From: a virus | Taxonomy: Duplodnaviria > Heunggongvirae > Uroviricota > Caudoviricetes | DNA: 39,953 nucleotides | Strand: one strand, 5' to 3' | IMG/VR virus record: IMGVR_UViG_2563366923_000006 | The notes under the pieces: generated by a model | What the model was told of the DNA's origin: nothing | Databases searched by the model: none | What the model saw: the letters and a program-made list of their open reading frames with translations, nothing else | Program-made: the position numbers and the translations under genes | Shown: positions 1-39,953 of the stretch, piece after piece | How positions within the stretch are numbered: the stretch's first letter is position 1 | Layout of the letters: each line of letters opens with the position of its first letter

Positions 1-462
1 ATGCTGGGTGATTGTTTCCCTCCTGATTTTAAGGCTAATTTTAGTCGTGAAAGAGGTATATCACCCGGTGATGTATTGTATCTTCATTGTGATTTTACGA
101 CCCCACCTAAAGTAAAATATATGGTGGTTGTTTGCTGTGAACCTCTTTTAGTTCTTCTAATAAATTCAGATATAAATGAATTTATTAAGAGAAACAATGA
201 TCTTATGGCTTGTCAGGTCGAAATTAATAGAGAGGACCATGATTTTCTTAAATGGGACTCATTTGTTAATTGCATTGAGGCTCATGCTGCTTTCGATCTT
301 GAAATTATTAAAGAGAAAATAGCCATCCAATATGGCGACGTGCTAAAAGGTCGCATTACAGATCATTGTATGAGACAAGTTCGATGTGCAGTTGAGATAT
401 CTAAAATCATGGTTAAACGGCATAAAAAACTGATACTCGCTGCTCTTCAACATTATGAATAA
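1..462 (+). CDS. Hypothetical protein, AT-rich; may be 5'-truncated by window edge
   Basis: 153-aa ORF beginning at window position 1; no recognisable family; convergent with the minus-strand operon to its right. Confidence 0.3.
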   Translation: MLGDCFPPDFKANFSRERGISPGDVLYLHCDFTTPPKVKYMVVVCCEPLLVLLINSDINEFIKRNNDLMACQVEINREDHDFLKWDSFVNCIEAHAAFDLEIIKEKIAIQYGDVLKGRITDHCMRQVRCAVEISKIMVKRHKKLILAALQHYE

Positions 463-483
463 ACCCACCTTCGGATGGGTTTA
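462..483. terminator. Hairpin between convergent genes (aaaccca-N-tgggttt with ttcg-type loop)
   Basis: Inverted repeat read directly; no strong T-run on either side, so terminator function is uncertain. Confidence 0.3.
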
Positions 484-495
484 TTCATATTCTAT

Positions 496-768
496 TTAAA
501 TGAGCCTTTGTTTATGGGTTCTGACCCTTTCCCACTCAGCACGCCCTTCTTCTCGCCTTTTGTCTATGTATTCCGCAAGATCCTGAATATTGATGCAACG
601 TTTTGCTTTTTGTGATGTGCCGATGCGATATGTTGGAACGGGCAACTTACAAGCGTTTGCTTTTGCTTCTGCCGTGGCTGGACTCATACCAAAGTATTTT
701 TGACTAACTGCTGAGAGTTCAATGTTTAGGGTATTGAATTCAGCCATCAGTAAAAACAAGGTATTCAT
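496..768 (-). CDS. PrtN-like (pyocin-activator family) small phage regulatory protein
   Basis: 90 aa; N-terminal MNTLFLLMAEF and overall pattern recalled as PrtN-family; GGAG 7 nt upstream of ATG. Confidence 0.5.
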   Translation of the reverse strand: MNTLFLLMAEFNTLNIELSAVSQKYFGMSPATAEAKANACKLPVPTYRIGTSQKAKRCINIQDLAEYIDKRREEGRAEWERVRTHKQRLI

Positions 769-804
769 ATCATTTCTCCATCATAACCGGCTGCACCCGG
801 TGAG

Positions 805-1620
805 TTACTTATTCATTTCAATAATATTATTTTCTATCATTGATTTATTTAAAACCAAAGAAGGAGCAAGATGGTTGTCTATTTTAAATAATGCATAACT
901 TTTAAACCGTTGGTGATATCCGTAACCAATAAGGATGCTAGAAAAATCTCTTAATTTATCTTCTTTAAGAACATGAAAATGAAATGGGTTGTCGCCATTT
1001 ATGGACAATGAAGCATCTATTATGCAGTATTTCTCTCCGTTGTCATTTGCATAGAAAAAAATATAAGACATTCTGTTTGTTAAGACAATGCCATTAAATT
1101 TTATTATGTCTGGAATTATTTTGTTTTTCATATTTGGTGCCACATGTTTATTTTCAGAAATACATTTGATTTCATCTCCAGATGTCGTGATTATATAAAA
1201 ATGAAACTTATCAGAAATATCTAACTTAACTACGCCATCATTATTATAAAGGCTGCTAAATTTTGGTAGTTCAACTTTTAAAGAATCATAGTTCTTTAGA
1301 AGAAGAGGGGAGTCAAATTTAATAACTTGTAGTATCCCTTTCCCTTCAACCTCCATATTGATTGAAGATATAGCAATTGCATTATCTCTTTTATTAGTCA
1401 GGATTATGGTTGATATATGCATGTCATATATTTTACTTACATTTGCTGAATACGATACTGTCACCTTTTTTGATATTTTTTGTACGCCAAAATATATAGT
1501 GAAGCCTGCGGCAAAAATAGATAAGAATTTAATGTCAAATAAGGACCATAACCACATTAGTTGCTCAATTGCTTCAGAGTTAATCATTTGCTTTACCATT
1601 ATCGCTGTAATACAACACAT
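805..1620 (-). CDS. Hypothetical membrane-anchored protein, strongly AT-rich; start uncertain (1638 TTG, or 1620/1599/1587 ATG)
   Basis: Long ORF with hydrophobic N-terminal segment (LMWLWSLFDIKFLSIFAAGFTIYFGV); no clear SD at any candidate start. Confidence 0.5.
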   Translation of the reverse strand: MCCITAIMVKQMINSEAIEQLMWLWSLFDIKFLSIFAAGFTIYFGVQKISKKVTVSYSANVSKIYDMHISTIILTNKRDNAIAISSINMEVEGKGILQVIKFDSPLLLKNYDSLKVELPKFSSLYNNDGVVKLDISDKFHFYIITTSGDEIKCISENKHVAPNMKNKIIPDIIKFNGIVLTNRMSYIFFYANDNGEKYCIIDASLSINGDNPFHFHVLKEDKLRDFSSILIGYGYHQRFKSYALFKIDNHLAPSLVLNKSMIENNIIEMNK

Positions 1621-1775
1621 GTGCGTATATATACGCAATGCAATTATTTTGCAAGTGCTTCATTTACTATCAATAGCTACGTCACGTTATCGTTTAATGG
1701 TTCTTTATAGGGGCGGCAATAGTTAAAATTATCGCTTCCGTAAACGCCCCCGCAGGGGCATTTGCAGTAATGAAA

Positions 1776-2600
1776 TCAGGCGGTGAAAGTACCAATAAAG
1801 GTTTCTACTTTGCTGTCTTTGAATTTTTCAACAAGCAGATCACGAAATTCGTTAGCCATTTCTTCCTGCACTGCTTCCAGCTGAATAATGCGCAGAACCA
1901 GTACAGGGCGATCACCAGTGATAATGCTGAGTCGTAATTTAAATGGACGTTCTTTCAGGCCTTCAAACGGAACGCATTTAAATTCAAATGCCACTGGCAT
2001 AATGTCTTTGGTCTTCGCTTCGACAGACTCCATCAGGGAGCGTTTGCCGCTGAAGTCATTGTCTTCAAAATCAGCAGTCTGGTTCGCTTCAATTGTGATT
2101 TTACGGACCGCCGCAGCCGCTTTTGTTGCCTGAATAGCGTCACCATTAGCATCAAAGCCCACAAGGTAGTCGGCCCAGTCTTCAATCCATTCTGCCAGTG
2201 ACTTCTGGGAGTTACGCTCGCCGTTAACAGACAACAGGGCAGAGAACGGTGCTGTCTTTTTCAGTTTGAGAGTGGCGGTGTTATCTGCGTGACCTGGTTC
2301 ATCAATAGTACCCAGGTTAAGCACACTGACTGCTCGCATATTATCGGCATCGATAAAGCAGCGGGTGCCTTCATCTGCAAGATCTTTAGAATAACGGGTA
2401 AAGTCATCGATGCTGGCAGTGGAAAGCGCACCACGGAAACGGAAGCGATTTAAATTAAATTTTTCCAGATCATGAATGCGGAAATTCTCAGGCAATGCCA
2501 CAGCATCGGCACCAATCTTACTGATAATTTCATTAACACCCTGAGCAGAAATAAGGGCATGGATTTGATTAATTGCGGTTGCGTCTAAGTTCTGAGACAT
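1776..2600 (-). CDS. YfdQ-like (DUF2303) phage protein
   Basis: 274 aa, same length and character as the CPS-53 prophage protein YfdQ (recalled); GAGGA SD 8 nt upstream. Confidence 0.7.
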
Positions 2601-2665
2601 AATAAGTCCTCACTATATTAAGATATTCAGTGATGAGATAAATAATCAGTTAATTAAGAACGATA

Positions 2666-3028
2666 TTAATGACCTGCTGCGCGGAGTTTTCCGTCAGGCT
2701 CACCGGCAAGAGTCAGTAATTGTCCCTGGTCTTCCTGCAGAATAGTCAGGCGACCACCGCGATTGACATACATCGGCGTTTCGGTGGTGTCTTCTTCGGA
2801 AATTTTCCCGCGGTTAGTCGGGCGAACATATGAGAGTTTGTGTTTGATTTTCACACGGTTCTCATCAAACGGTTCGATTTCCAGGTTGAGCGAGACCTTA
2901 CCTTTGGTTTTCGTGTTCATCACACCGGAAGCGACTTCACTGAGAACTGCGCCGATTTTGGTTTCAAATACGCCGCCGTCCAGCTCCCCGATAAATGCCT
3001 GCACATCAGTACTGCGTTCGCTAGCCAT
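2666..3028 (-). CDS. Hypothetical phage early protein (start at MASERS, not the longer tracked ORF)
   Basis: GAGGAG SD 6 nt upstream of ATG at 3028; protein-like composition. Confidence 0.6.
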   Translation of the reverse strand: MASERSTDVQAFIGELDGGVFETKIGAVLSEVASGVMNTKTKGKVSLNLEIEPFDENRVKIKHKLSYVRPTNRGKISEEDTTETPMYVNRGGRLTILQEDQGQLLTLAGEPDGKLRAAGH

Positions 3029-3075
3029 TTGCTGCTCCTCATCATATCGACCCTGCAAGGTCGGTTGGTTTCTCC

Positions 3076-3208
3076 ACAAAACAGAGAAGAACACCTGCGG
3101 TGACTGCCGCCCGGATGGATTGGGTTATGAGCCCGTCGTCCGGTGATGCTCTTCTCTGTTTTGTAAAAAGGACGGTACCAGCCGGAAGCAAGGGTACAAG
3201 CTGGTACC
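3076..3208. other. Structured noncoding region: perfect 15-bp inverted repeat (3076-3090 / 3150-3164) plus 9-bp stem (3174-3182 / 3200-3208)
   Basis: Inverted repeats read directly; only junk-like ORFs across 3029-3464. Confidence 0.4.
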
Positions 3209-3464
3209 GCCAAGACTACACACAGCATAAAGTTGTGGTGCCGGGTGCCTCCCGGTGCCTGGCGAAGGTTGCACACCAGGCGGGTGGGTATCCACAGAAG
3301 GTCGACTGTCAGCCTCAACCTTAACCCGCGTGCGCTGAGCCGCATTCACCACAACGCTAAGGATTCTCTCTGGTTGAAAATACTTAGCTGTTATGTGCCT
3401 GTCTTTTCACCACTTCAGGCTCGGTGGTATCCTTTTAAGCCCGTATACATAAAAGGAAAATCAA

Positions 3465-3710
3465 ATGACTTTTGATGAAAAAGAACTTGATAATGCAATT
3501 AATAAAATCATCGTAACGTCGCTCTTTTCCTGTCTCAGCGACACTCAGCAGAAACAGTTCTACGAATCGGCTTTCAACATGATCGAGCGTTGTTGTTTCT
3601 GCGATGCCGACGAGTTACCTGAAAAAATCAGGAAACAGTTGGCTGATGCTCTTCGAGTGCGACTTTCTGACCAATTTTCTGAAATGTGCTCTCCGAATTT
3701 GGACAAATAG
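3465..3710 (+). CDS. Hypothetical small protein
   Basis: 81 aa; AAGGAAAA upstream of ATG; overlaps the 3' end of a convergent minus-strand ORF. Confidence 0.35.
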   Translation: MTFDEKELDNAINKIIVTSLFSCLSDTQQKQFYESAFNMIERCCFCDADELPEKIRKQLADALRVRLSDQFSEMCSPNLDK

Positions 3711-3903
3711 AAAAAGGCCATTTCCATTCAGGGTCTGATGGAAATACTTCAGCCTGTTCCAAAGCACGGCGTAAAGAGAATACACCTCCAGCCATAATCT
3801 GATGTTTCCCATTGGTCCAGCTATCGCCGCTCTGATCTACAGGAGCGGCTATGTCGTATGACCAAACGACTTCACCACTATTGTTTAAAATCTGGACTTT
3901 CAT
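3628..3903 (-). CDS. Hypothetical small protein, second gene of early-left operon
   Basis: 91 aa; 8 bp downstream of the zinc-finger gene; GGAGG upstream. Confidence 0.4.
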   Translation of the reverse strand: MKVQILNNSGEVVWSYDIAAPVDQSGDSWTNGKHQIMAGGVFSLRRALEQAEVFPSDPEWKWPFSICPNSESTFQKIGQKVALEEHQPTVS

Positions 3904-3911
3904 TTTGTTCT

Positions 3912-4115
3912 TTAACCTCCAGATTTCCGCGCATCTAAAGGCGCATTCTCATTTGGTGTGAACTGAATAGTTGTGCTGATATTGATTAATGCCCCGACAC
4001 ACAAGACTACGCACTCAGAGCAGATAGCAACTTCATCTTTTCCGCCTTTGGCGATGATTTTTTTTGCCTGCAGCTCGTTTGCGCCACAAAACGAGCATGT
4101 GAAATAACGGTTCAT
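3912..4115 (-). CDS. Small ClpX-type zinc-finger protein (C4), first gene after the PL-like promoter
   Basis: CSFCG...CSEC motif closely matches the ClpX N-terminal zinc-binding domain signature (recalled). Confidence 0.5.
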   Translation of the reverse strand: MNRYFTCSFCGANELQAKKIIAKGGKDEVAICSECVVLCVGALINISTTIQFTPNENAPLDARKSGG

Positions 4116-4299
4116 TTGCGCTCTCTTACACATAGTATTTAACGAATCATCCGGTCATTCATACGCCACCGGCGGCTACTTCGTGTTCGTCCTGACTGTT
4201 CGTTTTTGACATTTACTGACCGCTTACGACACATGCACCATGCACCGTGTTGCAACTAGATTTTGTTGTAATCCTGTAGTTGGTCTGGAACAAAAGATA

Positions 4300-4350
4300 A
4301 AATTAAAATGCGATATACGCAAGTAATATTTTGCGAGATGTGCAAAATTA
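4300..4350. promoter_or_regulatory. OL/PL-like operator-promoter region (TGCGATATACGCA and TTGCGAGATGTGCAA elements)
   Basis: TTGCG/CGCAA half-site motifs shared with the cI-cro intergenic region. Confidence 0.4.
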
Positions 4351-4356
4351 TGGGTG

Positions 4357-4380
4357 ATAAAAAGCCACCTTTCGGTGGCC
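4357..4380 (-). terminator. Rho-independent terminator downstream of the repressor gene
   Basis: On the minus strand: GCCACC-GAAA-GGTGGC hairpin followed by TTTTT. Confidence 0.55.
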
Positions 4381-4399
4381 GATGGATGGGATATTGAAG

Positions 4400-5092
4400 T
4401 TAATTATGTCTCTTAAGGGTTTGCGACTGACTGATTAAGACCTTTCCAAAGACCATGAATCGGTGTTCGTTTTCGCTAGTAATTCCCCATTCACGGTAAA
4501 TCTGGTTATCAGAAATCACCAGCAGTTTGTCAGGAATCATTTGAAGTCTTTTAACGTATATTTTGTCATCAAAACCAAAGACATATATACCATCACCATC
4601 AAACTGATTGATGCTGACATCAACGAAGATGAGATCTCCTGGCTCAATGGTTGGACACATACTGTCCCCACGAACGTTGATAACTTTGATGTGATTGGCT
4701 GGTCGTCCGCCGAACATTGATACAGCATTATCAGTTCTGTATTCGATGGCATGAATCACATCAATGACATCACCGCCCTGGATAAGGCCATTTCCCGCAC
4801 TGGCACTGATATCCAACATTTCAATACGGAACACATCCTTCACCTGCGCAACATCCTCATCATTACTGTTTTTATATACAGTATTACTTTTGAGGGCAGA
4901 GGTAAAGAGATCAGCAATATCAACACCTAAGCTCTTGGCAATATTACTCAGTGTTTGTTCGGTAAATTGTTTCTGCTTACCCGTTTCTAAGCGCGAGATG
5001 TTCGCCGCATCTACTCCTATTGCTTCAGCGAGATCGGCGATTTTCATGTTCTTCGCTTGGCGAAGTTGTCTGACTCGTTTTCCTATGTTCAT
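4400..5092 (-). CDS. cI: CI-like phage repressor (XRE HTH + S24 LexA-like peptidase domain)
   Basis: N-terminal HTH; C-terminal S24-type domain; divergent from a Cro-like gene. Confidence 0.85.
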   Translation of the reverse strand: MNIGKRVRQLRQAKNMKIADLAEAIGVDAANISRLETGKQKQFTEQTLSNIAKSLGVDIADLFTSALKSNTVYKNSNDEDVAQVKDVFRIEMLDISASAGNGLIQGGDVIDVIHAIEYRTDNAVSMFGGRPANHIKVINVRGDSMCPTIEPGDLIFVDVSINQFDGDGIYVFGFDDKIYVKRLQMIPDKLLVISDNQIYREWGITSENEHRFMVFGKVLISQSQTLKRHN

Positions 5093-5189
5093 GCGTTTAT
5101 TACATTTCTTTATTGCGTGATAAGCAAATCAACTTGCGCAAAATACTTGCGTGAAATAACATGCATAACGCGCAATATTTGGAGGATAT
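5093..5189. promoter_or_regulatory. OR-like operator/promoter region between repressor and cro-like genes
   Basis: Repeated TTGCG(T/C) and CGCAA half-sites at 5113-5127, 5134-5141, 5148-5155, 5168-5175. Confidence 0.55.
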
Positions 5190-5450
5190 ATGCAATCACC
5201 ATTACGAAATGTGCGTAAGGCGCATGGTTTCACTTTGCAGCATGTTGCTGCGGGTGTTCAAGTCAATCCAGCGACGTTGAGTCGTATTGAGAGGCTGGAG
5301 CAGATTCCATCTATCGAGCTTGCAGAACGTTTAGCCAATTTTTTTAAGGGTGAAATCAGCGAAATGCAGATTCTTTATCCGGCACGTTTTCAATCTAGCC
5401 AAAACCAGAATGGGTTTAAACCACAGGAACAGGAGGTGAACCGTGGGTAA
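5190..5450 (+). CDS. Cro-like HTH regulator
   Basis: 86 aa XRE-type HTH; divergent from repressor; GGAGG SD. Confidence 0.7.
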   Translation: MQSPLRNVRKAHGFTLQHVAAGVQVNPATLSRIERLEQIPSIELAERLANFFKGEISEMQILYPARFQSSQNQNGFKPQEQEVNRG

Positions 5451-5994
5451 GCATCACTGGAAAATAGAAAAACAGCCTGAGTGGTACGTGAAAGCTGTCA
5501 GAAAAACTATCGCGGCGTTGCCGGGTGGTTACGCTGAAGCGGCTGATTGGCTCGATGTAACAGAAAACGCTTTATTCAACCGCCTTCGTGCAGATGGCGA
5601 TCAGATTTTCCCGCTGGGATGGGCAATGGTTTTACAGCGTGCTGGTGGCACTCACTTCATTGCTGATGCTGTGGCGCAGTCTGCAAATGGCGTATTTGTG
5701 TCTCTTCCTGACATCGAGGATGTGGACAACGCCGATATCAACCAACGCCTGCTGGAGGTCATTGAACAGATCGGCAGTTATTCAAAACAGATTCGTTCAG
5801 CAATTGAAGACGGTGTAGTGGAACCGCATGAGAAGACAGCAATTAACGATGAGCTGTACCTCTCAATTTCGAAGCTGCAGGAGCATGCAGCACTGGTCTA
5901 CAAAATCTTTTGCGTTTCAGAAAGTAGTGACGCCCGCGAGTGTGCAGCTCCGGGCGCCGTGGCGTGTCGTGACTGTGGAGAAACTAACGCATGA
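5443..5994 (+). CDS. CII-like phage regulatory protein (tentative), GTG start
   Basis: Position after cro; AGGAGG 6 nt upstream of GTG; family resemblance is from memory. Confidence 0.5.
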
Positions 5995-6329
5995 ACAGTT
6001 TAACAACACACTACCGTCGCTCGCAACTGATTGCGCTTCCTGTACCGGGTGGAAAAGCGAAGGTGGAGTATTGCTATGCAGTAAATGTACCAGGTGACAG
6101 GGTAATTGTAACCCACAGCTTTGCAGAGTGGGCTGTGGGTGATTTCAACCGGCAAAAGGAGACAGTCCTTTGCGACAAGTTAACCGCTGGTTCAAAGATC
6201 ACTACGGAGTGCCCGTCAGAGTCATTCGTTGGGAGCCGGAAACACAACGGGTTATCTACCTCCGCGAAGGCTATGAGTATGAGTGCTTCAGCCCGCTCGA
6301 ACAGTTTCGTCGTAAATTCAGGGAAATAG
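5991..6329 (+). CDS. Small ORF after cII-like gene; only the first ~60 codons look protein-like (tracked 112-aa ORF is probably over-extended)
   Basis: 3' half translates to S/A-rich junk while an alternate frame looks coding. Confidence 0.3.
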
Positions 6330-6349
6330 AGGTCGGTCATGAGCACTAA
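6170..6349 (+). CDS. Small protein (59 aa) from TTG start in alternate frame; may be the frameshifted 3' part of the preceding ORF
   Basis: AAAGGAG 7 nt upstream of TTG; protein-like translation ending [16 protein letters not shown]. Confidence 0.35.
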
Positions 6350-7280
6350 ATTAACCGGCTATGTATGGGATGGTTGCGCAGCGTCAGGCATGAAATTATC
6401 CAGCGTGGCAATTATGGCCCGCCTGGCTGATTTCAGTAATGACGAAGGTGTGTGCTGGCCATCAATTGAAACCATTGCCCGCCAGATTGGCGCGGGGATG
6501 AGTACCGTCAGAACGGCTATCGCACGGCTGGAAGCAGAAGGCTGGTTAACGCGTAAGGCGCGTCGCCAGGGTAACCGCAATGCGTCGAATGTTTATCAGC
6601 TTAACGTTGCGAAGCTTCAGGCAGCGGCATTTTCTCAACTGTCAGATTCTGACCCGTCAAAATCTGACGCATCAAAATCTGACCCGTCAAAATTTGATGC
6701 GTCGAAATCTGGCAAAAAAGCGGGTTTTCACCCGTCAGAATCTGGCGGGGATCCGTCAGTAAAATCAAAACATGATCCGTCAGATAAAAAACCTTCTCGT
6801 CCGGACGCTTCGCAACCGGACACGCAGACGGATGAACAGGATTTTTTAACTCGCCATCCTGATGCGGTTGTATTCAGCCCTAAAAAGCGCCAGTGGGGAA
6901 CGCAGGATGATTTGACCTGCGCACAGTGGCTCTGGAAAAAAATCATCGCCCTGTACGAGCAGGCTGCCGAATGTGACGGCGAGGTGGTTCGTCCCAAAGA
7001 ACCGAACTGGACAGCCTGGGCAAACGAAATTCGCCTGATGTGTGTGCAGGATGGTCGTACTCACAAACAAATCTGCGAGATGTACAGCCGCGTCAGCCGC
7101 GATCCGTTCTGGTGCCGTAACGTGCTCAGCCCGTCGAAGCTGCGGGAAAAATGGGATGAGCTTTCCCTGCGCTTATCGCCGTCCGTCAGCACATACACAG
7201 AAAAACGTGAAGATCCGTACTTCAAATCCAGTTACGACAACGTGGACTACAGCCAGATCCCGGCAGGATTCAGGGGGTGA
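6339..7280 (+). CDS. Replication initiator, O-like (N-terminal winged-helix HTH, DnaT-like C-terminal region)
   Basis: Position after cII; N-terminal HTH pattern; contains internal iteron-like repeats. Confidence 0.7.
   Translation: MSTKLTGYVWDGCAASGMKLSSVAIMARLADFSNDEGVCWPSIETIARQIGAGMSTVRTAIARLEAEGWLTRKARRQGNRNASNVYQLNVAKLQAAAFSQLSDSDPSKSDASKSDPSKFDASKSGKKAGFHPSESGGDPSVKSKHDPSDKKPSRPDASQPDTQTDEQDFLTRHPDAVVFSPKKRQWGTQDDLTCAQWLWKKIIALYEQAAECDGEVVRPKEPNWTAWANEIRLMCVQDGRTHKQICEMYSRVSRDPFWCRNVLSPSKLREKWDELSLRLSPSVSTYTEKREDPYFKSSYDNVDYSQIPAGFRG
6645..6790. repeat. Iteron-like direct repeats (C(C/G)RTCRAAATCTG units, ~7 copies) inside the O-like gene; putative origin
   Basis: Copies at about 6653, 6669, 6683, 6699, 6730, 6754, 6776; followed by an A-rich stretch. 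Confidence 0.55.
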
Positions 7281-7771
7281 TCATGAGTCTTTTGAATGAA
7301 GTTCAGAAATTCATTAAAGCCCATCCGGGGTGTACTTCCGGAGACATTGCGGATGCTTTTGCAGGTTACTCACGGCAGCGCGTTCTGCAGTCAGCAAGCA
7401 AGTTACGTCAGAGTGGGCGTGTGGCTCACCGTTGTGAAGGAGATACACGCAGACATTTCTCGCGCCTGACTGAGAGAGCGCAGGAGCCGGAACCACAACC
7501 AGTTCGTGAAACCAGACCTGTGCGCAAGTTCTATGTCGGCACTAACGACCCCCGGGTGATTTTGTGCCTGACCCGCCAGGCTGAAGAACTGGAGTCCAGG
7601 GGCTTATACCGTCGTGCTGCAACGGTGTGGATGGCGGCATTCCGTGAAAGCCATTCCCAGCCAGAACGAAACAATTTTCTGGCGCGTCGTGAGCAGTGTT
7701 TACGGAAAAGCAGCAAGCGCGCTGTATCGAGTGATGAGTGGTATCTGTCAGGGAATTACGTGGGGGCGTAA
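7277..7771 (+). CDS. Hypothetical phage protein, possibly regulatory
   Basis: 164-aa ORF translationally coupled to neighbours. Confidence 0.5.
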   Translation: MIMSLLNEVQKFIKAHPGCTSGDIADAFAGYSRQRVLQSASKLRQSGRVAHRCEGDTRRHFSRLTERAQEPEPQPVRETRPVRKFYVGTNDPRVILCLTRQAEELESRGLYRRAATVWMAAFRESHSQPERNNFLARREQCLRKSSKRAVSSDEWYLSGNYVGA

Positions 7772-8097
7772 TGACGACGTTAACTCAATGCCAGCAGCAG
7801 GTGCTGGATATGCTGATTTCTTACCAGAAAGAACGTGGCTTCCCGCCAACCAATCAGGAGGTGGCAACCATGCTGGGATACCGTTCGGTGAATGCAGCGG
7901 TGGAGCATCTTCGAGCACTGGAGAAAAAAGGCGTCATCACGATAAAGCGTGGCGTGGCCCGGGGGATAACGCTTCATACCGCGATGAAGGACGACGACAG
8001 CGAGGCGGTCGGGATTATCCGCGCACTGCTTGCCGGTGAGGAAAACAGCAGGCTGCGTGCAGCCCACTGGTTACATGAGAGGGGCCTGAAAGTATGA
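7771..8097 (+). CDS. LexA N-terminal DNA-binding-domain-like protein without peptidase domain
   Basis: MTTLTQCQQQVLDMLISYQKERGFPPTNQEVATMLGYRSVNAAVEHLRALEKKGVI resembles the LexA winged-helix domain; TAATG coupling. Confidence 0.6.
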   Translation: MTTLTQCQQQVLDMLISYQKERGFPPTNQEVATMLGYRSVNAAVEHLRALEKKGVITIKRGVARGITLHTAMKDDDSEAVGIIRALLAGEENSRLRAAHWLHERGLKV

Positions 8098-8483
8098 AGC
8101 TGATTCTGCCTTTTCCGCCCAGTGTGAACACGTACTGGCGACACCCCAACAAAGGGGCATTTGCTGGTAAGAGCCTGATAAGCGAGGCGGGGCGAAAATT
8201 TCAGAGCGCGGCGTGTGCCGCCATCATTGAGCAGTTACGTCGTCTGCCGAAACCAACGTCGGCACCTGCTTCAGTGGAGATCGTGTTGTTTCCTCCGGAT
8301 AACCGGATCCGCGATCTGGACAACTATAACAAGGCGCTGTTTGACGCCCTGACCCACGCGGGTGTGTGGGAAGACGACAGTCAGGTGAAAAGAATGCTGG
8401 TTGAGTGGGGACCGGTTATCCCGGGAGGGAAGGTCGAGATCACTATCAGTAAGTACGAGAAAACGGCGGGTGCAGCCGCCTGA
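8094..8483 (+). CDS. rusA: RusA Holliday-junction resolvase
   Basis: LPFPPSVNTYWRH ... RDLDNYNKALFDALT motifs typical of RusA. Confidence 0.85.
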   Translation: MKLILPFPPSVNTYWRHPNKGAFAGKSLISEAGRKFQSAACAAIIEQLRRLPKPTSAPASVEIVLFPPDNRIRDLDNYNKALFDALTHAGVWEDDSQVKRMLVEWGPVIPGGKVEITISKYEKTAGAAA

Positions 8484-8502
8484 TCAAGAGGAGAAACGAA
8501 GT

Positions 8503-9312
8503 ATGAATAATCTGATGGTCATTGATGGTATTGAAGTTCGTCGTGATGCTTATGGGCGTTACAGCCTGAACGATCTGCATCGCGCAGCAGTAGCATCTGG
8601 TGCAAATGCCAGAACCAAGGAGCCAGGAAAGTTTCTTTCCAGCCAACAAACTGTTGAGCTTGTTCATGAATTAACCAACACCCAGAATTTGGGTGTTGAC
8701 CCGGTGAGTGTGATTCATGGGGGAAATGAACGGGGAACGTATGTCTGTAAGGAACTGGTGTATGCCTATGCAATGTGGATCAGCCCGTCATTCCATCTGA
8801 AGGTGATCCGTACTTTCGATATGGTAACCAGCGCACCGGAAAAATTATCCGGACAGGCTGCTGACAAGATGCAGGCTGGCGTGATTCTGCTGGACTTTAT
8901 GCGCCGGGAGTTAAATCTGTCTAACTCATCTGTGCTTGGGGCCTGTCAGAAACTCCAGGAGGCTGTTGGCTTACCGAATCTGGCACCGCGCTATGCCATT
9001 GATGCACCTGCTGACGCGCCTGATGGCTCAAGCCGCCCGACGCTGTCGCTGAGTGCACTGCTGAAGCAGTATGGTATCCGCCTGACGGCTAATCAGGCAT
9101 ATCACCAGATGGTGAAGCTGGGGATCGTCGAGCAGCGCGAACGATACAGCCGTACCGGGATTAACAACATCAAAAAATTCTGGTCGCTGACGGCGAAAGG
9201 CTGCATGTTCGGCAAGAACATCACCAGTCCCGCAAATCCGCGTGAGACGCAGCCGCATTTCTTCGAATCCCGATTCCCTGAGCTGTTAAAGCTGCTCGAT
9301 ACCGTTCATTGA
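8503..9312 (+). CDS. KilA-N domain protein (antirepressor-like)
   Basis: N-terminal KilA-N-like pattern; AAGAGGAG SD; internal ATG chosen over the longer tracked ORF. Confidence 0.65.
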   Translation: MNNLMVIDGIEVRRDAYGRYSLNDLHRAAVASGANARTKEPGKFLSSQQTVELVHELTNTQNLGVDPVSVIHGGNERGTYVCKELVYAYAMWISPSFHLKVIRTFDMVTSAPEKLSGQAADKMQAGVILLDFMRRELNLSNSSVLGACQKLQEAVGLPNLAPRYAIDAPADAPDGSSRPTLSLSALLKQYGIRLTANQAYHQMVKLGIVEQRERYSRTGINNIKKFWSLTAKGCMFGKNITSPANPRETQPHFFESRFPELLKLLDTVH

Positions 9313-9313
9313 G

Positions 9314-10309
9314 GTGACCGTGAGAGCACTACTGACCCCTGAAATAGCCCCGCGTATGGGGATTGTATTGTTCAGACCAGGTTCAGAGCTGATGCCCCTG
9401 TTTATGCAGGGGCGTGTCCTGCTGGAGCCTGAGCCGGAACGTTATTCATCTTTCGCCAGTGGTGCCGTTCCGGCGGCATCACAACCGCTGGCGGATGATC
9501 CTGCCGTTAGGGCCGTGTTCCGCAATGAGGCAGTGATCCGTCGTGCTGGTGGCGTGGAATGTCTTGAAAGCTGGTTACTTCGTGAAAAAGGCTGCCAGTG
9601 GCCTCATTCCGACTGGCACAGCGAGAACATGACCACAATGCGACACGCGCCGGGCGCGATCCGTCTGTGCTGGCACTGCGATAACCAGCTGCGCGATCAG
9701 TTCACGGAACGGCTGGAATCAATGGCAACGGATAACTGTGCCCGCTGGGTGTTGTCTGTAGTCCGTCGGGATCTCGGTTTTGATGATAACCATGCCGTGA
9801 CAATGCCGGAACTGTGCTGGTGGTTGATTCGTAATGACCTGGCGGATGCCTTACCGGAAAGTGCAGCCCGTAAGGCACTGAGATTACCGAAGCCTGTTGT
9901 GCCGTCTGTCACCCGGGAAAGTGACCTTGTGCCTTCGGTTCCTGCCACCAGCATCATCCAGGATAAGGCGAAAAAGGTGCTGGCGCTGAAAGTGGATCCG
10001 GAGTCGCCGGAGTCTTTTATGTTACGCCCAAAACGCCGCCGCTGGGTTAATGAAAAGTACACGCGCTGGGTTAAGACACAGCCGTGTGCATGTTGTGGAA
10101 AGCCTGCTGATGATCCCCACCACCTGATAGGCCACGGTCAGGGTGGAATGGGTACAAAAGCGCATGACCTCTTTGTGTTGCCTTTGTGCAGAAAGCATCA
10201 CGACGAGCTGCATGCGGATACCGTGGCATTTGAAGAGAAGTATGGCTCTCAGCTGGAGCTGATATTTCGTTTTATCGATCGTGCGCTGGCAATTGGCGTA
10301 TTGGCGTAA
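9314..10309 (+). CDS. DUF968-like phage protein with C-terminal HNH-like Cys/His motifs
   Basis: CACCGK...HHLIGHG...LCRKHHDELH at C-terminus; GTG start. Confidence 0.65.
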   Translation: MTVRALLTPEIAPRMGIVLFRPGSELMPLFMQGRVLLEPEPERYSSFASGAVPAASQPLADDPAVRAVFRNEAVIRRAGGVECLESWLLREKGCQWPHSDWHSENMTTMRHAPGAIRLCWHCDNQLRDQFTERLESMATDNCARWVLSVVRRDLGFDDNHAVTMPELCWWLIRNDLADALPESAARKALRLPKPVVPSVTRESDLVPSVPATSIIQDKAKKVLALKVDPESPESFMLRPKRRRWVNEKYTRWVKTQPCACCGKPADDPHHLIGHGQGGMGTKAHDLFVLPLCRKHHDELHADTVAFEEKYGSQLELIFRFIDRALAIGVLA

Positions 10310-10322
10310 GTGGAGAACGAGC

Positions 10323-11075
10323 ATGAACCTTGAAGCCTTACCAAAATATTACTCCCCAAAATCTCCAAAATTGAGCGATGACGCACCGGCGACAGGCTCA
10401 GGTGGTTTAACGATTACGGATGTGATGGCTGCGCAGGGGATGGTGCAGTCGAAAGCACCGCTTGGGTTTGCCTTATTCCTGGCAAAAGTTGGTGTTCAGG
10501 ATCCTCAATTTGCGATTGAAGGTCTGCTCAATTACGCGATGGCACTGGATAACCCGACATTGAACAAATTGAGTGAAGAAACCCGGTTACAGATCATCCC
10601 TTACCTTGTGAATTTTGCCTTTGCTGATTATTCCAGGTCTGCGGCAAGTAAGGCTCGCTGTGAGCATTGTGCTGGTACTGGATTTCATAATGTATTGCGC
10701 GAAGTGGTGAAACACTCCAGAAGCGGGGAATCTGTTATCAAGGAAGAGTGGGTGAAGGAACTATGTCAGCATTGTCATGGTAAGGGAGAAGTCAGCACAG
10801 CGTGCAGAGGGTGTAAGGGTAAAGGTATTGTCCTGGATGAAAAAAGGACCCGGCTTCATGGCACGCCTGTTTATAAGATTTGTGGGCGTTGCAATGGAAA
10901 CCGGTTTAGCCGTTTACCAACCACACTGGCGCGGCATCATGTCCAGAAGCTGGTACCAGACCTGACGGATTATCAGTGGTACAAAGGATATGCAGATGTC
11001 ATTGATAAACTGGTTACAAAGTGCTGGCAGGAAGAAGCATATGCAGAGATACAATTGAGAAAGGTGACAAGATAA
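10323..11075 (+). CDS. Putative late-gene antiterminator (Q-like) with four CxxCxGxG zinc-finger repeats
   Basis: Position just upstream of the late promoter; CEHCAGTG, CQHCHGKG, CRGCKGKG, CGRCNGNR repeats. Confidence 0.55.
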   Translation: MNLEALPKYYSPKSPKLSDDAPATGSGGLTITDVMAAQGMVQSKAPLGFALFLAKVGVQDPQFAIEGLLNYAMALDNPTLNKLSEETRLQIIPYLVNFAFADYSRSAASKARCEHCAGTGFHNVLREVVKHSRSGESVIKEEWVKELCQHCHGKGEVSTACRGCKGKGIVLDEKRTRLHGTPVYKICGRCNGNRFSRLPTTLARHHVQKLVPDLTDYQWYKGYADVIDKLVTKCWQEEAYAEIQLRKVTR

Positions 11076-11106
11076 ATGGTTTTCGCCGAAGATGACGACA
11101 TGATGC

Positions 11107-11135
11107 TTGCATTTTTCAAAAAATATGGATAAGAT
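11107..11135 (+). promoter_or_regulatory. Late promoter candidate (TTGCAT-N17-TAAGAT)
   Basis: Near-consensus -35/-10 with 17-bp spacer immediately after the Q-like gene. Confidence 0.5.
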
Positions 11136-11182
11136 TTTCCCAACGATGGGCTTTGTATGTCTACCGTTGATAAGATTTAGGA

Positions 11183-11206
11183 ACCCGCCACTGAGCGGGT
11201 TTTTTG
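11183..11206 (+). terminator. Rho-independent terminator downstream of late promoter (tR'-like)
   Basis: ACCCGC-CACTGA-GCGGGT hairpin followed by TTTTTT. Confidence 0.65.
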
Positions 11207-11327
11207 TACCTGTAAACTTGGTGCAGTACAGTAAACACGCTGGTGGTCGTGAATACTGACTTTTTATCTTGCTGGATTTTTAGACAAGAGTTATTGGTAT
11301 GTCATGTTAACCAGAAGGGAAAAAGAC

Positions 11328-11531
11328 ATGCTAAAACAGCAAGATATGACAGAAACCGCCGCCGCAGTCCTTCATTTCTTACCTGCTGACAAGTGGGTAA
11401 CGCCACGCATGATGACGAGAACTACCGGAGTAAGCGAAGCCCGGTGCCAGTTAATACTGACTCAGTTAGTTCTGGCGGGTCTGGCGAAGGATAACGGCGG
11501 GTACGGGAATAAATTCAGACGCTGCCAGTAA
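11328..11531 (+). CDS. Hypothetical small protein
   Basis: AAGGGA upstream of internal ATG; 67 aa. Confidence 0.4.
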   Translation: MLKQQDMTETAAAVLHFLPADKWVTPRMMTRTTGVSEARCQLILTQLVLAGLAKDNGGYGNKFRRCQ

Positions 11532-11681
11532 TGGCGGTTTCCTGCTGTGAAAATGGGCGGCTGGTGGGTGTTGGTAGCACCTGCCAGCCATTCGCTCATG
11601 CTTACTGGTCACAAGCGAACCACGGCCCACTGCTTTAGCGCAAAAGCAGAGTGAGCCTACCAGAGTTACGCTTACTGATCC

Positions 11682-12734
11682 ATGAAAAATACTGTAAAAA
11701 TAAACAGTGTTGATTTAATCAACGCTGATTGCCTGCATTTTATTCAGTCCCTGCCTGATGATTCCATTGACCTGATTGTTACCGATCCGCCTTACTTCAA
11801 GGTGAAACCTAACGGTTGGGACAATCAGTGGAAAGGGGACGAAGATTACCTTAAGTGGCTGGACCACTGTCTGGCCCAGTTCTGGCGGGTGTTGAAACCT
11901 GCCGGAAGCCTTTACCTGTTCTGTGGGCATCGCCTGGCATCTGATATTGAGATCATGATGCGTGAACGTTTCAACGTGCTTAACCATATCATCTGGGCGA
12001 AGCCGTCCGGACGTTGGAATGGGTGTAATAAAGAAAGTCTGCGCGCATATTTTCCTGCCACAGAGCGCGTTCTGTTTGCTGAACATTACCAGGGGCCATA
12101 TCGCGGCAAAAGTGACGGCTATGCGGCAAAAGAAAGGGAACTCAAACAGCACATAATGGCACCGCTGATATCGTATTTCAGGGATGCTCGTGCCGAACTG
12201 GGTATAACGGCAAAACAAATTGCCGAAGCCACAGGTAAGAAAAATATGGTTTCCCACTGGTTTGGTGCCAGTCAGTGGCAGTTGCCGAATGAGGCTGACT
12301 ATCGGAAGTTACAGGCACTGTTTTCCCGTATAGCGGCAGAGAAGTTTCAGGAACAACAACTGGAACAACCACACCACCAGCTGGTGGCATCTTATGATTC
12401 ACTGAATCGCAAATATTCTGAATTGCTGGATGAGTTTAAATCTCTCCGGCGCTATTTCTCCGTATCAGTTTCCGTGCCTTATACCGATGTCTGGACGCAT
12501 AAGCCCGTTCAGTTCTATCCGGGTAAACATCCGTGCGAGAAACCGGCGGATATGCTCCGGCAAATAATCAATGCCAGTAGTCGACCTGGTGATCTGGTTG
12601 CTGATTTCTTTATGGGATCCGGTTCCACAATAAAAGCAGCAATGGCGCTGGGGCGTCGGGCGTTAGGTGTTGAACTTGAGTCAGAGCGGTTTAATCAGAC
12701 GGTGAAAGAGGTAAGTGAACTGGTGGGGAAATAA
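11682..12734 (+). CDS. Orphan DNA N6-adenine/N4-cytosine methyltransferase (DPPY motif)
   Basis: IVTDPPY motif and later FxGxG; no adjacent restriction gene. Confidence 0.8.
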   Translation: MKNTVKINSVDLINADCLHFIQSLPDDSIDLIVTDPPYFKVKPNGWDNQWKGDEDYLKWLDHCLAQFWRVLKPAGSLYLFCGHRLASDIEIMMRERFNVLNHIIWAKPSGRWNGCNKESLRAYFPATERVLFAEHYQGPYRGKSDGYAAKERELKQHIMAPLISYFRDARAELGITAKQIAEATGKKNMVSHWFGASQWQLPNEADYRKLQALFSRIAAEKFQEQQLEQPHHQLVASYDSLNRKYSELLDEFKSLRRYFSVSVSVPYTDVWTHKPVQFYPGKHPCEKPADMLRQIINASSRPGDLVADFFMGSGSTIKAAMALGRRALGVELESERFNQTVKEVSELVGK

Positions 12735-12741
12735 TTCTGGT

Positions 12742-12766
12742 GGCCACGTTGCGTGGCCTTTTTATT
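12742..12766 (+). terminator. Rho-independent terminator after methyltransferase
   Basis: GGCCAC-loop-GTGGCC followed by TTTTT. Confidence 0.55.
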
Positions 12767-12810
12767 TCCAACACAGCACCCGCAAATATCGCGAGGTGAG
12801 AGATGACGAA

Positions 12811-13146
12811 ATGCCTCATAACCCAAATACCTGGCCGGACTGGCTGGAGTTGTTTCAGAGCTGGTGGCGTGGAGACACACCGCTGGGTGCAGTGATTATG
12901 TCGATCGTTATGGCTGGTTTGCGCATCGCCTATTTTGGCGGTGGTGGTGGCTGGAAGCGAAAAACGCTCGAGATTTTGCTATGTGGCGCTCTGACGCTGA
13001 CCTTTGCATCCGCTCTTGAGTATGTCGGATGGCCTAAATCGCTTTCTGTTGCCATTGGTGGTGGCGTGGGGCTGATCGGTGTCGATGCTATTCGTGGGGC
13101 TGCAATGCGAGTAATCGGTAACAAATTTGGTAGCTCGAAGGAGTAA
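12811..13146 (+). CDS. Holin (lambda S-like)
   Basis: Transmembrane-segment pattern and position immediately before the endolysin; GAGGTGAGAG upstream. Confidence 0.7.
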   Translation: MPHNPNTWPDWLELFQSWWRGDTPLGAVIMSIVMAGLRIAYFGGGGGWKRKTLEILLCGALTLTFASALEYVGWPKSLSVAIGGGVGLIGVDAIRGAAMRVIGNKFGSSKE

Positions 13147-13149
13147 TTT

Positions 13150-13626
13150 ATGCAGGCACTAAATTCCCAGCGTAAAGCTTTCCTGGATATGGTGGCATGG
13201 TCAGAAGGAACGGATAACGGGCGACAACCGACACGTAACCACGGTTATGATGTTATTGTTGGTGGCGAACTGTTCACTGATTACTCCGATCACCCTCGCA
13301 AACTTGTCACGCTAAACCCCAAACTCAAATCAACAGCCGCCGGACGTTACCAGCTTCTTTCACGCTGGTGGGATGCTTACCGTAAACAGCTTGGCCTGAA
13401 AGATTTTTCTCCAGAAAGCCAGGACGCTGTAGCTCTGCAACAGATTAAAGAGCGTGGCGCTTTACCGATGATTGACCGCGGTGATATTCGTCAGGCAATC
13501 GACCGTTGCAGCAATATCTGGGCTTCACTGCCGGGCGCTGGTTATGGCCAGTTCGAGCATAAGGCTGACAGCCTGATTGCAAAATTCAAAGAAGCAGGCG
13601 GAACGGTCAGAGAGATTGAGGTATGA
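13150..13626 (+). CDS. R: Endolysin, lambda R-type lytic transglycosylase
   Basis: Near-identical over most of its length to lambda R as recalled ([20 protein letters not shown] ...). Confidence 0.9.
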
Positions 13627-14090
13627 GCAGAGTCACCGCGATTATCTCCGCTCTGGTTATCTGCATCATCGTCTGCCTGTCATGGGCTGTTAATCATTAC
13701 CGTGATAACGCCATCGCCTACAAAGAGCAGCGCGATAAAAAAGGCAGTGAGCTGAAGCAGGCGACTGCCACCATTACTGACATGCAGCAGCGCCAGCGTA
13801 CTGCTGATGCACTCGATGCTAAATACACGAAGGAGTTAGCTGATGCGAAAGCTGAAAATGATGCTCTTCGGCGCGAGCTTGATAATGGTGGTAGGGTGCT
13901 CGTCAAAGGAAAATGCCCTATGCCATCCTCAGCCGAAACCTCCAGCGCCTCCGGCATGGGCAATGATGCCTCCGTCGAACTCTCTCCAGTTGCTGGACGA
14001 AACGTTCTCGGTATCCGGGACGGAATTATCCGCGACCAAACAGCACTGAGAACGCTTCAGGAATACATCAGGACGCAATGCCTGAAATAA
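13623..14090 (+). CDS. Rz: Rz inner-membrane spanin
   Basis: [30 protein letters not shown] matches lambda Rz N-terminus. Confidence 0.85.
13843..14049 (+). CDS. Rz1: Rz1 outer-membrane lipoprotein spanin, embedded in +1 frame within Rz
   Basis: Lipobox-like VVGCSS and proline-rich PPAPPAW segment. Confidence 0.7.
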
Positions 14091-14122
14091 TTTTTTTGCA
14101 AATCACAAAGTCCATTTAATGA

Positions 14123-14146
14123 GCCTCGCGATGCGGGGCTTTTTTA
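14123..14146 (+). terminator. Rho-independent terminator after lysis cassette
   Basis: Hairpin followed by TTTTTT. Confidence 0.5.
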
Positions 14147-14288
14147 TGTCCGCAGTAAACGCGCATCTCACGCGCATATTAACGAGAGCCTTTCAGTAAG
14201 CGAGCCTGAGAAATGCCGTTATAGGTGGCGACCTCTCTCGGGCGGCTTTTCTGTGAGACAGGCTCACTTTCTAAAAGGTAAAGACGCT

Positions 14289-14786
14289 ATGAAAGCAATC
14301 ACGCTTTTTAATACACCGATCCGTGTTGATGAATCAGGAATGATCTGCCTCACTGATATGTGGAAAGCCAGTGGTAAAAGTGAATCTGAATCTCCGTACC
14401 ACTACCTGCGAAACAAGCAGACCAAAGAGTTCTTAGCCGAGCTGGAGAAAAACCACGAATCTGTGGTTTTTACTGAGCGCGGTGTACACGGTGGAACATA
14501 TGGCGGGAAGTTTGTTGCTTACGATTATGCGGCTTGGTTAAACCCCGGGTTCAAGTACGCGGCCTATAAAGTCCTCGATGACTACTTCACTGGAGAACTT
14601 CAGCATCGCAACAGCTTAAGTGCGCAGCTCAACATGAAATGTCATGAGTTTGACCAGAAGAAAGACATGGCGAGCTTCTGCGGACAAGGGCTGGCGGCAT
14701 GGCGCTATACGAAGCCAGTGTTGGTCGCTGAGATTAACTCCCTGGCTAACCAGCTGCAGATTACGATCCCCGGGCTTCCGGGATGA
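14289..14786 (+). CDS. KilA-N domain protein (second copy)
   Basis: KilA-N-like pattern; AAGGTAAAG upstream of ATG. Confidence 0.55.
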   Translation: MKAITLFNTPIRVDESGMICLTDMWKASGKSESESPYHYLRNKQTKEFLAELEKNHESVVFTERGVHGGTYGGKFVAYDYAAWLNPGFKYAAYKVLDDYFTGELQHRNSLSAQLNMKCHEFDQKKDMASFCGQGLAAWRYTKPVLVAEINSLANQLQITIPGLPG

Positions 14787-15040
14787 GTGATCGTGTCATT
14801 GAATGCGCCTCCAGAGCGGGGCGCGACTTCTCAGAGTTCATGAAAGGCGAGAAGGGCATGATGGAAGCATTGGCCTCGGTGGATGAGTTTGGCGAGCAGC
14901 TGCGCCTCAACGGCTGTGTCAATCATCACTTTGTTAGCTACATGATGCGGAACTCGATCATGCAGGCATTCATGGACATGGCAAAAGCCGAGAGGAAAGA
15001 AGAGCGCCGGCGTAAGCGAGCGGAAGCAAAAGCGAAGTAG
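14783..15040 (+). CDS. Hypothetical protein
   Basis: 85 aa, ATGA overlap with the preceding gene. Confidence 0.4.
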   Translation: MSDRVIECASRAGRDFSEFMKGEKGMMEALASVDEFGEQLRLNGCVNHHFVSYMMRNSIMQAFMDMAKAERKEERRRKRAEAKAK

Positions 15041-15393
15041 CCATTACAAAGCCCATCTACGGGTGGGCTTGATAATGAAACCGGAATTTATTCTGGGTAA
15101 CCAGTTACGGCAGTACAGCGATACAACCCAAGCCAGTAAGTGGGGAAATAACACTGGCAGCCACTGAAAGATGAACCTCCAGCCTTATGGCAAAAAAGAT
15201 TCTTTGTGGTGGCGGACTGATGGAAAGACATCGGTTATTGCAGAGACCATTCAATGAGTGGTCTCGACAATGGCTTATACCCTACACGGGATAACTTAAC
15301 TGATATCCCTTTTAACGGATAAACGGAGCCAACAATGGCAGAGAATGTCGGCATTATGGCAGTGAAATTTGGATAAATCGGAGATTAGTACAT

Positions 15394-15744
15394 ATGCCGC
15401 CACGAATCCCAAAAGCCTGCCGTGTTCGCGGTTGCCGCCATACCACCACAGATCCGTCAGGCTATTGTGAAAGCCACAAAAGCGAAGGCTGGACGCAATA
15501 TAAGCCAGGTCAGTCCCGTCACCAGCGCGGTTATGGTTCGAAGTGGGACGTTATCCGCGCGCGTGTGCTGAAGCGTGACAAAGGCCTGTGCCAGTTGTGC
15601 CTGCGTGCCGGTGTGGTACGTGAGGCGAAAACCGTTGACCACATCATCCCTAAAGCGCATGGCGGCACAGATGCCGACAGCAATCTGCAGAGCCTGTGCT
15701 GGCCGTGCCATAAGGCGAAGACGGCCCGTGAACGGCTAAAGTGA
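15394..15744 (+). CDS. HNH endonuclease (packaging-associated)
   Basis: Cys-rich N-terminus, DHIIPKAHGG and CWPCH HNH motifs; precedes terminase. Confidence 0.8.
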   Translation: MPPRIPKACRVRGCRHTTTDPSGYCESHKSEGWTQYKPGQSRHQRGYGSKWDVIRARVLKRDKGLCQLCLRAGVVREAKTVDHIIPKAHGGTDADSNLQSLCWPCHKAKTARERLK

Positions 15745-15770
15745 TAATAATTCTCAACTGTCTGAGGGGA

Positions 15771-15830
15771 GGGGCGGGTCAAATCCCTGTGACCTGACGT
15801 CTTCCGGACTGCCCGCCCCATCGTTTTTTT
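15771..15830 (+). terminator. Long GC-rich hairpin (GGGGCGGG ... CCCGCCCC) followed by T7 run; terminator and/or cos-region structure
   Basis: Inverted repeat and T-run read directly between HNH and terS. Confidence 0.45.
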
Positions 15831-15869
15831 ATACCCGCGAAAAATGAAATTTAACCAGGAGTGCCGCAT

Positions 15870-16364
15870 ATGGCTGGAACGGCGGGGCGTTCCGGGCGTC
15901 GCCCCAAGCCAACGGCGCGCAAGGCGCTGGCCGGAAACCCCGGCAAGCGAGCCCTGAACAAAGATGAACCTGTTTTTACGCCCATCAAAGGTGTTGAGCC
16001 ACCAGAGTGGTTCGCTGAAGAAGATCTCCCTCTCGCCACGATCATGTGGCAACTGACAACCAAAGAACTCTGCGGTCAGGGCCTGTTGTGCGTGACTGAC
16101 CTCGCGGTGCTTGAGCGGTGGTGCGTGGCCTATGAGTTCTGGCGACGTGCCGTGAAAAATATTGCCATACAGGGCAACACCATCACCGGTGCAATGGGCG
16201 GCAGGGTCAAAAATCCGGAGCTGACCGCCAAAAAAGAACAGGAGTCCGAGATGAGCAGCACGGGGGCAATGCTCGGACTCGACCCCAGCAGCCGCCAGCG
16301 TCTGATTGGCCTGGCGGGGCAGAAGAAAGCCACTAACCCGTTTCTGAAAATCATCGAGTCATGA
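15870..16364 (+). CDS. Terminase small subunit (P27 family-like)
   Basis: AGGAG 9 nt upstream of ATG; immediately precedes the large terminase. Confidence 0.7.
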
Positions 16365-18094
16365 GCCGGAAATCTTACCCCAACGTAAATGCTGCCAATC
16401 AGTATGCCCGTGATGTTGTGCGCGGAAAGATTGTGGCCTGCCAGTTTGTGATTCAGGCCTGCCAGCGCCATCTTGATGACCTGATGGCGGAAAAAAGTAA
16501 GTCGTTTCGTTACCGCTTCGACAAGGACCTGGCTGAACGGGCCGCCAAATTTATTCAGCTGTTGCCGCACACCAAGGGTGAGTGGGCATTCAAGAGGATG
16601 CCCATCACGCTGGAGCCGTGGCAGCTATTTGTGGTCTGCTGTGCGTTTGGCTGGGTCAATAAAGGGTCCCGGCTGCGCCGCTTCCGGGAGGTGTATACCG
16701 AAATCCCCCGTAAGAACGGCAAATCGGCAATCTCTGCCGGTGTTGCCCTGTATTGTTTTGCCTGTGATAACGAGTTTGGCGCGGAAGTGTATTCCGGTGC
16801 CACGACAGAGAAACAGGCGTGGGAAGTCTTTCGCCCGGCGCGACTGATGTGTAAACGCACACCCATGCTGACGGAAGCGTTCGGGATTGAGGTTAACGCC
16901 TCAAACATGAATCGTCCGGAGGATGGCGCGCGGTTTGAACCGCTGATCGGTAACCCCGGTGATGGTTCATCACCCCACTGTGCGGTGGTGGATGAATATC
17001 ACGAGCACGCCACCGATGCGCTTTACACCACGATGCTTACCGGGATGGGGGCGCGACGTCAGCCACTGATGTGGGCCATTACTACTGCCGGGTACAACAT
17101 TGAGGGGCCGTGCTACGACAAGCGAAGGGAAGTTATCGAGATGCTCAACGGGTCGGTACCCAACGATGAACTGTTCGGGATCATCTATACCGTTGACGAA
17201 GGCGATGACTGGACCGACCCGCAGGTGCTGGAAAAAGCTAACCCGAATATTGGCGTGTCGGTTTATCGCGAATTTTTGTTAAGTCAGCAGCAGCGTGCGA
17301 AAAATAACGCCCGTCTGGCAAACGTCTTTAAAACAAAACACCTCAATATCTGGGTGTCGGCGCGTTCGGCGTATTTCAACCTGGTGAGCTGGCAGAGCTG
17401 CGAGGATAAATCACTGACCCTTGAGCAGTTCGAGGGGCAGCCGTGCATTCTGGCCTTTGACCTGGCGCGTAAGCTGGATATGAACAGCATGGCGCGACTT
17501 TATACCCGCGAGATTGACGGTAAAACGCATTACTACAGTGTGGCCCCGCGTTTCTGGGTACCGTATGACACGGTGTACAGCGTCGAGAAAAATGAAGATC
17601 GCCGGACAGCCGAACGCTTTCAGAAATGGGTGGAAATGGGCGTCCTGACCGTTACCGATGGTGCAGAGGTGGATTATCGCTACATCCTCGAAGAGGCCAA
17701 AGCGGCGAACAAAATCAGCCCGGTCAGCGAGTCACCCATCGACCCCTTCGGGGCGACCGGGCTGTCACATGACCTTGCTGATGAAGACCTGAATCCCATC
17801 ACCATCATTCAGAACTACACCAACATGTCCGACCCGATGAAAGAGCTGGAAGCGGCAATTGAATCGGGGCGCTTTCATCATGATGGCAATCCCATCATGA
17901 CCTGGTGTATCGGCAACGTGATCGGCAAAACCATTCCGGGTAACGATGATGTGGTGAAGCCCGTCAAAGAGCAGGCGGAAAACAAAATCGATGGTGCAGT
18001 TGCGCTGATTATGGCGGTTGGCAGAGCCATGCTGTATGAGAAAGAAGACACGCTGTCCGACCACATTGAGTCCTACGGGATCCGCTCGCTTTAA
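16361..18094 (+). CDS. Terminase large subunit
   Basis: 577 aa with ATPase and nuclease regions typical of HK97-type large terminases. Confidence 0.9.
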
Positions 18095-18105
18095 CTGAGG
18101 TAATT

Positions 18106-18288
18106 ATGATCATGCTGATTCTCGCGCCTCTGGTGGGCGTGCTGGGTGCGCTTTTGCTGGCGTATGGTGCCTGGCTGATTTATCCCCCGGCGGGGTTTGT
18201 TGTTGCCGGGGCGTTGTGCCTGTTCTGGTCGTGGCTGGTGGCGCGATATCTCGACCGTACACAGTCGTCTGTCGGCGGAGGTAAATAG
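18106..18288 (+). CDS. Small hydrophobic protein
   Basis: 60 aa, predicted membrane helices; GAGG SD. Confidence 0.45.
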
Positions 18289-19529
18289 TGTTCTTTTCGG
18301 GATTATTTCAACGAAAAAGTGACGCACCGGTGACCACGCCAGCAGAGCTGGCGGATGCTATCGGTTTGTCCTACGACACCTATACCGGAAAGCAGATCAG
18401 CAGCCAGCGGGCCATGCGACTGACGGCGGTTTTTTCCTGTGTCAGGGTGCTGGCGGAGTCGGTCGGGATGTTGCCCTGCAACCTGTATCACCTGAACGGC
18501 AGCCTGAAGCAGAGAGCCACTGGCGAACGTCTGCATAAGCTGATCTCCACGCATCCCAATGGCTATATGACGCCGCAGGAGTTCTGGGAGCTGGTGGTCA
18601 CCTGTCTGTGCCTGCGGGGAAACTTTTACGCCTACAAAGTGAAAGCATTTGGCGAAGTGGCTGAACTGCTGCCCGTCGATCCCGGCTGTGTGGTACCGAA
18701 GCTTAACAGTAGCTGGGAGCCGGTCTATCAGGTCACATTCCCGGATGGCTCCACGGATGTACTGAGCCAGGAGGATATCTGGCATGTGCGCACGCTGACG
18801 CTGGACGGACTGGTGGGGCTGAATCCCATCGCCTATGCCCGCGAGGCAATATCGCTGGCGGCAGCGACCGAAGAGCACGGGGCCAGACTGTTCAGCAATG
18901 GCGCGGTGACGTCGGGTGTGTTGCGTACAGAGCAGACGCTGTCAGATCAGGCTTATGAGCGCCTGAAGAAAGATTTTGAGGAGCGTCACACCGGGCTTGG
19001 CAATGCTCACCGCCCGATGATCCTTGAGATGGGGCTGGACTGGAAGTCGATGGCGCTGAACGCCGAGGACAGCCAGTTCCTGGAAACCCGCAAGTTTCAG
19101 CTTGAAGAAATCTGTCGTCTGTTCCGGGTGCCGTTGCACATGGTGCAGAACACCGATCGCGCCACCTTCAACAATATCGAAGAGCTGGGGCTGGGATTTA
19201 TCAACTATTCACTGGTGCCGTATCTGACCCGCATCGAACAGCGGATCAACACCGGACTGGTACGAAAAAGTAAGCAGGGCGTTTATTACGCCAAATTTAA
19301 CGCCGGGGCGTTACTGCGCGGGGATATGAAGTCCCGTTTTGAAGCCTACGCCACCGGGATCAACTGGGGAATTTACTCTCCCAATGACTGCCGCGACCTG
19401 GAAGATATGAATCCGCGTCCCGGTGGTGATGTCTATCTCACACCGATGAACATGACCACGAAACCCTCCGATGGCAGTAAAGCCGGTAAGCAGAAGGATA
19501 ACGCCAATGCAGACGAAACAACGTCTTGA
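18288..19529 (+). CDS. Portal protein (HK97 family)
   Basis: Size, order and sequence pattern; GGAGG upstream of GTG. Confidence 0.85.
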   Translation: MFFSGLFQRKSDAPVTTPAELADAIGLSYDTYTGKQISSQRAMRLTAVFSCVRVLAESVGMLPCNLYHLNGSLKQRATGERLHKLISTHPNGYMTPQEFWELVVTCLCLRGNFYAYKVKAFGEVAELLPVDPGCVVPKLNSSWEPVYQVTFPDGSTDVLSQEDIWHVRTLTLDGLVGLNPIAYAREAISLAAATEEHGARLFSNGAVTSGVLRTEQTLSDQAYERLKKDFEERHTGLGNAHRPMILEMGLDWKSMALNAEDSQFLETRKFQLEEICRLFRVPLHMVQNTDRATFNNIEELGLGFINYSLVPYLTRIEQRINTGLVRKSKQGVYYAKFNAGALLRGDMKSRFEAYATGINWGIYSPNDCRDLEDMNPRPGGDVYLTPMNMTTKPSDGSKAGKQKDNANADETTS

Positions 19530-20157
19530 TGTACCGCTGAGTCTGAAATCTGTCAGTGACTCCGGTGAGTTTGAAGGGTATGGCTCCGTCTTTGGTGTAA
19601 AGGACAGCCACGATGATGTGGTGATGTCCGGGGCATTTGCTGCTTCCCTGCGGGCGTGGAGTGACAGAAAAGCGTTACCTGCGCTGCTCTGGCAGCACCG
19701 CATGGATGAGCCCATCGGAGTTTACACCGAAATGAAGGAAGACGATGTCGGGCTTTACGTCAGGGGGCGGTTGCTCATTGATGATGATCCCCTGGCAAAA
19801 CGCGCACATGCACACATGAAGGCCGGTTCGTTAACCGGCCTTTCTATTGGGTACGTCCTGAAAGACTGGGAATACGACCGGACGAAAGAAGCCTTTTTGC
19901 TGAAAGAAATCGACCTCTGGGAAGTCAGTCTGGTGACGTTTCCGTCTAACGACGAGGCGCGGATCAGCGACGTCAAGAACGCGCTGGCCCGCGGGGAAAT
20001 CCCTGAACAGAAAAAAATCGAAAGAGTCCTGCGTGATGTCGGACTCTCCCGTACCCAGGCCAAAGCATTCATGGCCGGGGGCTATGGCGCACTGTCCCTG
20101 CGCGACGCTGAGGATGTGGGCTCTGCACTGAATGCACTGAAAAATCTGAACTTCTAA
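19507..20157 (+). CDS. Prohead protease (HK97 family)
   Basis: Position between portal and capsid; AAGGA upstream. Confidence 0.8.
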   Translation: MQTKQRLDVPLSLKSVSDSGEFEGYGSVFGVKDSHDDVVMSGAFAASLRAWSDRKALPALLWQHRMDEPIGVYTEMKEDDVGLYVRGRLLIDDDPLAKRAHAHMKAGSLTGLSIGYVLKDWEYDRTKEAFLLKEIDLWEVSLVTFPSNDEARISDVKNALARGEIPEQKKIERVLRDVGLSRTQAKAFMAGGYGALSLRDAEDVGSALNALKNLNF

Positions 20158-20171
20158 TCAGGAGAAATACG

Positions 20172-21377
20172 ATGGCGGTTGATATTAAAGATGTGGAACA
20201 GGTCGCGCAGGAGCTGCAGCAGAAGTTTGACGACTTCAAGGCAAAGAACGACAAGCGCGTGGATGCGATTGAGCAGGAAAAAGGCAAACTTGCCGGGCAG
20301 GTGGAAACCCTGAACGGGAAACTCAGCGAGCTGGAAAATCTCAAAAGCGATCTTGAAAAAGAGCTGCTTGAGCTGAAACGTCCGGCAGGTGGTGTGCAAA
20401 ATAAACTGGCCACTGAGCATAAAGAAGCGTTTGTGGGCTTTCTGCGTAAAGGCCGTGAAGACGGTCTGCGCGATCTGGAGCGCAAGGCATTACAGGTGGG
20501 CACCGATGAAGACGGTGGCTATGCCGTGCCGGAAGCACTGGATCGCAACATTCTCACCCTGCTGAAAGATGAAGTGGTGATGCGCCAGGAAGCTACGGTG
20601 ATCACTGTTGGCGGTTCCGACTACAAAAAACTGGTGAATCTGGGCGGTACGGCTTCCGGATGGGTGGGGGAAACGGATACGCGATCCCAGACTGCCACCC
20701 CCAGACTGGAGCTGATTGAACCTCTCATGGGGGAAATTTACGGCAACCCGCAGGCTACCCAGAAAATGCTGGACGATGCCTTCTTCAACGTGGAGGCCTG
20801 GATCAACAGCGAGCTGGCAACCGAATTTGCCGAACAGGAAGAAATTGCCTTTACCTCAGGCGATGGCACCAAGAAGCCGAAAGGGTTCCTGGCGTATGAA
20901 TCCACTGATGAAAACGACAAGGTCCGGGCGTTCGGCAAACTTCAGCATATTGTATCCGGCGAAGCGACGGCGGTGACCGCAGACGCCATTATCAAACTGA
21001 TTTACACGCTGCGTAAGGCACACCGCACTGGCGCGAAGTTCATGATGAACAACAACAGCCTGTTTGCCATCCGTCTGCTGAAAGACACCGAGGGTAACTA
21101 TCTGTGGCGTCCGGGGCTGGAACTGGGGCAGCCGTCCTCTCTGGCGGGTTACGGTATCGCTGAAAACGAACAGATGCCGGATATCGCCGCTGATGCGAAA
21201 GCCATTGCATTTGGTAACTTCAAACGGGGTTACACCATCGTTGACCGTATCGGCACCCGCATTCTGCGTGACCCGTACACCAATAAACCGTTTGTCGGTT
21301 TTTATACCACCAAGCGCACCGGCGGGATGCTGGTCGATTCGCAGGCCATCAAACTGCTGAAGATTGCAGCGGCGTAA
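20172..21377 (+). CDS. Major capsid protein (HK97 fold) with N-terminal coiled-coil delta domain
   Basis: Coiled-coil N-terminal ~100 aa followed by capsid domain; position after protease. Confidence 0.9.
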   Translation: MAVDIKDVEQVAQELQQKFDDFKAKNDKRVDAIEQEKGKLAGQVETLNGKLSELENLKSDLEKELLELKRPAGGVQNKLATEHKEAFVGFLRKGREDGLRDLERKALQVGTDEDGGYAVPEALDRNILTLLKDEVVMRQEATVITVGGSDYKKLVNLGGTASGWVGETDTRSQTATPRLELIEPLMGEIYGNPQATQKMLDDAFFNVEAWINSELATEFAEQEEIAFTSGDGTKKPKGFLAYESTDENDKVRAFGKLQHIVSGEATAVTADAIIKLIYTLRKAHRTGAKFMMNNNSLFAIRLLKDTEGNYLWRPGLELGQPSSLAGYGIAENEQMPDIAADAKAIAFGNFKRGYTIVDRIGTRILRDPYTNKPFVGFYTTKRTGGMLVDSQAIKLLKIAAA

Positions 21378-21426
21378 TCACTCAGGGGCGTGGAACCGCG
21401 CCCCCTGTTCTGACGGGTGAAGAATC

Positions 21427-21618
21427 ATGATCCTGAAACAAGATCTGAAATGGTCACCGGACGGTATGCGTGTTGAGGTCATTCGGGCCGGTGAGTATGA
21501 CGACGGGGCGCTTCCTGCCCGGGTGCAGGAGATTGCACTTCAGGCCGGGTTAGCAGAGCGCGGAACCAGTGCAAAAAGCAGTAAAGCGACAAAAGAGAAA
21601 AAAAGCCACGACCAGTAA
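21427..21618 (+). CDS. Hypothetical small protein
   Basis: 63 aa between capsid and connector genes. Confidence 0.4.
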   Translation: MILKQDLKWSPDGMRVEVIRAGEYDDGALPARVQEIALQAGLAERGTSAKSSKATKEKKSHDQ

Positions 21619-21630
21619 AGAGGGCTGAGT

Positions 21631-21954
21631 ATGCTTCTGACAATGGAAGAGATTAAAGCCCAACTCAGGCTGGATGAGGATTTCGATGCTGATGACCGCC
21701 ATCTGCAACTGCTGGCCTGTGCGGCGCAAAAGCGGACGGAAACGTATCTGAACCGGAAGCTCTATGCTCCGGATGAAACCATTCCGGACAGCGATCCGGA
21801 CGGGCTGCACCTGCCGGATGATATTCGTCTGGGGATGCTGATGCTTATCAGCCATTTTTACGAAAACCGCTCGTCGGTTACGGAAGTGGAGAAACTCGAC
21901 ATGCCGCAGAGTTTTGGCTGGCTTGTCGGCCCGTACAGGTACTTTCCGCAATGA
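21631..21954 (+). CDS. Head-tail connector (gp6-like)
   Basis: Size and position; pattern recalled from gp6-like adaptors. Confidence 0.7.
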   Translation: MLLTMEEIKAQLRLDEDFDADDRHLQLLACAAQKRTETYLNRKLYAPDETIPDSDPDGLHLPDDIRLGMLMLISHFYENRSSVTEVEKLDMPQSFGWLVGPYRYFPQ

Positions 21955-22361
21955 AAATTCGTCAGGCGCAGACCAGCGCAACCTACATTCTGCCGGACCC
22001 CGGTGAACTGAATAAACGCGTCCTGATCCGCCAGCGGGTGGATATGCCCGCGGATAACTTTGGCGTGGATCCTCAATACCCGGTTGCGTTCCGGACATGG
22101 GCGAAGGTTGTCCAGACCAGTGCCACCACCTGGCAGGAAACCGCGCAGACCGGGGACGCCATCACCCATTACATCACCATTCGTTACCGCCGGGGGATCA
22201 CCGCTGATTATGAGGTGGTCTGCGGTGACAGTGTGTACCGGGTGAAACGTCAGCGCGATCTGAACGGGGCGCGGCGCTTTCTGCTGCTGGAGTGTACGGA
22301 ACTGGGCGAATTTACGCAGAGTCACGGAGGCAGCAATGGCGACTCCCTTTTTTCACGTTGA
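21951..22361 (+). CDS. Head closure / head-tail joining protein
   Basis: Translationally coupled; typical position. Confidence 0.65.
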   Translation: MKIRQAQTSATYILPDPGELNKRVLIRQRVDMPADNFGVDPQYPVAFRTWAKVVQTSATTWQETAQTGDAITHYITIRYRRGITADYEVVCGDSVYRVKRQRDLNGARRFLLLECTELGEFTQSHGGSNGDSLFSR

Positions 22362-22842
22362 TGTTCAGCAGCCCGCGGAGATGCGCTTTAACCGTGCCCG
22401 TGTCCGGCGGGCGTTTGTCACGATTGGGCAGCGTCATATGCGTGATGCCCGTCGGCTGGTGATGCGCCGTGCGCGGTCGGCACCGGGTGAAAACCCCGGT
22501 TATCAGACCGGACGCCTGGCTCGTTCGATTGGTTACATGGTGCCGAGAGCCAGTAAAAAGCGAGCCGGTTTTATGACACGCATTGCCCCTAACCAGCGCA
22601 ACGGGAAGGGGAACCGGATGATCTCTGGTGACTTCTATCCGGCGTTTCTGTTTTTTGGTGTCCGGGGAGGAGCAAAGCGTCGTCGCAGCCATCATCGTGG
22701 TGCATCCGGTGGCAGCGGCTGGCGACTGGCTCCACGTAATAACTTTATGGTGGAAACGCTTGAAAAGAACCGCAGCTGGACACGCTATTTTCTGGCGCGG
22801 GAATTACGTAAATCACTGAAGCCGGAGCGACGACACAGATGA
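22336..22842 (+). CDS. HK97 gp10-like tail component
   Basis: Basic protein at the expected position; GGAGG SD. Confidence 0.65.
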   Translation: MATPFFHVDVQQPAEMRFNRARVRRAFVTIGQRHMRDARRLVMRRARSAPGENPGYQTGRLARSIGYMVPRASKKRAGFMTRIAPNQRNGKGNRMISGDFYPAFLFFGVRGGAKRRRSHHRGASGGSGWRLAPRNNFMVETLEKNRSWTRYFLARELRKSLKPERRHR

Positions 22843-23399
22843 AACTGACGCCTGTTATTGCTGCGCTGCGTGCCCGCTGCCCGTATTTTGAAAACCGGGT
22901 GGCAGGCGCGGCACAGTTCAAAAATCTGCCGGAGGTCGGAAAGCTGAGACTCCCGGCGGCGTATGTGGTACCGGGTGATGACTCTCCGGGAGAAAACAAA
23001 AGCCAGACCGACTACTGGCAGGAGCTGAAAGAGGGCTTCTCCGTGGTTGTCATACTGAGTAACGGGCGTGATGAGCGCGGTCAGTTTGCTTCGTATGATG
23101 TGGTGGACGATGTCCGGCAGATGCTCTTTAAGGCCCTGCTGGGCTGGAACCCGGAAGCGTGCGGTAACCCGATTACCTATGACGGCGGCACGCTGCTGGA
23201 TCTGAATCGTCATGAGCTGATTTATCAGTTCGATTTTTCGGTCATCAGCGAGCTGACCGAAGACGATACCCGCCAGCAGGATGACCTGAACAGTCTGGAT
23301 GAACTGCGAACGCTGGCGATTGATGTTGATTATCTCGATCCCGGTAACGGGCCTGACGGCGATATCGAACATCACACCGAAATAACCCTTCCTTCCTGA
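22839..23399 (+). CDS. Tail terminator / completion-like protein
   Basis: Position immediately before the sheath module. Confidence 0.55.
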   Translation: MKLTPVIAALRARCPYFENRVAGAAQFKNLPEVGKLRLPAAYVVPGDDSPGENKSQTDYWQELKEGFSVVVILSNGRDERGQFASYDVVDDVRQMLFKALLGWNPEACGNPITYDGGTLLDLNRHELIYQFDFSVISELTEDDTRQQDDLNSLDELRTLAIDVDYLDPGNGPDGDIEHHTEITLPS

Positions 23400-23407
23400 G
23401 AATCTTC

Positions 23408-23578
23408 ATGTTTGTGAAACCTGTTAAAGGGCGGTCAGTGCCTGACCCTGCCCGCGGTGACCTTTTGCCCACCGAAGGGCGAAATGTTGATGAGAACAAC
23501 TACTGGCTGCGCCGTGAAGCAGCGGGTGATATCCGGCGCGTGAATAAAAAGGTGAACACCGATGACGATAAGCTTTAA
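23408..23578 (+). CDS. Small Mu-type tail-module protein (DUF2635-like), 56 aa
   Basis: Below the ORF-track size cutoff; MFVKPVKGRSVPDP ... pattern recalled from Mu-like tail modules. Confidence 0.5.
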   Translation: MFVKPVKGRSVPDPARGDLLPTEGRNVDENNYWLRREAAGDIRRVNKKVNTDDDKL

Positions 23579-25058
23579 CACCATTCCGTCGAATACGCTG
23601 GTTCCGCTGTTTTATGCGGAAATGGATAACTCGGCGGCGAATACTGCACAGGACAGCGGAGCATCGCTGCTGATTGGTCATGCCAATAACGGTGCAGAGA
23701 TTGTTGCCAACAGTCTGGTGCTGATGCCGTCGGCAGACTATGCACGCCAGATTTGTGGTGCGGGAAGTCAGCTGGCGCGTATGGTCGAGGCTTATCGCCA
23801 GACCGACCCGTTTGGTGAGCTGTATGTGATTGCCGTTCCTGAATCCACGGGCGCGGCGGCAACGGTTACGCTGACGGTGACCGGGGCGGCAACCGAAACC
23901 GGCACGGTTAATGTTTATGTGGGACGTACCCGCGTACAGGCACCGGTGACCAACGGCGATAACGTTGCGACGATTGCCAGCAGTATCAAAGATGCCATCA
24001 ATGCCGTTCCGGCCCTGCCGTTTACGGCTTCATCTTCGGCAGGCGTGGTCACACTGACCGCGCGTCATAAGGGGCTTTGCGGGAATGAAATTCCTGTCAG
24101 CCTCAATTACTACGGGTTTGGTGGGGGCGAAGTGCTGCCAGCGGGCGTACAGATTGCCGTGGCGACGGGTACCGCCGGAACGGGCGCTCCGGTTCTCACC
24201 GGCGCGGTGGCTGCAATGGCGGATGAGCCGTTTGATTATATCGGCCTGCCGTTCAACGACACGGCCTCCGTTAACACGCTGGTGACCGAGATGAACGATA
24301 CCAGCGGTCGCTGGAGCTATGCGCGTCAGCTGTATGGTCATGTGTATACGGCAAAGATCGGCACGCTGTCAGAACTGGTGACCGCAGGTGACCAGTTTAA
24401 CCAGCAGCACATTACCCTGGCGGGATACGAAAAAGACACTCAGACGCCAGCCGACGAGCTGGCGGCAAGCCGTACCGCCCGCGCAGCGGTGTTTATTCGC
24501 AACGATCCGGCACGTCCCACGCAGACCGGTGAGCTGGTGGGTATGCTGCCTGCGCCGAAGGGGAAACGGTTCACGATGACCGAGCAACAGACCCTGCTGT
24601 CTCATGGCGTGGCAACGGCGTATGTCGAAAGTGGGGTACTGCGCATTCAGCGTGATGTCACCACGTACAGGAAAAACGCTTACGGGGTTGCGGATAACAG
24701 CTACCTCGACAGTGAGACGCTGCATACCAGCGCGTATGTACTGCGCAAACTGAAATCCGTCATTACCAGTAAGTACGGGCGTCACAAGCTTGCCAGTGAC
24801 GGTACCCGCTTTGGTCCCGGTCAGGCGATTGTCACCCCGGCGGTGATCAAAGGGGAACTGCTGGCAACCTACCGTCAGCTCGAGCGTGCGGGGATCGTGG
24901 AAAACTACGAACTGTTTAAGCAGTACCTGGTTGTGGAGCGTGATGCCAGCGATCCGAACCGCCTGAACACGCTGTTCCCGCCTGACTATGTTAACCAGTT
25001 GCGTGTCTTTGCCGTGGTTAACCAGTTCCGTCTTCAGTATTCAGAGGAGTCTGCATAA
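23562..25058 (+). CDS. Tail sheath protein (Mu gpL-like)
   Basis: 498 aa; followed by tube and chaperone with frameshift. Confidence 0.85.
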   Translation: MTISFNTIPSNTLVPLFYAEMDNSAANTAQDSGASLLIGHANNGAEIVANSLVLMPSADYARQICGAGSQLARMVEAYRQTDPFGELYVIAVPESTGAAATVTLTVTGAATETGTVNVYVGRTRVQAPVTNGDNVATIASSIKDAINAVPALPFTASSSAGVVTLTARHKGLCGNEIPVSLNYYGFGGGEVLPAGVQIAVATGTAGTGAPVLTGAVAAMADEPFDYIGLPFNDTASVNTLVTEMNDTSGRWSYARQLYGHVYTAKIGTLSELVTAGDQFNQQHITLAGYEKDTQTPADELAASRTARAAVFIRNDPARPTQTGELVGMLPAPKGKRFTMTEQQTLLSHGVATAYVESGVLRIQRDVTTYRKNAYGVADNSYLDSETLHTSAYVLRKLKSVITSKYGRHKLASDGTRFGPGQAIVTPAVIKGELLATYRQLERAGIVENYELFKQYLVVERDASDPNRLNTLFPPDYVNQLRVFAVVNQFRLQYSEESA

Positions 25059-25414
25059 TGGCCCGTATCGGGGGAACCTGTTATTTCAAAATTGACGGTC
25101 AGCAGCTATCGCTGACCGGCGGCATTGAGGTGCCCATGAACAAAACGGTTAACGATGACATCATCGGCCTGGACGGTTCAGTGGACCGCAAGGAAACTCA
25201 CCGTGCACCTTATGTCAAAGGGACCTTCAAGGTGCCGAAGAATTTTCCGGTGAGCAAAATCACCTCATCTGATGAGATGACCATCACTGCCGAGCTGGCG
25301 AACGGTCAGGTCTATGTACTGTCGTCTGCCTGGCTGCACGGCGAAGCGAACCATAATGCCGAAGAAGGCACGGTCGATCTTGAGTTCCACGGTGAAGAAG
25401 GGGATTACCAGTAA
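25058..25414 (+). CDS. Tail tube protein (Mu gpM-like)
   Basis: AGGAG SD, TAATG overlap with sheath. Confidence 0.8.
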   Translation: MARIGGTCYFKIDGQQLSLTGGIEVPMNKTVNDDIIGLDGSVDRKETHRAPYVKGTFKVPKNFPVSKITSSDEMTITAELANGQVYVLSSAWLHGEANHNAEEGTVDLEFHGEEGDYQ

Positions 25415-25683
25415 TGAAAGAGCTTGAGTTAAAGAAACCGATTACCGCTCATGGCGAGACACTCTCCGTACTGGAGTTTGATGAGCCCACCGGGAAAGAT
25501 GTCCGCGAGCTGGGATATCCCTACCAGATGAATCAGGATGAGTCCGTCAGACTTCTGGCGCATGTGGTATCGAAATACATCGTGCGGCTGGCGAAAGTGC
25601 CGCAAAGCTCTGTCGACCAGATGTCTCCGGCAGACCTGAATGCAGCGGCGTGGCTTGTGGCCGGTTTTTTCCTCCAGGCCTGA
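25414..25683 (+). CDS. Tail assembly chaperone
   Basis: Position between tube and tape measure; slippery site near 3' end. Confidence 0.7.
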   Translation: MKELELKKPITAHGETLSVLEFDEPTGKDVRELGYPYQMNQDESVRLLAHVVSKYIVRLAKVPQSSVDQMSPADLNAAAWLVAGFFLQA

Positions 25684-25832
25684 CGGCTGAATACCTCACT
25701 GATCGCTTCTTTGACTGCGCCAGTTACTGGCGCATTAATCCCTTCGAATTGCTGAATATGCCGATCAGTGAAATTCCCTTGCTGGTCAGTCAGGCAAACA
25801 GGATAGAGCAGGAGAAACGCACACATGGCTGA
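25650..25832 (+). CDS. -1 frame extension of tail assembly chaperone (programmed frameshift at T TTT TTC, 25665-25671)
   Basis: Slippery heptamer in zero frame; -1 frame stays open to the start of the tape measure gene. Confidence 0.6.
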   Translation: MACGRFFPPGLTAEYLTDRFFDCASYWRINPFELLNMPISEIPLLVSQANRIEQEKRTHG

Positions 25833-27660
25833 ATTTGAGCTTAAGGCGTTGATCACCGGTGTCGACAGGCTTTCTCCCGCGCTGTCGAAAATGCAAAAGA
25901 AAATCCGGGGATTTAAACGCCAGGCGGAAGAAGCGTCACAGGGTGGGCTGGCGCTTGGTGGCGGACTGGCAGCGGGTCTGACGCTTTCCCTGAAATCTTA
26001 TGCCGATCAGGAAAACGCCGCCACCGGGCTGAAAGTCGCCATGATGGATGCGAACGGCGAGGTTGGAAAGAGCTTTCAGGACATCAATAAACTGGCTATT
26101 GGCCTGGGTAACCAGCTACCCGGTACAACGGCTGATTTCCAGAACATGATGCAGATGCTGGTGCGTCAGGGGATCCCGGCAGAAAACATTCTTGGTGGTG
26201 TGGGTAAAGCGACAGCTTATCTTGCGGTACAACTGAAAAAAACACCGGAAGCGGCTGCTGAGTTTGCTGCAAAGATGCAGGATGCTACCGGAACGGCGTC
26301 AGAAGACATGATGGGGCTGTTCGACACTATCCAGAAGGCGTTTTATCTGGGCGTTGACGATACCAACATGTTGTCCTTCTTCACTAAAACCAGTTCTGTT
26401 CTGAAGATGGTGAACAAGGACGGTCTTCAGGCTGCACAGAGCCTTGCCCCCATCAGCGTCATGATGGATCAGATGGGGATGAACGGGGAGTCGGCAGGTA
26501 ATGCCCTGCGAAAAGTTATCCAGTCCGGATTAAGCGTTAAGAAAATCAGGGACGTCAATAAAGTCATGGCCCGCCAGAGACTCGGGGTACAGCTCGATTT
26601 TACTGACGGCAAAGGAAGTTTTGGCGGTCTTGATAACATGTTCAGGCAACTGGCAAAGCTGCGAAAACTGACCGACGTTAAGCGAACAGGTGTACTTAAG
26701 GCAATATTTGGTGATGATGCCGAAACCCTTCAGGTGGTCAATGCACTAATCGATAAAGGAAAGGATGGCTACGATCAGATCCAGCAGAAGATGAATAAAC
26801 AGGCCAGCCTGAATAAACGTGTTCAGGCACAGCTTGGTACGCTGTCCAACCTGTGGGAGGCAATGACGGGGACCGCAACTAACGGCCTTGCGGCTATTGG
26901 CGGCGCATTTTCTGGTGACGCCAAAAATATTACGCAATGGCTGGGGGAGTTGGGGGAAAAATTCACGAAGTTTGCGGATGAAAATCCCCGGGTTATTCGC
27001 GGCGTCGTCGGGCTTGCTGCCGGTCTTGCGATTCTGAAACTGGGATTGATGGGCGTTGGCGGTGCCATCAGTATTGTCAGCAGGATCATGTCGATGACGC
27101 CGATTGGCATGATTGCGACGGCGATAGCCCTGGCTGCGGGATTAATTATCACTAACTGGGATGTTGTCGGACCTTATTTCAAGAAGCTCTGGGAAACCAT
27201 TGGTCCTTATTTTGAGGCTGGCTGGGAACTTCTGAAGAAGGTTTTTGCCTGGTCGCCGCTGGGGATGGTAATCAATAACTGGGGACCGGTTGTTAAGTGG
27301 TTTCAGGATATGTGGGACAAGCTGAAGCCAATTATTGAGTGGTTTACCGACAGTTCCGGTGACACGGTCGATGCCATTAACTCGGCGCAGTGGGGCGCGG
27401 GTGCTTATGATGCTTATGGGACGGGAATACCGGCGCGGGGATACACACCTTATCCGGCGGTAGATCCGGCTCAGTCAAACAACGCCTCCGATGCTACAGG
27501 CCCGAATCCCTTCATGATTAACAAAGCTTCTGCGCCAAAAGTTGACGGTGAGATCAAGGTCTCTTTTGTGAATTCGCCTCCGGGTATGCGGGTTATGGAA
27601 ACGCGATCCAGCGGTTTTGATATAAATCACGATGTTGGCTATACGCATATTGGCAGATGA
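25825..27660 (+). CDS. Tail tape measure protein
   Basis: 611 aa, Ala/Gly-rich with hydrophobic segments. Confidence 0.85.
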   Translation: MAEFELKALITGVDRLSPALSKMQKKIRGFKRQAEEASQGGLALGGGLAAGLTLSLKSYADQENAATGLKVAMMDANGEVGKSFQDINKLAIGLGNQLPGTTADFQNMMQMLVRQGIPAENILGGVGKATAYLAVQLKKTPEAAAEFAAKMQDATGTASEDMMGLFDTIQKAFYLGVDDTNMLSFFTKTSSVLKMVNKDGLQAAQSLAPISVMMDQMGMNGESAGNALRKVIQSGLSVKKIRDVNKVMARQRLGVQLDFTDGKGSFGGLDNMFRQLAKLRKLTDVKRTGVLKAIFGDDAETLQVVNALIDKGKDGYDQIQQKMNKQASLNKRVQAQLGTLSNLWEAMTGTATNGLAAIGGAFSGDAKNITQWLGELGEKFTKFADENPRVIRGVVGLAAGLAILKLGLMGVGGAISIVSRIMSMTPIGMIATAIALAAGLIITNWDVVGPYFKKLWETIGPYFEAGWELLKKVFAWSPLGMVINNWGPVVKWFQDMWDKLKPIIEWFTDSSGDTVDAINSAQWGAGAYDAYGTGIPARGYTPYPAVDPAQSNNASDATGPNPFMINKASAPKVDGEIKVSFVNSPPGMRVMETRSSGFDINHDVGYTHIGR

Positions 27661-27676
27661 CGGAACCAGATATAAT
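27650..27676 (+). promoter_or_regulatory. Moron promoter candidate (TTGGCA-N15-TATAAT)
   Basis: Sigma70-like hexamers read directly. Confidence 0.45.
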
Positions 27677-27712
27677 TTGTCTTTAAGTTTGTTATCAACT
27701 GAAGGGAAATCT

Positions 27713-28090
27713 ATGGGTCTGTTACATGCCATTATAGGTAATGCCGGTGAAATTAATGCATCAGATGCACAACAGGAATTAGGGGCTGTTTTAGGTGAGG
27801 GAGAAAATGTCGAACTTGCCTATAAACTCATTCGTGACCAAATTATTCTGACTAACAGAAGGTTAATTTTTATTGATAAGCAGGGTGTCACAGGGAAAAA
27901 AGTAGAGTATCGTTCGATTCCTTATAAATCTGTGACAAACTTTTCTATTGAAACCGCCGGGCATCTTGATCTTGATGCTGAAATGAAGATATGGATTTCT
28001 GGTATTGCAGAACCGATAAAAAAACAGTTCAGTAAAGGAGCAAACATTTATAAATTGCAGGCTCATCTGGCTCAAAAAATAGCAGGGTAA
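27713..28090 (+). CDS. AT-rich moron protein with bacterial PH-domain-like pattern
   Basis: GAAGGGAAA upstream; composition visibly AT-richer than flanks; own promoter and terminator. Confidence 0.6.
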   Translation: MGLLHAIIGNAGEINASDAQQELGAVLGEGENVELAYKLIRDQIILTNRRLIFIDKQGVTGKKVEYRSIPYKSVTNFSIETAGHLDLDAEMKIWISGIAEPIKKQFSKGANIYKLQAHLAQKIAG

Positions 28091-28116
28091 ACCTTACATT
28101 AATTTATGTCTTTCAT

Positions 28117-28139
28117 GCCCACTTCGGTGGGCTTTTTTA
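28117..28139 (+). terminator. Rho-independent terminator after moron
   Basis: GCCCAC-TTCG-GTGGGC followed by TTTTTT. Confidence 0.75.
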
Positions 28140-28153
28140 TATCCGGAGTTTAT

Positions 28154-29524
28154 ATGACGTGGAAAGACAGGCTTCAGGACGCGTCATTTCGCGGTGTGCC
28201 GTTTAAGGTTGAAGAAGAAAGTGCGGGAACAGGTCGCCGTGTGGAAACACACGAATATCCGAACCGCGACAAACCCTATACCGAAGATCTGGGAAAAGTC
28301 ACTTTCCGCCCGTCCATCACGGCTTATGTGGTGGGCGATGACTGCTTTGACCAGCGCGATCGCCTGATTGACGCGCTGAATAAACCCGGTCCCGGCACGC
28401 TTGTCCACCCGACTTACGGTGAGCTGAAAGTCTGTGTTGACGGAGAGGTTCGGGTCAGCACATCGAAAAGTGAAGGGCGTATTGTCCGCTTTGACCTGAA
28501 GTTTGTCGAAGCGGGAGAACTCTCTTACCCCACATCAGGTGCGGCGACGGCGCAGACGCTGATGTCATCCTGTTCTGCACTGGATGACTGCATCAGTGAC
28601 AGCTTCAGCGGTTTCAGTATCGATGGTGTGGCGGATTTCGTGCAGAACGACGTTATCGGTAATGCCAGCATAATGCTGGGGTATGTTTCTGATGCGATGA
28701 AAGTGGTGGATTCTGCCGTATCGGATGCCGCCAGGCTGTTGCAGGGGGATATCTCGGTACTTCTGCCGCCGCCATCGTCAGGCAAAAATTTCGTTGAGCA
28801 GGTGCAGAAAATGTGGCGTACCGGGAAACGCCTTTATGGTAACGCCAGCGACCTGGTCACCATGATCAAAACGCTTTCCGGTGTCAGCCTCGGCAGCGAT
28901 CTGCAACCGCGCGGCGTCTGGAAAACGGACAGTAAAACCACCGCCACGGCGACGCAGCAGCGTAACGTGGTTGCCAGCACCCTTCGTGCGACCGCAATCA
29001 GCGAAGCGGCGTATGCCGTCACCCGATTGCCTGCGCCAACAACTTCCGCGGTGATGCAGAATGCCGCAGTGGGGCAGTCAACAACTTCCGCGGTGATGCA
29101 GAATGCCGCAGTGGGGCAGTCAACAACTTCCGCGCAGAGCACCGGCTGGCCTTCCGTCACGCATCCGGCACTGAACAATGCACCGGCGGTGAAAAACACG
29201 GTTGACCTGCCAACGTGGGAAGAACTGACTGACATTCGCGACACACTGAATACGGCAATTGATAAGGAGTTGTCCCGTACAACCAGTGATGCGCTGTTTC
29301 TGGCGCTGCGCCGGGTGAAAGCAGATCTGAATGCGGATATCAACACGCGCCTTGAACAGTCTGCTCGGATCATTCAGCGCACGCCGGATGAGGTCTTACC
29401 CGCGCTGGTGCTGGCGGCGACCTGGTTTGATAACGCGGCGCGTGACGCGGACATTATCCGGCGTAATGCCATTACGCATCCCGGCTTTGTGCCGGTGATC
29501 CCTCTGAAGGTGCCAGTGCAATGA
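28154..29524 (+). CDS. DNA circularization protein N-like (Mu gpN-type tail protein)
   Basis: N-terminal MTWKDRLQDASFRGVPFKVE pattern; GGAG SD. Confidence 0.75.
   Translation: MTWKDRLQDASFRGVPFKVEEESAGTGRRVETHEYPNRDKPYTEDLGKVTFRPSITAYVVGDDCFDQRDRLIDALNKPGPGTLVHPTYGELKVCVDGEVRVSTSKSEGRIVRFDLKFVEAGELSYPTSGAATAQTLMSSCSALDDCISDSFSGFSIDGVADFVQNDVIGNASIMLGYVSDAMKVVDSAVSDAARLLQGDISVLLPPPSSGKNFVEQVQKMWRTGKRLYGNASDLVTMIKTLSGVSLGSDLQPRGVWKTDSKTTATATQQRNVVASTLRATAISEAAYAVTRLPAPTTSAVMQNAAVGQSTTSAVMQNAAVGQSTTSAQSTGWPSVTHPALNNAPAVKNTVDLPTWEELTDIRDTLNTAIDKELSRTTSDALFLALRRVKADLNADINTRLEQSARIIQRTPDEVLPALVLAATWFDNAARDADIIRRNAITHPGFVPVIPLKVPVQ
29037..29134 (+). repeat. In-frame 42-bp tandem duplication (2.3 copies) encoding repeated TTSAVMQNAAVGQS
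   Basis: Two perfect 42-bp copies (29037-29078, 29079-29120) plus 14-bp partial third. Confidence 0.9.
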
Positions 29525-30600
29525 ACGATAACGTCACGCTACGGGTAAATGGCCGGGAGTGGAATGGCTGGACATCGGTGCGCATCGGTGCCGGTATTGA
29601 ACGGCTGGCGCGGGATTTCAGCGTGGAGATCACCCGCCAGTGGCCGGGAGATGAGGGTATCACCACGCTTCAGCCGCGCATTAAAAATGGTTCAAAAGTG
29701 GAAGTGCTGATTGGTGATGAGCTGGTGATCACCGGCTGGGTGGAGGCGACCCCCGTTCGTTACGATGCCCGTTCGGTCAGCACCGGTATTGCCGGACGTA
29801 GTCTGACGGCTGACCTGATTGACTGTGCAGCCGAACCGACACAGTTTAACGGACGCTCGCTGGTGCAGATTGCGCAGGCGCTTGCTGCGCCTTTCGGCAT
29901 TGAGGTGGTGAACAGCGATGCGCCGTCGGGTGTTATTCCGGATGTCCAGCCTGATCACGGTGAAACGGTGATCGAGGTGATCAACAAAATACTCGGTCAG
30001 CAGCAGGCGCTGGCTTATGACGACCCGCACGGCAGGCTGGTGATTGGTGGTATTGGCTCAACGCGGGCACATACCGCGCTGGTACTTGGGGAAAACATCC
30101 TTTCCTGTGATACGGAGAAGAGTATCCGGGAGCGGTTTTCAGTTTACCAGGTGGCGGGGCAGCGTGCCGGAAACGACGATGATTTCGGTGAGGCCACCAC
30201 CACCGCGCTGCGGGCCCGCACAGAGGACGCATTTATTGCCCGTTACCGTCCGATGTATATCAGGCAGACAGGGCAGGCTACGGGGGCAGGCTGTATTGCC
30301 CGTGCGGACTTTGAAGCCCGACAACGGGCGGCGCGGACGGATGAAACCACCTATGTGGTGCAGGGCTGGCGACAGGGTAACGGTACGCTGTGGCAGCCCA
30401 ACCAGCGGGTGATTGTCTTTGATCCGGTCTGTGGTTTCGACAATACCGAACTGCTTGTTTCGGAAGTCACGTTTACTCAGGACCAGAACGGCACCCTGAC
30501 GGAAATCCGTGTCGGCCCACCTGATGCTTATCTGCCTGAACCCGAAGCCCCCGGCGCGCGGAAAAAGAAAAAAGCCAGAGTACAGGAGGAGCCGTTCTGA
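29521..30600 (+). CDS. Baseplate hub / Mu gpP-like tail protein
   Basis: Size and position in Mu-type baseplate module. Confidence 0.75.
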   Translation: MNDNVTLRVNGREWNGWTSVRIGAGIERLARDFSVEITRQWPGDEGITTLQPRIKNGSKVEVLIGDELVITGWVEATPVRYDARSVSTGIAGRSLTADLIDCAAEPTQFNGRSLVQIAQALAAPFGIEVVNSDAPSGVIPDVQPDHGETVIEVINKILGQQQALAYDDPHGRLVIGGIGSTRAHTALVLGENILSCDTEKSIRERFSVYQVAGQRAGNDDDFGEATTTALRARTEDAFIARYRPMYIRQTGQATGAGCIARADFEARQRAARTDETTYVVQGWRQGNGTLWQPNQRVIVFDPVCGFDNTELLVSEVTFTQDQNGTLTEIRVGPPDAYLPEPEAPGARKKKKARVQEEPF

Positions 30601-31148
30601 TGAGGACGATTGAAGCCATGCAGCGACAACTCCTCGGCCTGATTGGGCGGGCCGTGGTGAAAAGCATCAGTGCCGCCACGAAATGTCAGACCGTGGATGT
30701 GTCCCTGATTGCCGGTGAACCCAAAGCCGGGGTTGAACATCTTGAACCCTACGGTTTTACCGCAAGGGCAAACAGCGGTGCGGAAGCGGTGGTGTTGTTT
30801 CCGGATGGCGACCGTTCTCATGCGGTGGTTGTTACGGTGTCGGACCGTCGCTACCGCCTGAAAGGGCTGCAAACGGGGGAGGTGGCTGTCTATGACGATC
30901 AGGGGCAGTCCGTGACGCTGACCCGGGAGGGGATCGTGGTGGACGGTGCAGGTAAAACGATCACGTTTCGCAATGCGCCTAAGGCACGCTTTGAAATGGA
31001 CCTGGAAGTGACAGGACAGGTGAAAGACCTGTGCGACTCCGGCGGCACCACCATGTCAGCGATGCGGCTTGCCTATAACGGGCATCGTCACAGAGAGAAC
31101 GGTCAGGGAAGTAACACCGACAAACCTGATAAAGCGATGGAGGCATGA
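30600..31148 (+). CDS. Baseplate spike (gpV / Mu gp45-like)
   Basis: Order and size. Confidence 0.7.
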   Translation: MRTIEAMQRQLLGLIGRAVVKSISAATKCQTVDVSLIAGEPKAGVEHLEPYGFTARANSGAEAVVLFPDGDRSHAVVVTVSDRRYRLKGLQTGEVAVYDDQGQSVTLTREGIVVDGAGKTITFRNAPKARFEMDLEVTGQVKDLCDSGGTTMSAMRLAYNGHRHRENGQGSNTDKPDKAMEA

Positions 31149-31573
31149 TGGAACTGTGGCTGACGGTGAACGGTAAACGCACCTGCGCCAGCGCACCGCT
31201 GGATCCGCTGCCCCGCGCCGTGGTGATTTCCCTGTTCACCTGGCGGCGGGCGGAGCCTGATGACAACGCCGACGTCCCGATGGGATGGTGGGGGGATACC
31301 TGGCCTGCGGTACAGAATGACCGTTACGGCTCCCGACTGTGGCTGCTTCAGCGCAGCAAACTGACCAATCAGCTGGTGCAGACGGTAAGGGGGTATATCC
31401 GCGAATGCCTGCAATGGATGATTGATGACGGCGTGGTGTCCCGTATTGATCTGGATATCCGCCGCACCGGGATTAATGAGCTTGGTAACAGTATCACTCT
31501 CTGGCGTCGTGACGGACCGGTAATGATTTCTTTTGATGATCTGTGGAGTGCGATAACGCATGGCGGACAGTGA
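31145..31573 (+). CDS. Baseplate protein (Mu gp46 / gpW-like)
   Basis: Order and size. Confidence 0.7.
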   Translation: MMELWLTVNGKRTCASAPLDPLPRAVVISLFTWRRAEPDDNADVPMGWWGDTWPAVQNDRYGSRLWLLQRSKLTNQLVQTVRGYIRECLQWMIDDGVVSRIDLDIRRTGINELGNSITLWRRDGPVMISFDDLWSAITHGGQ

Positions 31574-32618
31574 ATTTCAGCGCCCGACGCTGGCAGAAAA
31601 TATCAGTATGCTCCGTAACGATTTATTCGCCAGGCTGGACGTCAGCGACACGCTCCGGCGCATGGATGAAGACGTGCGGGCAAAGGTGTATGCGGCGGCG
31701 CTGCATACGGTTTACGGGTACATCGATTATCTGGCAATGAATATGCTGCCTGACCTGTGCGATGAGTCCTGGCTGGCGCGACATGCTGCGATGAAACGGT
31801 GTCCGCGCAAGGGGGCCACGGCTGCCAGCGGGTATATGCGCTGGGAAGGTGTCAGCGATGGCCTGAAGGTGACTGCCGGGAGCGTGATTCAGCGCGATGA
31901 CCTGGTTCAGTACACGGCAACTGCCGATGCAACCAGCTCCGGTGGTGTCCTGCGTGTGCCGATCACTTGCTCAACTACAGGCGCGGTCGGTAACGCTGAC
32001 GACGGTACGGCATTAATCCTGGTCACGCCGGTGAATGGTCTGCCGTCTTCCGGTGTTGCAGATACCCTGACTGGCGGATTCGATACTGAAGATCTGGAAA
32101 CGTGGCGCGCCCGCGTCATTGAGCGGTATTACTGGACGCCGCAGGGCGGGGCTGACGGGGACTATGTCGTCTGGGCTAAAGAAGTGCCCGGCATTACCCG
32201 CGCATGGACATACCGTCACTGGATGGGAACGGGAACTGTCGGTGTGATGATTGCCAGCAGTGACCTGATTAATCCCATTCCGGAAGAATCAACGGAAACG
32301 GCGGCAAGACAACATATCGTGCCACTGGCCCCGGTGGCAGGCTCTGATTTGTATGTGTTCAGGCCGGTGGCACATACGGTGGATTTTCATATCCGCGTGA
32401 CGCCGGACACACCGGAAATACGGGCTGCCATCACCGCGGAGTTGCGTTCGTTCCTGCTGCGTGATGGTTATCCGCAGGGAGAACTGAAGGTATCGCGTAT
32501 CAGTGAGGCGATTTCCGGTGCGAACGGGGAATACAGCCATCAGTTGTTTGCACCGGCAGACAATATCTCCATTGCAAAAAATGAACTGGCGGTACTGGGG
32601 ACGATTTCATGGACGTGA
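31560..32618 (+). CDS. Baseplate J-like protein (Mu gp47)
   Basis: Order and size. Confidence 0.75.
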
Positions 32619-33193
32619 CAAACGATGATTACATCCGTCTGTTGTCGGCACTGTTGCCCCCCGGTCCGGCGTGGTCAGCCAGCGATCCGGCGATTGCCGG
32701 TGCGGCACCGTCATTAACCCGCGTTCATCAGCGTGCGGATGCCCTGATGCGGGAGCTGGATCCGCGCACCACCACCGAACTGATAAATCGCTGGGAGCGT
32801 CTGTGCGGCCTGCCGGATGAATGTATTCCCGCAGGGACACAGACCCTTCGCCAGCGTCAGCAACGACTGGATGCGAAGGTTAACCTGGCGGGCGGCATCA
32901 ATGAGGATTTTTACCTTGCACAGCTTGCTGCCCTGGGCAGACCAGACGCCACCATCACGCGATACGACAAAAGCACGTTCACCTGCTCATCGGCCTGTAC
33001 TGACGCGGTGAATGCGCCGGAATGGCGGTATTACTGGCAGGTCAACATGCCAGCCGCCACCAACACCACCTGGATGACATGTGGCGATCCCTGTGATTCC
33101 GCACTGCGTATCTGGGGCGACACCGTTGTCGAGTGTGTGCTTAACAAACTCTGCCCGTCGCATACCTACGTAATTTTTAAATATCCGGAGTAA
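32609..33193 (+). CDS. Tail protein (Mu gp48 / YmfQ-like)
   Basis: Position before tail fibre. Confidence 0.7.
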
Positions 33194-33196
33194 TCC

Positions 33197-33865
33197 ATGC
33201 ATCGTATAGACACGAAAACCGCGCAGAAGGATAAGTTCGGCGCGGGTAAGAACGGTTTTACCCGTGGTAATCCCCAGACTGGTACGCCTGCCACCGATCT
33301 GGATGATGACTACTTTGACATGTTGCAGGAGGAGCTTTGCAGCGTTGTGGAGGCATCCGGTGCCAGCCTGGAGAAGGGGCGGCATGACCAGTTGCTTACC
33401 GCACTTCGCGCACTGCTGTTAAGCCGCAATAATCCGTTTGGTGATATCAAATCGGACGGCACGGTACCAACGGCTCTCGAAAACCTTGGTTTAGGAGATA
33501 TCAGTGCTACAGGTGTTGCGACAGGTAGTATGGGCGGAACCGGATATGCCATATTTCCGATGATGATTGGCGGTGCACGTAAGACTTTTATTATGCAATG
33601 GGGATTGCTGACGCCTCTGAAATCAGGTGGCTATGTGAATATTAACCTTCCTGTCGCTTTTCCTACTATGGTGATGCAGGCATATGCAACACATGATAAT
33701 GCGACACTAAACACACGCCCGACAGTATATGCAATTACTACAACAAGCCGAACCACTATCACTGCGACGGCGACGTGCTTAGATGCTGGCTCAGTGGGCG
33801 CTACAGTGACACGCAGTAGTGACGATACTGCGTGTTACGGTCGTTATTTTGCAATAGGGTGCTGA
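33197..33865 (+). CDS. Tail fibre protein; constant N-terminus fused to variable C-terminus inside invertible segment
   Basis: [10 protein letters not shown]-terminus typical of e14/Mu-type fibres; recombination site inside the gene. Confidence 0.8.
33475..33498. repeat. Invertase crossover site, left (hix/gix-like; GAAAACC-TT-GGTTTAG)
   Basis: Inverted partner at 35337-35362; encodes ENLGLGD. Confidence 0.65.
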
Positions 33866-33866
33866 A

Positions 33867-34310
33867 ATGAATCTTAAATATTTTTCTCCATCTGAAAATG
33901 CGTTTTATGCCGGGGAGCTTAAAGAAAGCTATATCGCTGCTGGCTCATGGCCTTCTGATGCCTCGGAGGTTGATGAAAGTCTTTATCTTGAGTTTATCGA
34001 TAAACCGCCAGCAGGTAAGTATCGAGGAGTGGATAATGCAGGAATGCCCTGCTGGCTTGAAATTCCTCCTCCCACAGTAGAGGAAATGGCATCGAATGCA
34101 GAGAATATAAGACAGCAGCTCATTGATAAGGCAAATGTTTATATAAACAATCGTCAGTGGCCGGGAAAAGCAGCGATAGGCCGTTTAAAGGCAGATGAAC
34201 TGGAACGATATAACCTTTGGCTGGATTATCTGGACGCACTGGAACTGGTCGATACTTCCGGTGCGCCAGATATTGAATGGCCTACGCCTCCGGCAGCTCA
34301 GGCCAGATGA
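33867..34310 (+). CDS. Tail fibre assembly protein (Tfa)
   Basis: C-terminal LDYLDALELVDTS-APDIEWP motif. Confidence 0.75.
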   Translation: MNLKYFSPSENAFYAGELKESYIAAGSWPSDASEVDESLYLEFIDKPPAGKYRGVDNAGMPCWLEIPPPTVEEMASNAENIRQQLIDKANVYINNRQWPGKAAIGRLKADELERYNLWLDYLDALELVDTSGAPDIEWPTPPAAQAR

Positions 34311-34884
34311 CATCCGGCGCGGTGCTGGTATCCGTTGCCGTCACCGCGTCAATGTAATCCAGCACAGCGTTTAATCGGGTGGTTTCTGTCTGCGTCAGCT
34401 TCCTCCCGGCCTGCAATTTCAGTTGAATCAGACTAATGGAAGCCATTGCAGTATCAATCAGTGACTGACGCTGTGCTTCTGCCGCGCTTACTGCGGCGCT
34501 ATGCTGTGCCTCAGTATCTGTCACCCATTTCTCACCATCCCATTTATCGTATGGCGTTAACGGGGCGATAGTGGTTGTATTTTCGGGGTAATCACCCAGA
34601 GCTGTGATTTCTTTGGCGTCTCCCGTTTCGGTGTTATAGACGATTTCACCGCGATGGTCTGGCACATATTCCCATGAGTTTAAATCTGCCGAACGGCAGA
34701 TTGCATAACCAGCCTTATGTATACCAGGTTCATCCAGACAGGAATATGCCGGGATACCAACACCAACGGCAAGATATTCATTTGAAGTGGAAATATATTC
34801 CCGAGTTTCACCATCATAGCTATAGACGGTAATATCCCCCGCCTTCGTGGCAATAAGCTCGCTATTTAATACAGCGTTATCCAT
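34282..34884 (-). CDS. Alternative tail fibre assembly protein (Tfa')
   Basis: Shares C-terminal LDYIDAVTATDTSTAPDVIWP motif with Tfa. Confidence 0.75.
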   Translation of the reverse strand: MDNAVLNSELIATKAGDITVYSYDGETREYISTSNEYLAVGVGIPAYSCLDEPGIHKAGYAICRSADLNSWEYVPDHRGEIVYNTETGDAKEITALGDYPENTTTIAPLTPYDKWDGEKWVTDTEAQHSAAVSAAEAQRQSLIDTAMASISLIQLKLQAGRKLTQTETTRLNAVLDYIDAVTATDTSTAPDVIWPELPEA

Positions 34885-35349
34885 TATGCAGCCCTCACGA
34901 TAAAGTTAAATGCAATATTTCGCGCACGTGTTTCCGTTGATGTTCTGGCAACAAGTGATGCATCAAAATAATAATTCGCCTGTTTATATGTACCACCTGT
35001 CGCAATTGGTGTGAGATTTGGTTGCACTATTGAAGAGGTAAATGCGCCGAAAGTATTATTATTTGTCCCCGTGGTCATATCAAAAAAGCTACCTGTAATA
35101 TTTTGCAGCGTATCGCTCTGAGCACTCAATAACGCTCGCCCACTGTCCACTCCACGCCCATCATCCCAGCCACGAATAAACTCACCCCGCAGATCTGGCA
35201 GCACAAGACCGGGGTAAACCAGTGCCAGCTTCGGATAATTTTCAGCTGCAAATGGAGCGCCGTTACATTTCAGCCATCCTGTTGGTGGAGTGGCTAAAGG
35301 CCACGGAACAGGCACACCAACGGGTAATGCCGAACCTTCTCCCAAACCA
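34884..35349 (-). CDS. Alternative tail-fibre C-terminal cassette (Sv'), expressed only after inversion
   Basis: Begins at crossover (INVGLGEGSA); LPDLRGEFIRGWDDGRG tail-collar-like motif. Confidence 0.65.
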
Positions 35350-35362
35350 ACGTTTATGAAAA
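35337..35362. repeat. Invertase crossover site, right (CCAAACC-AA-CGTTTAT)
   Basis: Reverse complement matches left site around the TT core. Confidence 0.65.
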
Positions 35363-35416
35363 TGCAGAAATAGCGCGCAAATGGCATCGTTCCTGTTTTT
35401 GTCAGGAGGAGCTATC

Positions 35417-35973
35417 ATGCTTATTGGCTATGTTCGCGTATCAACAAATGACCAGAACACCGATCTACAACGTAATGCGTTGAACTGTGCAGGATGTGAG
35501 CTGATTTTTGAAGACAAGATAAGCGGTACAAAGTCCGACAGACCAGGACTGAAAAAGCTGCTCAGGACATTATCGGCAGGTGACACGCTGGTGGTCTGGA
35601 AACTGGACCGACTGGGGCGCAGTATGCGGCATCTTGTCGTGCTGGTGGAAGAGTTGCGCGAACGTGGCGTTAATTTTCGCAGCCTGACGGATGCTATTGA
35701 TACCAGCACACCAATGGGGCGCTTTTTCTTTCATGTGATGGGTGCCCTGGCTGAAATGGAGCGAGAGTTTATTGTCGAACGTACTAGGGCGGCTTTGCCG
35801 CAGCACGACAAGAAGGGAGGAACGGTGGGCGAAAGCCAAAGCTGACAGTAGAACAATGGGGGCAGGCTGGCAGGTTGATTGAATCGGGAATATATCAGCA
35901 GCAAGTCGCACTGATTTATGATCTGGGTATTTCAACGGTGTATAAAAAATTCCCTGTAGCAAGTAAACCATAG
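35417..35973 (+). pseudogene. Serine DNA invertase (Pin/Gin/Hin family), apparently frameshifted, separating the catalytic domain from the C-terminal HTH
   Basis: Catalytic domain intact to ~35790, then premature stop at 35845; the +1 frame continues as a Gin-like HTH (PKLTVEQWGQAGRLIESGI...) to 35973. Confidence 0.65.
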
Positions 35974-35999
35974 CCTTACGCCACATTGATGATCGCGGA

Positions 36000-36695
36000 T
36001 TATGCACTATTTTTAGGTCTTGTAACCCGAGGTGGGAGTTGTTTGGTTATATGTTCAAGTGATTTTTTGCCCAAGATAGTTCTTTGGACAAAACTTTCTA
36101 TAGCTTCTAGCATTTGTTCGAACTCACTTTTATTCGGGCTCCAACTGCGATGTGCGGCGGCGTTTCCTGCATCAATTACTGAAGATATAACGCATGCCTC
36201 AGTGTCGCCTATGACTCCATCTTGTTTTAATTTTTCAACTTTTTCACCAAGCGGCAAACCGGGGTGAATTTGTAACAGTTCAGCAGTTCGATCAAAAATC
36301 GTCCGTAAACCGATGGACGAAAGAATGAAATGGTCAGAAGTATATGAAGAATACATTTCATTAAATATTTGAAAGAGCTGACGATCAACTGATTCAAGCT
36401 TGGATAACCATATCGGAGCTTGAAATGTTTCAGCGGCAGGATAGGTAGTGATCATATCTATAGGCGTTTCTACAAATTCACCATCACGATATTCGTGGGT
36501 AGTATGCTCACTGAAGTGTTCGTTGTGGTGATAGAAGACAGTATCACAGCCATTGCATTGGAGTAGGTGATGGTAATGGTACCCATAAACTGGATATTGG
36601 GAATCCTCCCAGCTAGTGGTTAGCTTCCCATGCACAGTGCAGTTACGTAACCCACCGCATGTAGGGCAAAGAGCCTTGAGTATTTCCTTTTTCAT
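36000..36695 (-). CDS. Cargo protein: N-terminal zinc ribbon (CxxC...CxxC) plus C-terminal helical domain resembling DUF4145
   Basis: Cys pairs C10/C13 and C47/C50; C-terminal GDTEACVISSVIDAGNAAAH resembles the DUF4145 GNxxAH motif (recalled); AT-rich. Confidence 0.55.
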   Translation of the reverse strand: MKKEILKALCPTCGGLRNCTVHGKLTTSWEDSQYPVYGYHYHHLLQCNGCDTVFYHHNEHFSEHTTHEYRDGEFVETPIDMITTYPAAETFQAPIWLSKLESVDRQLFQIFNEMYSSYTSDHFILSSIGLRTIFDRTAELLQIHPGLPLGEKVEKLKQDGVIGDTEACVISSVIDAGNAAAHRSWSPNKSEFEQMLEAIESFVQRTILGKKSLEHITKQLPPRVTRPKNSA

Positions 36696-36770
36696 AAAGT
36701 CTCTGATTCTATATGTAGGTTAAGACCACTATTAGCTATACGGACCTAATAATCAATCGTGTGCAGATAC

Positions 36771-36797
36771 AAAAAAGCCCGTATAGCGGGATTTCAT
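36771..36797 (-). terminator. Weak hairpin with T-run on the minus strand
   Basis: CCCG-CTATA-CGGG followed by TTTTTT on the minus strand; only a 4-bp stem. Confidence 0.3.
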
Positions 36798-37043
36798 GTC
36801 ACTAAGGGCCGCGGCTACTTTGCGTATCTTTTTTGTCTTCTCACCGTCTGGCCGGTATTTTGCTGAGACTGCTTATTTCCAGTTTTTACTAGTGCTGTAC
36901 TGGTACTGCCCAATCATGATTGGTGGGGGACGGAGTTGAGACCGCAGCCACGTCGTATGCAAGAACGCGCTGCGGTTGGCTGGTGAACTTTCGATAGTGC
37001 GAGTATTGAATGATTTCCAGCCGTTACAGATTTTACGTGTTTA

Positions 37044-37292
37044 TTAGTGAACAAACCACTCGTCAGCAGATTCCCAGGTATCTTTCAGAGTCTCCTGAAC
37101 AAAAGTTTTTGCAGAATCCTTATCTGCGGTGCGTGTAACAGAAAGGCCATCATTGCTGGTGGCTTTTACTAACACCTCAACATCGTCATAACGCTTACTG
37201 ATGCGTCGGGTTAATTCTTCCTTTAACGCATCCACAGCACCGGTTGGCATTTTAGTCATTTTTTCTTTGGCTATGCAGATTTCAATACGCAT
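37044..37292 (-). CDS. dinI: DinI-like DNA-damage-inducible protein
   Basis: MRIEICIAK ... [11 protein letters not shown] matches the DinI family pattern; GGAGGG SD. Confidence 0.8.
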
Positions 37293-37307
37293 AAAAGTCC
37301 CTCCATA

Positions 37308-37323
37308 CTGTGTTTGTATACAG
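37308..37323. promoter_or_regulatory. LexA box (CTGTGTTTGTATACAG)
   Basis: CTGT-N8-ACAG match directly upstream of the dinI-like SD. Confidence 0.7.
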
Positions 37324-37335
37324 CATTATTTTTAA

Positions 37336-37351
37336 CTGTATGGATAAACAG
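37336..37351. promoter_or_regulatory. LexA box (CTGTATGGATAAACAG)
   Basis: Second CTGT-N8-ACAG match 12 bp from the first. Confidence 0.65.
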
Positions 37352-37353
37352 TG

Positions 37354-38451
37354 TCAAGAGGTCTTATTTCTGCTCCTTTGGAGCTCTTCAAAACGATTAT
37401 GTAAAGATTTCGGATACAGTTCGGTATATACCTGCCATAGCACGTTTAATGAACGATGCCCTGTAACTTGGGCGACTTCCTCAATACTAAAACCAGCCTC
37501 AAATAAGCGACTTGCCCCTTCTCTACGCAAATCATGGTATCGCAGATCCTTAATACCTAATTTGCTTCTTACTCTCTGAAATCCCGCAGTAACAGAAGTG
37601 CTGTTATATGGAAAAATGAATTCCGATTTTTGGGGCTGTCGTTGGACGATATCCCAGGCTTCCCCAAGCAAGGCTACTTTCATGTGGTTACCTTCCTTTT
37701 TGCGTGGATCTTTCCTGTCTCTTACGAGTATAGATTTTTGTTCCTGGTCGAGATCTTCCCATCGTAACCGGCATACTTCTCCGATTCGCATACAGGACCA
37801 TACAGAAAATTTGAGGATATCAACGAACGGAATTTTTGAGCATTTATGAGTAGATCGTTGTTGAAGGCCTGCAATGAGCATGTCCAGTTCATCAGATGCT
37901 GGTCTACGATTACGACGGTTTGATTTACCAATCAAACCAAGTTTAAGTAGATATGGGCGAGCGCTTTTCGCCGGGTTTGATGTGTAATTAATTCCGTATA
38001 CAGGTTTGGCCGCATCCAGAACACTGCCAAGATAACTAACATCGTGGCTGACTGTTGCAGGACCTGCACCAGCGTTGTTTCTTAGCCTGCAATGTTCAAT
38101 TACGTCATTTTCTGTCAGTTCAGATAGTTTGATCGCGGAGATGTCACTATCCATAAGCAGTTCCAGCACATATCTTTTAGTACGGCCTGCTTTACCTCCG
38201 GCATTTGGGTCATTTAAATATTTGTGTAGTAAGTCACGGACTGTAAGTCCGTCAACTGCATTTGATGATGGAATGCCATATAGATCTAATTCCATCACTT
38301 TCTGTGTGCCCCATGTTTTGGCATGAGCATGTTTAGGGAATGTTTTGCTTTCCCTGTAAGTGATAACACCTTTTTCTTTGATAATCACATTACAGCGATA
38401 GCGTGGTGTGCCATCGGATTTTAGTCGTTTCTCTATGTTATAGTACGCCAT
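37354..38451 (-). CDS. int: Tyrosine integrase (dusA-associated type)
   Basis: 365 aa with C-terminal catalytic motifs (HDLRR ... VTGH ... Y); abuts dusA. Confidence 0.9.
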   Translation of the reverse strand: MAYYNIEKRLKSDGTPRYRCNVIIKEKGVITYRESKTFPKHAHAKTWGTQKVMELDLYGIPSSNAVDGLTVRDLLHKYLNDPNAGGKAGRTKRYVLELLMDSDISAIKLSELTENDVIEHCRLRNNAGAGPATVSHDVSYLGSVLDAAKPVYGINYTSNPAKSARPYLLKLGLIGKSNRRNRRPASDELDMLIAGLQQRSTHKCSKIPFVDILKFSVWSCMRIGEVCRLRWEDLDQEQKSILVRDRKDPRKKEGNHMKVALLGEAWDIVQRQPQKSEFIFPYNSTSVTAGFQRVRSKLGIKDLRYHDLRREGASRLFEAGFSIEEVAQVTGHRSLNVLWQVYTELYPKSLHNRFEELQRSRNKTS

Positions 38452-38468
38452 TACACGACCTCGTTATT

Positions 38469-38505
38469 TCGGGTTCCCATAAAACGTGGGAACCTGTGCG
38501 GGAAC
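38469..38505. repeat. Three copies of a 9-bp GGGAACC-containing motif (one inverted) in the int-dusA intergenic region
   Basis: CGGGTTCCC 38469-38477, GTGGGAACC 38486-38493, GCGGGAACC 38498-38505. Confidence 0.5.
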
Positions 38506-38539
38506 CTAACGCGAGAAAAATAGCCTGAAATGTTCAAAA

Positions 38540-39577
38540 ATGCACGATAATCATGAAACACAAAAAATTAATCAAACCAGCGTGATGCCTGAAAAAACTG
38601 GTGTTTACTGGAATTCTCGGTTTAGCATTGCTCCTATGCTCGACTGGACGGACAGACATTGCCGCTATTTCTTGCGTCTGCTTTCCCGCAATACGTTGCT
38701 GTATACTGAAATGGTAACTACAGGGGCGATTATTCACGGTAAAGGTGATTACCTGGCGTATAGTGAAGAAGAACATCCGGTAGCGTTGCAACTCGGCGGT
38801 AGCGATCCGGCGGCGCTGGCGCAGTGTGCGAAGCTGGCAGAAGCGCGTGGATATGATGAGATCAACCTGAATGTCGGCTGCCCGTCTGACCGGGTGCAGA
38901 ACGGCATGTTTGGTGCGTGTCTGATGGGTAATGCGCAGCTGGTTGCCGACTGCGTGAAAGCGATGCGCGATGTGGTGTCGATTCCGGTGACGGTGAAAAC
39001 GCGTATTGGCATCGACGACCAGGACAGCTATGAATTTCTCTGCGATTTCATCAACACCGTTTCCGGCAAAGGCGAGTGTGAGATGTTCATCATCCATGCA
39101 CGTAAAGCCTGGCTTTCGGGGTTAAGTCCGAAAGAAAACCGTGAGATCCCGCCGCTCGATTATCCGCGTGTGTATCAACTGAAGCGTGACTTTCCGCATC
39201 TGACAATGTCGATTAACGGTGGTATCAAGTCGCTGGAAGAGGCCAAAGCACACCTGCAACATATGGATGGCGTGATGGTCGGGCGCGAGGCGTATCAGAA
39301 TCCGGGTATTCTGGCGGCGGTAGACCGGGAGATCTTTGGTTCCTCGGATATCGATGCCGATCCGGTGGCGGTAGTGCGCGCCATGTATCCGTACATTGAG
39401 CGTGAACTCAGCCAGGGGACGTATCTCGGTCATATTACCCGGCATATGTTGGGCTTGTTCCAGGGTATTCCTGGCGCGCGGCAGTGGCGGCGTTATTTAA
39501 GTGAAAATGCCCATAAAGCGGGTGCAGACATTAATGTGCTGGAACACGCGCTCAAACTGGTGGCGGATAAGCGTTAA
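38540..39577 (+). CDS. dusA: tRNA-dihydrouridine synthase A; 5' end probably element-derived
   Basis: 345 aa typical DusA; first ~35 codons AT-rich unlike the rest of the gene. Confidence 0.9.
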
Positions 39578-39659
39578 CTTTTCACCAAAAAATAGTCAAA
39601 TTCACCACGCCCTGCGCACCGTCGCGGGGCGTTTTGCTGTTAAATCAATAGATTATTTT

Positions 39660-39676
39660 TGGCATGATTCTTGTAA
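39660..39676 (+). promoter_or_regulatory. Sigma-54-type promoter candidate upstream of pspG (TGGCAT-N5-TTGT)
   Basis: GG/-24-like spacing read directly; -12 element is imperfect. Confidence 0.4.
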
Positions 39677-39710
39677 TGCCAGCAAGAGATTTCATATTTG
39701 GGAGTGCATC

Positions 39711-39953
39711 ATGCTGGAACTACTTTTTGTGATTGGCTTTTTTGTCATGCTGATGGTCACCGGCGTTTCGTTGCTGGGCATTATCGCCGCGCTGGTTGTG
39801 GCGACGGCCATTATGTTCCTCGGCGGTATGCTGGCATTGATGATTAAGTTGCTGCCGTGGTTACTACTGGCGATTGCGGTGGTGTGGGTTATTAAGGCGA
39901 TTAAAGCACCAAAAGTGCCGAAATATCAGCGTTATGACCGCTGGCGTTACTAA
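39711..39953 (+). CDS. pspG: Phage shock protein G
   Basis: 80-aa hydrophobic protein MLELLFVIGFFVMLMV... matching PspG; start at internal ATG of the longer tracked ORF. Confidence 0.85.
   Translation: MLELLFVIGFFVMLMVTGVSLLGIIAALVVATAIMFLGGMLALMIKLLPWLLLAIAVVWVIKAIKAPKVPKYQRYDRWRY

Follow-up and report, generated by a model that had tools for sequence, protein, structure and literature searches.

Organization of the Prophage and Its Tail Fibre Switch

The stretch of DNA analysed here, called the window in the following, comprises 39,953 nucleotides of a virus record (IMG/VR, IMGVR_UViG_2563366923_000006) and is apparently a complete SfV/e14-like temperate myovirus prophage located at dusA. 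It consists of an early region, the genes for terminase, portal, capsid, sheath, tube, tape measure, and baseplate at 15.4–33.2 kb, and, downstream of these, the tail fibre switch, the invertase, a DUF4145 gene, a DinI-like gene, and a tyrosine integrase abutting dusA and pspG. The integrase (37354–38451, minus strand) is found directly upstream of dusA (38540–39577), which is followed by pspG, and this is the known arrangement of dusA-targeting integrases. In the related prophage of strain UTAK-14 it is the integrase which is frameshifted and not the invertase. The DUF4145 protein (36000–36695, minus strand, 231 amino acids), whose gene has the invertase on one side and the DinI-like and integrase genes on the other, is conserved in nearly all related dusA prophages (WP_001514810.1). 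Searches in PADLOC and NCBIfam yielded no match for it, and its gene looks like a cargo (moron) gene.

The tail fibre switch is made up of two crossover sites (pix sites), two alternative fibre ends, and two assembly genes, and is situated beside the invertase gene. Coordinates of these features are collected in Table 1. The pix sites are inverted relative to each other and both follow the pattern ...AAAC(C/G) TT GGTTT..., that is, 26 bp with 12-bp half-sites around a 2-bp core, and their central dinucleotides match. The left inner half-site of the window, GGTTTAGGAGAT, differs from the common form, GGTTTGGGAGAA. When the invertible segment was flipped in silico, the silent arm joined the constant part in frame and yielded a fibre of 249 amino acids with a collar domain, so that a full-length fibre is obtained in either orientation. 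The two assembly genes are convergent, and their 3′ ends share 29 bp (34282–34310) halfway along the segment; tfaP and tfaE of e14 show the same overlap, as do all relatives examined. All cis parts, that is, pix sites, fibre ends, and assembly genes, are intact in the window, and the invertase alone is broken.

Table 1: Features of the tail fibre switch and of the invertase locus in the window.
Feature	Position	Strand	Properties	Basis
Expressed tail fibre	33197–33865	+	222 aa; constant N-terminus 33197–33485 plus Gp53-like variable end	Gp53-like_C, E=3e-11
Left crossover site (pixL)	33474–33499	+	CTCTCGAAAACC TT GGTTTAGGAGAT; inside the tail fibre gene at the ENLGLG motif	
Invertible segment	33486–35350		1,865 bp, from one central dinucleotide through the other; contains two assembly genes and two alternative C-termini of the fibre	
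Assembly gene paired with the Gp53-like end	33867–34310	+	147 aa	Caudo_TAP, E=1e-31
tfaE-like assembly gene paired with the silent end	34282–34884	-	200 aa; tfaE in relatives	Caudo_TAP, E=9e-33
Silent fibre C-terminus	34884–35350	-	Tail-collar type	Collar, E=4e-12
Right crossover site (pixR)	35337–35362	+	TTCTCCCAAACC AA CGTTTATGAAAA; same sequence as the right e14 site	
Invertase pseudogene, 0 frame	35417–35845	+	142 aa; resolvase catalytic domain; native through ...ERTRA	Translation, Pfam
Displaced frame	35789–35973	+	End of helix E, GRKPK minor-groove arm, HTH_7 DNA-binding domain	Translation, Pfam, alignment with Gin and PinE
Site of the 1-bp deletion	35791–35792	+	GG versus GGG in intact alleles (GCGGC versus GCGGGC)	Alignment and allele counts

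The Frameshifted Invertase Gene

The true start of the invertase gene is the ATG at 35417, and a longer mechanical open reading frame from 35381 was set aside. Translated from this ATG, the 0 frame reads MLIGYVRVSTNDQ...EREFIVERTRA, continues with 17 out-of-frame residues (ALPQHDKKGGTVGESQS), and terminates at a TGA at 35843–35845. The frame counted from 35419 reads GGFAAARQEGRNGGRKPKLTVEQWGQAGRLIESGIYQQQVALIYDLGISTVYKKFPVASKP and extends to a stop at 35971–35973. Pfam scores of the two pieces are far beyond chance: Resolvase (PF00239) was found at residues 3–135 of the first piece with E=5e-49, and HTH_7 was found on the second piece, in a different frame from the catalytic domain, with E=2e-11. 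Both domains were detected together in the protein repaired by one added G. Homology of this repaired protein to members of the Din family extends over the full length, as residues 1–181 align with Mu Gin (PDB 3UJ3, E=1e-90), PinE of e14 can be aligned along the whole length with close resemblance, and the intact sister alleles of strains UTAK-14 and T309.Ta3 correspond to it as well. The serine nucleophile lies inside the sequence YVRVST, and the motif YVRVSTNDQ is conserved with PinE and Gin. Alignment with the two sister alleles assigned the missing base to the GG listed in Table 1. The sequence-only reading of this locus had described a catalytic domain reading cleanly from a start at 35417 until a stop at 35845, a Gin-like HTH continuing in another frame to 35973, and a single-base loss from GGG to GG near 35790, and on all of these points it proved to be correct.

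Enzymes of the Hin, Gin, and resolvase type need a DNA-binding arm and an HTH domain for their function. The in-frame C-terminal HTH which characterizes the small serine invertases of the Din family (Pin, Gin, Hin, and Cin) is missing at this locus, and judged by the biochemistry of Hin, Gin, and resolvase an enzyme with neither arm nor HTH in frame should be inactive. The invertase encoded by the prophage itself is thus considered most likely dead. As the catalytic domain and HTH_7 are in separate frames, the locus is a pseudogene of a Din family member rather than a functional member. The 5′ part of the gene has been retained and is conserved; in the genes of Gin, Hin, and Cin this part contains a Fis-dependent recombinational enhancer.

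In the allele of the window two amino acid changes accompany the deletion. At window position 35768 (alignment position 352) a non-synonymous change replaces leucine by phenylalanine in the conserved ERELI(V) motif as compared to the intact alleles, and the leucine is kept in two of the frameshift carriers examined. At window position 35862 (alignment position 446) glutamate is replaced by glycine in the WEQAGRL motif, and this change is common to all frameshift carriers examined. Both changes could reflect relaxed constraint or simple linkage.

Occurrence of the Allele in E. coli Genomes

The invertase gene was compared by megablast to 5,426 complete E. coli genomes, and close relatives were found in dusA prophages. 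Short allele-specific queries detected the GG allele in 20 of the 34 complete genomes which contain this invertase lineage, and the GGG allele in 14 genomes (15 records). The GG carriers come from several continents and had been isolated from soil as well as from humans, cattle, pigs, poultry, and a dog. All 13 carrier loci which were retrieved had been labelled “frameshifted” by PGAP. The defect is therefore already known, in that the allele is present in public genomes and is flagged there as frameshifted. The 13 carrier alleles examined did not differ from each other 3′ of the deletion, whereas their 5′ third was mosaic. An invariant 3′ region together with a mosaic 5′ part fits one mutational origin with subsequent recombination among pin genes.

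Several carriers of the same frameshift have lost further parts of the module. In strain 873.10 most of the invertible segment has been deleted and neither pix site remains, in strain 720632 the left pix site is lost and the start codon of the invertase is changed from ATG to ATA, and in strain ECZP248 the left pix site is lost and the module is located away from dusA, near paoD. Some switch modules of frameshift carriers are thus degenerating, and the copy in the window is not among them.

Inversion among Carriers of the Frameshift

Two strains, 20KM0223N isolated from a dog in Switzerland and MEI148-20EC isolated from soil in Bern, contain a frameshift allele which is 100% identical to that of the window. 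Over 40,610 bp these two strains show no difference once the segment, which is 1,757 bp long in them, is reverse-complemented. Their inner half-sites are exchanged: 20KM0223N has ...TT GGTTTTGGAGAA at the left and TTCTCCCAAACC AA... at the right site, and MEI148-20EC has ...TT GGTTTGGGAGAA at the left and TTCTCCAAAACC AA... at the right site. The crossover is thereby confined to the 7 bp TTGGTTT, which include the central TT. An interval of this size is far too short for homologous (RecA-type) recombination, which was therefore rejected as the cause, and the exchange within a 7-bp core has the signature of recombination by a serine invertase. A precise inversion between strains with identical flanks which both carry the frameshift points to an enzyme acting in trans and not to the product of the frameshifted gene.

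Both orientations are also found among further carriers. The orientation in which the collar-type end is fused to the constant part was found in at least four of the 20 GG carriers (MEI148-20EC, 720632, LWY6, and TL20), and the Gp53-like-fused orientation of the window in about 11 of the 15 frameshift carriers which could be classified. For the particular segment variant of the window, full queries in native and in-silico flipped form retrieved no complete E. coli genome with a coverage of 80% or more, and queries of 150 bp across the junctions found no flipped junction and one native match (95.9%, in PigCaeca_2), so that the native form itself is almost absent. In an exact-pattern scan of metagenome and GTDB genome contigs the junction of the window was likewise absent in both its native and its flipped form, and this variant is too rare for the scan to be informative.

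Strains 20KM0223N and MEI148-20EC also differ at another locus. Their prophages at icd show 27 single nucleotide differences in 10.5 kb, despite the identity over 40.6 kb at dusA. In 20KM0223N the fibre and assembly proteins of the icd prophage are the same as those of the dusA prophage (WP_201796615.1 and WP_000289820.1), which points to gene conversion between the prophages, unless repeat polishing has introduced an artefact into one of the assemblies.

Invertases Acting in Trans

Related invertases from other prophages are capable of inverting segments of this type. PinQ, PinR, and PinE are each reported to invert the P segment of e14 at CCTTCTCCCAAACCAA/TTGGTTTGGGAGAAGG, PinE acts also on the Hin and Mu G segments, and Fin of Fels-2 acts on the Hin (H) segment (Kirigo et al., Nucleic Acids Res 2025, PMC12529663, and work cited therein). 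The sequence CCTTCTCCCAAACCAA is present exactly in the window at 35335–35350. In the same study a pinE deletion mutant of K-12 remained non-inverted under the assay conditions despite chromosomal pinQ and pinR (PMC12529663), from which it follows that switching by a helper is probably infrequent or conditional.

A candidate for such a helper is present in 20KM0223N. Its genome contains an intact pinQ of 196 amino acids at the ydfJ/Qin site, and Rac was looked for and found to be absent. At icd it contains another e14/SfV-like prophage, which is full-length and has a fibre segment of its own between pix sites (NZ_CP151045.1, 1878001–1928000). The pin gene of this icd prophage (locus positions 38748–38891) is truncated after about 41 codons and lies beside a gene for a DUF262 protein of 630 amino acids (38973–40862), and it looks as if its 3′ end has been replaced by this possible defence-type gene. 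No intact e14-type pin was present among the loci examined in this strain. Megablast gave three Pin-like DNA matches in 20KM0223N, two of which correspond to the copies already described, the frameshifted one at dusA and the truncated one at icd, and the third was not located among the loci examined. It was not attributed to pinQ, which at 37% amino acid identity is too divergent. Taken together, the inversion in frameshift carriers, the intact pinQ, and the published cross-activity (PMC12529663) make inversion in trans by the invertase of another prophage the best explanation, and the segment in this pair of strains has likely been flipped in this way, with PinQ as a candidate.

Is the Switch Locked?

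From these observations the following picture can be proposed. A 26-bp pix site connects the constant N-terminus of the fibre with one of two ends, both of which are located on the invertible 1.87-kb segment, and the gene of the invertase is placed just outside of it. The loss of a single G at 35791–35792 parts the catalytic domain from the arm and the HTH and most likely leaves the prophage with a dead invertase of its own. What is required in cis has been kept, namely both coding arms, the two pix sites with their matching central TT, and the invertase gene in its 5′ part, and a related invertase encoded elsewhere in the host could flip the segment in trans, probably at a lower and conditional rate. 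Only in hosts which do not have such a helper invertase would the segment be fixed. The switch is thus probably orphaned, rather than locked or destroyed, as it would have lost its own enzyme and could still be flipped by a helper.

All of this presupposes that the deletion is real. A one-base difference in a short run of G is an error class of some sequencing platforms, and an artefact of sequencing or assembly would mean that the actual gene has GGG and is intact. The run is merely 2–3 bases long, however, and the same GG occurs in 20 complete genomes sequenced independently in different laboratories from different hosts and countries, which argues against a homopolymer read error; it is moreover linked to downstream allele-specific substitutions, one of which is G versus A at position 446 of the alignment. 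The probability of an artefact is negligible, and the frameshift is a real inherited allele. A real frameshift could in principle be overcome during expression, if a programmed -1 ribosomal frameshift or transcriptional slippage restored some full-length invertase with low-level function. Such recoding would be in line with the GG form being the majority allele of the lineage (20 of 34 genomes), with a downstream frame which is free of additional stops and indels in all carriers, and with the inversion having happened in a carrier background. In the 57-nt overlap of the frames, to which a shift would be restricted, and throughout 35780–35848, however, neither a slippery heptamer of the type X XXY YYZ nor a homopolymer of five or more bases was found, and recoding was dismissed on this ground. 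The coexistence of intact GGG alleles in the lineage also speaks against it and marks the intact form as the ancestral design, the zero diversity 3′ of the deletion fits a recent origin rather than selection, and in one carrier, 720632, the start codon is lost in addition. Recoding can be regarded as scarcely credible.

More weight has to be given to a strict lock, in which the segment of the window's host would be permanently fused to the Gp53-like end and the silent collar-type arm would be heading for decay. This was in essence the claim of the sequence-only reading, according to which loss of the DNA-binding domain fixes the segment in its current orientation. Its first half can be kept, since the prophage's own invertase should indeed be inactivated by the frameshift, and the prevalence of the Gp53-like-fused orientation (about 11 of 15 classifiable carriers) as well as the further decay of the module in 873.10, 720632, and ECZP248 would agree with a lock. 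A fixed orientation does not follow from the loss of the domain, however, because carriers of the frameshift occur in opposite orientations (at least four of 20 in the one opposite to the window) and because two otherwise identical carriers, 20KM0223N and MEI148-20EC, differ by a precise inversion at the pix core. Against a lock are also the fully intact arms, assembly genes, and pix sites of the window and the published inversion in trans by other Pin enzymes (PMC12529663). A permanently locked segment is thus unlikely, though a reading to be taken seriously for the window's host.

A further step beyond an orphaned switch would be to assume that the GG allele is the commoner one because losing the own invertase does no harm or is even of advantage. 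Other prophages would then have taken over control of the switch through invertases such as PinQ, reportedly induced upon infection with phage T2, and the segment would be a host-controlled, infection-responsive device and not one for the host range of the phage. This is an improbable extension. It may be seen in parallel to the proposal made for the anti-adsorption protein StfE2 of e14. It is also conceivable that the product consisting of the catalytic domain only might modulate other Pin enzymes.

Implications

For annotation and interpretation it follows that a broken invertase encoded in cis should not be taken to mean a frozen switch in E. coli, where several prophages have Pin-type enzymes which can replace each other, along with pix sites of identical sequence. 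The host range of induced virions, or a surface or defence phenotype of the fibre, may still vary with what else the host contains. The strains 20KM0223N and MEI148-20EC form a natural clonal pair and a convenient example of inversion in wild strains, where the enzyme presumably acts in trans. The finding as such is an ordinary one, as both of its parts, pseudogenized invertases and cross-acting Pin enzymes, are already known.

Comparison with Known Systems

The closest counterpart in gene order is the P segment of the cryptic prophage e14 in E. coli K-12, where ymfQ, stfP, tfaP, inverted tfaE, inverted stfE, and pinE follow each other in the order also seen in the window, that is, constant fibre part, pix site, variable end with its tfa gene, inverted tfa gene with the other variable end, pix site, and pin. 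The pix sites are of the e14 type as well: the right site of e14 is identical to pixR in 26 of 26 positions, and the left site of e14, CTCTCGAAAACCTTGGTTTGGGAGAA, agrees with pixL in 23 of 26 positions, with all differences in the inner half-site. The two elements differ in that of e14 a remnant of 15 kb is left, which lies at icd and whose pinE is intact, whereas the window is an apparently complete prophage at dusA with a frameshifted pin, and the variable fibre ends are different alleles.

In the baseplate, YmfQ, and the constant region of the fibre, the serotype-converting Shigella flexneri phages SfV, SfI, SfII, and SfIV, and likewise the Escherichia phages vB_EcoM-720R4 and SKA5, share 94–97% DNA identity with the window, and the organization of the head and contractile-tail modules is the same. 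The matches to all of these phages stop at or within the variable segment, and none spans the invertase of the window's lineage. The Mu G segment with Gin, as well as P1 Cin and Salmonella Hin, belongs to the Fis-dependent Din family, and the window resembles it in the build of its 26-bp crossover sites, with 12-bp half-sites and a 2-bp core, and in alternating between tail fibre C-termini. In contrast to this family the constant part of the fibre is short in the window (about 96 amino acids) and the invertase has no in-frame DNA-binding domain.

The e14 system studied by Kirigo et al. (PMC12529663) is similar to the situation in 20KM0223N, as both contain a pix-flanked segment for which an invertase encoded elsewhere in the chromosome serves, in 20KM0223N presumably, as the flipping enzyme. 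In their system pinE was either intact or deliberately deleted, whereas in the lineage of the window a natural frameshift has spread through prophages.

Follow-up and report, generated by a model that had tools for sequence, protein, structure and literature searches.

A DUF4145/HEPN gene with an N-terminal Cys4 domain in a variable cargo slot of Escherichia coli dusA prophages: a candidate anti-phage gene

Described zinc-finger and DUF4145 systems

RAZR (ring-activated zinc-finger RNase, formerly PD-T7-4) was described from E. coli UMB1727 (RRL46918.1, PDB 9Y6U/9Y9C) (PMC13017515, PMC9519451). The single gene encodes an abortive-infection protein in which an N-terminal Cys4 zinc finger of ~65 aa is connected through a conserved linker to a C-terminal DUF4145 domain (PMC13017515). 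A 24-mer of the protein forms around phage portal or Erf-like rings and then cuts single-stranded RNA non-specifically, and residues R146 and H154 are essential (PMC13017515). The zinc-finger domain is the most variable part of RAZR and determines its phage specificity (PMC13017515). DUF4145 was placed within the HEPN superfamily by Anantharaman et al. 2013, who found 'Zinc Ribbon' among its fusion partners and the Rx4-6H signature conserved in ~80% of DUF4145 members (PMC3710099). Another validated E. coli single-gene system combining HEPN with a zinc finger is DS-38 (clone HEP2, WP_001313577.1), the zinc finger of which is unlike that of PD-T7-4 (PMC13092281; 10.1101/2025.01.08.631726). Further, DUF4145 is found at the N-terminus of the BREX-associated protein BxaP, followed by a HEAT-like C-terminal domain (PMC10799925), and at the N-terminus of the anti-plasmid protein Ishtar1, where DUF4145/HEPN is followed by a C-terminal beta/alpha domain (10.64898/2026.07.06.735840).

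The gene examined here lies in a Caudoviricetes prophage sequence of 39,953 nucleotides (IMG/VR record IMGVR_UViG_2563366923_000006; the whole stretch is referred to as the window). RAZR is the closest characterised system to the encoded protein. As in RAZR, a single gene specifies a protein of similar size (231 vs ~219 aa) with an N-terminal Cys4 domain, a linker and a C-terminal DUF4145/HEPN domain. Both are carried on mobile elements beside integrases, both have a conserved or essential His in the HEPN domain, and in both the N-terminal domain is the fastest-evolving part. However, the N domain of the window protein is larger than that of RAZR and has another fold, unlike a compact ~65-aa TFIIS/RPB9-type zinc ribbon. 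The active sites differ too: RAZR has its Arg 8 residues before the His (R146...H154), whereas position 174 of the window family is never Arg, an equivalence drawn from spacing only.

Identity with DS-38 was rejected, as DS-38 is WP_001313577.1, the product of a 1101-bp gene (~366 aa) (PMC13092281), and is set apart by accession and length from the 231-aa window protein, WP_001514810.1. BxaP and Ishtar1 resemble the window protein in that a DUF4145/HEPN module presumably serves as the effector of an immunity directed at mobile elements, but neither has a Cys4 domain and their domain order is the opposite; the Ishtar layout of N-terminal HEPN and C-terminal beta/alpha domain is not found in the window protein.

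Gene, protein family and putative active site

The 231-aa ORF occupies 36000..36695 on the minus strand in the ORF list of the window, exactly where the first-pass annotation had put it, with the stop codon at 36000-36002. The product is identical to RefSeq WP_001514810.1, annotated as 'DUF4145 domain-containing protein'. It also matches PHROG 1305 ('DNA binding protein') over its full length (E 5.3e-43; residues 2-225 vs profile positions 11-224/226). PHROG 1305 is the same family in phage and prophage genomes, and its label names neither HEPN nor defence. NCBIfam returned nothing for the window protein. The accession WP_001514810 is absent from searchable papers and from a portion of the DefensePredictor table rows. 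A tblastn search of 50,697 deposited phage genomes gave no match at E ≤ 1e-5; the gene is thus known only from prophages and genomes, despite the PHROG match. As the first-pass annotation had stated, the gene is AT-richer than the structural genes, with a GC content of 0.415 (GC3 0.345) vs 0.552 for the structural genes at 15000-33000. The dinI and int genes are about as AT-rich as the DUF4145 gene (GC 0.43).

The protein is divided into two domains. Residues 1-96 (36408..36695, minus strand) comprise a predicted seven-stranded all-beta domain and a P86/P94/W96 linker, and are the putative trigger sensor. The first putative zinc knuckle, C10-P-T-C13 (36657..36668), occupies the turn joining strands 1 and 2, and the second, C47-N-G-C50 (36546..36557), that joining strands 3 and 4, as placed by conservation and the structure model. 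The N-terminal CxxC...CxxC pattern noted in the first reading of the sequence is therefore real, C10-x2-C13 and C47-x2-C50 being kept in 106-107 of 107 homologues. The name zinc ribbon given to it fared less well, in that no Pfam zinc-ribbon model is significant for the window protein (best zf-ChsH2, E 0.13). The putative zinc site is accordingly supported by the invariant Cys4 pattern together with the beta-hairpin knuckles of the structure prediction.

The C-terminal helical HEPN domain spans residues 97-219 (36039..36407, minus strand). Within it, Pfam DUF4145 (PF13643) covers residues 115-199 (nt 36099-36353) at E 8.8e-10 and 39 bits, well clear of the cut-off of 23.1, so that the DUF4145-like assignment proposed in the first-pass annotation holds. 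Of the profile searches that annotation had called for, Pfam returned DUF4145, while the PADLOC defence models returned no match. An AlphaFold model built from 12 homologues (mean pLDDT 84) shows residues 5-86 as seven beta strands and residues 97-219 as helical, and the C-terminal domain is predicted to adopt the four-helix up-down HEPN fold. Its nearest structural neighbours include HEPT and HEPN-MNT toxins, with RnlA, LsoA, Las1 and AbiV lower in the ranking. Foldseek gave no significant whole-chain match and recovered these HEPN toxins again, with probabilities reaching 0.99.

The family is large. A profile search over 1.84 billion representative proteins collected 2,708 clusters at E ≤ 1e-3, of which 1,408 remained at E ≤ 1e-10 and 289 at E ≤ 1e-30; the best 150 clusters are nearly all ~230 aa long and align end to end. 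Conservation was scored across 107 diverse members, aligned at a mean column identity of 29%, all of which match DUF4145. C10, C47, R131, K152, H182 and W185 are present in 107/107 and C13 and C50 in 106/107, while R183 is found in 103/107 and D135 in 102/107, with Glu in the other five. The two domains evolve at different rates: mean pairwise identity among the 107 members is 28.6% for the N domain vs 38.8% for the HEPN domain, and the N domain is the less alike of the two in 93% of 5,671 pairs. The AGNAAAHRSW peptide pattern alone retrieved relatives from 136 species-representative genomes of Gamma-, Beta- and Alphaproteobacteria, Acidobacteriota, Bacteroidota and Chloroflexota. Family members are stand-alone genes, situated at prophage ends and in defence islands.

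The conserved residues suggest where an active site would lie. The motif A176-G-N-A-A-A-H182-R183-S-W185 (residues 176-185; 36141..36170, minus strand) contains the putative catalytic His-Arg, and the invariant R131 (codon 36303..36305, minus strand) is located in helix 123-140 with D135 and K152 nearby. Position 174 is T, V, I or A in 107/107 members and positions 175-181 are never Arg. Since Arg is never found at positions 174-181 in the 107 members, the canonical HEPN Rx4-6H signature is, as far as the alignment tells, absent from the window-protein family, which falls in the minority of DUF4145 proteins without the canonical Arg. R131 may substitute for it. If the HEPN domain is catalytic, H182 together with R183 and/or R131 must serve, because the canonical HEPN Arg is missing. 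Some HEPN families without the canonical Arg are non-catalytic, so RNase activity of the window protein is not assured.

A cargo slot at the invertase-dinI junction

The gene is bordered on the left by a frameshifted tail-fibre invertase of the Gin/Pin type (35417..35973, plus strand), recognised from the RefSeq label 'frameshifted' and from alignment to WP_021563296.1, and on the right by a DinI-like gene (37044..37292, minus strand). The latter is followed by a tyrosine integrase of the dusA-targeting type (37354..38451, minus strand) and by dusA (38540-39577, plus strand), all as in the ORF list and RefSeq. Noncoding DNA had been reported on both sides of the gene. This is correct for the 5' flank, which is true intergenic DNA of 348 bp as far as dinI, and not for the 3' flank, where 26 bp separate the gene from the stop (35971-35973) of the convergent, frameshifted invertase.

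The proposal that the gene sits in a variable slot between the invertase and the dinI-int arm was borne out by the comparison of dusA prophages that the first-pass annotation had recommended, in which the slot is empty or otherwise filled elsewhere. The dinI-int arm is present at ≥80% coverage in 723 of 5,426 complete E. coli genomes, and only 34 of those carry the DUF4145 gene, always at ≥99.7% identity. The order invertase - gene - dinI - int - dusA was conserved in all cases examined. In two sister prophages that share the Mu-like tail genes, ~100 bp lie between an intact invertase and dinI, and in lambdoid dusA prophages with the same arm the slot is occupied by EspW, EspM2, DUF1076 proteins, Hok/Gef or hypothetical genes. 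The DUF1076 proteins of those lambdoid prophages are NleG-like and, with EspW and EspM2, are type III secretion system (T3SS) effectors. The dinI-int-dusA arm is shared with unrelated prophages of lambdoid type, some of them from O157:H7 and O111 strains (L003, L005, L006, L007).

BLAST against the empty-slot prophages showed that homology ends at 35781 and restarts at 36937, and therefore the cargo module is 35782..36936, comprising a heterologous invertase 3' end, the DUF4145 gene and its 5' region. The conserved arm starts at ~36940-36970 in all these dusA prophages, and the sharp homology boundary at ~36937-36970 points to a hotspot where cargo is exchanged by recombination. With its patchy occurrence at one constant site among conserved phage modules and its atypical composition, the gene qualifies as prophage cargo (a 'moron').

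The invertase defect consists of one G lost after 35790, in a G run. RefSeq labels the invertase 'frameshifted' in some strains, while the intact 185-aa WP_021563296.1 is encoded by other strains that share the module. The idea that the frameshift is a product of the recombination that imported the module was consequently rejected, and judging from these sequences the frameshift seen in the window arose later, by mutation. In the window's strain, the invertible tail-fibre switch at ~33197-35387, with its convergent fibre and assembly genes, can probably no longer flip.

At the prophage's other end, a Panacea-domain gene adjoins a dusA fragment. An ORF at 1-462 (plus strand; 153 aa, WP_001547986.1, 'hypothetical') lies directly downstream of this Panacea domain-containing protein, which is itself outside the window; the pair resembles a PanA-type toxin-antitoxin or defence pair, and cargo is thus found at both prophage ends. 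A record named 'plasmid pSX12-2' (NZ_CP142787.1, 55.6 kb; L008) contains a prophage end together with dusA, pspG, qorA, dnaB and alr, and the chromosome record of the same strain begins in the same region. A plasmid-borne copy was dismissed as a probable misassembly, given the presence of dusA, dnaB and alr in the record.

The 5' region of the gene (36696..36936, minus strand) is module-specific, being absent from the empty-slot sister prophages, and presumably contains the gene's own promoter. Neither a consensus promoter nor a LexA box was found in it, and the homologues of other genera have no similar upstream sequence. Between dinI and the gene, a hairpin, CCCGCTATACGGG then CTTTTTTGT, was read from the sequence at 36769..36790 (minus strand), its stem being found in a scan as well; this is likely an intrinsic terminator insulating the gene from dinI transcription. 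Perfect LexA boxes (CTGT-N8-ACAG) near the slot lie upstream of dinI only, at 37308-37323 and 37336-37351. As these two boxes lie between dinI and int, dinI is probably SOS-induced. Control of the DUF4145 gene by the SOS response was rejected: with LexA boxes only at dinI and the hairpin and T-run in between, the gene is probably a separate transcription unit not under SOS control. Elsewhere in the window, further perfect LexA-box matches occur at 4866-4881 and 11692-11707, and matches with ≤1 mismatch are over-represented (29 vs 12.9 expected).

In other genomes, the homologues of Citrobacter and Enterobacter (~70% identity) mark the end of a prophage and adjoin either its integrase or the junction with the chromosome, with DinI/UmuD-like genes and tail-fibre modules nearby. 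A Burkholderia lata homologue (40% identity) adjoins a Gabija-like AAA_15/DUF2813 + UvrD pair and is also beside a PRTase + reverse-transcriptase pair, and an Erwinia homologue is near a SymE toxin. The Burkholderia lata locus (L018) is a dense defence-island context, with the AAA_15/DUF2813 ATPase, UvrD-like helicase, PRTase-CE/wHTH and reverse transcriptase at 12062-16861 and an FHA + Ser/Thr kinase pair upstream. A survey of 224 nearest-neighbour ORFs from 62 dereplicated loci returned Type I and Type IIG restriction-modification genes, a CBASS cyclase with CapP and effector, PycTM, RmrA, DrmMI, transposases, one TraG, and the P2-type tail genes gpR, gpS, gpV and gpW (four Pseudomonas loci). 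About 18 of the 224 ORFs have a PADLOC match at E<1e-5, a rough and uncontrolled estimate of defence enrichment. Many neighbourhoods of distant homologues consist of ordinary housekeeping genes, which counts against the defence reading.

Searches for a partner were negative. No neighbour family recurred in more than 4 of 112 neighbours, and therefore there is no conserved partner. Between genera, conservation is confined to the coding sequence, and Rfam found nothing credible on the flanks, the single match being to CssrB at 18.6 bits vs a gathering score of 76. A hidden partner RNA or gene was rejected on these three grounds, namely the empty Rfam search, flanks that vary between genera and the want of a recurrent neighbour family.

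In Pseudomonas (L022, L023, L029, L035) the gene, at 8001-8690, lies within a cluster of P2-type tail genes, flanked by gpR/gpS (tail completion) on one side and gpV/gpW (baseplate) on the other, a cargo position that differs from the one in E. coli. An apparently identical homologue (41% identity to the query), with the same tblastn statistics throughout, is present in >10 genera of Sphingomonadales (L037-L052), which points to recent spread on a common mobile element. In Citrobacter freundii (L012), the P2-like prophage that bears the 70%-identical homologue has a Macro-domain gene (11678-12289) between a tail fibre and a tail-fibre assembly gene, an unusual insertion for a tail-fibre module.

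Proposed function and its alternatives

On balance, and with some reserve, we favour the reading that this is a stand-alone prophage cargo gene, most likely protecting the lysogen from other phages by abortive infection. The proposed mechanism is modelled on RAZR/PD-T7-4 and on further HEPN proteins that act in defence. In it, the N-terminal domain would bind a phage-made protein or assembly, and binding would alter the pairing or oligomerisation of the HEPN domain, creating a composite RNase site. RNA cleavage would then shut down translation and stop phage production. The trigger probably differs from that of RAZR, since neither the size nor the shape of the sensor domain resembles that of the RAZR zinc finger. 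The main weakness of reading the protein as a defence RNase is that the canonical Arg is missing from the aligned family, and its catalytic competence is only putative. The interpretation offered in the first-pass annotation, that of an accessory or anti-phage gene, is supported. A more ambitious proposal, in which the gene is the founding example of a distinct and widespread single-gene immune family ranging over Proteobacteria, Acidobacteriota, Bacteroidota and Chloroflexota, is put forward tentatively, as possible rather than probable. In such a family, a new Cys4-stapled seven-stranded sensor would respond to a phage cue other than the ring proteins of RAZR, and RNA would be cut by a non-canonical R131/H182/R183 site replacing Rx4-6H.

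Alternatively, the protein could be a HEPN toxin that serves the prophage itself through addiction or stabilisation, induction control or RNA processing. HEPN domains are common among the toxins of toxin-antitoxin systems, with HEPT and HEPN-MNT toxins among the nearest structural neighbours, and the Panacea-domain pair at the other prophage end implies that toxin-antitoxin-like cargo is collected. However, a free-standing constitutive toxin would require an antitoxin, and the gene has no adjacent MNT or other conserved partner and no flanking RNA or ORF conserved across genera; moreover, the sister prophages lack the gene. We regard this explanation as unlikely.

A divergent RAZR/PD-T7-4 orthologue working in the same manner, by 24-mer assembly on phage portal or Erf-like rings, would account for the like domain order, size and Pfam effector domain, and for a single gene beside an integrase, as reported for PD-T7-4 homologues. 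The profile searches argue otherwise. PADLOC-DB v2.0.0 gave 0 matches to the window protein at E ≤ 10, no PD-T7-4 match among the 107 relatives at E ≤ 0.01, and no match for any of the 107 homologues. Phmmer and two family profiles searched against the PDB recovered no RAZR chain at E ≤ 10, although the copy used does contain 9Y6U/9Y9C, as shown with SECphi27 Gp77 as the probe, and a word-indexed search with the 107-sequence profile found family members only. These PADLOC and PDB sequence searches are the ground for rejecting RAZR membership. By these comparisons the window protein belongs outside the RAZR family, in a separate large family, and orthology with a shared mechanism seems quite improbable.

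Held at a similarly low level is the view that the gene targets other mobile elements, such as conjugative plasmids, rather than phages. DUF4145/HEPN proteins can confer anti-plasmid immunity, as Ishtar1 does, and the neighbours include one TraG-like conjugation gene and several transposases, but the Ishtar domain order is reversed, and the gene and its closest relatives ride on prophages. Finally, a non-catalytic nucleic-acid-binding or regulatory protein with the HEPN fold as a scaffold, as the PHROG label might imply, is distinctly unlikely, since invariant H182, R131, K152 and W185 with near-invariant R183, kept even among very divergent members, indicate an active site, the patchy cargo-like distribution is unlike that of a phage regulator, and the label is annotation only.

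Single-gene defence proteins that combine a zinc domain with HEPN are already known, so that the type is not categorically new and a defence role would be expected by a specialist; by analogy with those systems, the window gene is a good but unsurprising candidate anti-phage gene. Its unmatched sensor domain and non-canonical active site make it a worthwhile and cheap target for validation. RAZR has established that the geometry of a phage assembly can be sensed by a zinc-finger + HEPN protein, with the zinc finger deciding which phages are recognised. The window family keeps this type of effector, with a sensor domain that is structurally unmatched and an active-site signature that is altered, and it is missed by the 2023 PADLOC defence library. 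If active, it would add a large family, of hundreds to thousands of sequence clusters, to the defence repertoire, offer another, independent system in which to study the activation of HEPN RNases by small sensor domains, and test HEPN catalysis without the canonical arginine. Further, the invertase-dinI junction of dusA prophages can be annotated as a site of cargo, occupied by defence genes or, in EHEC, by T3SS effectors.

Follow-up and report, generated by a model that had tools for sequence, protein, structure and literature searches.

The DNA analysed here (hereafter the window, 39,953 bp in full) corresponds to a lambdoid prophage that is integrated into E. coli at dusA, at the 5' end of this gene, and it carries genes for CI (HTH and S24 domains), Cro, CII and Q as well as tail genes. 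A gene for a tyrosine integrase (int) of the dusA-specific family described in PMC4482086 and a dinI-like gene are both found on the minus strand, where they are separated by a gap of 61 nt that extends from the int stop codon to the dinI ATG at 37292. This gap contains two perfect CTGT-N8-ACAG palindromes, located upstream of a GGAGGG motif (Table 1). The initial annotation had described two such 16-bp elements, 12 bp apart and placed ahead of the ribosome-binding site of a prophage-borne dinI-like gene, in the interval between int and dinI. Coordinates, spacing and gene context agree with the sequence, and the element is indeed prophage-borne, next to an integrase at the dusA attachment site.

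Table 1. Features of the dinI module and of the two other LexA-box regions of the window (HI, heterology index; minus-strand features of the module are listed in the direction of transcription)
Feature	Coordinates	Strand	Basis or remark
dusA-specific tyrosine integrase gene (int)	37354..38451	-	PF00589; directly upstream of the module, context only
-35 hexamer TTGACA of the dinI promoter	37352..37357	-	Consensus scan; int stop codon TGA (37354-37356) inside
Distal LexA operator, 20-mer CACTGTTTATCCATACAGTT	37334..37353	-	Fills the promoter spacer; HI 6.27
Distal LexA box core	37336-37351		Plus strand reads CTGTATGGATAAACAG; perfect CTGT-N8-ACAG palindrome
Linker between the two dinI boxes	37324-37335		12 nt; plus strand reads CATTATTTTTAA
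Alternative -10 hexamer TAAAAA	37329-37334	-	Consensus scan; 17-nt spacer
-10 hexamer AAAAAT	37328..37333	-	Consensus scan; 18-nt spacer
Proximal LexA operator, 20-mer TGCTGTATACAAACACAGTA	37306..37325	-	Over the predicted transcription start and early 5' UTR; HI 5.87
Proximal LexA box core	37308-37323		Plus strand reads CTGTGTTTGTATACAG; perfect CTGT-N8-ACAG palindrome
Shine-Dalgarno motif GGAGGG	37299..37304	-	Sequence; 6 nt before ATG
dinI-like gene, 82 aa	37044..37292	-	PF06183, E 1.1e-19
dinI 3' UTR, two stem-loops	36941..37043	-	Fold -30.3 kcal/mol, z -2.1
Second stem-loop, 13-pair terminator-like hairpin	36941-36976	-	3' end of the mobile module; no U-run follows in the window
Putative back-up intrinsic terminator CCCGCUAUACGGGCUUUUUUG	36770..36794	-	Sequence and stem; ahead of the DUF4145 gene
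DNA methylase ORF (N6_N4)	11682-12734	+	First large ORF between the Q antiterminator and lysis genes
Methylase LexA box TACTGTAAAAATAAACAGTG	11690-11709		HI 5.39; codons 3-9 of the methylase ORF
cI gene	4400-5092	-	HTH and Peptidase_S24 domains; SfII-type repressor
cI-internal LexA 20-mer TACTGTATATAAAAACAGTA (cI strand)	4864-4883		HI 2.05; identical to the MG1655 umuDC operator

The assignment of the 82-aa product to the DinI family, already proposed in the initial annotation, is firm. The match to PF06183 covers the whole profile (positions 1-63 of 63, residues 16-80 of the protein) with 71 bits for a cut-off of 24.2. In addition, the protein is 47% identical to K-12 DinI and matches the structures 1GHH and 7YWA (E 3.8e-13). 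The contacts between DinI and RecA seen by cryo-EM involve a hydrophobic pocket (L13, L21, W71, W77, F78) and an acidic patch (E24, E69, D76) of DinI (PMC9926225). In the prophage protein, the pocket residues correspond to M15, L23, W73, W79 and F80, and those of the patch to E26, D71 and E78. Thus, five of the eight RecA-contact residues are identical and the three others are conservative replacements. Because these contact residues are conserved, the prophage protein is likely to bind the groove of the RecA filament.

To evaluate the two palindromes as LexA operators, a symmetrised heterology index (HI) matrix was built from 17 E. coli K-12 SOS boxes, namely those of umuDC, recA, sulA, recN (three boxes), uvrB, dinI, lexA (two boxes), uvrA/ssb, dinB, yebG, dinG, uvrD, ruvAB and dinD. 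Each of these boxes was confirmed verbatim beside the named gene in MG1655 regions. The matrix is our own rebuild and is distinct from the published 19-site table of Lewis et al.; its scale is nevertheless close to the published one, the umuDC operator having an HI of 2.05 here versus a published value of 2.77 (cited in PMC2994835). In a 71-kb MG1655 control, the 17 training sites came on top and the next candidate had an HI of 12.15. Both dinI boxes have the 8 core positions of the 20-bp SOS-box consensus TACTGTATATATATACAGTA perfect, with flanking bases TG..TA and CA..TT, and their HI values fall within the 2.05-9.53 range of the 17 known K-12 operators. They therefore rank with good natural operators, such as those of dinI, sulA, yebG and uvrA. 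The initial annotation had suggested that both sites be scored with a LexA weight matrix; by this score they are strong predicted operators, not low-scoring sites.

The AT-richness of the intergenic region is the one point in favour of the view that the palindromes arose there by chance and have no LexA function. This view is extremely improbable. CTGT-N8-ACAG occurs four times in the window for 0.42 expected, a number that none of 100 dinucleotide-preserving shuffles of the window reached. The HI values of the dinI boxes are in the operator range, and an empty gap separates them from the background: once the four boxes are set aside, the best of the 39,934 20-mers of the window has an HI of 11.66 (mean 39.7, sd 6.5). 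Finally, the box cores are invariant in the 33 copies of the module described below, and LexA boxes are near-universal upstream of dinI genes.

A consensus scan places the two boxes within a promoter directed toward dinI. Read on the minus strand, the region starts with TCT-TGA-CA, in which the int stop codon is embedded in the TTGACA hexamer, followed by CTGTTTATCCATACAG, TT, AAAAAT and AATG; it continues with CTGTATACAAACACAG, TAT, GGAGGG, ACTTTT and the dinI ATG. TTGACA and AAAAAT, 18 nt apart, match the sigma-70 consensus at 10 of 12 positions, on this strand only. The distal operator lies between the two hexamers and the proximal box begins 4 nt past the -10, around a transcription start predicted at ~37320 from the position of the -10. 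Such a placement corresponds, as judged from the predicted promoter, to the classical occlusion geometry. It should be noted that AAAAAT is a weak -10 hexamer, which counts against the reading favoured here. The GenBank record of phage mEp460 annotates this dinI promoter, without the LexA boxes.

The boxes begin 3 nt past the int stop codon, which the -35 hexamer overlaps, and LexA boxes, being palindromic, could in principle act on either strand. This raises the question of whether the boxes serve int rather than dinI, with LexA forming a roadblock to int transcription or terminating it, or controlling an antisense promoter into int, so that excision would be coupled to SOS. However, no plus-strand promoter-like site was found by the consensus scan in 36500-38700, and the position of the boxes is the one anticipated for occlusion of the minus-strand promoter. 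Moreover, the same unit of -35, box, -10 and box precedes dinI in module copies that lack int and have unrelated DNA upstream. Because promoter and boxes accompany dinI in this way, they are assigned to dinI and not to int, and control of int is very unlikely. The proposal of the initial annotation that the boxes control the dinI-like gene thus agrees with the position of the boxes on a predicted promoter pointing into dinI.

Comparison of dinI modules in differing contexts also delimits the module. Similarity between copies begins at the -35 hexamer and stops after the 13-pair hairpin, about 100 nt past the dinI stop codon, where the flanks diverge; the matches to phages mEp460 and SKA5 end at this hairpin as well. 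Because homology has such sharp boundaries at the -35 and at the hairpin in different contexts, the unit that runs from the -35 through dinI to the hairpin is, as read from these alignments, an autonomous promoter-gene-terminator cassette, or "moron". The dinI unit (37044-37360) is present in 1769 of the 5426 complete E. coli genomes, with up to 7 copies per genome, and the int-dinI segment adjoins dusA in 705 of them. The unit is also found in mEp460, SKA5, Lys8385Vzw, CP-1639 and many Stx-converting phages.

The cassette is predicted to be monocistronic. Three-frame translation of the minus strand (36700-37100) revealed no credible ORF over the 270 nt that separate the stop codon of dinI from the terminator; the sole candidates before the terminators start with TTG and encode 46 and 32 aa. 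This bears on another reading, in which dinI would stand at the front of an antirepressor system controlled by LexA and DinI would assist an antirepressor that triggers induction, as in the Gifsy dinI-gfoA/gftA-irsA operons or in Tum of phage 186. The LexA-controlled phage dinI loci that have been studied best are built in this way (PMC3121763). Nevertheless, no convincing ORF follows dinI in any frame, the boundary of the module comes directly after the hairpin, and the 82-aa protein consists of the DinI part only. In addition, the CI of the window has an S24 self-cleavage domain and would need no antirepressor. A Gifsy-type dinI-antirepressor operon was rejected on the basis of the missing downstream ORF and of the Peptidase_S24 domain of CI, and the antirepressor interpretation as a whole is very improbable.

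Conservation was studied with 33 distinct copies of the 454-nt module. None of the 16 positions of the CTGT/ACAG cores varies. By comparison, variation affects 25 of the 59 remaining upstream positions (Fisher p 0.0007) and, within dinI, 24 of 83 third codon positions (p 0.01); these two p values overstate independence since the copies are related. Within the 12-nt linker, the AAAAAT of the -10 is the invariant part and the bases on either side of it vary. The centres of the two boxes are 28 bp apart, a distance that is reduced to 27 bp in two copies by a 1-nt deletion and amounts to 29 bp in one relative. Because a 28-bp spacing is not helically phased and varies from 27 to 29, cooperative binding would not be expected; the spacing argues for independent rather than phased, cooperative binding of LexA to the two boxes. 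In the coding sequence, the first and second codon positions are nearly invariant (3 of 166 vary, as compared with 24 of 83 third positions), from which it follows that the DinI protein is under purifying selection.

These alignments also inform on the possibility that the main product of the transcription unit is an RNA, the ~100-nt 3' UTR being processed into an Hfq-type sRNA. A precedent exists in Klebsiella, where DinR is cut from the dinI mRNA's 3' end and represses ftsZ (PMC10907235). The 3' UTR of the prophage gene has two stem-loops and is kept in most copies, and both arms of the stem of the terminal hairpin are changed in some of them (as seen by inspection, without formal count). 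On the other hand, conservation of the UTR does not exceed that of synonymous codon positions (mean minor-allele fraction of 0.08 versus 0.04), and in some copies it is wholly replaced right after the stop codon. A search of Rfam with 36600-37500 gave no family, only a sub-threshold CssrB hit at 18.6 bits for a gathering score of 76. Together with the purifying selection acting on the coding sequence, which indicates that the protein matters, these data make a DinR-like function of the transcript unlikely.

The copies of the module further differ in the proximal operator. In most other copies (loci L004-L083, compared with 37306-37351 of the window), the proximal 20-mer starts with TACTGT, and a TTTATC within the distal box is located 17 nt upstream of it; in the window, the 20-mer starts with TGCTGT. 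TTTATC and TACTGT may form a possible second, overlapping promoter with the geometry of umuDC and sulA in those copies, and the G at position 2 should disable it in the window.

How general this organization is was studied with 80 dinI loci from different Enterobacterales species, a box being defined as a site with an HI below 11 within 200 nt upstream of the gene. Scans of IMG/VR with the DinI and CI proteins of the window returned only 99-100% identical proteins, and sequence diversity was drawn from a species-level genome scan and an alignment-seeded scan. At least one LexA box is found upstream of dinI in 72 of the 80 loci, typically a single one which, like that of K-12, is about 19 nt away from the ATG. 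The eight loci without a box comprise six from Yersinia and one from Trabulsiella (match not starting at ATG), as well as one truncated gene. Because 72 of 80 loci carry a box, LexA control is predicted to be general among dinI genes. A pair of boxes enclosing the -10 was found in only three E. coli/Shigella prophage-type loci of this set (L097-L099); L097 and L099 have strong boxes, and those of L098 are weak (HI 9.9 and 10.5). The double operator thus appears, among the loci compared, specific to this prophage clade.

Altogether, it can be proposed that the locus is an SOS-controlled prophage moron, in which a sigma-70 promoter gated by two independent strong LexA operators would drive a monocistronic dinI. 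We give this reading, which relies on sequence comparisons, a probability of about 0.8. As long as the lysogen suffers no DNA damage, LexA dimers bound at the two sites would exclude RNA polymerase, and this repression would be independent of the CI repressor of the phage; occupancy of the sites by LexA in vivo is what their scores lead us to presume. Upon DNA damage, RecA filaments would promote self-cleavage of LexA and the LexA pool would fall. Transcription would begin only once both sites are vacated. Low leakiness and a steep switch-on would be expected, since both sites must be free, and this may be the benefit of having two sites. Compared with the single-box host dinI, the response of the double-box promoter would be steeper and probably later. 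Transcripts may end at the terminal hairpin, and the stem located further downstream, ahead of the DUF4145 gene, is a putative second terminator for the dinI transcript. In EHEC transcriptome papers searched for expression of prophage dinI, either the chromosomal dinI only was covered or repeated prophage genes were excluded.

Once produced, the 82-aa protein would bind the RecA filament groove like host DinI and would add to the host pool, as a phage-encoded extra dose of a RecA-filament stabiliser and coprotease modulator. A likely consequence would be the tuning of slow RecA-dependent cleavages, those of UmuD and of the S24-type CI of this prophage and of co-resident prophages, because DinI, LexA, UmuD and lambda-type CI make use of common features of this groove. 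The initial annotation had suggested that such a DinI homologue could modulate RecA activity and hence prophage induction. This is plausible in view of the conservation of the eight contact residues and of the self-cleaving S24 type of the prophage repressor. It should, however, be noted that when the dinI homologues of Gifsy were removed by non-polar deletion, induction was not significantly affected (PMC3121763).

The dinI module is carried by about one in three complete E. coli genomes, frequently as several copies, and by Shiga-toxin phages. When such strains are exposed to an SOS-inducing antibiotic, the amount of the RecA-filament modulator that is released should be several times the chromosomal dose. 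The extra DinI could shift the processing of UmuD, and thereby mutagenesis, as well as the kinetics of cleavage of CI-type repressors, and thereby induction of Stx phages. The authors of an Stx-phage genome study raised an effect of DinI on these processes and asked whether the predicted dinI is expressed (PMC8456039). The operators described here suggest when expression of prophage dinI should occur.

LexA-controlled phage dinI genes are already known in Gifsy and PhiKO2; what is specific to the present clade is the pair of strong operators flanking the -10. The dinI homologues of Gifsy-1, -2 and -3 belong to LexA-repressed dinI-antirepressor-irsA operons (PMC3121763, Lemire et al., 2011; PMC8072944, Merida-Floriano et al., 2021), and induction values and HI are given for Gifsy dinI in the latter study. 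As in Gifsy, the gene studied here belongs to the DinI family, is carried by a lambdoid prophage and has a LexA box in its promoter. Gifsy dinI is silent in the lysogen and its induction upon DNA damage does not depend on the phage repressor, a behaviour that the prophage module would share. However, Gifsy has only one box, located about 19 nt away from the ATG, whereas two strong boxes flank the -10 here; Gifsy dinI is polycistronic with a small downstream antirepressor, whereas the prophage gene is predicted to be monocistronic; and the Gifsy repressors are not cleaved, whereas the CI of the window carries an S24 domain.

The chromosomal dinI of E. coli (b1061) is also LexA-repressed, and its product is of the same family, with RecA-contact residues that the prophage protein has kept. 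The K-12 promoter, however, has one box (ACCTGTATAAATAACCAGTA, 19 nt from the ATG), with no second site below HI 18. As read from the sequence, this box overlaps the -10, whereas the prophage boxes are on either side of it, and the two promoters cannot be aligned. Homology of the prophage promoter to the K-12 dinI promoter was thus rejected.

In PhiKO2 and in Serratia phage OS31, LexA-regulated din-like genes are located beside tail-fibre genes and opposite to them (PMC7556043). The prophage module has the same type of regulator and occupies the same niche, where the tail-fibre region ends, with an opposite orientation and near the integrase. A single LexA site is reported for these two phages, and OS31 has a translationally coupled downstream gene. 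The presence of more than one LexA dimer per promoter, associated with tighter repression, recalls the lexA, recN and colicin promoters. The spacing differs, with 21 bp for lexA and 22 and 18 bp for recN in MG1655 versus 28 bp for prophage dinI, where the -10 lies between the sites; in colicin genes, the LexA boxes overlap (PMC2994835). Finally, Tum of coliphage 186 is a LexA-controlled antirepressor with a DinI-like C-terminal half (PMC3121763), that is, another LexA-controlled phage gene containing a DinI module. Tum has 146 aa with an N-terminal antirepressor half, whereas the prophage protein has 82 aa and is DinI-only, which excludes a Tum-type fusion. Our literature search retrieved no paper describing the LexA boxes of this E. 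coli dinI module. The module is an ordinary instance of a phage cargo gene wired to SOS, and extends Gifsy biology rather than revealing a new principle.

The two remaining perfect boxes of the window are strong by HI as well, and both are inside genes. The first one lies at nucleotide 209 of cI, in the hypervariable linker between the HTH and S24 domains. It was compared in 64 distinct homologues of this gene, which belong to the SfII, Salmonella "Adana" and Klebsiella P7641 types and come from phages of Escherichia, Shigella, Salmonella and Klebsiella; the IMG/VR members of this sample are 77-100% identical to P7641 CI. In all 64 genes, the best LexA 20-mer (HI 1.1-6.7) is located at exactly offset 209, and the second-best site has an HI of at least 16. 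The linker residues that flank the box are hypervariable, and conservation is limited to T-V-x-x-x-S, which the arms of the box encode. The box is accompanied by TTTACC-N17-TACTGT, which matches the TTGATC-N17-TACTGT found upstream of the MG1655 umuDC and sulA boxes, where we take TACTGT to be the -10. The consensus scanner reported no sigma-70 promoter at the cI-internal box, only this weaker umuDC/sulA-like geometry, and no conserved in-frame start codon with a Shine-Dalgarno motif emerged after the box. The site could be an internal SOS promoter, possibly for a truncated CI, or a roadblock. Our literature search retrieved no description of this site.

The second box lies at the beginning of the methylase ORF. 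Phage Flotzy, whose homologue is 81% identical, has a box at this offset too (HI 5.42), and N15 gp52 (56% identity) lacks it; no umuDC-like -35 is present upstream of the box. These two sites raise the tentative and rather doubtful idea that the dinI tandem operator is one node of a phage-encoded LexA sub-regulon with sites at dinI, cI and the methylase gene. If LexA did act at all three sites, this phage family would read SOS both through LexA and through RecA-stimulated cleavage of CI. LexA would then gate DinI, the methylase and either a cI roadblock or an internal cI transcript, encoding for example a truncated C-terminal CI fragment that would act as a decoy or as a dominant negative.

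Several features of the surroundings of the module deserve mention. The K-12 map places the dusA attachment site approximately 4 kb downstream of the lexA-dinF operon of the host, at a distance of approximately 10 kb from the uvrA/ssb SOS box (comparison of 38452-39577 of the window with locus L084); the insertion of a prophage with four LexA operators close to lexA is probably a coincidence. On the other side of the module, a Gin/Pin-type DNA invertase gene (35381-35973) is apparently frameshifted, the ORF of the resolvase domain ending at 35845 and an ORF in another frame covering 35875-35973, and RefSeq marks the equivalent gene as a frameshifted pseudogene. It adjoins oppositely oriented pairs of tail-fibre and tail-fibre-assembly genes (33197-35387), an invertible segment that is probably locked. 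Between the invertase gene and dinI, the minus strand encodes a 231-aa DUF4145 protein with N-terminal Cys-rich motifs (36000-36695). Phage SKA5, although otherwise collinear, lacks this gene, which thus has the look of a cargo gene inserted separately.

Follow-up and report, generated by a model that had tools for sequence, protein, structure and literature searches.

The int-proximal attachment junction of a dusA-integrated Escherichia coli prophage: a phage-donated dusA 5' end and candidate integrase arm-type sites

Introduction

How can a phage integrate into a protein-coding gene and leave that gene intact, and which sequences flanking the junction would its integrase recognize? This question is raised by the 39,953-nt stretch of Escherichia coli DNA that was analysed here in its entirety (hereafter the window), in which a tyrosine integrase gene (int) diverges from an uninterrupted dusA gene that is followed by pspG. 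A preliminary description of the locus had proposed that an integrase-encoding element replaces the 5' end of dusA, and that GGGAACC motifs repeated between the two genes represent integrase arm sites and/or serve in the control of int.

Architecture of the int-dusA locus and its encoded proteins

The int gene (positions 37354-38451, minus strand), an ORF encoding a 365 aa tyrosine integrase (Int) of the dusA-associated integrase (DAI) group, directly adjoins and diverges from the intact, in-frame ORF of a hybrid dusA gene (38540-39577, plus strand; 345 aa). As had been described, the two genes are separated by 88 bp, the spacer corresponding exactly to positions 38452-38539. The G+C content was shown to be 0.426 for int, 0.455 for the spacer and 0.375 for the first 96 nt of dusA, compared with 0.54 for the rest of the gene, by which the transition from some 35 AT-rich dusA codons to a GC-rich gene body, noted earlier, could be placed at codons 33-35.

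The catalytic domain of Int was identified at residues 188-346 (Pfam PF00589, E=8e-21), and identities of 98-99.5% were observed with the Int proteins of phages mEp460, SKA5, Lys8385Vzw and PhiR47_1 and, by tblastn, of 31-35% with integrases from phage records of Pseudomonas and Acinetobacter. An AlphaFold2 model with a mean pLDDT of 84 could be aligned with full-length lambda Int structures over 358-371 columns at ~17% identity, and revealed an additional N-terminal β-β-β-α unit at residues 2-58; the isolated N-terminal domain retrieved no significant Foldseek match. At E≤10, Pfam gave a weak hit to Int_N (residues 72-165) as its sole match in the N-terminal region and left residues 1-60 unassigned, and a comparison of the Int sequence with the PDB returned catalytic-domain matches only.

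At the prophage end opposite int, a gene encoding a 90 aa PrtN-family protein (496-768, minus strand; Pfam PF11112, E=1.5e-22) was identified as a candidate excisionase gene, its mEp460 homologue being annotated as excisionase. The prophage in the window also encodes a Mu-like contractile tail with an invertible tail-fibre module.

Delineation of the attachment sites and the common core

The junction was examined in a four-way comparison of attR (in the window), attL (in strains T309.Ta3 and 730V1), attP (in mEp460 and SKA5) and empty attB alleles. Alignment of attP, both attB types, attL and attR revealed a sole stretch that is identical across all of them, ATGCTCGA, located at positions 38636-38643 (plus strand) within dusA codons 33-35 and representing the common core, i.e. 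the strand-exchange region. In the window, attR reads CATTGCTCCTATGCTCGACTGGACGG, while intact attB alleles carry ...ATGCTCGACTGG... with a native 5' end. In the packaged phage genomes mEp460 and SKA5, attP was found to be contiguous (...CATTGCTCCTATGCTCGATAGGATGTACCG...) beside an int gene of 98-99% identity, such that int, a dusA' fragment and the left-end sequence constitute a single unit. The attP and host sequences diverge from position 38644 onward, reading TAGGATG and CTGGACG, respectively.

The other end of the prophage, as read in T309.Ta3 and 730V1, lies ~730 nt to the left of window position 1, where the copy of the core that had been anticipated to the left of the window was indeed located. 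In both strains, attL consists of a displaced native dusA 5' fragment that is joined to phage DNA at ATGCTCGA. In T309.Ta3, this fragment is a native B2-type dusA start (...GATTGCCCCGATGCT followed by TGATAGGATGTACCG), attL reading GATTGCCCCGATGCTTGATAGGATG; in 730V1, it is a K-12-type start (...GTTGCACCAATGCTCGA followed by TAGGATGTACCG), attL reading GTTGCACCAATGCTCGATAGGATG. The left end of the T309.Ta3 prophage is identical to window positions 1-2646 with the exception of one mismatch and diverges beyond, while 730V1 exhibited 98.8% identity over 92% of window positions 1-12000 and a dusA junction that is 100% identical to that of the window. The 730V1 prophage is split, with IS26 copies and an inverted left part, which suggests an IS26-mediated rearrangement.

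attL is known here from related strains and not from the genome to which the window belongs; the collection of complete genomes included no record that matches the window end to end, and no direct repeat of the core that would represent attL was found within the window. With attL taken from these relatives, the insertion was observed to lie in the 5' end of dusA between semi-conserved direct repeats (attL and attR), as in DAI elements, in which these repeats span ~21 bp.

Two further observations bear on the point of exchange. The attL core of T309 carries a C-to-T change, and the F-type plasmid pEND_Eco18005 harbours the same prophage at a secondary site, in a parB-like gene, with junctions located immediately after TGC. 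The element end in this plasmid matches the window up to position 38639, the secondary-site junction falling after ATGC. Taken together, the T309 variant and the plasmid junctions confine one of the points of exchange to the ATGC/T side.

In our assessment, the best overall explanation, and one that is probably correct, is that window positions 38452-38660 represent attR, the int-proximal junction of a lambdoid, Mu-tailed prophage of ~39-39.4 kb with an integrase of the mEp460/1720a-02 type.

A phage-supplied 5' end in the hybrid dusA gene

Since ATGCTCGA is the only sequence common to the four sites, the dusA segment upstream of it (38540-38635, plus strand, codons 1-32) is phage supplied, and the sequence from 38644 onward (to 39577, plus strand) is host derived. 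The former segment, with its low G+C content, matches attP exactly in SKA5 over the region shown and closely in mEp460, while the latter is marked by its similarity to K-12 and its divergence from attP. Of the differences from K-12 dusA, 18 fall within the first 96 nt of the gene, compared with 14 over the other 942 nt, and the last of the clustered differences is at position 38635; from 38636 onward, the gene is 98.5% identical to that of K-12 (928/942 nt). The 5' end is accordingly not identical to that of uninterrupted alleles, and the proposal that the element replaces it is borne out by the comparison of attL, attP, attB and attR. The replacement is in frame, and the hybrid product is a recognizable DusA, matching the Pfam Dus family at E=2e-104 and the NCBIfam DusA equivalog at 559 bits (cutoff 269).

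To place the junction in a wider context, a 701-nt junction query was compared with 5426 complete E. coli genomes, all of which matched in one of three patterns. The int-dusA arrangement of the window was present in 742 of the genomes (13.7%). Most of the sampled remainder were of the K-12 type, which matches only from window position 38537 onward, and a minority were of the B2 type, in which dusA directly adjoins zur and the match begins only at 38627. The B2-type allele exhibits a clean break at 38627-38635 and is unalignable before ~38627. The K-12-type allele, conversely, is 81% identical to the phage-supplied segment over its first 96 nt (86/104 including the core), and a naive comparison with it consequently yields scattered mismatches without a clean break.

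This resemblance is the one point in favour of the notion that the AT-rich dusA start is native to E. coli, with an integrase gene beside it by chance or an att site elsewhere, since K-12-type alleles align from 38537 at ~94% over the query tested, much like allelic variants; that notion is refuted by the attL/attP/attB comparison and is practically untenable, given the excess of differences in the first 96 nt, the match of the segment to phage attP and to no empty allele, and the native 5' fragments found displaced to attL in two strains. A tRNA gene as the att site, raised in the preliminary description, was likewise rejected, as ARAGORN detected neither a tRNA nor a tmRNA gene in the window and the core lies in dusA.

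In this explanation, the prophage entered E. coli dusA by site-specific recombination within codons 33-35. The incoming attP holds its own dusA start, ending at the 8-bp core that it has in common with attB, and integration fuses this phage copy in frame to the host gene body, by which dusA stays intact. The original dusA 5' end, together with its promoter, ends up ~39 kb away at attL.

Candidate arm-type sites on both arms of attP

The three GGGAACC copies reported for the spacer, one of them inverted, were confirmed at positions 38472-38478 (minus strand), 38488-38494 (plus) and 38500-38506 (plus). They form the centre of TGGGAACCT-type 9-mers that precede the int start codon by 19-59 bp. 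The inverted copy, ATGGGAACCCG (38470-38480, minus strand), is nearest to int, and is followed by two direct copies, GTGGGAACCTG (38486-38496, plus strand) and GCGGGAACCTA (38498-38508, plus strand), which are 12 bp apart. All three are designated here as candidate arm-type Int sites, based on the motif and on the relatives described below. Only two further GGGAACC copies occur in the window, and the total of five is close to the 4.6 expected by chance; the clustering in the spacer is non-random: three copies within 35 nt were observed in none of 2000 Markov simulations of the window, and any 7-mer occurring at least three times was observed in 24 of 5000 shuffles of the 88-nt spacer.

In attP, the motif is also found across the core from these copies. 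The P' arm contains GTGGGAGCCTA and TTGGGAACCTG, 11 bp apart and 44-61 bp beyond the core, within the stretch TTTGTGGGAGCCTATTGGGAACCTG; the corresponding GGGAGCC and GGGAACC words begin 44 and 55 nt after the core. Three copies are thus located 128-171 bp from the core on one side and two at ~50 bp on the other, spanning ~235 bp in total, and these repeats, present on both attP arms, are distinct from the core sequence.

To explore the conservation of this arrangement, integrase relatives were scanned using one genome per species, which yielded 80 loci. Among these, 59 were dusA-linked, defined as having dusA P-M-[LMIV]-D codons 164-197 nt from the int start, and they represent many gammaproteobacterial genera. 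A tandem 8-mer pair at a spacing of 10-13 bp was identified in 52 of the 59 (compared with 60 of 1180 shuffles), the spacing being 12 bp in 37 loci and 11 bp in 12, with a median start at +37 from the int ATG. The pair was also present in all 20 relatives that are not linked to dusA. A pair accompanied by an inverted copy nearer to int was observed in 26 of the 59 relatives and in a single one of the 1180 shuffles; that the inverted copy is present in just these 26 counts against an arm-site reading.

The words themselves vary: the tandem pairs of the dusA-linked relatives comprise 37 distinct 8-mers, and the same layout with a different word was found in phages of other genera whose integrases are 51-68% identical. 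The arm words are TGGGGTGCT in Yersinia YeP1, TGGTGTCCT in Morganella IME1369_02, TGGGGTGCT and TGGGGTyCT in Klebsiella Kp4884-1, AGGGTGACT in Pseudoalteromonas C5a and a GGGGCACC-like word in Shewanella M16-3, and in these five other genera the repeats were likewise shown to be present on both attP arms. Conserved position combined with lineage-specific sequence is what is predicted for arm sites of the lambda type, which are specific to their protein.

From this comparative evidence we infer that the GGGAACC repeats are most likely the contact points of the phage integrase on the arm DNA. The three spacer repeats would most likely be P-arm sites for the N-terminal domain of Int, and together with the two P' copies they would constitute a lambda-like attP of ~235 bp. 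The presence on both arms and the conserved layout therefore lend comparative support to the role in arm binding and/or int control that had been suggested for these repeats.

An alternative function for the GGGAACC repeats, as operators for a regulator (a repressor or excisionase) of int and/or the hybrid dusA gene instead of arm sites, must also be considered. The repeats are flanked by a conserved promoter-like element on one side and the int start codon on the other, and sets of inverted plus direct repeats are typical of operators as well. However, the motif recurs across the core in attP, at lambda-like distances, in sequence that is ~39 kb removed, at the opposite end, in the prophage; it varies with the integrase lineage, while its position is fixed; and the model of Int includes an additional N-terminal β-β-β-α domain that may correspond to those by which arm sites are bound. 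An operator function in place of arm binding is consequently regarded as improbable, and the two roles are in any case not mutually exclusive.

A bipartite element and phased A-tracts between the arm sites and the core

Beyond the candidate arm sites, a bipartite, promoter-like element, GTGCAT-N17-TATTTT, was identified at positions 38517-38545 on the minus strand, i.e. the int strand. The window contains no second copy of it, with 0.01 copies expected by chance, and its GTGCAT part (38540-38545) is the reverse complement of ATGCAC at the annotated dusA start. The element was found in 38 of 39 enterobacterial relatives and phages that have ATGCAC at this location, including loci that are not dusA-linked. 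ATGCAC itself precedes the Pro codon of the P-M-L-D motif, which adjoins the core, by exactly 93 nt in 24 of 24 enterobacterial dusA-linked relatives, in the same frame and with no intervening stop codon; as several of these 24 loci lack an internal Met codon, ATGCAC is probably the real start codon there. In Xenorhabdus relatives without dusA linkage, the element is retained and the reading frame closes after 2-8 codons in most cases, which argues for a DNA signal that does not depend on a coding role.

Following integration, int is severed from all upstream phage genes, and its promoter must therefore be located in the interval that holds this element. GTGCAT-N17-TATTTT represents a candidate for this promoter (Pint), with TATTTT located 8-9 nt upstream of the arm sites. 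Int bound at the arm sites just downstream would then probably repress transcription of int.

The same interval contains a block of phased A-tracts (AAAAATAG, GAAATG, AAAAATG, GATAAT, GAAAC and AAAAAATT; 38512-38570), situated between the arm sites and the core. The periodicity of these tracts is marginal in the window (shuffle P=0.04); in the relatives, P≤0.05 was obtained for 26 of 59 loci and P≤0.01 for 11 of 59, with a median period of 10.35 bp. The block could bend DNA or bind the PrtN-type excisionase.

It is accordingly possible, if somewhat less than evenly probable, that GTGCAT-N17-TATTTT and the A-tracts together constitute tandem sites for a PrtN-type excisionase or a host bending protein, comparable to the Xis/IHF/Fis region of the lambda P arm, and not a promoter. 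The block occupies the position between arm sites and core where the P arm of lambda has its Xis and IHF sites, and the T/A-tracts recur with a ~10.35 bp phase in 26 of 59 relatives. GTGCAT is moreover a poor -35 hexamer, far from TTGACA, and a strict sigma-70 promoter and terminator scan of positions 38300-38700 returned nothing. Against this, the integrated int gene needs a promoter in exactly that interval, and TATTTT at a fixed spacing of 17 bp represents classic promoter geometry. Promoter activity of GTGCAT-N17-TATTTT, with autoregulation of int and bending of the intervening DNA, is what we infer from these considerations.

Possible origin of the K-12-type dusA start

The K-12-type dusA start, which is the annotated reference start and, it seems, the most frequent type in complete E. 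coli genomes, was compared with ends supplied by elements of this kind. Its first 104 nt were shown to be identical at 86-89 of 104 positions to the element-supplied ends of E. coli, Kosakonia, Phytobacter and Pluralibacter. K-12 dusA carries ATGCAC, and by eye TATTTT is located 16 nt from GTGCAT on the int strand instead of 17. Between zur and dusA, K-12 harbours a 1.6-kb yjbL/yjbM (DUF2713) insert, and the native 5' fragment found beside zur in B2-type strains is missing from K-12. In the K-12 zur-dusA region, tblastn and sensitive blastn searches detected no integrase relic or other phage DNA, the only match being a 113-nt dusA 5' segment (84%), and alignment of K-12 with the P arm did not extend further than ~8 nt upstream of the start codon of dusA.

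It is plausible but unproven, on this sequence comparison, that the K-12-type start is a fossil attR of an old element of this kind. The opposite direction of transfer, with a host end of the K-12 type copied by phages, may also account for the resemblance. If the fossil reading is combined with the preceding observations, attP could be viewed as a compact dual-purpose control region in which Int regulates its own synthesis, GTGCAT doubles as the donated start and the K-12 dusA start is one of its relics. In that combination, which we consider rather doubtful as a whole, the DNA signal appears to be older than its coding use.

Implications

As the module is common in E. coli, the finding mainly serves correct annotation: the 5' 96 nt of dusA in a lysogen is phage DNA, and is unsuitable for typing hosts or inferring their phylogeny. 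A defined substrate for use of this integrase as a genetic tool is provided by the 8-bp core together with the ~235-bp attP and its candidate arm sites. Were the K-12 start a relic, the annotated N-terminus and the promoter of dusA, a well-studied tRNA-modification gene of E. coli, would be of mobile-element origin.

Comparison with known systems

The central finding, insertion into dusA with donation of a new 5' end, is an already known and experimentally characterized system. DAI elements enter dusA at its 5' end, between attL and attR repeats of 21 bp that are semi-conserved, and provide the gene with a replacement 5' end (Farrugia et al. 2015, NAR 43:4547, PMC4482086), which includes the first β-strand of the TIM barrel (PMC4482086); Escherichia DAIs are listed as a clade of the family (Farrugia et al., PMC4482086). 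The window has in common with these elements a tyrosine integrase gene divergent from dusA, the 5'-end insertion and the donated end, and differs from them in no essential respect. Added here are the arm repeats, the fixed int-core distance with its 93-nt start-codon spacing, the bipartite element that also supplies the donated start codon and the possible element origin of the K-12 start. The term 'arm-type sites' does not occur in Farrugia et al. 2015 (PMC4482086), and nothing relevant on arm-type sites of dusA integrases was found in the literature searched. The P' copies, the conserved layout with a lineage-specific motif and GTGCAT-N17-TATTTT, which were not encountered in that literature either, are offered as comparative predictions.

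For phage 1720a-02, integration 100 bp into dusA of Citrobacter rodentium was established experimentally (PMC6328086), the core comprising 7 bases and attP, attL and attR having been sequenced (PMC6328086), and excision was demonstrated (PMC6328086). Together with the contiguous attP of the packaged mEp460 and SKA5 genomes, this lends indirect support to excision of the present prophage as a circle, which would restore attP and an intact attB. The int and dusA' DNA of 1720a-02/Phi-stx2dact (KF030445.1) and mEp460 (NC_019716) is 97.4-98.1% identical to that of the window, the value for 1720a-02 (H65) being 97.4% across int and dusA'. The remainder of these genomes is mosaic relative to the window, which carries the Mu-like contractile tail and invertible tail-fibre module and not an Stx module.

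The system resembles lambda in the predicted three-domain architecture of Int, in encoding a separate small candidate excisionase, and in a P arm of ~170 bp and a P' arm of ~60 bp with repeated sites that are unrelated to the core. Unlike in lambda, the core is located inside a protein-coding gene, attP carries a coding replacement segment, and phased A-tracts may substitute for IHF. Moreover, int is transcribed away from attP, which lies directly upstream of it, and int and xis are consequently found at opposite ends of the prophage.

Integrase attachment sites and dusA junctions

The attL core of strain T309.Ta3 (locus L005:8265-8272) reads ATGCTTGA, as against ATGCTCGA. The base that varies is on the phage side of the exchange and helped to place one crossover point within ATGCT. 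A secondary insertion site was identified in the F-type conjugative plasmid pEND_Eco18005 (NZ_CP126947.1), in which a parB-like gene holds a prophage of ~41 kb with the int/attP module of the window. Both junctions of this prophage (L099:6790-6880 and 48180-48215) are positioned directly after TGC and, when compared by eye, 13 of 21 positions were common to this site and the dusA attB (TGC...AC.GGAC.G).

Integrase relatives located away from dusA, in Xenorhabdus and others (loci L041, L046-L052 and L037), were shown to retain the tandem arm repeats and the invariant GTGCAT-N17-TATTTT element, and in most of these the ORF opened by ATGCAC stops after two to eight codons.

The same ATGCAC, a signature of the element, opens the K-12-type dusA 5' end (L001:1504-1607), which shares 86-89 of 104 nt with the ends supplied by elements in four genera (E. 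coli, Kosakonia, Phytobacter and Pluralibacter). In the zur-to-dusA region of E. coli K-12 (L006:2630-4420), a yjbL/yjbM insert of 1.6 kb stands in place of the native 5' fragment, which is still present beside zur in B2-type strains, and searches of this K-12 interval for an int relic using tblastn and sensitive blastn returned none. The K-12-type dusA 5' end may represent a fossil attR.

Split prophage of 730V1 and the serine invertase of the window

E. coli 730V1 (NZ_CP061764.1; loci L015 and L014) matches the window at 100% across the dusA junction, and its prophage was found in two pieces. The int end is located at 4.606 Mb, beside copies of IS26, which also interrupt the invertase gene, while the left part of the prophage is located at 4.726-4.741 Mb on the opposite strand. 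The split prophage, the IS26 copies at the int end and the reversed orientation of the left part together suggest an IS26-mediated inversion of ~130 kb.

In the window itself, the serine invertase ORF (35381-35845, considered together with 33867-35387), which we read as Pin/Gin-like, ends early, being listed at 154 aa compared with 187 aa for its homologues in SKA5 and the plasmid-borne prophage. The C-terminal part is missing, and a resolvase N-terminal domain represents the sole Pfam match of the ORF. As this shortened invertase ORF adjoins oppositely oriented tail-fibre and tail-fibre-assembly genes, the invertible host-range switch of the window prophage is probably frozen.

Repeats, cargo genes and related phages

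Six iteron-like repeats of ~15 bp each (TCAAAATCTGACxCG) were identified at 6627-6749, within an ORF (6339-7280) whose homologue in the plasmid-borne prophage has an annotation as helix-turn-helix domain protein. The arrangement resembles a lambdoid origin that lies inside the replication-initiator gene. A perfect, in-frame 42-bp tandem duplication (14 codons; 29037-29120) is present in the ORF at 28106-29524, which by its position is the counterpart of the gene for the DNA circularization protein in the related plasmid-borne prophage. Between the invertase and int, two cargo genes encode a DUF4145 protein of 231 aa (36000-36695) and a DinI-like protein of 82 aa (37044-37292), the latter forming a DinI-int pairing that is also found in the related phages mEp460 and SKA5 and in the prophage copy of pEND_Eco18005.
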